From Flectonema sp. DT1601 (Eukaryota): DNA of 64,000 bases. Position 1 is the first letter of the stretch; the number at the start of each line of letters is the position of its first letter. The DNA lies in NCBI GenBank assembly GCA_964019425.1, contig OZ025783.1, positions 372,001 through 436,000 of the forward strand. The letters run 5' to 3'. Below are positions 1 through 64,000 of the stretch, one piece after another. The notes below the pieces were generated by a model. That model saw nothing but the letters and a program-made list of their open reading frames with translations. It was not told the DNA's origin and did not search any database. The position numbers and the translations under genes were made by a program.

Positions 1-1852
1 AATAAATAAAAGATTGCCTTCTCTTCACATGGGAAGCAATCAATACTGGTGATGAAGAATTTTTTTTTTTTTTTTTCCCCAGAAGTCAATACCTCTAGAG
101 TGACAGTCACAACCGTGAGACTCTCGCACGAGAGAAGAGATGCTTACGGGGGGCACATCAGTCAATCGATATCGTGCATTATAAAGACTCCCTCAGACGT
201 AAAGGGACGGTGTGATCATCAAAATTCGTGTTAAGACCGCCTTGACATAAGAACAAGTGTTAAGGTGTTAAGGAAGGTTGATACCAATTTTCACCAAAAG
301 AGAAAACCAATACTAAATTTAAAATAGAATAAATAAACAGAACCGGGAAAATATTTAAAAAACTAAAACACACATTCCTCAACAACTATTTGAGACACTC
401 ACAGGCGAGAAGATTAAAGTTACAAACAGTGAGAGAGACGTGGAATGAATCATCCGCCTTACAGTTATTGTCACTCCCCTCAAGATTAAGATAGCGTACT
501 AAATTAAGACAGATAAAAGAGATCTATTACACTACATATTGATCATCGCTGACAGCAAACTATAGAGCATTCGGTTTAACTTCAAAGAGCTACAATGCAA
601 TAGCAACGTAAGTAGACCCAATCTTATGTTAAGTATGACTTCACTCTATTGAAGTATTAGATAAATGACTTCACTTTAAAAGAAAGCAAAAAAAGTGATT
701 AATGTCCCAAAAGAGTCTGGGAAAGAGAGACTTCGTTTAAGGGACTAAAGCAATATTTGGTGTACGTATCGGCAAAAGGTCGCGAACGATTCCTGCTCGA
801 TAAAATAAAGAACTGGAGAGGGAGCTACATATATTCTATCACACGTTCTGACTGCCAACCAGTAAAAGTTAATTAAGACAAAGAACAGATGCTTAAATAG
901 TTAGTCCTGACTGTGGGATAAGTGAAGATAGTCTGGGTTAGTAAAAAGAGTTATTCAAGAAAAGAAAAATTGCAAACAGAAATAAGTGACCGCAACGAAA
1001 ACAGTTTATTTCACAATCATCGCGTTATTATTATCCAGTTTATCAAATCCAACAATTCCCTTCACATTATTTTTTTTTTTTTTTTTGCGCAAACCGAAAT
1101 AAATCTGCGAGCAACCAACTCTTCGCATTCTGATAACGCTCTCTCATCAACGCTCTCGGGAGAGAGGTAACTTGATACTACAATTAAACATAAAACAACT
1201 TGGAAACTTATTAAAACTAAAACAGGGTTCAAACCTACTTGCCATGTAAACAGACTCCGCTACGGGTTGAGCACCCCCCGCAGAGAGTGGCAGAAATGAT
1301 AAGCAGTTATTTTTTTGGAAAGTCAAAACAAAAAAAAAAGGGTTAGCTAGCAAAAAAGTCGGCTGCCACAAAAAGATATGTCTGCGAGATGGAAGAAAAA
1401 AGAAGAAAACAATAATAATAATAACAATGACTATTGCCCAGACAGGATTAACACTAACCAGCGACTCCACAGGACAGTAATCAAGAAAGCAACCACTCAC
1501 CCCACTCAATAGGTTACAGTCAGATACTTTCAGAAAGATGTTCACCAGTACCAAGCAGCTTCGTATTACTGCTTGGTGAATTAGGTAGCCAGAAAAGAAA
1601 TGATCATTTTGATATTTTATTGTGCATGAAAACTCGCTCAACGTTATTTTTAGCTCCACTGCAATACTTAAAGCGGGAAAAAGAATCATGCCTACATCAA
1701 AAAGAAAATTAATAAATAAAAAAAAACCCATTCTCGCCTGATGCTTATCGTTTTAATAAATATTTATATTAAAGAAAAGGGGAGGAGGACTTAGGATAAA
1801 ATGTATCTTATAACCTTTCATTGAGAGGGGGGTTACTGATCGTTTTATGTTG

Positions 1853-2944
1853 TCAGGTATTCATTCTTTCGTATTTTCTTTTAAATATTACCTTCGCAGA
1901 CATACCAGTTGGTCGAAGTGGTGTTGTTGGATACACTGCGACAGGTAAGGGTTGTTTTGGAGAAGGAATACCGAGTCGTCTTGACCTTCTACGAATCCAA
2001 CTTGTACCTTTACCTGGAGGTTGGCATCGAACTCTTTTTGACGTCGATGATGAACTCAGAGTTTTAGAAGGATGCTCAACAGGAGATCTAATTGAGTACG
2101 TTGTTGTTGGTGTGGCTGCTGTAGTCGTAGGAGATCCTGTTGAATCTGTCGTCGTCGGTGTAGCTGCTGTCGTTGTAGTTGCGGAACTATTTTGTGATGA
2201 TGAATAACGAACTAATCCCTTAGCCAATAATACTGACAACCCGTCAAGAGTTCCCTGATTTGATTTCTTTGATTCCAACATCGCAAGACCAGCTAGTCCA
2301 GAACCATACAAAGCTGACAACTGACTAAGTGACTCTACTTTACGTGGTGCACCAGGATACATCTTCTCATAAGGTGGTGCATGAGGAACAGCTGTATTCA
2401 GAGTGAGTGGACTCATAACAGAATCTACTGAAGTTTGATTGATAACAACATTACTTTCATTCTCATAAACGGCTGAGGTATCTTTTGAAGAAGTCGAAGC
2501 AGCTGAAAGAGGAATAGGAGGAGGAAGTCCAAGAAGTGATGATCTACGACACAACCAATTCCAACCAGTTCCTTTTTCAGATCTTTTGACGGGACTTTTG
2601 AGTATTTTTGATTCAGAATTTAAGAAACTATCACCAGAACTAATAGAAGAAGAGAAAGAAGTAGTAGACGGCCTCCTTCCTAATACAGATCCCAACACAG
2701 ATGACTCTTTCCTTCCTTTCTTCAGTAGGATGGACAATCCTTCAAGTTGACTGGAGGTACCTTTTTTCTCTAAAATCGCTAGTCCGTTGAAATTAATTTT
2801 TCCATCTTCGCTACTACGTTCTGACTCAGGTCGGTTCGTCTCACGACGAAGTTTCGTTAAATTGAAAAACGGAGGCGGTTGAGGAGGAGGAGTTTCCACG
2901 AGGGAGGCTTTCCCTCGAACCGCATTCAAAGCGCTGCCTATCAT
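1853..2944 (-). CDS. Hypothetical S/T/P-rich low-complexity protein
   Basis: 363-aa ORF with a repeated GL(A/S)(I/M/V)L(E/L)xK motif. A possible G|GTATGT donor at 1905 may change the C-terminus. Confidence 0.65.
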   Translation of the reverse strand: MIGSALNAVRGKASLVETPPPQPPPFFNLTKLRRETNRPESERSSEDGKINFNGLAILEKKGTSSQLEGLSILLKKGRKESSVLGSVLGRRPSTTSFSSSISSGDSFLNSESKILKSPVKRSEKGTGWNWLCRRSSLLGLPPPIPLSAASTSSKDTSAVYENESNVVINQTSVDSVMSPLTLNTAVPHAPPYEKMYPGAPRKVESLSQLSALYGSGLAGLAMLESKKSNQGTLDGLSVLLAKGLVRYSSSQNSSATTTTAATPTTTDSTGSPTTTAATPTTTYSIRSPVEHPSKTLSSSSTSKRVRCQPPGKGTSWIRRRSRRLGIPSPKQPLPVAVYPTTPLRPTGMSAKVIFKRKYERMNT

Positions 2945-3648
2945 CGCTTTACCCCCCGCTGGTTAACCAAAGTAGGGGTAGTAAAAAAACAAAAGAAAGA
3001 ACGCCCCACTAAATTCTCATAAAAGGGTTATTATCTACTACAACGCTAATCAATCATTGTTATCCTGTTGAGAAAATAATAAAAATAAATAAATAGGAAT
3101 CATTGTTTTTTGGTCGGTCCCGTACCGAATGTCACTATAGCAATATAGCGAATCGTAGATAACGATAATTATAATGGATTACACTTCCTTAAGGTCCGAA
3201 AGCAACAAATAACAGAGAACCAGAATCATAAATGAAAATATAATAATAAGATGATCACACTTATCTAACATGCGTTGGTACCTTGCGAGGGGTGTTTATG
3301 CTGTGAGCTTGGTGGTCTTCTGCCTTCATCTTTAATTGAAAGAGTGCTATGCCAGGCATCTTCTGAGGTGCTGGGAACATTAATTCAACCTGTTTTTTTT
3401 TTTTTTTTTTTTTTTTAATTTGTACGATACGTCATATGCTTCGCAAGAACACATACTTCGTCAACAGGAATTGGAGTCGTATCGCTCATAGACAAGTATT
3501 GCACTCGGTCACGCATCTCATTCAGGCCCTGAACTATGCCTCTTCTTTGATGCCAAAAACCGTTTATACAGACTACTGCTTTCATCTTGCCCTCAACGCT
3601 GTGTTGGTTGGTTGTTATTTTATAATAAGAGAGATGATGATGAACTCT

Positions 3649-4665
3649 TTAAATTGAATCATACCCTTTCATGTAACCTTTCTTTTGAAACATTTCTTGA
3701 AAGTCCTCAATACAATCTCTAGTTAAGTCCCTCGCAACTTCAGGAGCGTTCCATTGTTGCTCTAAGACCCATGGAAGCTCGGCACTGCTACGATGAACGT
3801 AGAGGCGGTTGTCCCACGGACATGCAATTTTTATTTGTGTTTCCCACTCGTTAACCCATCCAAAAATCCAGACAGCCGTAGCATCACCTCTCATTGCGCC
3901 ATTGAATGAGTCGGTTCGGAATACCTTATTAAGAACATCAGCTGGTTCTTCATCCACCGCCATAGAGTCTCTTGTCTTTTCCCAAGGTCTGTCAGTCTTA
4001 CCAGCTAGAGTTCTATTTCTTGTTGTTCTGCTTTCTTTAAGTTGTTTATCAATCGATTCTGACAGCCTTGGTGGGAATGTTCTTTGATCTGATGCGTCCC
4101 TAACAAGAGGATCAGGATTACTACCTCTTACGTTAGTTAGAAAGTTATTCCATCTGTTTGATTGAGGTCTACGAGTTCCAGGAGAACAGACAGGTTGAAT
4201 TCCAAGTGGAGGAGGTTTCTTACTAGGAACTGTAACAGGTTGCTTAGTAAGTTCATAACGTGGATCTACACGAGCAAGACGTTCAACTTTCCAAGCAGCA
4301 GCCTTTGACAGGTTTGTTGAAGTTGGAAAACCAGCTGAGTCATTTATGGTGTCGAGCATTCCTCCGACAGGTCCACCAGAAAGATGTCTTCTACGTGGCA
4401 TTCGAGGCATTGCACTACCTTGAGGACCGTTGGGAATTCTCATCTCATTAAACCATGTGTGTTTCATTGTAATATCTGCTGACACATTTGTATCATCTCC
4501 AATACCTGGCATTGCTCTCTCTAAATTGTATGTTTTTGCCCATCCATCACTGCCCGAATATTTATGCTTTACAATTTCAAACGACGGCGAGTAAGATTTT
4601 CCAGCTCTTTCTCTATCGGGTACGTCCGGGAATAACCCACTAGCGAGCCTAGTCGTTCTTCTCAT
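3649..4665 (-). CDS. Hypothetical protein, probably mitochondrion-targeted
   Basis: 338-aa ORF; N-terminus MRRTTRLAS resembles a short euglenozoan mitochondrial presequence. Confidence 0.7.
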   Translation of the reverse strand: MRRTTRLASGLFPDVPDRERAGKSYSPSFEIVKHKYSGSDGWAKTYNLERAMPGIGDDTNVSADITMKHTWFNEMRIPNGPQGSAMPRMPRRRHLSGGPVGGMLDTINDSAGFPTSTNLSKAAAWKVERLARVDPRYELTKQPVTVPSKKPPPLGIQPVCSPGTRRPQSNRWNNFLTNVRGSNPDPLVRDASDQRTFPPRLSESIDKQLKESRTTRNRTLAGKTDRPWEKTRDSMAVDEEPADVLNKVFRTDSFNGAMRGDATAVWIFGWVNEWETQIKIACPWDNRLYVHRSSAELPWVLEQQWNAPEVARDLTRDCIEDFQEMFQKKGYMKGYDSI

Positions 4666-4997
4666 TGTTTGATGATCGGCAGATGCGATCTGAGAAGGGG
4701 AGTGAAATGTTAATCGTTAACGAAATCTTTAAAATTAATTTCAACTTACTCGAACTGAAAAAAAAAAAAAAGGACACCTCCTGAGCAAGATCTAACATAC
4801 TACGGATACAATACAGTTTACGAAGAAAAAAAAAGGAAAATGGAATAAAAAAATTTTAAAAAAAAAAAGTGAAAACAAGATCCACTCTTCCCTCTTCCTA
4901 TATTTACTTTATAGGTTAACACTGGTTTTTCGTTTGGGGGGTGATTTGGTTATCATTATTAACGTTTATATTTCAAAAAAAAAAAAAAAAAATCTAA

Positions 4998-7367
4998 CTA
5001 AGCAACCGAACTGGAAGTTGTTGGAAATGATACTGGAGGAAGAGCATAAAAGTTGTTTTGGGAATTTTGACCAGCATTCAGATGAGGAAACGATGACGGG
5101 AATGATGGTAGTGATCCAGTTGTAGACGTATGAATTGAATCTTGATTAAATATATCATCAACATTCACATTTCTATTTTCTAGAACATTACCTGCGTGAT
5201 AATCAGGTCGCGGGACCAGACTGTCATAAGATCTGAGCTTCTTAGCATTGTCCGATCCACGAACCCACCACATATCTCTATTTAATAAATTAGGATTGTT
5301 TCCTTCGTATCTACTAATGATAACTGCTGGTTCATTAGCTCTACCTGCTTCGTGAATAGTTACAGGAAACCCCTCGTGCCAGAAGTCAGTTACTCTCGTT
5401 GGGCTATTGTTACTACTGGGAGGTGGAGAAGCAGGTCTTGCAGGTGGAACAGGAGCCGCAACATCTTTTTGTTGAACAACTCTCCAAGTTGGTGTTGCGG
5501 TCGCAGCACCAGATCCGACAACAGTCACCGGGGGTGAGATAATCGCAGTAGTATTTCTTGACGGAGAGATGTTTCTATTCGTTTGGTAGGGATGCACTCC
5601 CACACTGACTACCGACCCTGTTCCAACAATCGATTCCTTTAGCGTCTGATTACTTAAAATATTATTACTATTACTGGTAACATTTGTTATATTCTGACTT
5701 GAAGCAACAACACTAACTTCCGGTAGTGATTGTCTGCTTGCTACAGTTATTGTTTTGTGACTCGCTGTTGGTGATTTCGGTACAAATATCGAATTGCTTG
5801 CGGTTGTTTGATGTGATTGTTGTGATTGGACTTCCTGTTCTTGTTGCTTTCTTTGAATCTCTTCTTGTTTAGCTAGTAATGATTGCAGAACGTCGAGTAG
5901 TTTACTTTCAGATTCAGCTTGCTGCTCACGAGTTGAAGCAGCCTGCATGACAGCGGACTCTGCCATTTTACGAATCTCTAAACTATCGTAGTGTGACTGT
6001 GCTTTTAATGCTTCTACCAGTTGTACTTCTCGTTGACTTTGCTCTACTCTAGTACGCTCTGCATTCGCTTGAAGTTGTGAAACTATCTTACGAAGTTCTT
6101 CTGCATCACCAGCCCTTGCAGCCTGAACAGCATGTGCAATCCCAGCCTGCTCGCGATTAGCTTTTCTATTTTCAATTATTATTTCTTCACGAGTTTCAGT
6201 CGCAACCTTTCTAACTTCTTCCTTTACTTTGATAGACATGTCCTGACTGACTGTTTGTAGGTCTGCTATTTTAGAATCAGCTCTCAGTTTCTCTCTTGTA
6301 AGTTCCGACAGTTGTTTTTCTAATTGTTTTTGTCTACTCTCAAGTGCGATGAGAGCTGGATTTGGAGGTTCTACTCGCGGTGTAGGAAGTGAGGTGACTG
6401 GTAGAGCAGTCATCACATCTTCAGTGGTAGGAAGAGCAGGAGGAATAGTGTTCAGTAGGAATCCATGGTTTTGAGAGAGCTGAGCCCCACCCGCCCATAC
6501 ATTAAAAATACCTCTTTGAAATTCTGGTTGATTAGCAATACGAAGTTTTGGCCAAGGTCGAAGTTCATATCGGAAACGGTCGACGACTCCGAGTAGATCT
6601 GATCCTCCTCCACAAATCATAACATTCGTAATTATCTGACTGTACTTTGAGAAATCAGAACTAAATAACCTGGCGATTACATCGTGTGCGAGCTGTCCTA
6701 ACGTCATTGTTAAAAACATTTCTTCAGTACTTTTCAATACAATTTCAGTGACATCATACCCTTGAGATGCTCCTCTCCAGATAAGCGGAATAGAACCCCC
6801 CGGCCGAACCAATTCTTTAAACTGCTTTGGTGACGTTGCTACCTTCCCATGTTGTTGTAGGATTGAAGCTGCTTCTGCTTTAGTGATATCCAGAGAGTAT
6901 TTCTGACGGAATAGCTCGCAGATACTCATTTCAACTTTCTCAAGTCCAGATAATTTAACAGTTGTCAAATGATCGATAATAATATTATTATGAACTGCTG
7001 TCACTGTTGTTGACAAATGACCAATATCTATTACCAGACCAGTAGTACTTCCTGTATTACACAGTACTAGGGGAGGTGATTGGAGAATACAACACTTTCT
7101 AATTCCCAATTCGTATGCAGTCTGTTCCAGTTGAATTCTCTGATTCTCTGGTAGCTCTGTTGAGGTACAAAATAAAAAAGCATCATCTACAGGAGTAACA
7201 TTAAGTATCGCACAAACTCTTCTAAGTCCACATCTCCACGACTGCCAATCAGATATCAATCCATCACGCACAGCACCTGCTGGGGACGGAAACGTTGTCG
7301 GACCCTTCCTTGTGAACCCAACCTTCCAAGTGTGGCTACCCCAGTCCACTACAACAACATCAGACAT
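4998..7367 (-). CDS. Divergent actin-related protein with coiled-coil and low-complexity C-terminal extension
   Basis: Actin-fold motifs VVVDWGSHTWKVGF, TGLVIDIGH, NVMICGGGS and VWAGGAQL, then a Q/E-rich coiled coil. Confidence 0.85.
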   Translation of the reverse strand: MSDVVVVDWGSHTWKVGFTRKGPTTFPSPAGAVRDGLISDWQSWRCGLRRVCAILNVTPVDDAFLFCTSTELPENQRIQLEQTAYELGIRKCCILQSPPLVLCNTGSTTGLVIDIGHLSTTVTAVHNNIIIDHLTTVKLSGLEKVEMSICELFRQKYSLDITKAEAASILQQHGKVATSPKQFKELVRPGGSIPLIWRGASQGYDVTEIVLKSTEEMFLTMTLGQLAHDVIARLFSSDFSKYSQIITNVMICGGGSDLLGVVDRFRYELRPWPKLRIANQPEFQRGIFNVWAGGAQLSQNHGFLLNTIPPALPTTEDVMTALPVTSLPTPRVEPPNPALIALESRQKQLEKQLSELTREKLRADSKIADLQTVSQDMSIKVKEEVRKVATETREEIIIENRKANREQAGIAHAVQAARAGDAEELRKIVSQLQANAERTRVEQSQREVQLVEALKAQSHYDSLEIRKMAESAVMQAASTREQQAESESKLLDVLQSLLAKQEEIQRKQQEQEVQSQQSHQTTASNSIFVPKSPTASHKTITVASRQSLPEVSVVASSQNITNVTSNSNNILSNQTLKESIVGTGSVVSVGVHPYQTNRNISPSRNTTAIISPPVTVVGSGAATATPTWRVVQQKDVAAPVPPARPASPPPSSNNSPTRVTDFWHEGFPVTIHEAGRANEPAVIISRYEGNNPNLLNRDMWWVRGSDNAKKLRSYDSLVPRPDYHAGNVLENRNVNVDDIFNQDSIHTSTTGSLPSFPSSFPHLNAGQNSQNNFYALPPVSFPTTSSSVA

Positions 7368-7665
7368 ATTGTTTAGTGGATTCTTGTTTTAAGTTTTAGT
7401 ATTTAACAAGTAATCTAGTTACGAGTGTTGTTTAATAAATCTGATTTGTAATATGCGAAGTCCTCAGTCATTCTCTGACCTGTTAATAAATAATATCAAA
7501 CACACAACACAGATCAATATCATCTGATCACAAAACCGATTGATGGACTGAGAACGAATGGCTGGGGAAGTTTGCATCGGGAGAGAGGGAGGGAGGGAGT
7601 GGGGAAGTGTATTTGCGTAAATTAAGGAAAGTGGTGGGGAAAAGAAAAGGGGAAGAAAAAAAAAC

Positions 7666-9388
7666 CTATTTTTTGTTCGCCTTTTCTTTTCTCTTTTTTA
7701 CGTGTTTCGGGAGACGAGCTTTGCGATCCTTACGTCTTTCAGCCTGTTGCTCTTTGACGAGTTTTTTTCGTTCCTTGCGTTCCTCTGGAGTCTCTTCTGC
7801 TTTTCTATCCGGAGCGAGAGGGACCTTCTTTTGATAATCATCTTCCTGATAGTCTTCCTCTTCATCTTCTTCATACTCCTCGACTTCTTCTTCTCCCGCT
7901 GATTCATCTTGCTTTTCAGGTCTCAGTTGTCTGTTCATGAAGGCGTCGATGATACCTCTGTCAGCATCACCAGTTGCTAATCTCTTTTGCCATGCTTCGA
8001 TATTTCCAATCTCAGCAAAGGAACGAGGAAGATGAAGTGATTTGAACACCTCGTCGTCAATCTGAATTTTGTGTTTTTATTTTTGTTTTCAATGAGTAGG
8101 ATGAAATAATATTTTTTCACAACAACAAAAAAAAAAAAAAAAAAAATACCTTTTCCTGCGCAGTCTGTTCCAGGGTTCGGTTGTTTATTTTTTCCATCTG
8201 GAGATCAAGATAATCATCGATTTCATCATCCATGATGGAGGCATCGATAACAAACGTGAACAACTCAGGTACTCTCATCACTGTAAGACCATGGTTAGTA
8301 AACCAATCAGTCACGTTAGTTACATCATTACGAAGGAAGTCAAGAGCATGAGGGTGATCATGTTCAACCGACTGAGACACATCTATAATGAAAAGCTTAC
8401 CATCCATATACAAAATATTAAACTCTGACAAATCAGCGTGTACTAAATGACATGTGTGAAACATAACACGCATCATCTTTATTAAATCTATGTAAAGAGT
8501 TCTTGCCTTTTCACTTGATATAGTAGCGTCTTTAAGACGTGGTGCTGGCCATCCTTCTTTACCTATAAAAGTCATAACCAGAACATGCTGTCTTAAGATT
8601 TCAACTGCCGGGCAAGGTATACCTGCCTGAGCTAATCTTTTTAAATTTCTGCATTCTTTCTCTGCCCAGGTTCGAACCATTTTTCTTGGATTTGATTTGC
8701 AGTAGCCATTCTTGAATCGATGTTCTCCTGAAACATACTTGTCTCTATCTTTGAATATAAGAATAGAAGTTTTATAAACCTTAATAGCATAATCAACTGA
8801 GGCATCCTTACCAGTTGCGTGATAGACGTTAGCTTCCTTTCCTGTGGAGATACAACCGTTGATCGACTGAAGCCAACCAGCATTGACTAGTTTGAATAGA
8901 ATCAGTCTAGTACGTGGATCCATAACTTGTTCAGTTGTGGCTCGTTCTGATTTATCGTTAGTGATTCGTTGAGAACCTTCTGCTCCCATGTTCTCAGCAG
9001 TTCTGATAGATTTGGTAGCAAAATGAGATGTTTCTGTGTCAATCTTAGTCCAGACTTTACTATGTGTGTTAGGTTGCATTGTTGAGCTTGCTACTGGTTG
9101 TTTGTTAGCCCCACCTCCTCCGAGGGTTATTTTACCAGATTCACCACCTCTGTAGTCCTGATAATCATCATCATAATCATATTCATCATCATCACTTGCT
9201 TCATCATCTTGTCCGTATAGTTTTCTTCCTTCAGTAGTCATAGTCATCCATTTCTTTACTTCATCAGCATCAGTCTTTTGAGCTGGGACTGATTCCTTTG
9301 CTACTGTTGGTGCTTCTCCTCGATGTCCCAAAGGTCTGGTTCCTCCTGACCCTTTTATACCTTTTCCAGATCCGGCTACACCGGCCAT
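7666..9388 (-). CDS. RIO1: RIO1 atypical kinase (exons 9388-8150, 8061-7666; ~544 aa)
   Basis: [49 protein letters not shown] intron 8062-8149 joins in frame to a K-rich RIO1-type tail. Confidence 0.95.
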
Positions 9389-9535
9389 TTTTGATAACTC
9401 TATGGGTTGAAATTGGTACTTTCTTTTTATTTTTTCTTAAAGCAAAAATATAACAGATAGAGATTGTTATCCGAGCGTGGTGCTCATGAAAAGACGCTCG
9501 ATCGGATATCTAAAATAACAATGCGCAACAGCACA

Positions 9536-10829
9536 TCACTCAAACATTGAACGTTCGCTCATAGGAACTTGAAAACCCCCATTCCGTACACCTCGAGCAA
9601 AGGCATCGCATTCTGTGGTCCAGTTTGGGTTGAAAACACCTCCCCATATGGATGGTAGGAAGTATGCCTGTTTGTTTATATATTATTTTCGTATGAGATG
9701 ATCAAAATATTTACAATAATTCAACACATACCTGTCCCATTATGCCCCACATAGAAATTCGAATCTTGTTGGCATCAAACAGTTGATCAAGTAATTCTAT
9801 GTGATGAGTTTTTATATTCGTATGAGTCAAACCTTTCGATAAAGCAATCATCCAAAGCTCTCCAGGAACATATCGAGTGCTGAATGGTTGTTTATGTAAA
9901 GGTTCTGATTGAGTTATGATTGTAGTTAGGTATTCACTGCCAGTTTGTAACGCGTTAGCACCCCACTTAGATTTGTGTGCCCAAGTACCAGCCCATAATA
10001 AGTCTCCAATAAGTGATGGATTACTCCGAATAGAATCGTCATCACTATACTGTTCCCATATTGATAAAAGACGTTTTTCCATTACAGTTAAACTTTTTAT
10101 TATCTTTGAATCACCGTCAGGTCCAAATGAATTTTTTAATATTCCACAAACAAGTGCTCCAACAAGAGGATTGGTTGGTCGATCTTGAAATGGTAGTGCC
10201 GTATCGAGCTCAATACTCATTCTGGGTGATAAAGTGTGAATTGATTGCCTAACACCATCTTGATGGTCACCATCACTTATCGTTTGCTGAATAAATTTTC
10301 TACCAGAAACAATCATTAATTGAGAAGCAAGCTCATTATATCTCGGGTTATCACTTGCAACTGCTAGTCTGTTTAAAGCGAATGCCCAAAGACAGATTTG
10401 ATACCAGTGTTGTCCATCTCCCATTGGTCTATTTTCACCCATGGCGTTACCACTACGAAGACCTCCTAGTAATGGTTGGTCAGCATCTGATAATCCGAGT
10501 CTGTCGGGGATGTTATTGTCTTTGTTTATGATTCTCTGTCTTCCAAGTACTTCGTGAACTTCTTTAGCAAGTCGTTCACCCTTTCTCATCCACATGTGAG
10601 CATTACCCTTGGATTTCTTATAGTAATACATTGATATGTAGCTGGTTAATCCTAACGCATCAGCATGAAGATGTCTTCCTCTATCACAATATATCCTTTG
10701 AAGAGGATTCACATCTCTTTCAACATTTCCATATAAATTTTCAAGAAGATCAGATAAGTGATTCTTACTACTAACTGCGGCTTTCTCAACAGGGGAGTTG
10801 ATTCCTCTTTTTAAAGCATTTAATGACAT
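9536..10829 (-). CDS. Hypothetical protein resembling a microbial uncharacterised family (GGLRxG / GDGQxxxYxxxWxFALNR); exons 10829-9732, 9667-9536
   Basis: Motifs RHLHADALG, GGLRSGN and GDGQHWYQICLWAFALNRL. CAG|GTATGT...AAACAG intron 9668-9731 gives an in-frame second exon. Confidence 0.7.
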
Positions 10830-10959
10830 CTTCTTAAGTAAGACACTGAATTGTGAATATAAAAAATGTGAAGACTTAGGTGATACGACACGTCACAATC
10901 ACCTTCATCTGTTGTTGTTGTTTTTTTTTACGATTACACGTAACGAACACAACAAGGTA

Positions 10960-10996
<37 letters not shown>

Positions 10997-11291
10997 AGTT
11001 TAAACCCGATTATCCATCAGTATGGCATCAGAGTGGGTTTGCATACACAGTAGTGAAGGTCGTTTTTTTCTTTTTTTTTTTTTTTTTTTTTTTGTTTCGA
11101 AAAGGTACGAACACGGAACAAATAATAATAATAAATAAATAAATAAAAAGTAAATCCCATAAATCGATCGGGTTGTTTAAAAAAAAGAGAAGGGAAAAAA
11201 GAAAGGGTATCTTGACTCGCATCTCTTACAAAGTAAGAATGACCGATCAGATACAATTAAAAAACATCCACAGTGAGAATAAGACAGCAAC

Positions 11292-14200
11292 TTACGTGGT
11301 AGGAGCATATGGATGTGTGTGAGGAATAATTGGTCGGTTTTGGGTGATGAATCTAACTTCATGTTTTCTAGGAGAAGGTGTCCTGTCACTACCCGGTGAT
11401 GTATTTCTTATTACAGTAGAAGGGCTCCTATCTGATAAAACTGCTTGGGTTGATGGAGACGCACACTTAAACGTCAACGGCACAGATGTCCTACTCACAG
11501 GTTGTTGAAGTGTGACACACAATGGTGGTTGAGGAGCAAGTTTCTTCTCAGCATCTCTATTAGCACGACTTAGTTCTTCACCAGCCTGCATAAGTTGCTG
11601 CAAGTCTGCTCTTGTAGGTGATGTTTTATGTTGTATTTGCTGGGGGTCAACAGTTCTACCTCCTGCCTGCTTAAGGGTCTTCATGAGTTCAACTTTTTCC
11701 ATTCTGAGTCTTGAGATTGCTGCTTTTTGTGACTGCTCCACTTGTTCATTACGCAGAGACTCTAGTTGCTGTTTGGTGGTTGGTTTTAGTTGTACTTTTC
11801 TCGTTCTAAATTTTAAAAAAAATAAACATTTCAATTCGAAAAGGAAATGTTAGAAAATAAGTTTAATATAAAAAAGATAAAAAAGATAAGTTATAAAAGT
11901 ACAATTGTTCTGATATTCCATAAAACACTTGTGGAAGAGCTGAGGAATTCGTCACATGATGTTAAAGGTGATTTCTACTACTTAGTGGATGGGATAAAGT
12001 CCTCATTATATTTGAATGGTGAGCTTTCACTAAGACAGGAAGTCCGGGGTGCTTATGTGCCAAAAATTAAATACTCAGGTAATTGAGAGATTCAACGCAT
12101 GGACTGCCACTTTCTATAGTGTTCAGTAGAACTCCTGAACGATCTGCAAGGGCAAGTGTCTCCGGATCAACGGGTGTTGGGTTCGTAGTTCCGGAGAGAC
12201 TAACTGTTGAAATGTTGGAAAGGTTGATTATTGCGTACGCCTGAAAAAAGAAAATATAAGTTCTGAAGTAGGTGGGATGTGTACCCTCCTCACACGTTGG
12301 AATTTTGATTCAAGTATAAGGAATCAGGAATTAGTGCGTAAGCAGTTGATGCAATACTGCGGTATTGGTATTATCGTCAACCAGGCAACAAAGACGAACG
12401 GATATGAGATGTTTACTACACGTAAGAAAATAAAAGAGACCCCGATGTACACGAATATTGGTATGAAAAGGCAAGGATTTCGTATACCATTTGAAAATGT
12501 AGGAGATTGGTCAGTTGTATATGAACTACCACTAGGGGTGAAAAACGCCATACCAACGAAGCGTTTAAAGCGTCTCGATTAAGAGAATCAGATGTAATAG
12601 TTAAGGTGGATGATATGCTGCAGCTAATATGTACGAAGGAGGGGTAACTGAAGTCCGTTTTCGTTGGCTCAGCTCCTCCACGGGGTGGTGGGGTGAGGAG
12701 GGTGGGCTTCGAAAACGTGAGTGTGAGAGAAAAAAGTGATCGAGCTGTATAAAGAATTTCTTTTAAAAATAGAAACTAAAGAATATATAAAAAGTGTCTG
12801 TAGTTTTGTTCATTTTCCCAACTTTGGAATCATACACTTTCCTGTCTGATTCTTTTGATTCTTTCTTTCCGGTGCTAAGCTTGGTGGAAGATTACCTGAA
12901 TGAATTCTAGTAATTGTCCTTCCATGCTTTGCACCTGTCGAAATAATAAAACTTAAAAAATACACACGCACCAAAAACAAGCGATTACACCAGAACGCGC
13001 GATTGCAAGAACACCCTGGTTCAAGGTGCCTCGCTGCGGCGGGGTAACTGAAGTCCGTTTTCGTTGGACTCAGCTCTTCCACAAGTGTGGAATACGTAGT
13101 TTCATGTCTTAATGTTACTCGAGCTAGAGACGCCGGTAAGCACTTTCAGAACAAAACAATCAGTACGCTTCTGCAGAACAGCGGTTGATCAGCTTCTTCT
13201 CCGTCGTCATGTCAAGTCTGAGTGTAATCTACACTTTTCGAAATGTATTCTCCTTTCGTCACTGCCAGACCAGAGTTTTGGTCAAAAAAAACCGCAACTA
13301 AAAAAGCATCAAGAAGCCGATCAGAAATACTCCGTCGATAAATCAAAGTTATCACCAACATGACACACTTGTTATTACGCTAAGTGTGATTCATATTTAA
13401 TGTTTCGGTTCGTTGAGTTCTGGGGACGGATTGCTTGCGAACTGACCATTCGGTAATTCAATTAATTATCTCAGCATTTAAAGACAGACTATCTGACAAG
13501 AACAAAGATAATTCCAAACTTGGGATCGACAGGTTGAAAACCCGATTTGTACAACCTACGATTGAGAAGTTGGTCACAAGGGCTATTCCCTACTGAAGAG
13601 TAGAAAACACTTCCGACAATGAAAGTATCAAAGATATTTGACAACAATCTTAGAGGATGACTTAGCTCAATAGACAACGTAGAAGGAGAACTGATTCCGA
13701 AATATGTAAATGTCATTAATTTATCAAGAATGAATACAGAGACGAAGAAAAGCCGACCATTTGAATTACTCGACTACAATACGTCCATGCCCTTGGCATT
13801 TAATGAGGGGGGGAAAAAACCTTATCATACCATTTCAGATATAGTAGCATCTCTTGTTGCAACCACCGCAAGTAGTTCCTCAACTTTAACTGACAGTTCT
13901 TGACACTGAATTGGATACCTCTCTGAGGAAGTAATAGTTTCCTTGAGAGATGTCTCACGTCGTAATGCTTCTTCCTGGTTTTTTTATTATTATCAAATTA
14001 AGGTTTATCCCAACACAATTTCAGAGTGATAAGAAAATAAAACAAACCAAGTCAATTGAAAGAGAAACTATTCTTGATTTCATTTGTTCGATGTGGTTTT
14101 TGTAGTCTAAATGGATACTACGCTCTAATTGAGAGCGGGAAGGTGAAGTAGTTGAAGAGTTGTGTGAGTTGAGTCGTTTTTCAGCATCAAGAGCTGCAGC

Positions 14201-14680
14201 AAGACCTTCTGCTTTCTGAGATAGAAGAGAATTGTGAAACTGAAGCGATTCATTAGATTCTGTTAATTGTGATAATTGATTAAGAAGAGATTGTTTATCG
14301 TTTGTTAACTCCTCGTAGTCGTGATCGATACCAATTTCTGATTCATGAATCTCATCCTCACTCTCTGGAGGAGGAGATGCTGGTGGTGATGCTGGAGTAG
14401 ATGCTGGTGGTGATGCTGGTGGCATCCAGTCTCTCCGTCCAACCGATTCATCACTCATTAAATCCCTTGCTGGTGATCCAGGTCTTCCCTTAACAGGACT
14501 TCCTTCAACAGCTGATCTTAACGTCGGTTGTAAACCTCCCGATGTGATTGCACTCAGTTCACTTTCATCTAAATTATCAGTCGTCTTCCCAACGATGTCA
14601 TTAAAACCATTTAAGTGTCTTCCCAATACTTTTATTGGACTGCATTGGAATGCGGGAATACGTTCAACTTCAACATCCAT
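11292..14680 (-). CDS. Coiled-coil hypothetical protein; exons 14680-14048, 13974-13831, 11768-11292
   Basis: Phase-0 GT-AG junctions give a continuous coiled coil. The ~2-kb second intron (11769-13830) is inferred. A possible further donor (GTAAGT) lies at 11295. Confidence 0.55.
12641..12681. repeat. ~40-bp hairpin repeat, copy 1
   Basis: ggggtaactgaagtccgttttcgttgg(a)ctcagctc; near-identical copy at 13041-13082. Confidence 0.85.
13041..13082. repeat. ~40-bp hairpin repeat, copy 2
   Basis: Matches 12641-12681; minus strand folds AGCUGA-GUCC / GGAC-U-UCAGUU. Confidence 0.85.
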
Positions 14681-15334
14681 ATCAATATTCTTATTGTAAT
14701 AAAAGATATTAGTAAACACAAAGTAAATCATAAACATGTACAAACATAACAGGGAAACTAACTAAACTATTATTACTTCACAATATGACAGTCAGATTAG
14801 ATCAGAAAAGAGACGTGAATTGCCCAAACCCACTGCATGCAATGAAGCAGGTGGTATAAGAGACGGTTGATAACATTATGCGCTTGTCGAATAGCCTACT
14901 AGAGAGAGAGAGAGAGAAGAAAAAAAACTAAAACCACAATATCCTAAACAACCAAACCGTTAATTAATTTAACGAGTACAAGGAAGGTAAAACCATAAAT
15001 AACAATACGATTTTTTTTTTTTTTTTTTTTTTTGATAAGAAAATAAAATTTATTTTCTACGTACGAAAAAAAGAAACTTCGATACTACCACTTTTTATTT
15101 ATTCATTTTTTATTTTTATTTTTTTGAAGGGCAAGCAACGACTAAAATGACAATATAAGGTATTAAATACTGGAAGAAGAAGAGAAAAAAAAAGAAACTG
15201 ACATAACTAACTTTTTTAATAATACAATAATAAATACAAAAAAAAAAAAAGAAAAGAAAAAAAAAAAGATATATAAAAGAAGGCAAGCATACACAAAACA
15301 ATAAGCATCTAAGGAGGCAAGGGGATATAATTCG

Positions 15335-18300
15335 CTAATTCGCTGCTAATGTACTTGGTAGGACCACACAAGACCAGGGGCAAACAGAATGCGCCCACGA
15401 CACCCAGTCATCTCTCTGAGACACGGTATCACATACAAAAGTATATCTGATTGGTGAAGCTGGGGGATCGACAATTACAATAAAGAATGCTGATCCCGCA
15501 TTCGGGTGATGAGCTGGTTCTGCACCACAGCGATCAACAACAGACATCGGAAATGATAAAACTGTTGAACCATCCAAAACGGAAACGACTTTGAGAGATG
15601 AATTATCCTCCGTGGATTCGATCATTGACGAGACTGATCTTGAACCGTCTCCTTGAATAGAAAATGTGACTCTTGTTTTTGATGGTCGTATCTTAATAGA
15701 TGTTTGAATCTCACCAGGTGAAACATCTCTACGAGGTGTGATTCTTGTTTTTGGTGTAGTGTGTGATGACAAGTGAGCATTTGACTGATCTAACGCACGT
15801 TTAACACATCCTTCAAACCGAACTCCATTTGATGATCCAAACAAAGGTGATGATGTAGATGGAGAAAACCCACCTGAAGAAGGAATAAACATCAATTTAC
15901 TTGGAGACGTTGGTGTGAATGGTTCTCTCACTCCTCTATAAAGTGGATTACTACTACTTGACCATGGTTCCGGATCTGATAATATACCAGGTCTGCTCTT
16001 TCTTGGTGGAGTTCTATTTATCCTAGCAAGAATAGCATCAGTATTCTCACCTATACCTTCAACTGGATGAATATTCCTCACAGCATCTAATACTTCATTA
16101 GTGCACTGCGCTGATCCGTCAGCCATTTCTATAGCTCTCTTCAGTCTTTGTGCTGGACTTTTGATCCAAGGTTGTGTCCTTCCTGATATTACATCCTCAG
16201 CCTGTTTATAATTGATGATAAAAAAAAAAAGAAAATAGAAATGAGAGAGAGAGAGAATACGGTTGATAAACACAACAACATACATCCGCAGCGATTATTA
16301 TTAGTCTACTTAGATGGTCGATAACTAACCACTCAATCTGAGCAAAATGAACCTGTATTGTTAAAGTTTTTCATAGAAAGAAATTCATACAGGCCATCAT
16401 ATTTATAAAGTGTTGTCTTCACATACCTGACACCTTATAAGTTGATCTCCCTCTACACCCTTTGGGGTATGTACTTTACCATAGTGGTCAGTTGATTCAG
16501 GGATGCTAGAATGAAGCTGTGTTGTTTAGTTTGTAAAACGTAGAAATGCATTTAACACGGAATTCTTTTGGCTGTAAAACAGCATCAAAGGTAGAGAGAT
16601 CGCTTCTCTAATGAGAGTGATTGCATACGGGGAATCTTTGAGCTTCCAAGGACTCAGTTTTTAAATCAGCTGTCGTGTAATCGACTTCTGAATGATCTGA
16701 AGATGGTGATCTCGCTGTTATGCTGTAACTTTGTTTTTGAAAAGTCTTGGAACTGGGATTCACCATCTCAGGTGGGGAGTAATGCTTTGGACTTGGTGAC
16801 AGGTGTAGTTCATGATGAACTGGCTCACCATCTTTTACAACAACGAACGTCTCAACTTCTTCAGGCTGGATGAGAGCATCTTCAAGACTTTCTACTAAAG
16901 GAGACTTCGACATTGAACTCCCCTTAAGCAAATATGCAACTCTGAGAATCAAAAACAACGCAGCCGGTATGAAGAAATAATAATCATAAATCCCCAAACA
17001 AACACACAACCAACACAGATCACCAGAGGTGAAAGATATTTTTCCAAAAAATGATAAGTTCGACCACAATTGCTTTAGTCCAGTAGTTGGATTTGATGTA
17101 ATCACCTTACTGGTTGATAACCCATACTCATTTGGGATTCTATATAAGAATGAAACTATCATCCAAATTATAATAATAATCGCTGATATCAATCGGAGAT
17201 AAATAGAACCATCGATATGAGGATGGTCTCTGTGTCCATCTGCCTTATCCAACCCACTTCCTAATAAGTTCCAAGAAACAGCTTGAATTACAATAACAAC
17301 ACAGCACAACACATTACAATACTTTAGTGAAAAAGGTTGTAATCTGATTGTTAATACTAATAATAGCAGTAATGCGATTCCTGATAAATAACGCTGAGCA
17401 GAACATCCGGAAACCCCAACAACCTTAAACGGAACTATCACACAGAGAAGTATCAAAAATCCAATGTACCAGGGTGAATATGAATTGTTAAACACAACCA
17501 AACGTTTAAACCCCATGCTGTGAGGATAGTGTTGCCCCAGTGCCAACAAGTGATACGGCTGAACATCACGACCATGGGATGCCATTAAAACAAGCCATAA
17601 TAACCACACTGTGATAATAATACATCCTAAGGCAACAGCCCATTGACCCTCATTTGATGATATCAGCGAAACAGAACAGTAAACAGTTCCAGGTAAGAGT
17701 GATAGCATAACTCTTATACAAACATGAGGAAATCCAGTGATGCATTTTAACTCAGTCATGCTTTTATCAGGAAAGTAATGCGCCAATATTATTATAAACA
17801 AATGCTGTAAAAGAATACAACCGAGTACAAGTGACGTGTTTGACACTATAGCACCTGCCATCATACTGCCACCAACTGATAAGCGAGTAGGATGGAATAC
17901 TAATGGTGGATCATCAGTACTAGATCCACACTGTGTTGAGTGTAGTAGACTATTATATGAAGCAGCGAATACCGTATGACCGTTCGCTAGTGCAATCACT
18001 TCAAGTATCTCAGAAACATCACTAATATCATTTAAAGGAGGATTACAAGATGGAGTTCTCAATCCAATCTTTTGATGAGACCCGTCCAAACAACTACAAA
18101 CAAAATCACCCTTCGCATCGAAATTATTATCAACACACAACTGATTACTACCACATGGTGATGCTTCACATTCATCTGATGCCTCTGTCGCTCTAATTCG
18201 ATACTCAACCCTCTGAACTCGAACACCAGCAATAAACATCCCATTTGATACTGACAGTGAGACCTTTTGTTTCATGACTCTGTAAGTTGCAACAGGAGCG

Positions 18301-18722
18301 TGAATCTTTAGCTCAATATTATAAGGAACAGTTGTACTGTTGCTGCCTTCTGTGATTGCGGATTCGTCAACTGATGTGATTTCGGATAGTTTTTGAGCGG
18401 CTTTCATAGGAAAACCGTCAAGTAGCTCATCTGGGCTGGTAGGCAGACCCAATACGACTCCGAGGTAGTCAGCTTCAACGTCATCCGGGACGAGAGTTGG
18501 AATTGAAGTTGGAATTGAAGTTGGAATTAAAGTTGACTGACCAACTGATGGAATATCAGTTTCATTATTTATAACAACGAGTGGAATATCTGTTGTAGCG
18601 TTCGTAGCATTTCCTGGGACAGCTGTAGTTGGTACCGCAGTCGGTGCCGTGGTCGGTGAATTAGTAGCTGGTGGAGCGACACTCAATCCAGCTACCATTA
18701 ACAAAAGGGCAGCACTCCACAT
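15335..18722 (-). CDS. Multi-pass membrane protein: signal peptide, mucin-like stalk, EGF-like domain, many TM helices, C-terminal PH-like domain (exons 18722-16629, 16516-16427, 16352-16284, 16201-15335; ~1039 aa)
   Basis: CEASPCGSNQLCVD..DFVCSC EGF-like motif. Three phase-0 GTATG..CAG introns join the 704-aa and 316-aa ORFs through two stop-free small exons. YTFVCDTVSQRDDWVSW is PH-like. Confidence 0.75.
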
Positions 18723-18942
18723 TTTAAAAAGAAATTGCCACCCTGTTTTCTGAGAACAAATTATTAATCAAAAAGGGTTAACACACAACAATATCAACAC
18801 AAAACTGTAAAAGATAAAAGAGCTGTTTCAATATAATTAGATCTCCTGTTGAAACAAAAAGAATTAACCAAGACAAATGACGAATATCATAACGTAAGAA
18901 TAATACCGCAATAAGAAGTGTAAAAGATAACACGCTCGGAGG

Positions 18943-19203
18943 TCAATTCATTATACCGTCACCAGGAACATGGAGCTCAGCGCTTAAGGTTTCAGGGTGT
19001 TTCTCCACTGTTCGAAGACCATAATGACTGTTTTATTGTTCGAGTTGTGTTTTTTTTTCTCAAAAAAGAAAAAACCTCATCACCCCAACATACCTCATGT
19101 TAGAAGAACTCATGACAGGACCAGGGCAGTCTTTATATCCTGAACGCCAACAATTCTGCATCAAACCTTCATTCTTCAGCTCTGTGGCCCCTGAACCAGA
19201 CAT
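18943..19203 (-). CDS. Small 64-aa two-exon protein (exons 19203-19094, 19027-18943), absent from ORF track
   Basis: ATG follows an AAAACAG acceptor. AG|GTATGT...AAAACAG intron 19028-19093 gives MSGSGATELKNEGLMQNCWRSGYKDCPGPVMSSSNMSHYGLRTVEKHPETLSAELHVPGDGIMN*. Confidence 0.6.
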
Positions 19204-20242
19204 TGTTAATGTGTAAGTCTGTTTTAATGATTGATTATAATTTATTATAAAAAATTGAAAAAAAAAAAAAACAGTTTCCTCCGTTTATTCCTTTGGTAGG
19301 GTGTAAACCCTTACAGAGAGTTCATCTATAGGTGTTTATCTTTATAGGATCGTCTGTGTAAAAACTTTCAAGACTAGTTGAATCATCATCTAAAACACAC
19401 TGGTGTACATTGATAGGCATTTATAACCGTTGCTTCGGCATTTGTCTTGGATTACATCATCGTGACATTGTTTCCATTTTGATGCGCTGTGCATTTTACA
19501 TTGGCTCTGAATGCATTTTCTCTGAACTTCATCAGCTTTTTGCATACATATATCTGCCTGACTGCGGGTCATATCTGTGTTGCGTGTTCCTCGAGTAAGG
19601 AACCCCAACTGAATGAAAAAAATGAAGTTTTATGTGGAAATCTAATTTCACTATATCGGAGCATTGCCAAACATATGTAAGGCAAGTAACGCTTCTTCAT
19701 TTAGAAACGACCACTCACAAGTTCGTGCGTGTTGTCATTAGTAACAAGTAGTAAGTGTAATAAGCTACAGAAAGGAAGAAAGAAAAGGAATTGAGGAGAA
19801 ATTTTATATTTTTTATAGTTTTTTTTTTTTTCTTCTTCTTGTTTAACCACGAAATGAAAAAAAAAAAAAAACACACAAATCAGAATCAGCAACAGACAAC
19901 ACATTATATTCAATACAATGAGTAAGAGATGTAATCGACTCACACAAAGACTTCCAGAAAATAGTTTTCTGCAGGTGATAAAATTAATATTTCCTTTGTC
20001 ATTGTCGCTCGATTTTGTTGTTTTTATTTTTTATCACACATTCTCAACAGGCCCTGCCCATCACACACCCGATGAATGTCGCACACAATAATGGAAATTA
20101 AAAAAAGAGAAATCACTTTTTGTTTTGTTTTGTTTCTTTGTTTAAAGTATGCTTGTAGTGGACAAAATTAACACCCATTTCCGGTCACAATTAGATATGT
20201 TGTTGAAACACACACAGCCTAAGGCTAGTGTTCAATACTATT

Positions 20243-21418
20243 TCAGAGACGAGCATTTGGAGATCTGTGAAAGGTCTCAAGTTCAGAATCAGAAATTCCA
20301 AACGATTTCGCGGTTTTAAATAAGTTTTCCCAAACCGATCTGGGGACAGGAATTCCTAATCGAGTTCTCTCTTCTCTTGTTTCTTGTTCCATATCTCCAG
20401 GAACGTATATTGGGACTTTCGAATCAGCTCTGCGAGAATTCCTGATGTATTCTAAGAAAGTATTAGCCATCAATCTATCTCCATGCATCTTATCGATATT
20501 AAATATGATTGCGAGAGCGGAGTTGCAAGGGGCTTTGTCATCATCAGTACTATATTTCTGATGATCAGGATGAGTTGTTGCACCACCGGTAAGCGCACCA
20601 GCAAGAAGTTCTATCGCTATCATTAGACCACTTCCTTTATGTTCTCCAAATGGTAAGAGAGCACCTGGAACACTTCCTAACATATCAATTGGATTTTGAG
20701 ATGGTTTTCCATCTTTATCAAGGAATAGGTTTGGTTCAGATGTTGTAATTCCCTTGGCTACCATATTCTTTATCTTTCCAAATGAGACCTTACTTGTGGC
20801 GAAGTCAAGCAAGAAGGGATTTCCATGATTTGTTGGGAAGGCAATACAAAGAGGATTGGTACAACAAACTGGTTCTGATCCACCGTGAACAGCAACAAGA
20901 GGTCCATGATCACTTACTGCAGCCATTAATATAGCAGCAAATCCCTTTTCTGTAACGATCTCACCATATGTTCCAAGTCTACCAACGTGACCTGATTCTC
21001 TAAAAGAGACTAGTGAGATTCCGGTCTTTTTTGCTTCATCGCATCCAATTTCAATCGCTTCTCGAAATGCACGTTGTCCAAATGCTCTGACGTGTTTGCC
21101 TTCTTTAGTTGTAATAAATCCGTTACAGACAATCATATGGTCCTCTTTGTGTTGTGTTGGCATTCTTTTTAACGGAGTGTTCACACCGTACCTACCGGTC
21201 CTTACTGCTGCTGCATACATAGGTATTAACATAACACCATGACTGTCGTGGCCAGTTAAGTTTGCTCCTACTAAATGATGTGCAAGAGCTGCTTGTTCTT
21301 TCTCATTACTACCAAAAGCTTTGAATATCAAAGTCACAAACTCACTGAGTTTATTTGGAGAGACTCTGATTGGTACATCGCCTTGTTTACCAAATGAATG
21401 AACCTGTTCGGATGACAT
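20243..21418 (-). CDS. Ldh_2 family (malate/L-lactate-type, YbiC/HcxB-like) dehydrogenase with PTS1 -ARL
   Basis: HLVGANLTGHDSHG, GHVGRLG, TNPLCIAFP, LLDFATS, PFGEHKGSGL and IYVPGDME; intronless. Confidence 0.9.
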   Translation of the reverse strand: MSSEQVHSFGKQGDVPIRVSPNKLSEFVTLIFKAFGSNEKEQAALAHHLVGANLTGHDSHGVMLIPMYAAAVRTGRYGVNTPLKRMPTQHKEDHMIVCNGFITTKEGKHVRAFGQRAFREAIEIGCDEAKKTGISLVSFRESGHVGRLGTYGEIVTEKGFAAILMAAVSDHGPLVAVHGGSEPVCCTNPLCIAFPTNHGNPFLLDFATSKVSFGKIKNMVAKGITTSEPNLFLDKDGKPSQNPIDMLGSVPGALLPFGEHKGSGLMIAIELLAGALTGGATTHPDHQKYSTDDDKAPCNSALAIIFNIDKMHGDRLMANTFLEYIRNSRRADSKVPIYVPGDMEQETREERTRLGIPVPRSVWENLFKTAKSFGISDSELETFHRSPNARL

Positions 21419-21952
21419 ATTATTTTTTTAAGACGGCTGTGAAATTATTTAACTTAAAGTTTGATATCAGAAACACAAAGCCATTACGTATATCATTCTA
21501 CACAGCTTAGTCATGAAAAAATAAAGAACACTTTAATAGAATGAAGCTTTTAATACAAGGCTGGGTTATTGAACAAAAACAAGGATAAAGGGGGAAAGAC
21601 AGCAGCGGTATGCATCCATATAGCTTTGGTAATTGTTTTGTTAGGGTTCACAAATAAAATCAGAAACTGCAAGTATCTAATTAAAGTGATTTCAAGACAT
21701 TATTGCCTTACACAATGTTTGCACCATATACACGAATCTGGTTAGGTCGTGAAAGCCAAAAAAAAAGAGGTAGTAATCACAAAATAATATTAAGTGACTG
21801 TGAAGGTTCCGATTGAACTTAATTAGTCAGAATGGTCACAACGTAACAAAACGAAAAAAAAAAAAGAAAAAGCGAAGGAGACAGTGTCCCAAAATGACGT
21901 TTCCTTAAATTAAACAAAAGATGAATAACAGAAAGGGATAATATGCCACCAA

Positions 21953-23275
21953 TCACAAGTGATGGTGTCCTCCAAAAAATGGAAATTTGAAACCCCTTTC
22001 TGGATCCCTACCCTTGCCGCCTTTGGTGTTGTCGGTGGTGGTGTTTCCTTCGTATTTCGATCTGCGTTGGCGAGTACTCCTCCCACTCTGAGATTGTCGA
22101 GAACTGGTATCGCTAAACTTATTTACATCACTATCGAAGACCTCAGGGTCGAGATGTTTACTTTCAGTTACTACTTTATGAACTGTTGCTAAGAGAGTGT
22201 GTTTCTTCCTTGCTGGGGTTGAGTAGTTATGAGATTTCTGTGTAGGCAATCTATCATTATGAATAGGAATCACTGTTTCACGAATATCACGAGGCTTTGA
22301 CAACCCAAGAGCTGATTTCATACTCACCGATGACGATGACGATGATCTGCTTGAGCTAGAACTAGATAACGTCTCACCACATGTACTACAGTACTCCGTC
22401 GAGTAACTAGCCGTCTCTGTAGTCACCGCATCCCCAAAAATTTCAGGCTTCCCAGCAAAGGCTGCCCGTTTTTGTGGTGCTGGGAGAGGTATTCCTAGTA
22501 AAGCACTCAGTTTCTTTATCTTTTTATTTTGCCTGCTACTTCTTCTGGTTGAATTTTTATTTAATTCGACGTATCGTATATTTTCATCCTGAATCTCCTT
22601 AAGTTTTCCACTTATCAGCTGAAGCTGTCGTTGATATTCTCGGAGACGTTGTTGGCGGGCTGATGTTGTGGTTCCGTTTTCACGAGATCGTCGTGAGATA
22701 TATGTTTCCCATGAGTCCTCTAACCCATCGACGTGTTTCTGCATAGTCTCTTTAGCATCCCTTAGACTCTTCGCTCTGACGTATAAGACTTGACTAAGCT
22801 CTTTATCTTTATAATCGTATTGAAGAGCCAACAGTTGTAGTTCTAGTTGAAGTTCTCTAAGAACACCTGCGTCACTTTGCATTGATTGTTCGATCTCTTC
22901 CGCGTTTTTATTATTCTTTTTAGCACTTTCAGCATGTTCTTTCGACTCTTCCTCTGCTTGTCTGCGACGTTCAGTCGCTTCGTTTAACAATTTCAATAAA
23001 TATTCTCGGGACTGTCGTTGTAGAAGAGCTCGGTCATCATCTTTTGAAGCTCCCTTATAGTCAGCAATTAAATCATCAAAGCGATCGGCTTCATTTGGAT
23101 GATGATGATACATAAACCCATAGTCTCTTGCTTTTAATCCCCGTGGATTACGAGGTGGCTTCAACACATCAGGTATCGACTCAGCAGGTAGCGATCTTGG
23201 AGACGACACCCCACTTGTTGGTGTCGTCGGTGCTCTTCCGGGAGTTCCAGGCAATCGCTTACTACTTCGACTCAT
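21953..23275 (-). CDS. Hypothetical coiled-coil protein
   Basis: 440-aa ORF with a charged helical centre and an S-rich tail. Confidence 0.75.
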   Translation of the reverse strand: MSRSSKRLPGTPGRAPTTPTSGVSSPRSLPAESIPDVLKPPRNPRGLKARDYGFMYHHHPNEADRFDDLIADYKGASKDDDRALLQRQSREYLLKLLNEATERRRQAEEESKEHAESAKKNNKNAEEIEQSMQSDAGVLRELQLELQLLALQYDYKDKELSQVLYVRAKSLRDAKETMQKHVDGLEDSWETYISRRSRENGTTTSARQQRLREYQRQLQLISGKLKEIQDENIRYVELNKNSTRRSSRQNKKIKKLSALLGIPLPAPQKRAAFAGKPEIFGDAVTTETASYSTEYCSTCGETLSSSSSSRSSSSSSVSMKSALGLSKPRDIRETVIPIHNDRLPTQKSHNYSTPARKKHTLLATVHKVVTESKHLDPEVFDSDVNKFSDTSSRQSQSGRSTRQRRSKYEGNTTTDNTKGGKGRDPERGFKFPFFGGHHHL

Positions 23276-23655
23276 TTTATTATCCTTTGATGGGATATTT
23301 AAAGAGAAAAGAATATGATAACAACAATATTAACAGAACACAAAAAAATTCTCACTACTTCCTATTCCCCAATGACCAGTACTTCGTACCGATTTATAAA
23401 ATTAAAACTTTACTAAAAAGTGTTGGTGATTTTTTTTTTTTTTTTTTTTACTTTTTCGATTCTGAAAAAAAATAGTAGCAAAAAGATGCCACAACTAGGT
23501 ATAAAACTGACGGAAAGAAGAAAAAAAAAGGAAACATTAAAACTAAAATAGCAAGAAGGGAAGGGCTATAAATACTTGTAGCTACACGTATCCAGTGATT
23601 CTGAACACAGCGGGGATGACATCAATTCATCATTTCCGTAGCAAATCCAAGAAAC

Positions 23656-23687
<32 letters not shown>

Positions 23688-23822
23688 CATTCAGATAGTA
23701 GTAATACCGAGACACACAACGATTTTCGTTCGGTGCAGAAAAAAAAAGAAAAAAAAAACTTGGCTATTCCAAGTTGAGATTCCCAAACCCGATGCAACAA
23801 AAAAAGAAAAACCAAATATAGT

Positions 23823-24211
23823 GATACGTTGTTTTTGTGTTACACAGATGCTTCATTAATCTATTGTGTTCTTTTAGTTTGTAGTGTTTGGAGTAGGCAT
23901 GGTATACAAGAAAAAAGAAAACAACTACCTGTCTAGAATGAAGGACCTATCGAGCGGCCCCTACTGACTGTTAGATAAAGCTTAACAACATCACTCCACA
24001 CGAATTTAGAGCGTTGTCTTACTTCGAGTTTACCATTCACAGAAACGGTTGTTTTGATATTAATAAAAGAAAACTAAATACAGGGATACGTTGTTGTTTT
24101 TGTGTTACACAGATGCTTCATTGATCTATTGTGTTCTTTTAGTTTGTAGTGTTTGGAGTAGGCACGGTATACAAGAAAATAAAAAACAACTACATGTCTG
24201 GCAGGAAGGAC
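23823..24211. repeat. Two ~125-bp direct repeats (23823-23946, 24085-24211) around a ~135-bp spacer
   Basis: Near-identical gatacgttg...cacagatgcttcatt...ggagtaggca.ggtatacaag...gaaggac. Confidence 0.9.
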
Positions 24212-24406
24212 GAGTAAACAGTAAACAAGACATCGATTCGGCGTAGTTATTTTATAGTTTTAGAAATCGATTATTATTATTATTATTACTTTCTTTGATT
24301 TTTTCAATTTTTTTTTTTTTTAAAAAAAAAATTGAAAAAGTGAAAAGAACATAATTTTCTCAACAGCTCACTGTTTCTATTAAACAAAAATAAAATAAAA
24401 AGAAAG

Positions 24407-24655
24407 GGGAGACGTATGTTCGATTTTGTAAAAATTACAACTGTGTTGTATCATAAAAACATAAAGATAATTTAGCATAATAAAGTAACTATTAGGTTTC
24501 GAGAGTAATCCATATACCTCTTACCTCTATTCTCTCTCATCAGTATGGTGTAGAAGTAAGTCAGTCAAATGTTGAGAGTAGGACTGGAATGTAGTTACTT
24601 TAAATGTTTGTAATAAAAAACATAAAAAAAAAATTAAAATACTTTATCAAGTTCC
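24407..24655. mobile_element. Foldback/MITE-like element enclosing hammerhead-like copy 1
   Basis: Homologous to 38274-38565; inner inverted repeat AAAGTAACTA/TAGTTACTTT; G-run left end. Confidence 0.6.
24494..24560 (-). ncRNA. Putative pseudoknotted hammerhead ribozyme, copy 1
   Basis: Minus strand: CUUACUUCUA-CA-CCAUA-CUGAUGA-GAGAG-AA-UAGAGGUAAG-AGGU-A-UAUGG-AUUA-CUCUC-GAA-ACCU. Confidence 0.7.
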
Positions 24656-24660
24656 ATAGG

Positions 24661-24702
24661 AAGAATGCAAGGCAATACTAATACTGCTTGCCTTGCATTC
24701 TT
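24661..24702. repeat. Perfect 15-bp inverted repeat
   Basis: AAGAATGCAAGGCAA / TTGCCTTGCATTCTT with a 12-nt loop. Confidence 0.9.
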
Positions 24703-27192
24703 TCCAATTATTATTATTGTTGTTGTCGTTGTGTATTTATTTCCGTACTTTCAAGTTCATAAGTAATGGAAGGGCGGTGAAAAGAAATTGTACCAAGAAA
24801 ATCCATTGTTCGGTAGAGAGAGAATTGCGGCAGCGTAAACTTACCTAATCGACTTTATAAGGATTTTTGTACCAGTTTGCGCACAAATAAAAAAAAAAGT
24901 AAAAAAAAGTAAAGTTGGCTAACAAGCTCTCTCACAGGTAAAAACAAAACAAAATACTACTAATTGATCAAACGAAAAAAAAAGAGTGGGTTAGAAACCT
25001 GCACTGACACCAACAGATACGGAAACAGAAAGAACAAAAACCAGAGAATGAAGCTCAACAAGGTTCTGTGTTTCAACAATAAAAAACAAGAAGGGAGGGA
25101 AGAAAAAAAATAATAAAAAAGAGAAAATCAGATAAAGCAGCATCTTAGGAGAAGAAAAAGGGGGAAAAAAAAACACTCAACAAAAATGGAAAAACTGCCC
25201 AATAGAGATCACAGTTTTTCTATGAAACACATCATTGGTGAGTTTCCATTTGTCTGCTGATGCTTAATATATATTCGCTCTTTTTCTTTTTTAGAAAAAA
25301 AGATTTTTTTTTTTTTCTCCACGTAAAACATTTGTGTGGAATGTTCACACCCAAACTTCCACACATGCAAAAAAAAAAAAAAAAAAAAAGGAAAAAACTA
25401 AAAACCAAAAATGGGTGAGCAAGAATAAAAAACTTGGGAGAAAAAAAGTCCTCCATGACGAGTTTACAAAAAACGAAGAAGAAAAGATATGCCACACAAA
25501 AGGTTTATAACACTGGTACAACTAAATACCAACTCAGACTAACGTTTTCCATTATGTAGTGACGACACAACCTTTTCATCACGGTGAGATAGCAGCAACA
25601 AAAAAAAAAAAAAAAAAAAACCAAAATAGAGCATCGATAACGGATGTCACATTAACAAAGTGACCCCGAGTCGAGGAGAAAACAATTGGTTTCTAACTAC
25701 TTATATTCGTAGTGTGGTTTTGTTCATTGAAACCACAATCAGATTTCAGTCAGACTGTGAAAGCTAGTAAGGAATTCATAATGTTTACCTCCTAAAAAGG
25801 CTCGGGTTTTTTTTTTTTTCTCTAAAAAAAAAAAAAAGAAATATATGTCTTGTTAAGAAAACAAACATAATTATTGTTTACCTTTTCATACTGGGGGGAC
25901 TACTTGACATCAACTAAAAAAAAAAAGAAAAATGTCTAAATTTAAAAAAATAAATAAGTCAGCACATACGTTATTTGGATGACAAACACGAGACAGTCGT
26001 TAAGTTATAAACCTCGAAACTGAGCAAAACAAAAATAGAGTTCAGCTAAACATAGTTGCCATGCAAAAAAAAGACCAACAAATGTACTGTCGAACACGGA
26101 GACTCGGAGGCATTCCCTGTAGACTTTATCAAACTCGTACCCCTTAAAGGGATACAAGTGTGACTTATAAATAATAATCTCTTGTATTGCATCAAAAAGT
26201 TAACTAACATAAACAATTAGTAATTTATGAGACAGTGAGGGGGGAAAGGAGGGAAATCGATTTTTTTTTTTTTTTTAAATTTTTTTTTTATCAAACCACG
26301 TGGAGAGAGTTATCTCCCAGTCGAAGTTGGGAGAACCAGAAAATTTATGCATCAACCGACCTGCTTTTGCACAAGTTACAATATGAGTTTATTATAAAAT
26401 AGGGCACTAAATCGAAATATATAATTAAATAAAAAGAAGTGTGGAATATTTCAACAGAATATAAAAAAACTGATTAATGTCCATCGGAGCTCGCCAGGAA
26501 GGGTTCCATCTCTTCAACCGCTGTTCGTTTTATAACGAGTGCGAGTTCCTCTTCATCGGAGCTGTAGTCTTCTTTCTTGCGCTTTTCATTATCGTCGGTG
26601 AGGAGTAGAATTCCTTCATTCAACGATGTGCATGGTCGTTATCATTATTATTATCCTGCGGTAGAGTTTTTCCTTAAATCATGCGAAAACAATATTCTGG
26701 ATGTTTAAAATATCCGTCAAAGTAGTCGAATGATAGACGTCGGTCTGTCACTCCTTCGACAATGTCTCGAAGGATCAAAGGAGATATGGGCTACTAAGTA
26801 GTACTAGCCTTGTTTAAAATGAATGCGGCGACTATTTTGAGTACTCCAGGGGACCGAGATCCACGAACTGGTGGATATCTGTTGTGTTTTTGTTTGCTTG
26901 CTATCCCCAGAACAGTTAAAGATACCCCATTCGGGGGATAGTTTTTGATCGCCAAGTTCTACTGGTTGATGTTCGTAGAACGTTTGTTGCAGTTTTTGCA
27001 AATAACTGAAATTATTTATTCGGTTTAAATAAAGATGGTCTGCAACAAGATTCGTAGGAGTATGGCAGTTCCCATCGATTCCTGAGCAGTGGGGGCACTA
27101 TGCCAGCCGAGGCTAACTTTGTCGTCAACGTTATGGTTTCGCCTGCTTGCACAAGTTAACACTTTGTGCCAAACATCTCCACTACTAACACT

Positions 27193-27760
27193 TCACGATA
27201 GTGTAAAGTCTTGAAAACCAGACTTTGGTTGTTGCAAAGCAGAGCAATTCTTCTTAACAGAATGCACAATTTGAAAATAAAAACGTCTCATCGCCCTGAT
27301 TGAAGAAATAAACTGGTGGCGGTACTCCCTATTATATGATAGTCTAAGTCTGTCTGTATCGTCACCAGCCAGCTTTGGATTGTTTAGGTTCACCTTATCT
27401 CTTAATATCTGAGTCATATCACCGACTAATCGCGTGACTTCGTTTGCAGTATTTTGTAATCCGTGAGTAATTGTCACTTGAATTTCTGCTCCAAATTCAT
27501 CGCCGCATTCGATTTTTTCTGTTCTCATACTAATCCAGTGTTGGACAGTTGCAATACAGTCTTTGAGCTTTCTGTGTTCATCAATGGCGATGAGTTGTTG
27601 ATCTTTAACATAATCACATTTAATAGTATTTAATATTTTATCAAGGTTACTAATATTTTCAACTATAGTCACATTCAGAGTCTCTCTCATGTCCGTATCA
27701 GCTTCCGCGTAGGCATTTTCTAACTGAGTGAGAATTTCAGTCTTAAAGAGAGGTTCAGAC

Positions 27761-27762
<2 letters not shown>
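27193..27762 (-). CDS. Proteasome activator PA28/PA26 (11S)-like protein
   Basis: KIECGDEFGAEIQ resembles the activation loop IEDGNNFGVxIQ; RRFYFQIVHSVKKNCSALQQPK resembles the PA28 C-terminal helix. Confidence 0.7.
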
Positions 27763-27799
<37 letters not shown>

Positions 27800-28295
27800 T
27801 ACCCTATTGAAAATTGTGAGGGTGTAAACTTTGTTATGATAGACTAGAGAGTTTTTTAAATGAGGTTTTTTTTCTTTTTTTTTTTTCTTGCTTTTATTCT
27901 CAGATCAATTTGGTTAAATTCGGTGTGTTGATGTTCCTGTTATAATAATGAGGTTGACATAAATGGTGGAAAAAAAAAGGGAACGGGGAAGAAAAAAAAC
28001 GATTCGCTCTGAACACTATGGTTCATTACAAGAAGTTGCGGTAAGCGCAGGTAACTATATCTTATCGTATCTTACTTCTATAACATCATTCATTACCTTG
28101 GCAAATATCGAGAAAGAGACAAAAAAAAAAAAAAAAACGCCGTCAGTAAGCTTCACAGTTCTATCCGTACTGTCGCACTGTAAGACTTATTTTATTTTCA
28201 AAAAAGATGAAAAAAATATTGTTAACAATTGTTGCGGTAAGTGCACTTGTTTTTTTTTTTTTTTTTTTGTGTTTTTTCAACCCCCACAGAGCAGT

Positions 28296-28691
28296 TTATT
28301 CTTCCAACAAAACTGCACATCCCGTACCAGTCATTGAGGAAAGTGTTATTTTTGCTTGAATGCGGATTTTAGTTCCATCCAGTCTGTTTTTTGTTGGATA
28401 TGATTAAATATTGAATTTCACACCACAAAAAACTGAACTCATCCACAACAAGAATACATACTTAATCGGTTGACCAACTAATGAATATACCCCCTCTTCA
28501 AGGGTTCCTTTTTCAATCTTAGAATTTAGTGACGTCACACCCTTCCCAGGTCTGGTTTCAAAATCAACAAAACAATGACCAGTTTCAATATGTTTATTGA
28601 ATGCTTCCTCATCAGGTTTACCATCTGCATCCAAATAAGGTGCTTTGATATTCTGTTCTTTAGCAAGTCTGCTACAAAGATCGTTAGTCAT
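28296..28691 (-). CDS. Hypothetical ~105-aa protein (exons 28691-28462, 28383-28296)
   Basis: AA|GTATGT...AAAACAG intron 28384-28461 gives an in-frame second exon; 5' end uncertain. Confidence 0.55.
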
Positions 28692-28860
28692 TTTTTGATG
28701 GATTACTGATTGGGTAATTGTTTATTGACTCTTCGTTACTGAAGAAAGAGATATAGAAATTAGAATGGAAAAAAAATAAAGAAAAGAGCAAATTAGTTCT
28801 CCTGAAATTCTTTTTTGTTTCTTCTTTTTTTTTTTTTCTTAGAAAAAAACTAACTTTTAA

Positions 28861-28897
<37 letters not shown>

Positions 28898-29012
28898 ATT
28901 CAGATTAGCCTTATATTTAGACAGAATCCTGTCGCACGGAAAAATAAGTCATGACCATAAGAAATAACGGCTTTCAATCTGAATAGTTTCTTCTCCGACT
29001 ACGTCGGTATAA
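28898..29012. repeat. Structured dispersed element, copy 1 (copy 2 at 58262-58357)
   Basis: TTCAGATT-AGCC...GGCT..AATCTGAA stem, a small second hairpin and an A-rich tail in both copies. Confidence 0.7.
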
Positions 29013-29189
29013 AAAAAATAAAATGAAATAAGGCAACTCGTGTAAATAGCAGAAAGAAAAGAAACAAAAAAAAAACAAGAAAACTTGTGCCCACCACAGT
29101 TTTGTGCGTTTTTTTTTTTTTTTTTAAATTATTTAACAAAGGGCTACACAATCAAACAACAGCCTGTTGACCCAAAAACCTACTAATTA

Positions 29190-31898
29190 TTAGACTGATT
29201 TTTTTGATAAAGACGTCACTCCATTCCATGGTGGTCTCGGTTGGTTAAGTTTCTGTTGATCAGATGTACTCACATTGTCTTTACGACCATCCCAAGTAAC
29301 TGGTTTTGACATATCAAGTGGGATACCACTTCTTCTGTATGATGATCTGTGACTAAGATCAGTTGACGGTGATGGAAGTAGATGATTTAGTTTTAGTTTT
29401 TCCCAATTGGTAGGTTGCTTGTTTGATGAATCTTCATCATCAGATTCCGAAATAGATAAATCTTTATAAATATTATGAGGATCTTTACTCGGATGATATA
29501 AAGGAATAGGCTTACCCGAAGCAACGTCTTCTATCAACGCGGATTGCTTTGGAATGATAAATGAACCATCAGGAACTTCTGGCAGACTAATATCTGAATT
29601 CCATTTACTAGAATTCCAACCAGCAGTAGGTACGTTTGGTTCTCCTTTTCGCAATTGAGTTGTCACTCTGGATATGAATTTCGATGCATCAGTTTCAGAT
29701 TGCCTTCTCTTTAATATTTCATGTTGTTCTCTATCACCGTTTTCAATATCAGATTTTTTAATAACAGGCACCGACATACTTCTGTTTACCAAATTATTTT
29801 CAACAGGAGGAGGTTGACAACTCGATGAGGATACCTGATGGGTGTCGCTAACAGGTGTTGGTACATCTATCATACTAGAACGTGTTGTAGTATTAGTGTT
29901 GGAGGTTTGTTGACGTGTATTTTGAATTACATTAAAACGGCTGTTCGATGATAATGAACTCTCCTCTACTGGCGATTGAATTCGTACCTTTGAAGAAGTT
30001 TTCACCGGTTTTTGGTTTCCTGTTGTCGGATTGAAATCATAATCGAGATGCAAATCAATTTTAATTTCACCAGGTTTTGGTGTGATCGTACCAGCAGTCA
30101 TAGAAAGTGAATACGTTTGAATTAAAATATCTCTTTTAAGAGCCAAGCATTCCCTCCAGTCGTTATCAGTGGTAATATTTATCCTGTCATCGTCGCTATC
30201 AAAGTACGATATTTTAAAAGCAACTGAACTAAGTTCCTTATTATCCTCAAGGTACTGATTTACTAAAGAATCATGGAGTTGTTTATATGTAATTCTGTAA
30301 GGTGTTGATAGTATTTTTATGTCTCCCTGGGGGAAGAATGCCTTTATTCGAAGTCGGTGTAATGTGTCGAGTCGTTTTTCGAGTTCTTTTAATTTCCGAG
30401 AAGTGTTTCCGGTAAAATTCATATCATCTGAACGAGTCAGGAGATCAGCGATGGTTCCGTTTTCGCAATATGAGATGAACTGTTCATCTGAGAGTTGCAA
30501 ATATTCCGTCGACTCTGTCACTACTTCAATTTCCTTCCTACCTTCTGAGTATCTGATGCATGTCTCTTCATATTTAACAGTGCATTCAGGTGTCCAGATG
30601 TTATTGTTAAAGTGATCGAGGTACATATCAAATTCTTCTGTTTTGGTTTTTTTTTTTTTTTTTTTGTATTATTTACATTGGAAGAAGGGAATAATCATAC
30701 CTGTCGTGGGTGGAATGACTTTCCCATCAACCCCAACCTGCGGTGTTTTTTCCAAATAAATCCCTGAATTCTTAAGGAACGTATTCGTTCTTATTATCGC
30801 TGAAGAAAGCGATTCTAAATCTTTTGCATAACGCAAGTCATTGATTATATTGGAAACTTCTGTATGCGACTCTAAGAACTGTTCTGCGTCTCTTAAGGTG
30901 CTGTCGGTGTCCTTCATTCCGACCTCTTCCGCATGTAGGATTGCAGATTTGATGCGATCAACATCAGAGCTTTTCATTGCATTGGTCAAAGCTTGTCTCG
31001 CATGTTCAGATTTACTTTGATGTGAAATAGCGTTTGATGCTATTTTTGTTGTTTCAGAAATGACGTTTTCAGGTACATTTAACTGCCGTAGTCTGTCAAT
31101 ACAGCGTTTCCGAGCATCATCTAGTAATGTTATATCACAAGGATGTTTTATGGTAAGTTGTCGTAGCTCTTCCTTCACAGTTGATACTGTGTTCCTTTCA
31201 AGGGTTAATCCTTCACATAATTTTAGTAGTGGTTTGATCATTGATGAGTTTATTCCCCAATCTCCTCTCTGCAATGTTTGAACACATCTTTTTATTACAT
31301 TCTCATCACGTCGGAGAATTCCACACAGTAATTTTAATGAAAATGATATTAAACCAGACTTCGATTGAAGCCTTGAAGTTAAAACGCAACATAAATCGTA
31401 CAACTCACCATCTGACCCACACATATCGTTAACTGTATTCAATGAGTCGGATACACCGTTAACGAGTGTTTGAATTTGATTGACTTGTGATGATAGATTA
31501 TTTGGTGTTGTGAGTTTTTCTAAATCACTCAACGATGAAATTGACATCAACGACAACGTGCTTACAGCAATCTCATCAAGAGATCTGCAATTCTTGATTA
31601 GATGACTGCTAGCGCGTTTGATCCTTGAAGGTAATCTCGATTCCCAATGCGACAATAAAAAGTGATATCTTCCATCTTTTCCGTTTATATTTATAATTTC
31701 ACTTTCAAGTTTTAACAACTCATCGATGAGAGTAATGTATACCCGGATCGATTCTGGACATGAATTCGTCGATTTTAAATCGTTCTTTTCACTCATCAAA
31801 TCCCTTTCAGAAGCAATTTTCCACAACGCAATTGCAGCATTTTCTGTATGTTGGTTGGTCGCACATCCAAGTATATTTTTTACATAGCTGTTGCTCAT
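29190..31898 (-). CDS. PB1-domain-containing protein (exons 31898-30701, 30637-29190; ~881 aa)
   Basis: Phase-1 intron G|GTATGA...AAAACAG (30638-30700) joins both ORFs. PB1 OPCA motif FKISYFDSDDDRINITTDNDWRE. Confidence 0.8.
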
Positions 31899-32789
31899 AG
31901 TATTTGTTTGATCAGGTTACCAAGCTGGTTCTATACATGCTTTTTTTTTTTTTTTTTTTTAAATTAATTATTTCTACCTTTATGAAAATATAAATTAAAA
32001 AAAGCACAAACAGTACTATAAAGAAAAAGGTAGCTGTGAATTTTTTTTTTTTTGGTTTTTTTTTTTTTTTTTTCCTTCCTGCACAAGTCCTAAAATGTCG
32101 GGTTTTGTTCCTGTCTTCATTCTTTAGTAGAACGTGCTAGCAGATCTAATGAGCAGTTATTATTATATGGAAACGTAAAAACTCGAGGACGTTGCTTTTG
32201 TTTTGTCGGTGGACTTCCTCGACCATCTCTTGCAGAGTAAAAAGAAAAAAGGGAAGGTGGAGGGGAAGAAAAAAGAAAAAAAAAAAGAAAAAGAAAATTG
32301 AAAAAGACAAGGAAAAACACTTTGCGTAGGTGAAAATTCGCAAGGAATTGTGGTTATTTTTTTTTTTTTTTTTCTCCTCTAGACATCCACCCTTGTTTCT
32401 CAGAATAGAACATACTAAGCAAGATTACCCATGTATACCTGCGGTCTTGTCTACCCTTGTGCCATCTTTATTTTACTTTTTTTTTTTTTTTTACCTTTCA
32501 CACACTAAAATAGTCGCACCGACAAAGGAGATTCTCATTTTTTTTTACTTTTTTTTTTTTTTCCTTTCTGTTTTTTTTTTTTTCCAGACTTTTCGCAACG
32601 TAGATCCGTTAAGTCAGCATGTTTGTTTTTATTTTTATTTTCTTGTTCCCACCCTGGCCTAGTTATAGCTCAACCAGAACGCAACAAACGGCGCAAATTA
32701 CTTTTATTTTGTTTTTTTGTTTTTTTTTTTCGATCGCTGAGTGTAAGCTTGTGAGCGCCAGCCAGGCCCATCTAATGTGTCAGAGCTTC

Positions 32790-33433
32790 CTATTCTCCCT
32801 TTCTGTTGCTGTTTCTGTACTCGTAATCCTCGTATAACTGTTTTGTATATGAATTAGTGTGTTTTTTTGTTTTTTTTTATAACAAGTCTACTAAAAAATA
32901 CAAACCTTTTCTTCTTCAGCATCAGTAAACGGAGTGTCGACTTTAAAAAGCCTGTAGAAATCTTCAGCGTCTTTTACTCCTCTTACGAGATTCGCCATTG
33001 AGGCTGCAGCAAAGTCTCTGAGAGGCTCACAGTTTAGATATTGAGAAGCTCTAAGGACTAGAAAGATGTTATCACACTTCGACGGATCACCATTTTCAAG
33101 AAGATCATGTTCGTAGTAGTTCAGTAAGAATTCCTCACTTCTTAAAGTTTCCTTTAAATCCTCCTTAAGAGGCTGCTCCAAGTCAAGCTTTGGTGGCCAC
33201 TCACCAATGTTGTACTCTAAGTACTTATGTATCTTTCCAATCGTGTCAGATCGAATTTCAGATAATGGAACCTTTACTTCTCCCTTTTCTTCATTCATAA
33301 GTTTATTCAAAACTGTGCAGGTCGTTGCCAATTTCTTTGGCAATACACACGCCATTGAATCAGAGCATTCCAGTACAATGTTTTCATTAAAATTAACTGA
33401 AGGATATTGATCAGCAATAGGCATAGTCTCCAT
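32790..33433 (-). CDS. SKP1: SKP1-like protein (exons 33433-32906, 32837-32790)
   Basis: IVLECSD, VPLSEIRSDTIGKI, LVLRASQYLNCEPLRD and LFKVDTPFTDAEEEK. Intron 32838-32905 has a CACTAAT branch-like site. Confidence 0.8.
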
Positions 33434-33754
33434 TTTTTAAAATTTACTTTTTTAAGTAGCCCCCCTGCCAGTCCTGTTTAATAATACTTGTTAAAGAGAA
33501 AACACAAACAAAGTCCCTTACATTACGTCACCTGTTATAATACACAATAAGATAATTGTAATTAAGTATCCTTCATAAAGAAAATCATCAGACTGAGGAC
33601 TCATTGAAGAATAAAGAGAGGGGGGGAAAAAAATAATAATAATTAAATTCTCAACGTAAAAAGGACTGCCCTAAGGTTAGACATATTTCAGGCAATGGTG
33701 AGATCGTGTTTTTTAAAGGAGGGGTAGCAAGTATCAAGAAACTTTTTTTTTTTA

Positions 33755-34993
33755 TTAATATTCTTGTGAATAATCTTTTTTAGGCTCGTGTGGTTGGTGT
33801 AGAGCCGCCTCATCAACTCCACCATAAGAAGACAACAGCATTTGATTGTTTTCTGCATCTGTGTATCCCATGGCGTATAAACTGTCTTCTCTATCAAGGA
33901 GGGTTTGTTCAGAGGAATTAATCGCTTTTATTGTTTTGTCAATGTCACCACCAAATGCTTCTAAGAATCTATCATTATCAACGTATCCCATGAAAGCTAG
34001 CGTTGATCTCTGACTAGCATATGGGTCGTTCGGTGAGATTGACACCACTGAAGTGGTCGTGTTTGAAAATAATTTTTTGAGCCTGTCGTCGGATTCTGCC
34101 CTTGCGACAGGACAGCCAAAGTAAAAAGACGTTTCGAGTGACTCTTTCGACTCGATGAGATCATCTTCCGATACTTGTATAACAGCCAGTTCATACCAAA
34201 GATTCTTACTTTGAGGACAAACCTCAATAGCTTGTTGTATTATATTCTTAGCATCTTGTGAATGATAATAAGTGTGTGTTATTACTTCCATTGGGAATTC
34301 ATCAGTTGGGATTGCAACACCATCTTTTATCACAGCACATCCACTAAATAATATCTCACTGGGTAGGGGTTCATTCATCGATCGTTCGATAGCATTATTA
34401 CCAAACATTATTTCGAGGATGTCGCGAAAAGTTTTGTTCTTAAATTTAAAATTTGGAATTTCTGGTGCGCTTGCTACGATCAAACTGCCAATCACCTCAT
34501 CATTAGACACAATAACTTCACTATGAAGTGACTGAGGTGGTGCTGTTGGAATCTCTTGTGATGGCGGTGCAGTTGGTTTCTGTTGTCCTGCAGGTTGTGA
34601 AGAAGAATTTTCTTGCTCTCTTACGAGTGAGGAACACTCATTCAATTGAGTATCAAGCTGTGCTTGTGATGACGAGATAATTGATTCTTGTTCTCTCAAA
34701 GAAGACACTACCGTTGACGTTGGTTTATAGATAGGCGTCACAGTCAATTCTAAGACCTTACAACCCGATTGCTTGAAAACTGAAACGCATTCCCTCCACT
34801 CCATCTCAGAGTTGTTCCCAACAGTAATATCATCTCCGTCAGAATCTCTATAACTGATTGCGACGTCGGTGTCAGTAATCCATCCACGACACTTGTCTAT
34901 TACGTTATCAATTGTTGGGTTGGTTAATCGTATCCTGTGTAGCCGATCTTTTCCATCATTTTTAATTACTCTTACTTTCAATGGAATCTCCAT
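33755..34993 (-). CDS. PB1 + two UBA-like domain protein (p62/NBR1-like architecture)
   Basis: N-terminal PB1 (LKVRV...ISYRDSDGDDITV); C-terminal LAFMGY..FGGDIDKTI and LYAMGY..YGGVDEA. Confidence 0.75.
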   Translation of the reverse strand: MEIPLKVRVIKNDGKDRLHRIRLTNPTIDNVIDKCRGWITDTDVAISYRDSDGDDITVGNNSEMEWRECVSVFKQSGCKVLELTVTPIYKPTSTVVSSLREQESIISSSQAQLDTQLNECSSLVREQENSSSQPAGQQKPTAPPSQEIPTAPPQSLHSEVIVSNDEVIGSLIVASAPEIPNFKFKNKTFRDILEIMFGNNAIERSMNEPLPSEILFSGCAVIKDGVAIPTDEFPMEVITHTYYHSQDAKNIIQQAIEVCPQSKNLWYELAVIQVSEDDLIESKESLETSFYFGCPVARAESDDRLKKLFSNTTTSVVSISPNDPYASQRSTLAFMGYVDNDRFLEAFGGDIDKTIKAINSSEQTLLDREDSLYAMGYTDAENNQMLLSSYGGVDEAALHQPHEPKKDYSQEY

Positions 34994-35621
34994 ATTGACA
35001 ACTGAAAAAAATAAAGTAAAAAGTAACGAATCACCTGAAAATTACTAATTTGGATTCTCCCTTCAAAACCCGACCACATTATTATTATTTTTTTTTTAAA
35101 AAAACGTCACTAAGTAAGTTTGCTCACATAGATCTATAGCCTACATAAAATTTCAGTTTTTTCTTTTTTTTTTTTTTTTAATTTGCCGGGAAGAAAACAC
35201 ATGCTAGTACGGTTCTTTTACTTTTCGTTGTCTGCTGGAATTCTATCTGAGAAAACTGGTAAGTCCTTTTTTTTTATTTTGAATTTCAAAAAGACTAAAA
35301 ACAGCTCTGCTTCTGAAGGAAAAAAAAAAAAAGCAAGAGGGTTGACATCCGTACATTTTTTTCATAATGAATAATATAATATCATATAATATAATTGTCA
35401 TTATTATACACGAATTGTCATATTTTGAAGGGGAAACAAAAAAAAAAAAAAAAAAAAAAAAGTACAACCAGATCCTCTTCCACCCGGAAGATCCCTTAAA
35501 ACTTAAATAGCAGCAACACCTATTACACAGCGACTGAACAGAACTTAACTAATGATGAATAGACCTTTTGTTCTCTAAAAGATCCCGTAATGCGACAAAG
35601 TTACTACAAAACTTTTATTGA

Positions 35622-37577
35622 TTATAATTTACTCTCATCGTTTCCACCAAGATCATGAATTTCACTCTCAGAGAGAGGAAGTCCCATCAAGGCATTGCAT
35701 GAGCTTACAAATTTTAATCTCTTTTTAAGATCCGTGTGTCGAACGATTCTTGAGAGAATTTTAATCTCATCGGCGATTAAGTCTCTGTTTTTACGATGAG
35801 CTGTTGGGTTTGTCTTCCAGACTAAGACGGGTGCTGAGGGTTGTTGTGAAGAAAGCGGAGTTGACTTCCGTGAATGTGAATATTTACTTACAGCTTCGAA
35901 TATATCAACTGGCACATCACGTGATGGACACATCAACACTTCGCGATGCCACAGAGGCTGAGGACGAACCTGTGTTAAAAAATCCGCCTGCTGCAAGTAC
36001 GATAAGAACCTGATTTCCTCCCCTGAACTACCAACAGTAAATCCCCTATTACGTAACACTGAAGGCAGTGATGGAATAATCCCACAGAGTATTTGAAATG
36101 ATGGTATAAATGATTTTAATCCAAAAATCCATTCTGAAAACGTTACGATTCCAGGACGAACTTCCACCCCTTCCCAATAAGCTATAAGCAACCGCTGCTC
36201 GACAAGACTCTTTTGTCTAACGTAATAAACTAATTTTTCATTTGGATCAACATTTCTTGGATCAGAAGAGGTTCCGTTTATAACTGACAATTGAAATGGC
36301 AACTTAGTCTGTGGATTTGTAAAACTTGCTAATGGATGGTCAAGTCTGTGTAAAGGAGAACTCCATGAAATAAACTTTATATTCGATTCTTTTGACAATA
36401 TAGCGACAGAACCTTTATTCGTTTCTTTTATTGGAGTGTTAAGTGATAGAGGGATGTTTGAGTGGATTCCAGTTGGAAGATCCTTTCCAATCCATTCTCT
36501 GTTGTGGTAATTTGATGCAGAAAAAACTGTAACGACTTTACCGTTCCAGATAGTCGCGTGTCCAGATTTTCCAGGAAATTGATGAGATCTGATGACACGT
36601 CGTAATTTTGGATTCGCCTTGATGAAATCATTCACTAGTAGTTCTGTGAATAGAACTCCTTCTCCTCTTGGAGAATGAGACCATCGTTTCTTCGATGATT
36701 TCCCAACCGGGGATACATCCGGATCAGACCACACACCATGACTCAATATCACATTTTGACGTTCCGATGACCTCCTGTTCTTTTTCATACTTTTTTTCAT
36801 ATTTTCTAATTCCTTAAACGTTGGAGCTGGTGTCGTTCCAAACAGCCCTCCATGAATAATAAACGAGGTATCGTTAACAACAGATGACAACGGTAACGTT
36901 CCAAAAAACGTAACAAATAATGAATACACATATGGACCATACTTCGCATTACATTCGTCATAAAACCCATAAAGTAGGTTAAGTAGTTCTTCTTCATGAT
37001 TTCCTTTATTAATAAATATTTGAGTTGGATATTTAAGTTTTAAAGCACATATCAGAAGGACGACCTCACAGCCGCAATTACCACGATCAACCAGATCACC
37101 GTTGAAAACTATTTTGGTATTGGGATTTGACTTTGGATTCCAAGTGTTAAGAATTGATAGCAGATCACCTATTTGACCATGGATGTCGCCTACGATGATG
37201 GTGTCTCCAGTTTTATTTATAACTCTCGATAATAAAGATGTGTTTTGATGAAGTAATGTACAAGACTGTAATATCCTAATCGCATCAACGACGTGGATTC
37301 GACCACTACTTTCAATAACGTCAATCAGAGCGTTAATATCTGTTTCTAATTCTATTTCACTCTCAAGAGGGAATTCATGAAGCCTGTCACCAGCTTCTTC
37401 ATTAGCCTCCGTTCCTATTATTACCCCATCCACAATATTCGTAGGTAGCAGTGGTGTAGCATCCGGTAGTCCTCTCTGATTTTTTTTTATTTTTCCTTCT
37501 CTCACACCTGACTGGATCTCCCTCCCTAAATAGTGCCGTTGCAGTGTTGCTACTGCAACGTCATGGCCCGTGGGCAT
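35622..37577 (-). CDS. PPP-family Ser/Thr protein phosphatase (PPEF/PP5-like) ending in PTS1 -SKL
   Basis: GDIHG, GDLVDRG, GNHE, HGG, WSDP, RSHQ and TVFSASNY. Confidence 0.9.
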   Translation of the reverse strand: MPTGHDVAVATLQRHYLGREIQSGVREGKIKKNQRGLPDATPLLPTNIVDGVIIGTEANEEAGDRLHEFPLESEIELETDINALIDVIESSGRIHVVDAIRILQSCTLLHQNTSLLSRVINKTGDTIIVGDIHGQIGDLLSILNTWNPKSNPNTKIVFNGDLVDRGNCGCEVVLLICALKLKYPTQIFINKGNHEEELLNLLYGFYDECNAKYGPYVYSLFVTFFGTLPLSSVVNDTSFIIHGGLFGTTPAPTFKELENMKKSMKKNRRSSERQNVILSHGVWSDPDVSPVGKSSKKRWSHSPRGEGVLFTELLVNDFIKANPKLRRVIRSHQFPGKSGHATIWNGKVVTVFSASNYHNREWIGKDLPTGIHSNIPLSLNTPIKETNKGSVAILSKESNIKFISWSSPLHRLDHPLASFTNPQTKLPFQLSVINGTSSDPRNVDPNEKLVYYVRQKSLVEQRLLIAYWEGVEVRPGIVTFSEWIFGLKSFIPSFQILCGIIPSLPSVLRNRGFTVGSSGEEIRFLSYLQQADFLTQVRPQPLWHREVLMCPSRDVPVDIFEAVSKYSHSRKSTPLSSQQPSAPVLVWKTNPTAHRKNRDLIADEIKILSRIVRHTDLKKRLKFVSSCNALMGLPLSESEIHDLGGNDESKL

Positions 37578-38273
37578 GACTCCAGCCTGAGAAAATAATA
37601 AAATTTAAAAAAGAAAATCCAGATAAGATTTTTTTACGAAAAGCAACGCGTCTAACGTTGCTGCAGACGACCCAATCCGTAGCCGCATATATTGTCACTG
37701 AATTATGAAAGTAATAATAATTATAAAAGTGTACTTCGCAGCCAATTTTTTTTCTTTTTTTTTTAAAAGAAGAAACTTGAAGATGGGAGAGGAAATAAAA
37801 ACAGCTGTGTAGTATAACAATAAGGTCTAAACAAGCCTCATTCAGGGGTAGCTCATACTTTGAGACCTTTCGAAAATGGAGGAAGGAGTTTGCGATTAAA
37901 AGAACATTCACTAGGAGAGAGAAAAAAAAAATTAAAAAGAAAATATAAAAACACCCACGAAATAACAGAAATCGCAGTAACAGCAACCTGGTTTACGTTT
38001 TTTACGTGTTTGAGACATAAAACATAAAACTACCAAAAATTGCCACACTGTTCTTAACTTCCGAAATTGCGTGTGTGTGTGTATTGTGTGAGTTTTTTTT
38101 TTTTTTTTTTTTAATTGTTGCTTGTACAACAATGGGTAATAATATGGGAAAAGGGAAACATCAGAAAAGAAAAAAAGGAAAATTCAGGTTTAAAAAGATA
38201 AATCAATTTATTCTAATTTTTTTATTTTAAAAAAAAAAAAGAATTCGTCGGCTTTCTTGCAAACAATTTCGTG

Positions 38274-38565
38274 GGGGGATAACTGTTTGATTTTGTACGT
38301 AAAATACAAATGTATTGTATCATAAACAACATAACGATAATTTAACATTAGTTTTAGATACAGTGACTAGGTGTGATGCGTAACTCAGCCTTTTAAAGTA
38401 ACTATTTAGGTTTCGAGAGTAATCCATCTACCTCTTACCTCTATTCTCTCATCATCAGTATGGTGTAGAAGTAAGTCAATCATCTGTTGTGACTGAAGCA
38501 TCTTAGTTAGCAAGACTAGGATGTAGTTACTTTGTTATAATGTTTATATATAAAAAAAAACATTC
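38274..38565. mobile_element. Foldback/MITE-like element enclosing hammerhead-like copy 2
   Basis: Homologous to 24407-24655; long imperfect inverted arms; left arm repeated at 53087-53150. Confidence 0.6.
38408..38475 (-). ncRNA. Putative pseudoknotted hammerhead ribozyme, copy 2 (possibly degenerate)
   Basis: As copy 1, but with an extra U after CUGAUGA and a G.A mismatch at the first stem I pair. Confidence 0.5.
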
Positions 38566-40367
38566 TTCTTGTTGTTACTAGTTCGTAGCGCACTACTAGC
38601 GGAGCACTCTTCTACAATAAATGTAGAAAGTATAGTGGGGGAGGGAATCATAAGTTCGCTTCATGATGTAGAAACAGTAATAAACTATAGAACTCAAGAT
38701 AGCGAAGTATGAAAGAAAATTTAGCTTGCTTCATTTCAAAATAGTATTTAAAATGTAAAGATAACAGATAACAACAGCAATGTTGTTATCCGTGTATAAT
38801 CCGTGGTTTGAAGAAAAAAAATAAAATAAAAACCGTAAACTGATATTTCGATTTTACGGAGATATTGCAAAAAAAGAAAAATAAACACCAGCTTGTACAA
38901 CAAAAAAAAATTATTGATGATGGGAAAAGCGTGGAACTTGACAATGTAAAAAACAGAAACAACTTTAGCTAAAGGGGACGATGAATGTAATAGAGCCTTT
39001 GATCTTATTCGAGACACACAACAGAGTTAAGGAATCACTTGACAACTTTGCGTCAAAAAACCAGAAACCCATTTTACGGTAAAACGTATTTGCTTTTTTT
39101 TCGCAGTCCAATTTTTTTTTTTTTTTTTGTAATGACGGACAACGGGCAAAACGAACAAAGGAAAAAAAAATGGGGAGAAAAAAAGAATTAAAAAAAATAA
39201 AAAATACCAGTTTAAGAATAACAATCAGAATGGTTTATTTTTTATTTCATTTTATTCTTTTTTTGTTTTACAGAACATGTTGAAAGTTAGCTGAATAGAT
39301 CTTAAGAAAGGGCTATCCAGAGGAAAGGTTACATGCAAAAACATTGCACGAAATATCAACAACAAAAGAAACGGTCGAAGAAACAGTAACTAACATTTTT
39401 TTTTTCCAATTTAAAATTAAAATCCCAGGAAGAGGCCAGACCTCCCACCACATTGCTTGAAAAGCAATCAGCGGTTTAAAATTAATTATACGATCCCGTC
39501 ACAAATTGTACGGAGGCAAAAAAAAAAAACTTTTTTTTTTCTCTGGTGCAAAATGAGTAAATCGATATGCAGACTTTAATGTCCAATAGGAAGGTGGTAT
39601 TAGGAAGAAAGACAACAATAGATCAAAACTCTAAGAAGACAAAACACGTACGTAATAAAGACTGACGGGCAAAATTGCTACTTTCAACAAGATAATTTTT
39701 AAAAAAAAAAGGGAAGATGAATAAACAACAGAATTACTTTCACTACCTCGTTTGGAGACAGATAGAGAGTTCGGCTGCCACATCCTAACACATGTCCTGT
39801 TTAAAACAAGGACACAATTTTTAGTGTTAACCAATTTCTTTTTTTTTTTTTTATTATTATTGTTCAACAAAAAGATTTTTTTTTGATCTCAAAAAAAAGA
39901 AAAAAACTTAATAAAAATAAAAATAAAAACAACAGCCAAGGTAAAAAAAAAGAAAAACTTTGGAATAAATGTTAAATAATTATACATACAAACTTGTGAC
40001 AAATGGTAATTTTTTTTTTTTTTGTTAAAGTCAGGGAAGTCAACACCAAACCCACAGGGTATCAACAATTTAGTATCACAACTCTCGCAGGCGAGAAGAG
40101 GGTGACGACCACCGTTTGCACGAAGCAGGTAGAGTAAGAGACGGCTGATAACGCCAATTTTTCACCAAGTAGGAGAACACGTCACTACTAAATTACAACC
40201 TGGAATACAAAAGTTAGTTAGCAAAAGCAAGAACAAAAATAAAAGAGGAACCTCATTTTTTTCTTACTTTTTTTTATTATTCACACCGTTGTTTTGTGTG
40301 CGCAACCTGAGCATGCTCCGATTTCCCAAAGACCTGAGCGACGAGCCCCTACTGAAGGTTCGAGACG

Positions 40368-40529
40368 CCAGACAAATCACTCCACCAACCAGGAGCGGCC
40401 ATGCACCACCACACAATGGATCGAGAAAGAGCTCTCAATCTGTCAATCCTTTCATTGTCCTGACCTAGTAAAATTCCCCGTGTTGAGTCAAATTAAGCCG
40501 CATACTCCACGCCTGGTGGTGTCATTCCG
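40368..40529 (-). pseudogene. Isolated ~160-bp 18S (SSU) rRNA fragment, euglenozoan-like
   Basis: Reverse complement: GGAATGACACCACCAGGCGTGGAGTATGCGGCTTAATTTGACTCAACACGGGGAA...GGATTGACAGATTGAGAGCTCTTTCTCGAT...GGTGGTGCATGGCCGCTCCTGGTTGGTGGAGTGATTTGTCTGG; flanks are not recognisably rDNA. Confidence 0.92.
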
Positions 40530-41006
40530 GGATTATTTACGTATGCGATGGGCAGAACCAGAAAAAAAAAAGAAGAAAAAAAACGTTGATAAAGAATGAA
40601 TTACTTTGTGTTCTAATAGAATCACATGAAGCATCAAAGGTAGCAAACAAAGAAGGAAAATTCCTCATTTCATGGTTCGCTTCTTTTTTTTTTTTCTTAA
40701 AAAGAATTATGAAATGGGAAACAAAAAAGAAAGGATTCCACCATTACCCAAATAAAGAATTGGCTTTATCATAAACTATACAGAAAATAGTAATATAACA
40801 CTTGTTGATATTTTGTTTGTGTCCGAAAACCGTGAACCGACTTAAACTGATAAAGCTAAAGGAGGTTTACGTGTGCTGCTAATGTTCTTTTTTTCTTTTT
40901 GCTCTTAAATGCAGCAAAAATGCAAAAGAAAAAGAAGGGAAAAAACGTGTCATTTTATCCATCTTTGAGGCGGACAGACACAAAGGAAGAACATCTTGGT
41001 TGTGAA

Positions 41007-41037
<31 letters not shown>

Positions 41038-42517
41038 GCGAGGCAGACAGTAAAAGAATAACAATATGAGAGTTGAAAAAAAAAAATTATTTCATTTCCA
41101 GCTGTATCTTTTATGTTTACTTCAGCTCGGGCAGCCACAAAAGCAATGTTAAGGATCCAGTGACCAGATACGTGTTATACGGCATGACCTGAAAAATAGA
41201 ATTCCCAAAAGATTTTTTTTTGAGGCAAACAGACAAGACAGGTAGAACATTTCAGTTGCGGCCGTATCTTTCTTTTTTTTTTTTTTTTTTTTCTTTTTTC
41301 CCTAAATTAAACACATAAATCGACAAACAAACAACGATTCGGATTTTTTTTTATTTTTTTGTTTTGTTTTGTATTTTTGAGTCCTAATGTTGATGAAAAC
41401 ACATAAAAAGACATAAACAGTGGCACGGTTGAAAAAGAAGGGGAAGAAAAAAAAAAAAAAAGAATGGAAAGTTATAGCCCAAAATACGCTGAACCCGGGT
41501 AGAGACTCTTGTTTCCGCATGTTAGTCGTACTTTCGATACAAAAGTCAAACTGTGTATGGTCAGGAATACACCGACGATAATAACAGATTACAGTACATT
41601 GCCGCAGACAGAACCTTACTTAAATTATTCCATCCTGGTTGAGAACCAACCCATGTCAGCGTCACCACGTATATTGGGCCATTTGCAAAAAAAAAAAAAA
41701 GAGATGTATTTTCGGGACGCTTCTCAAAAGAAAACTTCCTGTACCCCTAGATTTTTGTATCTTTTCGAGACACACAGCTAAGGCACACAATATAAAGAGT
41801 AAAGTGATTGGAAAGGGAAAAAAGAAAACAGACGCTCGCGACGTAGTTTTTGACCTTTTTAAGAATAACAAACAAGAACTAATAAAAAAAATAATTGGCA
41901 CCTCGCTAAATAATTCTCACGCCTTGTTTCGATATTTCATTCTTTCTCGGGTCCGAGATTAATATATATCACTTAGTACTACCAAAGTAATCATACAAAG
42001 AGAGTTTATTGTCCCTTTAACATTCATGTGTAAGACTACATCCCTGATTGCACCTCATTAATTGCAAAAAAAAAAAAAAAGAGGGTTGCTGAAAAAAACT
42101 TTTTTGATATAGCTTCTTTTTTTTCAAATCAAAGTGATATGTAACTACGCCTATTAAAAAATCAAACTAACAACAGAAGAAAAAAAAAGTACAGCAATAA
42201 TGCGTCAATAATTTTAGGGGGGAACAAAAAGGAATCGATAACATGATCGTAGAAAAGTCACAATAATTATTAAACAATAATGATATGAGGGTCTTCCCCC
42301 CCAAAAATTGGGCCAGGCTATCCTGTGGGCACCTAACACCCAATCCGAGCCACCACCCCACGAAAAATACTATCCAAAAAACTCAAATCCGGTACTGGGG
42401 CATCCTCTAACTGCTCACCAGTTTATTTTTTTCATTTTTTTTTAACTGTATTAGGTTTGCCTTGTAACTCTATTAAGAACCCTCAAAACACCCAAAATGA
42501 GCTTGTCAGTAGTACTT

Positions 42518-42635
42518 GGGGGGTAACTTGATACTAATATTAAATGGAAAGCAACTTGAAACTGGCAAAAACGAGAATAGGGTTCGGCCAAACCTGGTTG
42601 CAATATAAGAAATCAACAGTTGGTATCGATAAAAA
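42518..42635 (+). mobile_element. ~120-bp G-headed hairpin element, copy 1
   Basis: Near-identical copies at 52198-52307 and 52888-53008. Confidence 0.75.
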
Positions 42636-44726
42636 GGGGGGGGTTCTGCATCGCCTCATATGCATGAAAGAAAAAAAAAAAAAAACCGTAAACCTGTGAG
42701 GGAGAGGGAAAATTAAAGAATAAATATAAAAAAATAGAAGATAAGAAGTTATACGTATACTATTCAATAAATACTCGTTGGTTCATTCTGCAGTCAAGAT
42801 ACGGTCCATGACTCATGCAAAGCATCATTTATTTATTTATTTTTATTTATTTATTTGCTAGGAGCCAAAAATTAAAAAAAAGGAAGAGAGAAAAAAACAG
42901 AATTTGTGTAAGTTGGGAGAAAGAACGTGCAATAAAAACAAATGCTGCTGCTCCCTTGTTTTTTTTTTCCCCTCCTTTTTTCTAAAAACTGTGACGAGAG
43001 AAACAAAAGAATTCTCTCCCGTCGGTCTCAGCTGCTTAACGAAACATACCAAAATACCAGCTTGAAAAAGCTGGTATTTTTTTTTTTTTTTTTTATTTAG
43101 TTTAAAACCAAATCGAAAAAAAGAATAATATAACAAAAAATGAAAATAAAAAAAAAGAGGAGAGAATAGAAAAAAAATAAATATAGCAAAAACTTGTATT
43201 CAAAAAAAAAGCATCCTCGATTGAGGGTTACTCTTTTTTCTGCTCACGTCATCATAGCTGAAACAAGCAACTAAGCGCATCGCAACATAAGCATCGCGAT
43301 GTCTTTAAGAAACCCTGCTTCTGAGTACAGTTAATGTACTCCACAGGAGTGATGAGACAAACAAATTCCGTCAAACATTAGCTGGGAATCCGTTTTGGAC
43401 TGAAAAACCTAACAGAATGAACAACCCACATATCATGGGGGGTTCACAAAACAACTGATAGATAGTTCAAAGTCCATGTGATATAAATAATTAGTTTAAG
43501 GACAATAAAGAGCAAAGTCATTAGCCATCAGTAAACTCAGGCAATTCAGATGTATAGCTTCAGGGGCCATCTGACCCCTAAAGCGAGCAAGGTAATAGTA
43601 TTATATATGGGTAGGTATTCATAAGTGCATTTTTAAGCTATTGTATATGCTACAGAAGAATGCTACAGAAAAAATACAAATACAAATACAAATAAAAAAA
43701 AATAATTTTTTAGCCAAGGGTAAATGCTGACAATTCGGTCCACAAAATAAATTTTGCAGATGTATTTGAGCACCTTAAGATGATCATTTTTTAATCAAAA
43801 CGAAAGAGTAATGAGTAAATCAGGGGGCAATAAATTACAACGAGGTCCACCGGACTGGTGACAATGTTTCCAATGTAGCATGCCAGGGGGTAAGACAGGC
43901 AATGCGCCTGACGTGGGTGTAGTAGAGTCCTGTTTGTTTGGAGCGTTTCTGTTTACTGACAGAACACCCGTCAGGAGGTAACCTGTACTTGGCTTATACT
44001 TCTACCAATTTTCGCAAAAAAAAAAAAAAAAAAAAAACTTCAAACGTATATGAGGAAATATAAAGCAACTTGAAATTGGCTAAAAACCAATTGAGTTGCT
44101 TGCCGTAATGCTATAAATATCTGCATTGTATCAAAAAGATAACTAATGTAAACAATTAGTAATTTATGAGACAGCCGACTAAAGGTAATGTTAGTAGAGG
44201 TACACAATCTAATGTCGTAAAAGCCTCCACACTAAAATCAAGTGTTTGTAACTTATCTAAATACACTCCTCCCTTCCATGTTGTTATTTAGTACAGAATC
44301 GAGTTATGGGGGAGGTACAAATATAGAAAACGTGAGCATGCAGGGAGTGCGTAGGTTTATCGAAATTGCAATCATTCGTGTCATTCCAAGGGAAGAAAGC
44401 CGCTACGACCAAGGTTGCCTTATGGCTAGCTAAGTTGTTAAATAAAAGGTACAAAGAATCATGAATGACATGTACTAACATTCAGACATATGGCAGCCAC
44501 AGTTGGGTTGTGAATCCGACCGCGTACTACAAGTTGAGCACCCCTGCCTTGCAGTTCGTTACAGCGGATGTAGATTTCTTTTCTTTTTCTTGTTTTCGGT
44601 TATCATTTTTTTTTTTTTTAAAACTAGTTAGTTTATGTGAGATTCTTTAGTTAGTATTAATAGTAGTTATCAGTCAAAAAAGAAAAAAAAATTCAAAAAA
44701 TCGTAGGAAACAAACAAATAATGGGT

Positions 44727-44802
44727 TGGTTTCAGGCTATTAAGAAACCTTTCTTCGTACCATTCCCCTTACCCAGCCCTCTTCAGCGAAGAGGTCAAGG
44801 GG
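44727..44802 (-). ncRNA. Putative pseudoknotted hammerhead ribozyme, copy 3 (divergent sequence)
   Basis: Minus strand: CCCCUUGACC-UCUUCG-CUGAAGA-GGGCUG-GGUAAGGGG-AA-UGGU-A-CGAAGA-(12 nt)-UAGCCU-GAA-ACCA. Confidence 0.7.
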
Positions 44803-46456
44803 GACACTGCGGTATCAGGCCTGTCCTACTCATAGCGTTTGCCCTTCTCACCAAAGGGATCACGTCAACATGGTTATTTATTTTAAGTTTGTTGGGAAAT
44901 AGTAAAACAGAAAAATCATTTGTTTGATTTTTTTTTTTTTTTTTTTCTTCTTCTTCCCGAATGTAGTGAACTTTTTTAAAAAAATCCAGTCCGGGGGGGA
45001 AAAAAAAAGAGAGAGACGGCAAACTTACCTGATCACGTGTGGTGCTTCGCCACCAAAGGTGTGGAAACACTTAGAAATCGAACAAACAAAACAAACAAAC
45101 AAGGCAGGATTGCACATCTTCTACTCTCCAAGGCGGGAACGTAAATAAGAAAGCGACAAGAAGCGTGAAAGAAGAAAAGAAAAAATATTAAAGAAACAAG
45201 ACATTTTAACAAGCCTTCATCGTGAATACCTCCTCCAATGAGAAAGGAAACACAAAAAGAGGAAAAATGACAACGATTGACTTGTCTGCTTTGATGGTGG
45301 CGCATTTCAAAAACTGAAGGACACAATAGGGGACGACCATCACATGTTCTATTAAAGAAAAGACTGCCGTTGACTAAAGACGATTAGAACTAACTTTGGA
45401 GTAACTCCAAGGCCCCTAACCTAACCAAGCAATAATTTCGCAGTACAAAAACACAAACGGGATGAGACAAGATAGTGCTAAGAAACAAGAACCAAAACAA
45501 CGACAAATCTAGCAGTTTGGAAACACAAATAATGTGACAATGTCATAATGATTATCAATACCAAGTTGTGTAATTAAGGTAATAATTAAATCAAATAGAA
45601 TAAATAGGTAGATATATATTTTACCAAGAAATACATTTTGCCACCAAAAGGCGTACTATTTTTTTTTTTTTTTTTTGCAAAGAGAGGAGAAAAAAAACCA
45701 AAAAAAAAAAAAAAAAAAAAAAAACTGAAATTTTCTCCTCGTCTTAGTGAACCACTGCGGGCAGCAGTCTAAGGAAAGATAAAAGGAAGAGAATTTTTTT
45801 TTTTTTTTTTTTTTTTCACAAGAATTTTTCCTCACAAGAATAATTCCTGGCCAAGGTTAATGGTTCTCCAATTTGTCTCTAAGAGTTCCTTTGCTAGAAA
45901 TCAGTCTTGTGAGGAAGACTCACACAAGTTTTTTTTTTTTTTTTTTTTCCAACCTAAATTTATGAGAAAACCTCCCGAGAATGAATTCCTCAAGAGAACT
46001 TCCTTTTACAGTTATTTTGGTAAAACCCTACGCACCACATTTCCAACTTTTTTTTTTTTTTCTTTTTTTCTGATTATTTTTTCTCAGGATTTTCTCTGGT
46101 GAATTTCTCAAAAAAAAACAAAGAAAGAAAAAAAAAAAGGGGGATTTTAATACGATACGAAAAGAGAATACTGCAGGTCTTTGGGGGTAATAAATAATCC
46201 CCCAACGAACCAGCAATGCAACAGGTTACTTTATGTCTCAATGCGACTAGCAGCTTCCAATAGATACGGAGCTTTTAAAACACTGAACCAAAGTAAGAAT
46301 GCATTTATACCTCGAGTAGAATACCTTTTAAGTTTTAGCAGTGTGGTTAAACACATTATTTTTTTCTTTTTTTTTTTCATTAGTCTATTTTACCTCTACA
46401 GTCGGGGTTTCGCACGGCGAAAGATGCAAAAAAATTTGCTTGAAAAGCAAAAGGTT

Positions 46457-48814
46457 TTAAGTCGGTAATGCAGTATTCTCTACGATGGTGGAAGGTGACT
46501 TGTCTAATTTGATTAATTCTTCTATCCAAATGTCGAGTCTTCGCCTAATTATGAAGTGGGTTTCGTTTGAACTTCCCTCAGAAAAGGTACTACTTTCAGT
46601 ATTATCTAAAGCCGAACGTGCCTGAGAGAATCTCTCTGATCTAATGAGACGGAATGCTTCGTTGTTGGCAGCAGTTGCATCTACTGCGCCTGCGCCAGAA
46701 TCAGCTGCGTACATCCATTCAGCATTTGGGATGTTTGCTTTTGAGGCAAGACCATAAAGGATTGAAGGCTTACGGTCATCAATAAATGTAAAATCTATCG
46801 GAGTGATATCAATGTATTGAACAACACAAGTCATTGATCTGATACAGGCCTCTCCGACAGAACTATCAATTAAGATTCCAACAGGGTTCGGAATATCATA
46901 TTTAGCAACTAATGGTATACTGAGCTTTGATAATTGTTGTGCTATGTGAACACAGTGCCCCAGTATTGTGAATTTCTTTGTAACATTACCGAAGATTCCA
47001 CACTGGACTTTACCTTGAGCAATTCCAATACTTGGTCTTGACGACTGAAGACAAGGATGCTTACCAGCCAACGCTGCTACTGCATCTCTTACAGCAAGCG
47101 CTGCTACAGCTGACCTCTGAGTAAGACGACCGTAAATATTAATAGAAGCGTTCCATGTTGTCAGTACTGACCCTCCATCTGTAAGCTCACAAACACCTTG
47201 TGTATCTTTGCACGTATCAATAATCGTTTCATAAAAATCACCAAAATAACTCTGAATAGTAGTAGTTGATGCTCCATTGATAAGTGATATAAAAGGAGGG
47301 TTGGTAGACATTGCTCCAACAACTCGCTTCTTAACAACACCTGGATCGATATTGTGGAAGTCATTGTCTGAAGATTCAGATGGTGCGAATGTACTTGTTT
47401 TCCTAACTGTAATAAACTGAGAATTGGTACTGTAGTTGTCAACTGATGTACAGACTGATCCCGCATCACCTGGAGAGTCTGGAACATTATTCTCCAACTC
47501 TAACTGTCCAAGAAGAGATTGTGGTAAGAACTTACTGTATTCATCTAACTTTTCGATTACTACACGGAATCCTACTTGAATGTCTGCAATCTCCTTCACA
47601 AGTGAGTTCCCTTCAATGCATTCAAGGGCTAAAGCAAATTCCAAATTCCCAACAAAGTTAAGAGCCTTTGTGAGTTTTGAAAGAGGAGTAGCAACAGTAA
47701 CGATCAACATTACAGTAAATACCATGGCGACAACACCAATCACAATGTTGATTATTAAAGTGAATCGAGTGCTCGCATCAATGTCTCCAAATACGAGGTC
47801 TTTCTTCATTCCATAAATAAGTTCAAAATCCCACTCATGAAAAGTCATATCAGTGACCTGTACCAAATACCCTCCAACATTAAGTGTTTCACCGTATGGA
47901 GTGTTGAGGCTTGCTTGGTATATTTTCTTAGTGTCGGCATCTTCTAAGTCATCAGGGTTGCTACTTCCGAATGGCATACCATGTGAGGCTACTAAGACAA
48001 CATTCAACCTGCGGTTTACAATAAGTATTCTCTCCTGTTTTCCATACTGGAGAATGTCACGTACTGTCTCACTAAAGATGTGAGTTGTAATAATCCCATA
48101 TGAGGTTGCTAGCAGGTAACCAGATGCATTCCTCAAAGCAGCATGACACTGCAGTGTCAATGCACCTTGAGTCGTATCCGCCATGAGTCCAGCATCAAGA
48201 GGCATGCAGGCTATGTCTTTGTCTTTGTTTTGTTCACCGTCAAATTCATTTTCAGCCCAGCATTGATCTATCCAAATATCACAAGTTGCATTGACAGGAT
48301 TTTCCTTGCCAGGATGTGGGAATAAAGTAGCAGTCGTTATATCTACACCAGAAGGCACCATCACCCCATTGCTGTAGTTCCACTGCTGTAATGGAGTTTT
48401 TTCATATAAACCAGTAGAATCAGTTGTTGAATGCAATCGAACAAATGATAAAATATCCATCTCATGAGGACCGTTCCTCACATGAATTCCAACATAAGTT
48501 AAATCTGGCATTCCTAACATTAGTGATGTCCATGATGCCCTGAATGGATCAAAATCATGATTATTTAAATATGGGTAATTCCTGAAATCTGACATCATCG
48601 GGTAGTTCATCAGGTATGCAGCAGTTCTTGCGATGGACATTTGATTGCTGACTCTGGCAGTTACTCTACTTGATCTATCTTTAATTAAAGAATTCGATAA
48701 AGTTCCCAAAGACTTGTCCGTTGTAATCATCGATAACGTAATCGTGATGGCACTCGCAGCTGCGATAATCAGAGTTATCGAAATTTCGAAAAAACGAAGT
48801 GGAATTCGAAGCAT
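46457..48814 (-). CDS. Receptor-type class III adenylate/guanylate cyclase-like protein (2 TM, HAMP-like), catalytically degenerate
   Basis: TM-extracellular-TM-HAMP-like (PLSKL...VKEIADIQ...YSKFLPQSLL), then cyclase-like SIGIAQGKVQCGIFG and FTILGHCVHIAQQL, plus EWMY. Start taken at MLRIPL. Confidence 0.75.
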   Translation of the reverse strand: MLRIPLRFFEISITLIIAAASAITITLSMITTDKSLGTLSNSLIKDRSSRVTARVSNQMSIARTAAYLMNYPMMSDFRNYPYLNNHDFDPFRASWTSLMLGMPDLTYVGIHVRNGPHEMDILSFVRLHSTTDSTGLYEKTPLQQWNYSNGVMVPSGVDITTATLFPHPGKENPVNATCDIWIDQCWAENEFDGEQNKDKDIACMPLDAGLMADTTQGALTLQCHAALRNASGYLLATSYGIITTHIFSETVRDILQYGKQERILIVNRRLNVVLVASHGMPFGSSNPDDLEDADTKKIYQASLNTPYGETLNVGGYLVQVTDMTFHEWDFELIYGMKKDLVFGDIDASTRFTLIINIVIGVVAMVFTVMLIVTVATPLSKLTKALNFVGNLEFALALECIEGNSLVKEIADIQVGFRVVIEKLDEYSKFLPQSLLGQLELENNVPDSPGDAGSVCTSVDNYSTNSQFITVRKTSTFAPSESSDNDFHNIDPGVVKKRVVGAMSTNPPFISLINGASTTTIQSYFGDFYETIIDTCKDTQGVCELTDGGSVLTTWNASINIYGRLTQRSAVAALAVRDAVAALAGKHPCLQSSRPSIGIAQGKVQCGIFGNVTKKFTILGHCVHIAQQLSKLSIPLVAKYDIPNPVGILIDSSVGEACIRSMTCVVQYIDITPIDFTFIDDRKPSILYGLASKANIPNAEWMYAADSGAGAVDATAANNEAFRLIRSERFSQARSALDNTESSTFSEGSSNETHFIIRRRLDIWIEELIKLDKSPSTIVENTALPT

Positions 48815-49284
48815 TTTTTTGTTTTTTTTTATTAGAAACAATAAAAAGAGGGGGTGGAAATAAAAGCAATATTTAACAACAGGGTTTGCTTCTGTTTGGG
48901 GAAAAAAAAAAGTTTTAACAAAAAAGAAAATTCAGCATCCAAAGTTGTTGTTTTTTTTTTGTTGCAGATACTTTAGAATAGCTCAGACATATGCACGTGC
49001 AGCTGAAAAAAAAAGAAAAAGAAATAAGAAAAAGAAAAATTGCTATTATGACTTGCCATGAAACGCCTATTATTTAATTTTTTTTTTTTTTTTTGACAGA
49101 CGCAGGATTCCGTAGCCTCACTTTGTAACAGCTGCAATAAATGTTAAGTTCTTTTTTTTTTTTTTTTTTTTTTTTTCCTCATATTTTTTTTCTAACAAGG
49201 AAAAAAATACGTACCGATAATAACTGAGCGCTGAAAGGCTCAAGTAAGAATAGTAAGCCAACTTCATAACGATTGACTTCAGTA

Positions 49285-49644
49285 CTATTTTTTTCGATAC
49301 ATAACACCTTCTGACGTGTCGTCTCTGAGAACCGGAGCTACAATCATTTGACGTTTTCTCAGGTAGGAATTTAAACCTCTACGACCCCTTCTAATTGTGT
49401 ATAATTTTATCTCCTGTTCATGTTTCATTTGCATCATATCTCTGTGAACAGTTTCAGAACGTGGACCGAATTGTTTTTGATCTGTGTTGTTGTGTTTTTT
49501 TTTTTGTTTGTTTTGTTTTATAAAAAAATATATATACTCAACAAAAGAGTTTGGCTTAATACCTAACCACCAGATATACGCCTCTCTAAGATTTTGCATT
49601 CTCTCTTCTTCGATTATTTCTTCTTCTCTGATGTCGATTGCTGT

Positions 49645-49678
<34 letters not shown>

Positions 49679-50213
49679 CGATGATGCTAACACGAAGTAA
49701 AAAAATCAACTACATACGGGATCCATCATCATTAACATTCCCAGACACGGCTAAGGCATCTTCACCTTCTTGAAGACCACTGTGAATAGTTTTAACCATA
49801 TCATGAGGTACTTCGTAAAGCTCCAAACCATCAACAGGAGGAGGCGAGTAGCTAGCCACTGGAGGTGTCATTGTTGGTTCTCTAAATAAAATCGGCCAAG
49901 TTGTTGTTGTTGGTCTGCTAGCAGCAGCCTGTAGCACTTCAGGTAATGATTTTAAAGCTCTGTATTGTGATCTTTCAAAAGAGTCTTCCACTTCATTTGC
50001 TGCACTCATCGTGTCTTCTTGTATACGATCATACATTCTTGAACAGTCTTTTAAAAACTCTTCTCTTTTCAATGGCATCTTCTTTGGGTACCAATTATAT
50101 CCATCCGCGTAACCTTCAAGTAGGGCAAAAATTTTGTCTTCGTCACTTGACTTGATGTCTGTCTTTGCCACTTCTTTCTTCTTAGCGGCAAGTCTGACCA
50201 ACGAACGACGCAT
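49285..50213 (-). CDS. Mitochondrion-targeted protein, mL40 (MRP-L28)-like; exons 50213-49718, 49640-49563, 49481-49285 (~256 aa)
   Basis: MRRSLVRLA presequence; ALKSLPEVLQAAA...WPILFREPTMTPPV resembles mL40. Two phase-1 GT-AG introns keep frame. Confidence 0.6.
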
Positions 50214-50603
50214 ATTATATCTGCTGTGGATTGAAAGAAAAAATTATGATAAAAATATTAACTTGTGTAGCCCCATTTCGTTATGTCGTAGATGATTGTT
50301 GCAGTCACGACTTCAGAAAGGATTTTAAATTTGACTACCTGCTCGGTTTACAAACCAAGAGTAGAACAGTATTGAAGAATTATATACTTCAGTTTAAGAA
50401 AATAGAAAGTCAGTGAATGACATCGTGTCGGAATAACACGGATTTGATACAAACAGGGGGAAAAAGAATATGTAGAAACAATCATTCGTGTTAGTAATCA
50501 CGGGTAGTTTAATAAATGCAACCAGCAGTGAGACTCTATTTGTCAGACTGCAGAACGGTACAAAAAAGAAAAGGAAATAGAAGCATGAAAAGAGGCTATC
50601 TTC

Positions 50604-52085
50604 TCACCTCTTATTTGCAAAGGCAGTAAACGGATTTACCTTTCCAACAGTAGTTGTGACTTCGGGTATTGATCGCAAAGGGCTTTCTATGTCAGCTTCT
50701 GAGTCTTGTTCTGAAAGTATTGTTCCGATATTTACACTAGAAGCGGAGTCATCGTCAGAACAACAATCAGAATATAACTTAAGCCTAGCGAGGATTGTCT
50801 TTTCATCTGTAGGAGTGTCATCGTAGAGAGTTCTTTTGCTTTTAAACTGAACAAAAAACCGACTTCGAACGATACGTTTGGGTAACTCATCAGTGACGAG
50901 TTTGTCAGTTTTTTTATTCTCAACTTCCAATCGATTCGTGTTTGTAATTTTAGAACGTTTAGTCGATTTCACATTTACAAATGACCAGAGAGATAGTTGT
51001 CTTTTTTGACTTACCTTTTTAATTTTTAATGTCTCTGCTGAAATAACTGATAAATTATTTTTAAACTGTCCTGTATAATTCATCATCGTAGTTGGATCGA
51101 TCGTCATATTTAAAACACCCGAAACTACGTCAGATTTCCAAACAGGACCGATTGTTTCATCAACGTTAGTTTGGTTTAAGAAATCAGTCGAAGGTTGTAG
51201 AACATATCCGAGACACTTTTCATCATATTTCAAAATTCTTTGATACCTAAAAGCATTTTCAGATTGTAATATTTTTTCAAAATAATTCGACAATTCCATG
51301 TCTGACATTGAATTCTTCGTATGAATTGCCATCGCAGATATCAACTCATTCTGATTTAGAGTACACCAAGAAAGAGCTTTTTTAACACCAACCCCCTTGA
51401 TTGAAGGCAAGTAGTCACATCCGCTCAAAACACACATTCTCAAAAACTGATCAGCTGTAAGAGGGGGTTCCTTAATTTTTAATACGTCTTGATGTTGGAA
51501 CAAATCACCCATCCCACTCTGAGAATCTAATTTATAAAAGACTCGAGGAGCTCTGAATGGTAACAAGTCACTGTCTTCAGTTATGACGACGTGGATGTAA
51601 TTGTTAATAGCGAGATATGCAAGTTGGGAATCTGCTTCATACGGTGCGACTTGCACTTCTATTTTATTATTCTGAAGAATCTGAATGACAGAATATGCAA
51701 TTTCACCAGTGATATCCAGAGACCTTTGGTACTGCTCAATCGCTTTCAATCTCTCTCCCGATGATAAATATTTCTTTGCTTTTTCGTGTGCTTCTGTTCT
51801 TCGTTCATTTCTTCCACTATTTGTATTTCCCTTCAACGGAATGTCCGCACCATCGAATACTACAACAGGTATAATCCCAGCTGAGACTAGCAATTGAATT
51901 CTGTTCATAAAAGATTTCAAATACATCGCAGTTGGAATCCCGACACTTAATTCATATGCACAACTAAAACATGCTTTATGAAGCCATGAGTATCCATCTA
52001 TTCCAACACGAAAACCTTTAAATTCATTTATATTGCATCTCCGTGACTTCGATTTGATTGCTTGCAATAGACCTGGAATACCCAT
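50604..52085 (-). CDS. EXO1: Exonuclease 1 (XPG/RAD2 family)
   Basis: MGIPGLL, GIDGYSWLHK, VVFDG, VAPYEADSQLAYL, ITEDSDLL and LSGCDYLPSIKGVGVKKA. Confidence 0.95.
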   Translation of the reverse strand: MGIPGLLQAIKSKSRRCNINEFKGFRVGIDGYSWLHKACFSCAYELSVGIPTAMYLKSFMNRIQLLVSAGIIPVVVFDGADIPLKGNTNSGRNERRTEAHEKAKKYLSSGERLKAIEQYQRSLDITGEIAYSVIQILQNNKIEVQVAPYEADSQLAYLAINNYIHVVITEDSDLLPFRAPRVFYKLDSQSGMGDLFQHQDVLKIKEPPLTADQFLRMCVLSGCDYLPSIKGVGVKKALSWCTLNQNELISAMAIHTKNSMSDMELSNYFEKILQSENAFRYQRILKYDEKCLGYVLQPSTDFLNQTNVDETIGPVWKSDVVSGVLNMTIDPTTMMNYTGQFKNNLSVISAETLKIKKVSQKRQLSLWSFVNVKSTKRSKITNTNRLEVENKKTDKLVTDELPKRIVRSRFFVQFKSKRTLYDDTPTDEKTILARLKLYSDCCSDDDSASSVNIGTILSEQDSEADIESPLRSIPEVTTTVGKVNPFTAFANKR

Positions 52086-52197
52086 TCTGTGAAGGGGGGG
52101 TGAAACTTTGACAATGTAAAAACAGTAATAACTTTAGATATTAAAAACAAAATTAAAATATCGAATAGATGTTTCAAAGAAAATTACATTCTGTGAA

Positions 52198-52307
52198 GGG
52201 GTAATTTGATACTAATATTAAATGGAAAGCAACTTGAAACTGGTTAAAAACGAGAATAGGGTTCGGCCAAACAAGAAAATCAATAATTGGTATCGTTAAA
52301 AAATCCC
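52198..52307 (+). mobile_element. G-headed hairpin element, copy 2 (internal deletion)
   Basis: Matches 42518-42635. Confidence 0.75.
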
Positions 52308-52887
52308 TTGAATACCCAGGAAGAGATTGTAGTTTAACAATGTAGAAAAACAATAATAAGCCTTATAATACTAAAATAGATAATAAGGTTGATCAGCTAA
52401 AAAGTAACGATAACAATATAACAATCAGAACATAATTAAAATAATGAATCTGTGAGAGGGTTGAATGTTTTGATTTTAAAAAACGCAAGTTGAGCATTAA
52501 CCTGTTAGAAGGAAAGATGGCTTATAAAGAAGTGACTACTGACTGCAAGCTTGAGGGACACCATGCATCAAACTTCTTGTTCTATTACTTTTTTTTTTTT
52601 TGCTTTTCTTATAAATAATTTTTAAAAAAAAAATTTAAAAAACGGATTTCCCACCCCTACGTTTTCTTTTTTTTTTTTTTTATATTGTACCTATGTAGTT
52701 CTTATTCAGATTGAAAGTCATTTATTTTCCTCCAGTGAGACAGGATTCTCCATTCAACGAAATATATTTACGTATGTTCCTTTTTACTAGGCCAGCAGCT
52801 AATACGAAATACCACACCAGAATAAACAGATAAATATACACTAGAAGCTGTGTTGGTAATAACTGAATATTAAGTCTTGGAGTGGGT

Positions 52888-53008
52888 GGGTAACTTGATA
52901 CTAAAATTAAATGAAAAGCAACTTGAAACTGGCTAAAACGAGAATAGGGTTCGGCCAAACCTGGTTGCAATATAAGAAAATCAACAATTGGTATCGATAA
53001 AAAATCCC
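52888..53008 (+). mobile_element. G-headed hairpin element, copy 3
   Basis: Matches 42518-42635; GGG...CCC termini. Confidence 0.75.
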
Positions 53009-53802
53009 ATATGTGTTCGAATATGGGATTCAGGGGCCACATACTACAGGTTGAGCGCCCCCATGCCCTGTAGACCGTTACAGCTTGGGGGGTTAACTGT
53101 TTGATTTTGTATGTAAAATACAAATGTTTTGTATCATAAACAACATAACGAGCTTGGGGGGTGAAACTTTAACAATGTAAAAACCCTAGGTACTGGGGGA
53201 AATCTTTTCTCATTTTCTTTATGCTGTCATTGTTAAGAAATTCTGTACTGAAAGGTTCCTTTTTTTTTTTTTTTTTTCTTTTTTTTTTCCCTCTCATGCA
53301 CGTATTTTTATTTTTATGATATGAAATTTTCCAGACTTCACCACATTACAAAATAAAATATATAATATAACAGATTCGTTGTTGTGACAGAACTGTCACC
53401 TACTATACCACAATGAACGCGTTCACCATTAAAAATCATGCTGAACGTTGACATTCCGTGGTACGTAATTCAGAATCATCCAAAGAGTTCCTGAGGGAAA
53501 GTAATGTTTGTGTAAAATAGAAATAAAGAACCCCAAATAAACACATTGCTAAAGAATGCTCAAACATTGTGTATCAGCGCTTTTCACTTCTGCCGAAACG
53601 ATTTTTTTCGGGAAAACACGGAGCTTAAAATGATGAATGGCGTGACAGAGGCAGGATTAAATCCACATTCACTAAAACAACATCATCTCAATAAAAGAAA
53701 GGAAAAGATGAGAAAAACTAAATATTCAAAAGTCATATTGGTTTGTGTGACTTTTTCAAAGGAACTCCTCTGATTACGTCCCAATACGGTGATAACGAGA
53801 GT

Positions 53803-54336
53803 CTACTTACTCTTAACGGCTTCAGCTTGCTTCCAAGCGTGGATCTGCTTGCAAACACTGTTGTTGACCTTCTCCTGAAGTTCCTTTTGGAATCCCATCT
53901 TAAACAGAACCTCAACCCAAACAAAAAAAGGTGCCAACAACAACGACTGTCCGAATGATGTCAACAAAGCAGGGGCTTTCTTCTCAAAGATACCATGACC
54001 TACGAATTGAAGAATCCAACTAACAACGTGAATCGCAATGGCGATAGTGTAAGGGTTCTCTACCTCCTTTAGAAAGATGGTACTGGTTTCTTGCATAATG
54101 TACAAAAAGAACAAGTACGGAGTAGCAATGACCGGATCCATAAGCATATAAAACACTCCGTATACAATAGCAGTCACTTGCGGTGCGTTCACTGGAAGTC
54201 CGGTTTCAACTTCGCCAACGAACACCATCGCTGACCATAAAATCAACGGCACACAAACAATATGAATCCACTGGTTGATAGCATCGTGATGGTAGGCTCC
54301 GTAAAACGCGAGCTGCTTCTCCTTGTCGATAAACAT
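53803..54336 (-). CDS. MPO1: MPO1/DUF962 2-hydroxy fatty acid dioxygenase-like membrane protein, copy 1
   Basis: FYGAYHHDAINQWIH.VCVP, WILQFVGHGIFEK.APAL and LLAPFFVWVE. Confidence 0.9.
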   Translation of the reverse strand: MFIDKEKQLAFYGAYHHDAINQWIHIVCVPLILWSAMVFVGEVETGLPVNAPQVTAIVYGVFYMLMDPVIATPYLFFLYIMQETSTIFLKEVENPYTIAIAIHVVSWILQFVGHGIFEKKAPALLTSFGQSLLLAPFFVWVEVLFKMGFQKELQEKVNNSVCKQIHAWKQAEAVKSK

Positions 54337-54858
54337 ATTAAAGTAGTTGTGGATGTGCTATGGAAGATGAGGATATTATATTAAATAAACCTTACTACAC
54401 TCAAAGATAAAGCAATAAAGTTAAACCTAAAGTATGACAACAAACTTACCTTTCACGTTGACATCCCGTGGTGCATATTCTACAGAATCAACCTAAAGAG
54501 TTCCTAAAGGAAAGTAATATTTGTGTATAACAGAAATGAAAACCCCTAAACAGATACGTTGTTGTTGTTAAAGAGAGCAAAGAACGTCGCGAAGTACGTT
54601 TCAAAGTAGGAATGCTCAAACAATGTTCCGGTGATTTTCACTTCTGCCGAAGCGATTTTTTCGGAAAAACACGGAGCTTAAAATGACAAGCAATAGAGGC
54701 AGGATTAAATCCACATTCACTAATATATCATCTCAATGGTGGAGAGAAAGAAAGGATAAAAAAACAACTTAAATTCAAAAGTCGTATATTGTATTAGTTT
54801 GTGTGACTTTTTCAAAGGAACTCCTCTGATTACGTCCCAATACGGTGATAACGAGAGT

Positions 54859-55392
54859 CTACTTACTCTTAACGGCTTCAGCTTGCTTCCAAGCGTGGAT
54901 CTGCTTGCAAACACTGTTGTTGATCTTCTCCTGAAGTTCCTTTTGGAATCCCAACATAAACAGAACCTCAACCCAAACAAAAAAAGGTGCCATCAACATC
55001 GTCTGTCCGAATGATGTCAACAAAGCAGGGGCTCTCTTCTCAAAGATACCATGACCTACGAATTGAAGAATCCAACTAACAACGTGAATCGCAATGGCGA
55101 TAGTGTAAGGGTTCTCTACCTCCTTTAGAAAGATGGTACTGGTTTCTTGCATAATGTACAAAAAGAACAAGTACGGAGTAGCAATGACCGGATCCATAAG
55201 CATATAAAACACTCCGTATACAATAGCAGTCAGCTGTGGTACGTTCACTGGAAGTCCCGTCTCAATTTCGCCAACGAACACCATCGCTGACCATAAAATC
55301 AACGGCACACAAATAATATGAATCCACTGGTTGATAGCATCGTGATGGTAGGCTCCGTAAAACGCGAGCTGCTTCTCCTTGTCGATAAACAT
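54859..55392 (-). CDS. MPO1: MPO1/DUF962 protein, copy 2
   Basis: Same motifs; tandem duplicate. Confidence 0.9.
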   Translation of the reverse strand: MFIDKEKQLAFYGAYHHDAINQWIHIICVPLILWSAMVFVGEIETGLPVNVPQLTAIVYGVFYMLMDPVIATPYLFFLYIMQETSTIFLKEVENPYTIAIAIHVVSWILQFVGHGIFEKRAPALLTSFGQTMLMAPFFVWVEVLFMLGFQKELQEKINNSVCKQIHAWKQAEAVKSK

Positions 55393-55963
55393 ATTAAAGT
55401 AGTTGTGGGTGTGCTATGGAAGATGAGGATATTATATTAAATAAACCTTACTACACTCAAAGATAAAGCAATAAAGTTAAATCTAAAGTATGACAACAAA
55501 CTTACCTTTCATCAGAAAAGATAATGCAGGATACTAAAGGTCAGTATTGTGCGAACCAATAATGTGAAGAACACGAGCGAATGTTTTAAACTTATCGAAA
55601 TTACATAAATAGACCGCAGTGATGATATTTTAGTCATATAAATGCGTTCACCATATTTGAGATCCTAAAGGAAAGTAATACTTGTGTATAACAGAAATGA
55701 AGAACTCCAAATAAACACATTTTTGTTAAAGAATCAATTCTATCGATGCTTTTCACCGAAACGATTTTTTCGGAAAACACGGAACATGAAATGATAAAGT
55801 GACAGAGGCAGGATTAAATCCACATTCACTAAAACAACATCATCTCAATGGTGGAGAGAGAAAGGATGAGAAACAACTTAAAAAAATCAAAAATCATATT
55901 GGTTTGTGTGACTTTTTCAAAGGAAATCCTCTGATTACGTCCCAATACGGTGATAACGAGAGT

Positions 55964-56497
55964 CTACTTACTCTTAACGGCTTCAGCTTGCTTCCAAGCG
56001 TGGATCTGCTTGCAAACACTGTTGTTGACCTTCTCCTGAAGTTCCTTTTGGAATCCCATCTTAAACAGAACCTCAACCCAAACAAAAAAAGGTGCCAACA
56101 ACAACGACTGTCCGAATGATGTCAACAAAGCAGGGGCTTTCTTCTCAAAGATACCATGACCTACGAATTGAAGAATCCAACTAACAACGTGAATCGCAAT
56201 GGCGATAGTGTAAGGGTTCTCTACCTCCTTTAGAAAGATGGTACTGGTTTCTTGCATAATGTACAAAAAGAACAAGTACGGAGTAGCAATGACCGGATCC
56301 ATAAGCATATAAAACACTCCGTATACAATAGCAGTCACTTGCGGTGCGTTCACTGGAAGTCCGGTTTCAACTTCGCCAACGAACACCATCGCTGACCATA
56401 AAATCAACGGCACACAAACAATATGAATCCACTGGTTGATAGCATCGTGATGGTAGGCTCCGTAAAACGCGAGCTGCTTCTCCTTGTCGATAAACAT
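55964..56497 (-). CDS. MPO1: MPO1/DUF962 protein, copy 3
   Basis: Protein identical to copy 1. Confidence 0.9.
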   Translation of the reverse strand: MFIDKEKQLAFYGAYHHDAINQWIHIVCVPLILWSAMVFVGEVETGLPVNAPQVTAIVYGVFYMLMDPVIATPYLFFLYIMQETSTIFLKEVENPYTIAIAIHVVSWILQFVGHGIFEKKAPALLTSFGQSLLLAPFFVWVEVLFKMGFQKELQEKVNNSVCKQIHAWKQAEAVKSK

Positions 56498-57206
56498 ATT
56501 AAAGTAGTTGTGGGAGTTATGGATAGCAAGCTGTAGGAAAGTTGAAATAACTTATTTTTATAACACGTTACGTCTACACAAACAGATCTCCAATTTACAT
56601 CTCTGCGCCCCGAAAGTGAATTCCCTTCCTGGAAATATAAATATTTTAGTAATCTTTTTGTTTTTGTTTATTTTTCGTAATAATACAGGCAAAGCGATAC
56701 CTGCTGAAATCTGAAAAGAAAAGTGAAGCACTTTGGTTTAAGAAGTGCCGCAGTTTTCTTCTCCAGGGAGATGAAAATTTTAGTACTGAGAAGGGATTGA
56801 TACGCAGGTGATGACGCCACTCACCATCTAACTTGTTTCATGCCACGATGCTGTTACATTTGTCTTTTTTTTCCGTTAGAAAAATGGAGATTTCTGTGAC
56901 CCTTCTAACATCAACCTGGATTCCCCAAACAAAAAGAGAGGAAGAAAGTAACTTTTAACATTTTTTTTTTTAAAGGGCGTTTTTTTTTTTTTTTCTTCTT
57001 GTTTTTTTTTCAATCACTGTGCGCTATTAGACAGGTTGCCAGGTTGCCCCCCCCGACGGGATTAAATCCACTGTCGTATTTAGGTAGCTTCCAGCAACAC
57101 GTTTGTCCTAGTTACTCAGTAGAAAGAAGAAAAAGTAATAAATAAATAATAAAGAAATTATTGCAACCAAGACAATAATAAAACATTGCATTGCTGTGGT
57201 AAGTCA

Positions 57207-57740
57207 CTACTTGCTTTTAGTAGTCTCAGCTTGCTTCCATTCGTGTAGCTGCTTGCAAACAATGTTGTTGACCTTCTCGTGTAGATCTCTTTGGAATCCC
57301 AACTTAAACAGAACCTCAACCCAAACAAAAAAAGGCGCCATCAACAATGACTGTCCGAATGATGTCAACAAAGCAGGTGCCCGTTGTTCAAACACACCGT
57401 GACCTATGAATTGAAAGGTCCAACACACAACGTGAAGAGTAATAGCAAAGGTGTAAGGGTTCTCTACCTCCTTCAGAAAGATGGTACTGGTTTCTTGCAT
57501 AATGTACAAAAAGAACAAGTACGGAGTAGCAATGACCGGATCCATAAGCATATAAAACACTCCGTATACAATAGCAGTCAGCTGTGGTACGTTCACTGGA
57601 AGTCCCGTCTCAATTTCGCCAACGAACACCATCGCTGACCATAAAATCAACGGCACACAAATAATATGAATCCACTGGTTGATAGCATCGTGATGGTAGG
57701 CTCCGTAAAACGCGAGCTGCTTCTCCTTGTTGATGAACAT
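57207..57740 (-). CDS. MPO1: MPO1/DUF962 protein, copy 4
   Basis: Same motifs; most divergent C-terminal half. Confidence 0.9.
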   Translation of the reverse strand: MFINKEKQLAFYGAYHHDAINQWIHIICVPLILWSAMVFVGEIETGLPVNVPQLTAIVYGVFYMLMDPVIATPYLFFLYIMQETSTIFLKEVENPYTFAITLHVVCWTFQFIGHGVFEQRAPALLTSFGQSLLMAPFFVWVEVLFKLGFQRDLHEKVNNIVCKQLHEWKQAETTKSK

Positions 57741-58261
57741 ATTTAATAAGAATGAGGGGTTGGGGTAGGTGCGTAAAAAAGCTGAAGCGGAGAATGAATT
57801 AACCTAACACAACACAACAACACGCGAGGGGAGGAATCACAAGACACCTCCACCATAGATCGGCATCATTCGATGAGAATAATAATTCAATGTAGAACGT
57901 CTGCCGAAAGTGCTCAAAAAAAAAAGTCCTTCGACGCATACCCATAATGATATGATCATCCTTTGAGAGCCCAATTGGAAATTAATTTTGCGAAAAAACG
58001 AATGGGAAGAGAAACGAATCACAAAAAAGAAAATATAACAACCGGAAGAGTATGTTAATTAAGAAGATTTTCTCGTTCAAAAGAACCATTTCAAATTGGA
58101 ATGGTCTACACGTGACGCGATCGAATTCACAAACAAAAACGCTAAGCCGACAATAGATTAGACTTTATAAATAAAAAACATTCATATCGACTGTATCTTA
58201 GAAATAAGAAATAACAACGTGAAGAAAGAAAGAAATAATAATAATAATAATAATAACAACT

Positions 58262-58357
58262 ATTCAGATTAGCCTTTTATTTCGTTGAACGCAAGCAAGT
58301 AAGAAACGATGGCTTTTAAATCTGAAGAGGTTCTTCACTGACTGTATTTGGTATAAA
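58262..58357. repeat. Structured dispersed element, copy 2
   Basis: Shares stems and tail with 28898-29012. Confidence 0.7.
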
Positions 58358-58587
58358 TATTAAAACTAAAATTGAACCCTCACCCAAAGACATGTTGGAA
58401 GTATGACTTTAAATGTACAACAGATCTGTGTACACAACAATAAATAAATAAAAGGAAAGAAACAAACAGACGAGAGTTCAACAAACATACGTAAGCAGAC
58501 ATGTAGTGATAATGTCCCTATTGACAACAATCAACGATAACAAAAAACAGTCAGGCAATGGAGAGGGGAAGGGGGAAGAGTCTCACC

Positions 58588-58817
58588 TTACGCGGCGACT
58601 TGCTTACGAAGGAGAGCTGTTTTCTCATCCTCATCCTCATCCTCATCCTCATGATGGTTAAATGAGAGATTAGAACTTTGATCGTCCGTTGGACATTTTT
58701 TTGATTTATTTCTTTGAAATTCACCAATTAGCCAGTACGAAGTGTTTGCAGCTACGATTGTTATGAATATTCCTGTTTTTTTTTTTTTTTTTTTTTTTTT
58801 TTCCCCCCTCCAAAAAA

Positions 58818-58848
<31 letters not shown>

Positions 58849-59220
58849 CAATCACACACCTGTATTCATACTCATCAATATCAACATACATATTCCACTC
58901 ATCGAGTAGAATAACATCATTCCGATTCCTCTCACAATGATCGGTAATCCTTTCCTCTTTGTCATCGTGTCTCTCAATAGACTCGAACAGAAACACAACA
59001 AAAAAGTCAACACAATTACGAATGAATACATAGAAGGACTGCTCACTACCCAATCATCAAACAATAAGGTCACGTCATAGCCTCCGTAAAACGACATGTT
59101 TGAGGAATTGTCTGAAGTACAATGGTGGGTTTTAGTATCAAATGGCAAAAATACGTTTTGTGTCTCAGAATGACACAATATTGGTAGCATGTGAATCTCA
59201 CATTTTGTGTCTTCTGACAA
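58588..59220 (-). CDS. Ctr-family copper transporter (exons 59220-58860, 58772-58588; ~181 aa)
   Basis: MSFYGG..TLLFDDW and MxxxM motif MLILMSMNTGIF completed across intron 58773-58859. Confidence 0.85.
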
Positions 59221-59307
59221 AGAAAGGATGTAAAATTATGATTTTCATTACTTTTCTCACAAAAGAGAAAAAAAAAGGAACTGGAAAGTACCGAATATTT
59301 ATATTTC

Positions 59308-60795
59308 TCAACGAGCAGCCAATCCCAACATCATTACCGTAAACACATCGCAGTTTATTTTATCATCGTTTTGATTATTTTGTTTTAGAATCCCACTAAT
59401 AGTATTCGACGTAATTGGTATCCCAAACTGCTCAAGAGAACAATACATAATTTCCAACTCTGATATAGACAGATAACCAGACTTATCAATGTCGTAAGCA
59501 TCGAATAATTTTTTAATATAAGATGGTGTAAGATGATCTGAGGTTGGGTCGTAGTTCGACCAACCTTGAATTGTAGATACTAATTTAGAACGAGCCTCGC
59601 ATATTGTCAAATCACAGTTAGATTGTCTTTTTGGTATAATTTTATTTTTCGTATCGGCAATGTAGTTTTCTTCATCAGTTTCAATATTTCGATTTTTATA
59701 TTCCAAAATTGAATTTTTACATCTCTGAAGATGATCACTCCAAACAGAAACATTGCAATCATACGACTTGATTAGGATTTGAAGAGGTTTCATACTATTT
59801 ATTTGTGACAGGTAATCACACGCAGCAACCACCCATCTGTATAAGGAGGTTAATATTTCTGTTGATGCAGTTCGTGCAAACCTTTCAGTAAGACGTTTTG
59901 CTAATCGAAGTAGAAGAGTTGATTTTTTTTCATTCCAAACTAAGTTTGTAATGTCATATAACTTTTGTGAAAATGATATCCCGTCAGCAGAGAAGACGCT
60001 GTTTGCGACCATCGGCCAGTCCGGAACATCATCATCGGTGGCATTCATCCCTGGAGACAAGGCTAGAAAAACAGATACACACAACAGCTCTAACAACAAA
60101 GGAGGTTCTGATGTTTTTACAGCAACAGCAACCATCGAAAAATCGAATTCCGAATCTATTCCATTACAACCCTTTAAAGTAGAAATCGCATCTCTGAGAT
60201 TGGATACGGTCTGATCAAGTTTTCTTTTTTCGAACACCAAATTGTAATGAGCGTTTTCATGTTCGGTTTCTAAAAGTCTCGGAATTGATTCTAATTCAGT
60301 TAGTTGCGAGCAGGTACATTTATAACATTTTGATGTTATGTCTTTCCATACTCGCGGACACGTTATCGAAATCAACGATTCAATCGTTTTTACTATTCTC
60401 GTAAAATACGGAAGCTTTAAAAATATCATAGTTTCTTGCTGAATGAAACCCTTATACCTTCCTGCATTGGGCATGTCGTACTGCTTTGTTAATAGTTTTA
60501 CTATTCGGAGCTGTCTGTTGCTGGGTATACTTTCCCAAACAACCGATGAGCAAGTTTTAAGAATTTGTAAAGGATGAGCATACAATGCTTTGAGTGTTGT
60601 CATACCAACACTTTCACTGTTTAAATTTAACAATGCACCTAATACTTCTACTGTCTTGTGTAATACGTCAGGAAGATGAGAACATCGTAATTTAAATGAA
60701 ATTATCGTTTCAGTAGTTGGAATCGGTTCTGACGGAAGTGGAAGCATTTCACTGATCTCAGTGCGAGCGCTCTCCACTTCCAACTCTCCTGACAT
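59308..60795 (-). CDS. Hypothetical protein with dynein-stalk-like segment and C-terminal EF-hand
   Basis: SLYRWVVAACDY..I.SMKPL is stalk-like; EF-hand FDAYDIDKSGYLSISELE. Confidence 0.7.
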   Translation of the reverse strand: MSGELEVESARTEISEMLPLPSEPIPTTETIISFKLRCSHLPDVLHKTVEVLGALLNLNSESVGMTTLKALYAHPLQILKTCSSVVWESIPSNRQLRIVKLLTKQYDMPNAGRYKGFIQQETMIFLKLPYFTRIVKTIESLISITCPRVWKDITSKCYKCTCSQLTELESIPRLLETEHENAHYNLVFEKRKLDQTVSNLRDAISTLKGCNGIDSEFDFSMVAVAVKTSEPPLLLELLCVSVFLALSPGMNATDDDVPDWPMVANSVFSADGISFSQKLYDITNLVWNEKKSTLLLRLAKRLTERFARTASTEILTSLYRWVVAACDYLSQINSMKPLQILIKSYDCNVSVWSDHLQRCKNSILEYKNRNIETDEENYIADTKNKIIPKRQSNCDLTICEARSKLVSTIQGWSNYDPTSDHLTPSYIKKLFDAYDIDKSGYLSISELEIMYCSLEQFGIPITSNTISGILKQNNQNDDKINCDVFTVMMLGLAAR

Positions 60796-61278
60796 TATGA
60801 ACTTGTAAAAATGAATAAAGTATAACTACTACGCGGTGATACTTCTACAAATGTAGAAAACAGAAAATGAGTAGTAATAAGTATTTGATACAATTCTTAA
60901 GGTCTAACAAAACCCAAAGTGAGAATCATGTATAAGCCTGTATGCGAAACAAAATAAAATAAAAAAAACACTATAAACATTTTCAGTTTTTTTTTTTTTT
61001 TTTTTTCGAACACATCAAACCACACGCTCTATCAGAGCATGTCAAGAACTAAAACGTAACATTCAAAGGTAAAAAAAAAAAAAAAACCTAACACTTTTTT
61101 TTTAATGAAAATAAGCATTTTCTTATTTAGCATTGCCAGTATTAATGAAGGCAAAGCAGAGCAGTAGTGAGATACTCACAGTGTCGATACAGGCAGGTAT
61201 TCAACTTAAATACATGTCACGTAACTCAGGGCTGCTGTTCGTAAAACGGATATCAAACAACTGATGGTTTAATCCGAC

Positions 61279-62295
61279 TTAACGACCTTCAGTATGGACT
61301 GGGAAGTTTAATTGTGTGAGGGTCTGCTCACCTCCCATACTTTTCGGAGTTGTTCCCTGTTTTGTTTTTGGTTCGTTTTGAATTTTCTTTTTTTTTTTGT
61401 GTCTTGACACTACACAATAACACACCTTACTTGATTTTACTACTCCATCTCTGCTGAGTAAACCAACGACGCAAATCTTTCCGTTGATGCGCCTGCCGTC
61501 GATGGCTATTTCAGCTTTTTGCATTTCTTTCTGAGATGACATTAGAACTTGACAACATCCGTAGTGACATCCGTTGAGATCGTTTGTTGCGAACCTAACT
61601 TCTCTAACAGTTCCGTGTTCAGAGAAAAGTTGAGTAATTTGATCTGCAGTAGTCCAATAAGGGAGATTATCAACCAGGAGTGGCATCACCCATTTCTCTT
61701 GTCCAAGCATCATGTTTAACTCTGCTAGTTCTTGAGCGCAGTATGTCGGTGCATCAGGATTCTTAAATCCAGTGAAGTAGATTTTCGCATGACTCAAAGC
61801 AGCAGCCTGTAGTAAGTATTCTCTAGTAGTGAATGAGACTTCATACTCTGTGACTCCAGCAGCTGATTGTAATGTCTCGACTTTGATAGTTCCATACCCA
61901 GCAAAGAGAGTTGGGATTAGTTCGACAGGAATCATTTGTGTTCTAACGTATAGAGTTCTGGTGTCTTCAGTAGGTCTTAAACTAAACATGTGCCCATCAA
62001 TAGCTCTTTGTCTTTGTTCAAGTGTCACTTGTGGTGATAATACTGCTGGAGTGTAGCAAGCGATCATCATTGCTTGTTCGGTGGTGATTCCTATCTTTTT
62101 AGCGATAAAAAAGACAAGTCTGATTCTCTTTCTGCAAGACTCTTCCAACACACCATGAAATGGAGTACACCAAACTGGTTTTAAATAAAAAGACAACAGA
62201 GGTTCGACAAGTCCTATCTTTCTAGCATCTCTAAAAATAGCAAGTTCCCTCCGTGCAACACGAAGTGCATCGGGGGTTGGGGTGGCAGCACTCAT
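61279..62295 (-). CDS. RRM RNA-binding protein (probable in-frame intron 61357-61425)
   Basis: LLVDNLPYWTTADQITQLFSEHGTVREVRF...GCCQVLM RRM; AAG|GTGTGT...AAACAG intron. Confidence 0.8.
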   Translation of the reverse strand: MSAATPTPDALRVARRELAIFRDARKIGLVEPLLSFYLKPVWCTPFHGVLEESCRKRIRLVFFIAKKIGITTEQAMMIACYTPAVLSPQVTLEQRQRAIDGHMFSLRPTEDTRTLYVRTQMIPVELIPTLFAGYGTIKVETLQSAAGVTEYEVSFTTREYLLQAAALSHAKIYFTGFKNPDAPTYCAQELAELNMMLGQEKWVMPLLVDNLPYWTTADQITQLFSEHGTVREVRFATNDLNGCHYGCCQVLMSSQKEMQKAEIAIDGRRINGKICVVGLLSRDGVVKSSKVCYCVVSRHKKKKKIQNEPKTKQGTTPKSMGGEQTLTQLNFPVHTEGR

Positions 62296-62541
62296 TTTGT
62301 GCAATCTGTGTTACGAAATGTTACTACAAAAAGGTTTTTATATTCCGAGATGGATTTTTTTTTTTTTTTTCCGACTGACATACGATTGCTGATAGCTTTG
62401 ATTGACCTTTCTTCATCTTCAGTTCTATCATTTTAGTTTTTTTTTTTTTTTTTTAAACTTTTCTTTTTTTTTTTTTTTTTTTTTCTTTTGTAATTGTTTC
62501 TTCATTGTTTCCTTTATTTTTTTATTTATTTTCGACTACTT

Positions 62542-63342
62542 CTACTCGTCTGCTTCCTCGACTGGAGCTGGGGCGGTGTCAACAACGATTGGCTTTTGGC
62601 CTTCAGAAGATTTTGGTACGCTGTCTTTACCTCCGTGCATTTCCAAAAGACGGGTAGGGTCGAATTTAGGAGCCTTGCAAACCTTTACCTTTCTGATAAA
62701 TACGTCTCTCAATGGGAAGATTCCTCCACATTCCTTCTTGATGGCGGCGGCCATTGACTCGTTTTGGAGAAGCTTAATAACTTTTTCCAACGGAGTTTTG
62801 TGGACATTAGCGGTGATAACAGCGGCCATCTTTCCACGGACCTTCTTAACGTGGGAGCTCTGGCAGTGGCAGTTCTTCTTCACCTGAACACTGGATTTTT
62901 TGGTGGTGAAGGCGATAGCGAAAATACGAAGAGTGTAACCGTCAGAGGTCTTTACTTCAGCCTGTCCTTCAATCAAAGTACACCACTTCTGCAACAACGA
63001 ACGCAACTTGTCAGTTGTTAGAGACATTCCGTGGAAGTTGGTGAGAACGTTACGGCCCTCAACATCGTCTCCCTTCAATTGGAACTTGAGGCACTTGTGA
63101 AGTGCGTCATCTCCCTCCATGGCGTCAGCCAAGCAAACTTCAAAAACTCTTCCCTTCAAACTGTCTGCTGCGTGGTAGGTACCCTTCGACTTGTTTGCGA
63201 TAGTCTTAGCGATCTGTCTCTTGTTAAAGGTCTGTGGAGCAATAACATCGTACCATTCCTTACCGAGCATGGTGTCTCCAAGCTTTCTCTTGGTAGATCT
63301 CTTTCCACCCTTTGACAATCTCTTGTTCTTACCGACAGCCAT
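62542..63342 (-). CDS. RPS3A: 40S ribosomal protein S3a (eS1)
   Basis: MAVGKNKRLSKGGK, KEWYDVIAP, LKGRVFEVCLAD, LTNFHGMSLTTDKLRSL and IFPLRDVFIRKVKV. Confidence 0.98.
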   Translation of the reverse strand: MAVGKNKRLSKGGKRSTKRKLGDTMLGKEWYDVIAPQTFNKRQIAKTIANKSKGTYHAADSLKGRVFEVCLADAMEGDDALHKCLKFQLKGDDVEGRNVLTNFHGMSLTTDKLRSLLQKWCTLIEGQAEVKTSDGYTLRIFAIAFTTKKSSVQVKKNCHCQSSHVKKVRGKMAAVITANVHKTPLEKVIKLLQNESMAAAIKKECGGIFPLRDVFIRKVKVCKAPKFDPTRLLEMHGGKDSVPKSSEGQKPIVVDTAPAPVEEADE

Positions 63343-63777
63343 TTTATAAAGTTATTTAAATAGATAGAAACTGTTGAGAATGAAAATGAATTCAAATCAA
63401 AAAACAAAAAGAAAATCTAAACCACCACGACCACCAACCTACTTGGAGGAGGATACCATCATATGAAATAAACCTGAAAAAAACACATAAATAATATTAT
63501 TACTCTCACTCGTCACTCTAACCTGTTTATACCACGAGATGAATAGATAACTTCATTCACCAAAAGGATGATATCCAAATCGATAGGTGAGTACAAGTAC
63601 CCAATTATAAGAAAACAATCATCACTTTGAAAGAGAGGATGAGTGAGACTGACAACAGATACAGTCATCGGTTGAAGGAAGAACAAAAAGAAAAAAAGAA
63701 GAAGGGGAAAAAAAAAATGCAGTTTACTTTTCTTAAAAGGAAAGAACTGCCAGAATAAAACTGTGAAATTTATTTTA

Positions 63778-63946
63778 GAGAAAACCCTATAATTCCACGC
63801 AAATGTTACCGAAATATCTGATCTCAACTTCCTCAAGTTTCCGAAACGTACAGCTCCGTAAACTATTTTGTGTGGAGCTGTCCATTTCGGAAACTTTTGT
63901 GTTGAGATCGGACATTTCAGAAATTTGTGGAATTATAGGTTTTCCC
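63778..63946. repeat. ~170-bp long imperfect palindrome (foldback/MITE-like)
   Basis: Nested arms AAAACCCTATAATTCCAC/GTGGAATTATAGGTTTT, GATCTCAAC/GTTGAGATC, AAGTTTCCGAAA/TTTCGGAAACTT and ACAGCTCC/GGAGCTGT. Confidence 0.9.
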
Positions 63947-64000
63947 TTTCATTTTATTTTATTATTGAAACTGGCTAAATAGAAATGGCAACAAGCGATA

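Follow-up and report, generated by a model that had tools for sequence, protein, structure and literature searches.

The question raised by this locus is whether an unusually ordered set of hammerhead elements on the minus strand at 24560-24494 constitutes a ribozyme, and if so, of which kind and how it came to lie there. The sequence-only reading of the window (the whole 64,000-nucleotide stretch of DNA that was analyzed) had proposed a pseudoknotted hammerhead in three copies, and three were indeed found on the minus strand (copy 1, 24560-24494; copy 2, 38475-38408; copy 3, 44802-44727). When pairs were counted by coordinates, all of the strands assigned to copy 1 were present at their positions, the hammerhead core and GUA triplet were complete, and the predicted cut was correctly placed between 24515 and 24514, with A17 at 24515. 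The one claim that failed was that the arrangement was unrecognized among described hammerheads: it is the type CSG of Eckert et al. 2023 (PMC10085705). That the motif sits within a retroposed repeat was no part of the earlier reading. The parts of copy 1 and its surroundings are as follows.

24592..24601, minus strand: outer stem P0, 5' strand, 10 of 10 pairs with 24482-24491
24562..24586, minus strand: hairpin H1, 5 bp, directly 5' of stem U
24551..24560, minus strand: stem U, 5' strand (the helix that connects stem I to stem II in type CSG), pairing probability 0.98 in the nested ensemble
24532..24548, minus strand: block C, comprising the stem I 5' strand, CUGAUGA, and the stem II 5' strand (coordinate pairing)
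24520..24529, minus strand: stem U, 3' strand (coordinate pairing)
24510..24519, minus strand: block S, comprising a stem III strand, the GUA triplet, the predicted cut at 24515/24514, and the stem I 3' strand
24494..24505, minus strand: block G, comprising the stem II 3' strand, GAAA, and the stem III 3' strand
24482..24491, minus strand: outer stem P0, 3' strand

In copy 1, stem I (24548-24544/24514-24510) and stem II (24536-24532/24505-24501, including G10.1-C11.1) were each paired at 5 of 5 positions and stem III (24519-24516/24497-24494) at 4 of 4. The extra 10-bp stem U (24560-24551/24529-24520) was paired at 10 of 10 positions, one of them a G.U. CUGAUGA occupies 24543-24537 and GAA occupies 24500-24498, and all conserved core nucleotides, the A15.1-U16.1 pair, and an NUH triplet are present. 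The block order C-S-G was confirmed, with an additional helix that links stem I and stem II at their outer ends.

As reported previously, the hammerhead can be split into blocks C, S, and G, and the non-circularly permuted order C(UGAnGA)-S(ite)-G(AAA) was named type CSG; the sections of that paper covered here describe five sequences, two of them unique, which came from metagenomic soil DNA, were assigned to no host, and showed only modest covariation (PMC10085705). Both CSG-1 and CSG-2 cleaved in vitro at the expected site, slowly, with kobs values of 0.004 and 0.026 per min, and the evidence for biological relevance was described there as weaker, lacking covariation (PMC10085705). The alignment of CSG-1 and CSG-2 also has an upstream helix, which is equivalent to stem U of the present copies, and the published descriptor permits a U after A9, as in copy 2 (PMC10085705). 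The topology is not new, and the copies in the window belong to this known, very rare type. They differ from CSG-1 and CSG-2, as published, in having a eukaryotic host, in lying within a repeat of probably retroposed origin, in their unrelated stem sequences, in a GUA rather than a GUC triplet, and in the outer stem P0 and two hairpins that enclose the ribozyme. The type I hammerheads of Penelope-like pLTRs and non-LTR retrozymes are described as nested and often minimal and dimeric (PMC4209133; bioRxiv 10.64898/2026.07.22.740005), whereas the present motif is doubly pseudoknotted and complete as a monomer. Among titles and opening abstract lines, which covered few subscription papers, none was found that placed type CSG in a eukaryote or a retroelement. 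Judged from its sequence, copy 1 would very probably cleave in vitro.

To assess how readily such an order arises, a descriptor open to all six block orders was used, with stem I of at least 5 bp, stem II of at least 5 bp, and stem III of at least 3 bp including A15.1-U16.1. Its two matches in the 64-kb window were copies 1 and 3, each of which has CSG order and a stem U. At the same stem lengths, the nested orders CGS, GSC, and SCG gave no match in the window, which bears out the proposal that the strands cross and fall outside types I, II, and III. In 1,000 local dinucleotide shuffles (500-nt blocks), no CSG match and five matches of other orders were obtained. Standard models miss the motif, as had been anticipated: Rfam gave no match at the gathering score in the window, and between 23300 and 46400 it returned no ribozyme family at E<=1, only a small-subunit (SSU) rRNA fragment and weak chance matches. 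The other two ribozymes are the following.

38408..38475, minus strand: copy 2, with one additional U following A9 and mismatched (A.G) at 2.1/1.1; cut predicted at 38429/38428
44727..44802, minus strand: copy 3, diverged in sequence, with CSG order and stem U; predicted cut 44758/44757

Copy 2, in which stem U is paired at 10 of 10 positions, was missed by the strict descriptor because of the extra U after A9 and the A.G mismatch beside the cut. Copy 3 has little sequence in common with copy 1 and keeps the block order, and the spacing from the third base of stem II to GGUA is 15 nt in both. Its stem U (44802-44793/44774-44765), with one C-rich and one G-rich strand, has nine pairs around one mismatch (seven contiguous and two further). 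MAFFT left copy 3 out of structural register, so pairs were counted by coordinates. Between copies 1 and 3, all 14 pairs of stems I to III were canonical, with 8 double-sided changes, 1 single-sided change, and 5 unchanged pairs, a count that represents one sequence pair. Speaking against copy 3 are its G.U at 10.1/11.1 and a hairpin that competes across its core, with the stem I 5' strand unpaired at a probability of 0.20; neither the shared tail nor a flanking duplication was found around it. An outer stem P0 with 10 of 10 pairs can be drawn for copy 3, but 5% of random positions match that, and it is not claimed.

Could the arrangement be a chance one without ribozyme function? Its stems are short, with duplex energies of -3.2 kcal/mol for stem I and -4.9 kcal/mol for stem II, and the folding of copy 1 is only modestly better than that of shuffles (z of -1.65). 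Against this stand the empty shuffles, the covariation of stems I to III between copies 1 and 3, and the outcome for other loci matching the motif words. Word-pattern searches gave 2 matches in viral contigs (at least 120 with a looser pattern), 87 in metagenomes, and at least 120 in GTDB, and among the 329 matches listed, a single locus (L228) passed relaxed stems, without a real stem U. By blastn, the repeat described below showed no resemblance to these 329 listed matches beyond one 23-nt match. The word patterns were tuned to the present family and would miss CSG-1, CSG-2, and the nematode forms discussed below, so the searches do not imply absence. Chance is a highly improbable explanation. 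CUGAUGA also contains both box words of a C/D-box snoRNA; this candidate was rejected, as the three hammerhead stems covary.

The computed ensemble suggests how the pseudoknotted form might be reached. In the nested ensemble of copies 1 and 2, stem U forms with a probability of 0.98 and stem III with 0.94-0.95, while the strands of stems I and II are about half unpaired (0.40-0.74), so that the pseudoknots can form as two loop-loop helices. Hairpins U and III would form first, and their loops would then pair as stems I and II, giving an ordinary hammerhead core within P0. Two points weigh against a self-cleaving ribozyme here: the slow cleavage of the published CSG ribozymes, and the steric route of stem U to the far end of stem III.

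The ribozymes of copies 1 and 2 are part of a dispersed repeat, of which a third, tail-only copy was found.

24410..24620, minus strand: repeat copy 1, internally deleted relative to copy 2, ribozyme intact, 3' end adjoining a C-run
38281..38634, minus strand: repeat copy 2, long form of about 350 nt with P0, H2, H1, ribozyme, and 3' tail
38533-38524/38404-38395, minus strand: P0 of copy 2
53094..53150, minus strand: tail-only copy, 5' truncated, 95% identity with the copy 2 tail

Copies 1 and 2 have in common the outer 10-bp stem P0 around the ribozyme and the 3' tail, and copy 1 is without two internal segments of copy 2. The three copies have a common 3' end and differing 5' ends, and all three 3' ends adjoin C-runs, a feature that is not specific to Penelope-like elements. 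The tail-only copy has a 12-bp target-site duplication on its two sides (53162-53151 and 53093-53082), beginning in a C-run, and among the 94 minus-strand C-runs tested, this was the sole repeat longer than 7 nt. A possible 7-nt C-rich duplication flanks copy 2 (38641 and 38277), and no flanking duplication of at least 9 nt was found for copy 1. Truncation at the 5' end, junctions at C-runs, and target duplication are the pattern left by target-primed reverse transcription, and retroposition of the repeat is, in our view, very likely. Neither pLTR-forming partial tandems nor inverted copies nor 30-40-bp tail extensions were seen in the window; one tandem-like contig was found in sequencing run X2, introduced below.

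Three other short families lie in the window.

1163-1249, 42518-42635, 52198-52307, and 52885-53008, gene orientation: first short family
38931-38971, 52095-52186, and 53156-53184, gene orientation: second short family
26149-26238 and 44122-44174, gene orientation: third short family, 66% like the tail of the ribozyme element

Most of their members end at C-runs, and some are nested at each other's 3' ends. For one insertion (52201/52097), the target duplication measures 15 bp.

The long open reading frames (ORFs) of the window, without exception on the minus strand, code for housekeeping domains of eukaryotes. For the RIO1 kinase, the closest named relative was that of Diplonema papillatum, at 62% identity over the whole length, and two transcriptome proteins were closer. 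On these sequences the host appears to be a diplonemid-like euglenozoan and the window nuclear DNA. All three ribozymes and the tail-only copy lie on the gene-coding strand of this unidirectional cluster. By analogy with SIDER retroposons, which are said to have a regulatory role, the host might have domesticated the motif so that it cuts polycistronic pre-mRNA, or 3' untranslated regions (UTRs) of great length, in cis. The shared orientation would suit this role, as would the intact ribozyme of copy 1 despite the loss of two flanking segments. The gene organization of the group would suit it as well: D. papillatum genes are likely co-transcribed in unidirectional clusters, and diplonemid 3' UTRs have a median length of about 800 nt and reach several kilobases, according to the parts of the genome paper covered (PMC10161547). 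However, C-runs of at least 5 nt are biased to the gene strand (37 versus 13 on the other), so that target choice can explain the orientation of the copies, and copy 2 is mismatched at the cut site. Domestication is improbable, and a retroposed element carrying its own ribozyme is preferred.

Related sequences in three public sequencing runs (X1 to X3) bear on whether the ribozyme matters to the element. These are assembled contigs with 5-10% of the words of copy 1's region, from which habitat, strain, expression, and RNA ends cannot be read. A 367-nt contig of X1, a marine metatranscriptome library, covers 38326-38631 with the ribozyme intact. It differs from copy 2 by 32 substitutions, of which 1 falls in the 88 sites of the ribozyme and P0 and 31 in the 218 other sites (Fisher p=3e-4). 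When compared by hand, the single change in the ribozyme and P0 restores the 1.1/2.1 pair, and hairpin H2 carries two double-sided pair changes. From the uneven substitutions, the pair changes in H2, and the repaired mismatch, it follows that the source elements diverged under constraint on the RNA fold. Other contigs of X1 and X3 over 38392-38453, all short, include one with GAAU for GAAA and another whose linker is U-rich and longer, as in copy 3.

Record 9 of X2 (206 nt, depth 2.5) consists of a tail, 26 other bases, and then a copy starting at 38428, which is nucleotide 1.1, the first base past the predicted cut. An exact start at the cut site would be expected by chance in an estimated 3% or so of cases (about 10 ends over about 350 nt), a figure that concerns one contig. 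The two ends of the record share 30 identical bases, giving a cycle of 176 nt, as would be seen in a cyclic contig of that period. Such a cycle might point to a retrozyme-like element multiplying through tandem monomers or circular RNA, and animal retrozymes have been proposed, in the literature covered, to derive from Penelope-like pLTRs. However, the 176-nt unit is without block C, so its junction cannot rebuild the ribozyme; the copies in the window are single and dispersed; and an equal cycle results when a copy goes into the C-run at which an older one ends, of which 53162 and 52201 are instances. We regard retrozyme-like multiplication as quite unlikely, though less so than domestication. 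The simplest reading of record 9 is that a copy of a cleavage product was inserted into the C-run behind an older copy.

If the repeat is retroposed, which type of element was its parent? No reverse transcriptase was found among the 27 window ORFs scanned. Likewise, none of these 27 ORFs combined a GIY-YIG nuclease with a Penelope-type reverse transcriptase, which a non-autonomous piece would lack anyway. The closest parallels came from the Naiad and Chlamys groups of Penelope-like elements. Craig et al. 2021, in the parts covered, reported no canonical hammerhead in Naiads, only the flags 'HHR_core' and 'HHR_half_core', and a target bias to (C)n or (CA)n in many Chlamys elements (PMC8557442). 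The supplement of that paper was searched for seven core words, and the nematode passages were read by eye rather than scored by script. On this reading, a complete CSG ribozyme together with stem U is present in seven of eight nematode Naiad families, and only its 3' part in the remaining one. In Naiad_Ppac and Naiad_Parc, the whole CSG ribozyme and stem U were read by eye about 450 nt past the ORF (PMC8557442). Naiad-1_Nbra, Naiad-2_Nbra, Naiad-3_Nbra, and Naiad_Hcon, whose passages were assigned through file order, also appeared whole with stem U. A passage that is probably Naiad_Asuum has a whole CSG with the extra U seen in copy 2, and in Naiad_Hpol only the 3' blocks were seen. Stem lengths in these families, again by eye, were 5-6 bp for stem I, 4-5 bp for stem II, 6-12 bp for stem III, and 9-15 bp for stem U. 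In some nematode Naiads of this supplement, a stem III of 11-12 bp follows directly after stem U without a linker, which is sterically hard to fit. The other core-word passages were canonical type I motifs, coding sequence, or unclassifiable. For Chlamys they held no CSG, only canonical type I or unclassifiable forms, in a search that covered cores unbroken by line ends and with the flanks of the seven words.

The present repeat and the Naiad and Chlamys elements, as described in the parts covered, have in common 5' truncation and, for many Chlamys families, C-rich targets. With the nematode Naiads, by our own reading by eye of the supplement, the repeat also shares a CSG hammerhead with stem U in the 3' region. 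In contrast to these elements, it shows no ORF and no pLTR. The Naiad parallel, together with the (C)n targets, makes a Penelope-like parent of Naiad/Chlamys type the most likely one, and by this analogy we lean towards it.

The same ribozyme could instead sit in a SINE-like passenger of a non-LTR retrotransposon, of either the APE (ingi/L1) or the RLE (CRE/Hero) kind. The 5' truncation and the clean duplications of 12 and 15 bp agree with such a passenger, and clean duplications of 12-15 bp fit APE-type LINEs at least as well as a Penelope-like origin. D. papillatum is annotated with LINE-1-, SLACS-, R2-, and jockey-like ORFs in the parts of the genome paper covered (PMC10161547), and 'Penelope' and 'GIY-YIG' are absent from seven supplements of that paper. 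In the supplement of Craig et al. 2021, 'Diplonema' and 'Euglen' had no match (PMC8557442). Because of the clean duplications and the missing Penelope record in the D. papillatum supplements, a LINE is the main rival to a Penelope-like parent. The trypanosomatid ingi/L1Tc/SIDER elements offer a likeness, being euglenozoan retroposons that carry a ribozyme, duplicate their target, and include short non-autonomous members; they differ in that their ribozyme is HDV-like and lies in the 5' 77-nt hallmark, and in their poly(A) ends, according to the sections of the source covered (PMC12278014). Here, the ribozyme is a hammerhead close to the 3' end, C-runs rather than poly(A) stand at the 3' junctions, and no ribozyme was matched by Rfam. 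Type CSG, moreover, can be read in Naiad retrotransposons instead, within the supplement searched. A non-LTR parent is unlikely, yet it is a better candidate than either retrozyme-like multiplication or domestication, and a Penelope-like parent is preferred.

Taken together, our main reading, to which we give a probability of roughly 0.7, is of a CSG motif with predicted self-cleavage after GUA, located close to the 3' end of a short repeat that is dispersed in a diplonemid-like nuclear genome, was likely spread by reverse transcription, and probably derives from a Penelope-like element. In hammerhead chemistry, the 2'-OH at A17 attacks to give a 2',3'-cyclic phosphate and a 5'-OH. Through cleavage, the RNA of the element would be freed from longer transcripts, be they host or tandem ones, and one end of the RNA would be set. 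Starting at the 3' tail, a reverse transcriptase provided in trans would then copy this RNA into targets rich in C, and the products would be truncated at the 5' end or begin at the cut. The majority of copies in the genome would probably be passengers, with selection on the ribozyme acting in the source elements. A broader proposal is put forward tentatively, at somewhat less than even chances: CSG may be the working ribozyme of the Penelope-like branch with an N-terminal nuclease, comprising all eight nematode Naiad families and an undescribed (C)n-targeting diplonemid lineage, with cleavage in vivo setting the 5' ends of retroposed copies. The soil founders may be pieces of such elements.

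For type CSG, the copies contribute covariation that is deep, a eukaryotic host group that can be identified, and a context, the 3' part of an element that was very likely retroposed. A further seven or eight diverged cases would come from the nematode Naiads in the supplement searched, elements reported to have no canonical hammerhead. The cellular role of non-circularly permuted hammerheads can now be tested, as can the question of whether Naiad-type elements are truly without a ribozyme. In addition, there is a hint of an undescribed retroelement lineage in diplonemids, and a ribozyme on the sense strand would cut polycistronic transcripts.

Several further features of the window were recorded. 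The splice-donor word GGUAAG lies in the 3' strand of stem U in three of three copies, and 15 occurrences on the minus strand compare with an estimated 5 or so expected in intergenic DNA. At 24845 and 45029 on the minus strand, 225-285 nt upstream of copies 1 and 3, a similar splice-donor-like word is followed by a CT-rich run, and 35-40 nt of this segment match contigs in X1 and X2. A hairpin with arms of about 15 bp (24661-24702) lies upstream of copy 1, and a 150-bp local duplication of 89% identity (23799-23946 and 24062-24211) lies directly downstream of it. The SSU rRNA fragment matched by Rfam (E=9.6e-7 at 40457-40414) belongs to an isolated, intergenic stretch of eukaryotic SSU rRNA at 40370-40520 on the minus strand, which is possibly retroposed. 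At 53803-57740 on the minus strand, a 177-aa gene is present four times in tandem with DNA 85-100% alike, and the two members scanned belong to the Mpo1-like dioxygenase family. Near the window end, an imperfect inverted repeat of about 170 bp (63777-63947) could be a MITE.

Follow-up and report, generated by a model that had tools for sequence, protein, structure and literature searches.

The minus strand of positions 44802-44727 in the window (here, the whole 64-kb stretch of Flectonema sp. DT1601 DNA that was analysed) very probably encodes a hammerhead ribozyme of type CSG, by descent or design. It is the third of three copies in the window. The reading favoured here, with some confidence, is that copy 3 is a somewhat worn type-CSG hammerhead belonging to a short non-coding retroelement whose mobilising enzyme is probably Penelope-like (Naiad/Chlamys-type). 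Taken separately, a retroelement as the carrier of copy 3 is likely, and a Penelope-like identity for the partner reverse transcriptase, argued by analogy, falls slightly short of an even chance. What is new is the diplonemid host and the repeat context for type CSG, the likely presence of added helices, and a candidate link to Penelope-like elements. Diplonemids are abundant marine eukaryotes with repeat-rich genomes.

Anatomy and chance level of copy 3

Hammerheads with the block order C-S-G are a non-circularly permuted form described as type CSG (Eckert, Friedrich, Weinberg and Weinberg, 2023, PMC10085705). As this type is already in print, a new topology is ruled out. Each strand that the original prediction had placed in copy 3 is present at its coordinates on the minus strand; the list below also gives the blocks to which the strands belong, and a predicted outer closing helix (P0) and hairpin (H).

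44802-44793, minus: U5', the 5' strand of the helix that links stem I to stem II (the U helix)
44792-44787, minus: I5', within block C
44786-44780, minus: CUGAAGA, the core of block C
44779-44774, minus: II5', within block C
44774..44792, minus: block C (I5', CUGAAGA and II5')
44773-44765, minus: U3', the 3' partner of U5', followed by AA
44762-44759, minus: stem III strand in block S
44758, minus: A17, in the GUA triplet
44757-44752, minus: I3', in block S
44752..44762, minus: block S (stem III strand, GUA triplet and I3')
44751-44740, minus: 12-nt linker, as against 4 nt in copies 1 and 2
44739-44734, minus: II3', ending in U11.1, in block G
44733-44731, minus: GAA, in block G
44730-44727, minus: ACCA, the stem III strand in block G
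44727..44739, minus: block G (II3', GAAA and stem III strand)
44829-44819, minus: predicted 5' strand of P0, part of 44803..44829
44816-44803, minus: predicted hairpin H, 5 bp
44703..44715, minus: predicted 3' strand of P0

The blocks follow one another in the order C, S, G, and stems I, II and III (6, 6 and 4 bp) abut the core. Stem I consists of six Watson-Crick pairs, stem III of four pairs, and stem II of six, two of which are G-U. The U helix has nine pairs and a 1-nt bulge (duplex energy -11.8 kcal/mol) and is joined to stem III by a 2-nt link. All 13 core positions are complete (C3, U4, G5, A6, N7, G8 and A9; G12, A13 and A14; A15.1-U16.1; H17). One of the two wobble pairs in stem II is 10.1-11.1, which is G-C in copies 1 and 2 and in the CSG consensus; this departure had been raised as a caveat when the fold was proposed, and it is indeed seen. 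Given the GUA triplet, the cut is predicted to fall between 44758 and 44757, at a place set by analogy with the published sequences (PMC10085705) and in agreement with the site first proposed.

A scan of the 64-kb window for the blocks in all six orders, with thresholds (stems of at least 4 bp, span of at most 100) chosen once the copies were already known, returned three matches, every one in CSG order (CUGAnGA - cleavage site - GAAA) and on the minus strand. Their cores lie at 44786 (copy 3), 24543 (copy 1) and 38458 (copy 2), with CUGAUGA in copies 1 and 2. Relaxed scans of the window found no further or half CSG copies. Across 3337 block-wise dinucleotide shuffles of the window, there were 198 matches in any order, 29 in CSG order and six in CSG order with a U helix of at least 7 bp, the last giving 0.0018 expected per shuffled window against three observed. 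Given this excess, and a single order and strand for all three matches, it is extremely improbable that copy 3 is a chance arrangement with no ribozyme ancestry. Such a reading could draw on the plain (nested) folding z-scores for copy 3, which are not significant, and on Rfam searches of the whole window and of 600 nt around copy 3, which returned no hammerhead family. However, neither Rfam models nor nested folding can represent the CSG knot, and both miss the fold.

When copies 1 and 3 are compared over 20 pairs of stems I, II, III and U, 12 pairs have changed on both sides, two on one side and six are the same, and all 20 still form. Together with the excess over shuffled windows, this bears out the proposal that the knotted hammerhead is kept while its stem sequences differ. 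The stronger claim, that the fold is selected rather than due to chance, holds in that the copies lie far past chance expectation. Copy 3, however, has no flank homology to copies 1 and 2. Judging from the sequences, the stem changes may therefore reflect a separate origin rather than within-family covariation; the comparison comprises two independent stem sets only, with common descent unproven. Whether independent or covarying, the changes point to selection on the fold. In a MAFFT alignment of the copies, stem II of copy 3 is misaligned.

The hexamer GGUAAG, put forward earlier as common to U3', provides no evidence: copies 1 and 3 have it at opposite ends of U3', and shuffles yield a shared 6-mer in 6% of cases. 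It was rejected as a conserved motif, being not significant and missing, by eye, from U3' of the published and nematode CSG sequences.

Copies 1 and 2, predicted added helices and the carrier repeat

The features of the other two copies and of the repeat that carries them are as follows.

24481..24602, minus: copy 1, an intact type-CSG hammerhead with a predicted hairpin H and closing helix of 11 bp
24560-24494, minus: hammerhead proper of copy 1, with the predicted cut at 24515/24514
38395..38533, minus: copy 2, a type-CSG hammerhead with a predicted hairpin H and closing helix of 10 bp
38475-38408, minus: hammerhead proper of copy 2, with the predicted cut at 38429/38428
24406..24480, minus: 3' tail of the copy-1 repeat, ending in a C-run
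38273..38394, minus: 3' tail of the copy-2 repeat, ending in CCCCCC
53082..53162, minus: 5'-truncated sister of the copy-2 repeat, with no ribozyme, between 12-nt direct repeats

In copy 2, CUGAUGA is followed by an extra U, an A-G mismatch lies beside the cut site and there is an inserted extra hairpin, the insertion being predicted to form its own hairpin inside the junction. All three copies are predicted to have the outer helix P0 and, immediately 5' of U5', the hairpin H, which would result in a P0/H/U/III junction. In copies 1 and 2, P0 comprises 10-11 contiguous Watson-Crick pairs, a length matched by 0.7-1.4% of 1500 random places, and both of its strands are unchanged between the two copies (10/10 each). 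For these copies, the modelled four-way P0/H/U/III junction is likely. In copy 3, most pairs of P0 and H have pair probabilities of 0.8-1.0, the P0 sequence is unlike that of copies 1 and 2, and the joint chance level of P0 and H is 1.7% (n=4000), making the same junction plausible in the model. As independent proof, P0 of copy 3 was rejected, since on its own it is not significant (34% by contiguous pairs, 20% by energy).

The U helix of copies 1 and 2 pairs a donor-like AG/GUAAG with a U1-like strand (24562-24551 with 24526-24519, and 38477-38466 with 38440-38433, minus strand); we take this partner strand to resemble the 5' end of U1 snRNA. The U helix in these copies may mask a cryptic splice site.

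Copies 1 and 2 have about 250 nt in common. Their ribozymes have 66 identical columns and three changes, as against 62 and 15 in the 3' tail (Fisher p=0.006), and with the ribozyme better kept than the tail and P0 unchanged, constraint while the repeat spread is indicated. The repeat ends in a C-run 110-155 nt downstream of the predicted cut, with no poly(A). The sister fragment matches this end over 66 nt at 53151-53086, where it is 95% identical to copy 2, and its 12-nt direct repeats contain a C-run and form a target-site duplication. A second short insert, at 52186-52098, has a 15-nt direct repeat, beginning with CCCC, as its target-site duplication. These 12- and 15-nt repeats were picked from a total of 94 exact repeats (10-25 nt, spaced within 1.5 kb) for exactly bounding repeat modules. 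Copy 2 has a candidate 7-nt duplication with 38641-38635, at a chance level of 8%, and copy 1 a doubtful one. With three dispersed members, a common 3' end and one truncated member within a 12-nt duplication, the repeat of copies 1 and 2 has the features of a non-autonomous retroposon. At none of the copies was the ribozyme region found to be repeated in tandem or as a direct repeat, and no pseudo-LTR was found in the window. For copy 3, no target-site duplication was found at the borders and no second copy of the carrier within the 64-kb window; other repeat pieces lie 160-700 nt downstream of it.

Other repeats occur in the window. A second dispersed family with a C-run end is found at 53003-52885, 42635-42518, 52302-52198, 1249-1166, 44087-44036 and 26078-26000 (minus strand), and forms stacks with further modules at 53199-52885 and 52302-52097. 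From the arrangement of these sequences, several repeat families appear to insert into one another's C-runs. Just downstream of copy 1, 23799-23946 and 24062-24211 form a local 150-nt duplication with 89% identity. The imperfect 170-nt inverted repeat at 63777-63947, which is 75% self-complementary, is possibly a miniature DNA transposon.

Folding competition and host setting of copy 3

In the predicted minimum-energy fold of copy 3, three competing helices occur in all: block C (CUGAAGA) is trapped by 7 bp, block G (GAAACC) by its pairing with the linker over 6 bp, and one strand of stem III is trapped as well. The linker trap arises from positions 44749-44744, an exact 6-nt complement of GAAACC at 44733-44728, which can form a competing hairpin. 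A rough margin for the active fold, before pseudoknot penalties, is -6 kcal/mol for copy 3 as against -12 and -13 for copies 1 and 2, and by these models copy 3 is the weakest folder of the three. It departs from the 10 other CSG sequences in G10.1-U11.1 and in its 12-nt linker, and it is probably a weakened, damped or ageing member of a second family.

That copy 3 still cuts measurably is given marginally better than even chances. Natural hammerheads work even with a U10.1-U11.1 mismatch, in the account available in PMC3088659, and copy 3 may therefore be active; a literature search for data on G10.1-U11.1 found none. It is improbable that copy 3 is a dead relic of a CSG ribozyme, with cutting wholly lost. 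The long linker, the three traps and the small folding margin fit such a relic, and G10.1-U11.1 could have been reached by a single C-to-T change at a CpG, a dinucleotide mildly depleted here (0.81-0.86). In opposition, all 13 core positions and the four helices are intact, and the natural mismatched hammerhead is functional (PMC3088659, as far as available).

Ribosomal protein eS1 places the host as a diplonemid near Flectonema. Its identity with the Flectonema neradi protein is 88%, as against 65-69% with those of Diplonema ambulator, D. japonicum and Rhynchopus euleeides and 61% with that of D. papillatum. All Pfam-matching frames of the window are on the minus strand, so that the three ribozyme copies are sense to the genes; Diplonema genes are arranged in one-directional clusters, according to the available text of PMC10161547. 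No long frames occur in the two extended stretches that contain the copies (23330-27190 and 37600-46460). Copy 3 has a donor-like AG/GTAAGTTT about 230 nt upstream, at 45028, and copy 1 has one about 280 nt upstream, at 24844; these sequence matches suggest that the copies may lie within introns or long untranslated regions.

A tandem array of Mpo1-like dioxygenase genes lies at 53300-58300 (minus strand), with four long frames listed, 1.1-1.2 kb apart. In two of its units, the start codon is directly preceded by a GT-AG stretch of 92 nt, likely an intron in the 5' UTR, with the same donor AG/GTAAGTTT. In the non-coding DNA at 40370-40535 (minus strand), there is a fragment of 18S rRNA of about 165 nt (Rfam match at 40414-40457, E 2.6e-6); scattered rRNA pieces are known in D. 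papillatum from the part of PMC10161547 consulted.

This setting bears on the alternative that copy 3 has been co-opted by the host as a regulated cutter in an intron or long untranslated region, with the competing hairpins as an off-switch tying cutting to splicing or processing. The sense orientation of the copies, the donor-like sites upstream of copies 3 and 1 together with their recurrence in the Mpo1-like array, and the exact complementarity of the linker to GAAACC over 6 nt are in keeping with host use. Against it, a rule-based scan for acceptor-like sites found none close to copies 1 and 3, and Diplonema introns frequently contain transposon pieces, as described in the available text of PMC10161547, so that an intronic position requires no function. 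Host use is accordingly regarded as a poor prospect, and a worn hammerhead of a short retroelement remains the preferred reading.

Proposed mobilisation and relation to known systems

The case for a Penelope-like partner comes from the Naiad elements, which are said to lack canonical hammerheads and whose 3'-region cores were flagged as HHR_core/HHR_half_core (Craig et al. 2021, PMC8557442, as far as its text was available). In 35 matches to seven core motifs and in parts of the supplement to that paper, all read by eye only, six nematode Naiad consensus 3' regions read as complete CSG folds with a U helix:

Naiad_Parc: CSG by eye; U 11, I 6, II 5, III 12 bp
Naiad-1_Nbra: CSG by eye; U 12, I 5, II 5, III 11 bp
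Naiad-2_Nbra: CSG by eye; U 13, I 5, II 5, III 6 bp
Naiad-3_Nbra: CSG by eye; U 9, I 5, II 4, III 6 bp
Naiad Hcon: CSG by eye; U 15, I 6, II 5, III 10 bp
Naiad Hpol: CSG by eye; U about 16, I 5, II 5, III 9 bp

By eye, the stem sequences of these folds differ, G10.1-C11.1 occurs in 6/6 and the linkers measure 2-5 nt; in Naiad-2_Nbra and Naiad-3_Nbra, the fold forms the last ~90 nt of the consensus. Compared with the window copies, the nematode folds have an extended stem III of 6-12 bp, their triplet is mostly GUC, and pair 10.1-11.1 is G-C in every one. The remaining core-motif matches in the parts of the supplement covered are canonical type I, coding sequence or other layouts. None of the Chlamys matches reads as CSG by eye, in a search blind to motifs split by line breaks. 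Chlamys prefers (C)n targets, is often 5'-truncated and has non-autonomous partners, in the portion of PMC8557442 consulted; the C-run ends and duplications of the window repeats resemble this preference, a resemblance and not membership.

In the literature from 2021 on Naiad and hammerheads, to the extent available, no description of a link between Naiad and CSG was found. None of 97 frames (25 + 72) of the window matched Pfam families of the GIY-YIG endonuclease or reverse transcriptase, two motif scans of viral contigs for a Penelope-type reverse transcriptase gave 0 matches each, and no report of Penelope-like elements in Euglenozoa was found in the portions of the texts searched. The Diplonema elements reported in the consulted part of PMC10161547 are LINE-1-, SLACS-, R2- and jockey-like.

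The latter elements belong with the alternative in which copy 3 works as the CSG hammerhead of a retrozyme-like circular RNA or short retroposon whose mobilising enzyme is not of Penelope type (LINE, ingi-like, SLACS or R2-like), or else is a piece of viroid-like RNA that was reverse-transcribed. Besides their presence in Diplonema, the 12-15 nt duplications suit target-primed insertion by any non-LTR enzyme, trypanosome L1Tc/NARTc carry a ribozyme, albeit a different, HDV-like one (PMC3383444, available text), and SGC, a circular permutation of CSG, stems from RNA replicons (PMC10085705, available text). However, the ribozyme in the window is near the 3' end of its repeat, as opposed to the 5' end in L1Tc, the repeat of copies 1 and 2 ends in a C-run rather than poly(A), the copy loci show no tandem array, and the CSG fold recurs, by eye, in the Naiad tails covered. 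On this balance, movement by a non-Penelope enzyme or a viroid-like source is judged unlikely, and mobilisation by a Penelope-like enzyme is the reading followed below.

Under this reading, host read-through transcription would supply the element RNA, in which U, III, H and the closing helix would form a nested scaffold, with I and II as two pseudoknots building an ordinary hammerhead centre. Hammerhead chemistry employs G12 as base and G8 as acid, and its products carry a 2',3'-cyclic phosphate and a 5'-OH. The cut after GUA would set the end of the element RNA, as proposed for hammerheads in Penelope pseudo-LTRs, and the two products would be held by I, II, III and P0 (~25 bp), a pairing by which re-joining would be favoured. 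Genomic copies that span the cut would derive from uncut, re-joined or tandem templates, and a retroelement enzyme, probably Penelope-like by the Naiad parallel, would insert the copies at C-runs. Copy 3 would belong to a second family, as a member that is older or damped. More tentatively, CSG could be the standard 3' ribozyme of one branch of the N-terminal-endonuclease Penelope-like elements, with nematode Naiads among its carriers, and diplonemids could harbour an undescribed Penelope-like lineage whose short partners have a version built on a four-way junction, its RNA being cut, held together by pairing and re-joined into circular or tandem templates for insertion into C-runs.

Three protist genomic copies and six nematode Naiad tails would raise the CSG set to eleven, with unrelated stems, which would place the fold in a biological setting and supply assays and structural studies with many substrates. 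The Naiad folds, if true, would revise the statement that Naiads are without a usable hammerhead, and the CSG copies would reveal a class of genomic ribozymes that Rfam and standard descriptors overlook.

A literature search on type CSG found only PMC10085705, the available literature on non-circular permutation of hammerheads yielded no further CSG data, and no paper describing a hammerhead in diplonemids was found. The CSG fold was seen in 0/119 of the matches listed (at least 119 loci) from a metagenome scan with an over-short pattern, in 0/14 loci of viral contigs and in 0/8 loci of prokaryote genomes. With four generic patterns, 397 loci in viral contigs included nine in CSG order at 3 bp or more, none of them with stems of at least 4 bp and U of at least 7. 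Two viral contig loci, L425 and L482, carry an identical hammerhead-like motif in canonical type I order at 151-230 (plus strand), with stems of 6, 3 and 11 bp.

The published CSG-1 and CSG-2 are two soil-metagenome DNA sequences that differ at 8/66 positions, have no host or element, and cleave in vitro at the predicted site at 0.004 and 0.026 per minute; their authors called the evidence for CSG weaker than that for SGC (PMC10085705, as far as available). Compared by eye, the window copies resemble them in layout, in the I/II helix and in the 0-2 nt link to stem III, and differ in having a eukaryotic host, two unrelated stem sets and a repeat context, along with a predicted closing helix and hairpin, a GUA triplet and a 4-bp stem III. 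The search patterns given for CSG in the available source would reject all three copies for a stem III that is too short and a II-III spacer above 10 nt, and copy 3 also for CUGAAGA, U11.1 and the 12-nt linker. SGC (HRIMA-1 and variants), as far as described there, has the same knot, a short I3'-II3' linker and the I/II helix, SGC and CSG being circular permutations of each other. However, SGC opens between blocks C and S and comes from metatranscriptomic RNA replicons, whereas the window copies open between G and C and are genomic. Finally, in the available texts of PMC4209133 and bioRxiv 10.64898/2026.07.22.740005, the type I hammerheads found in canonical Penelope elements and in non-LTR retrozymes lie, like the window copies, near a retroelement end in many copies, some decayed, and share with copy 2 an extra nucleotide between 9 and 10.1. 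In contrast, those hammerheads have a circular order, are often minimal and occur in tandem arrays, while the window copies are knotted and dispersed.
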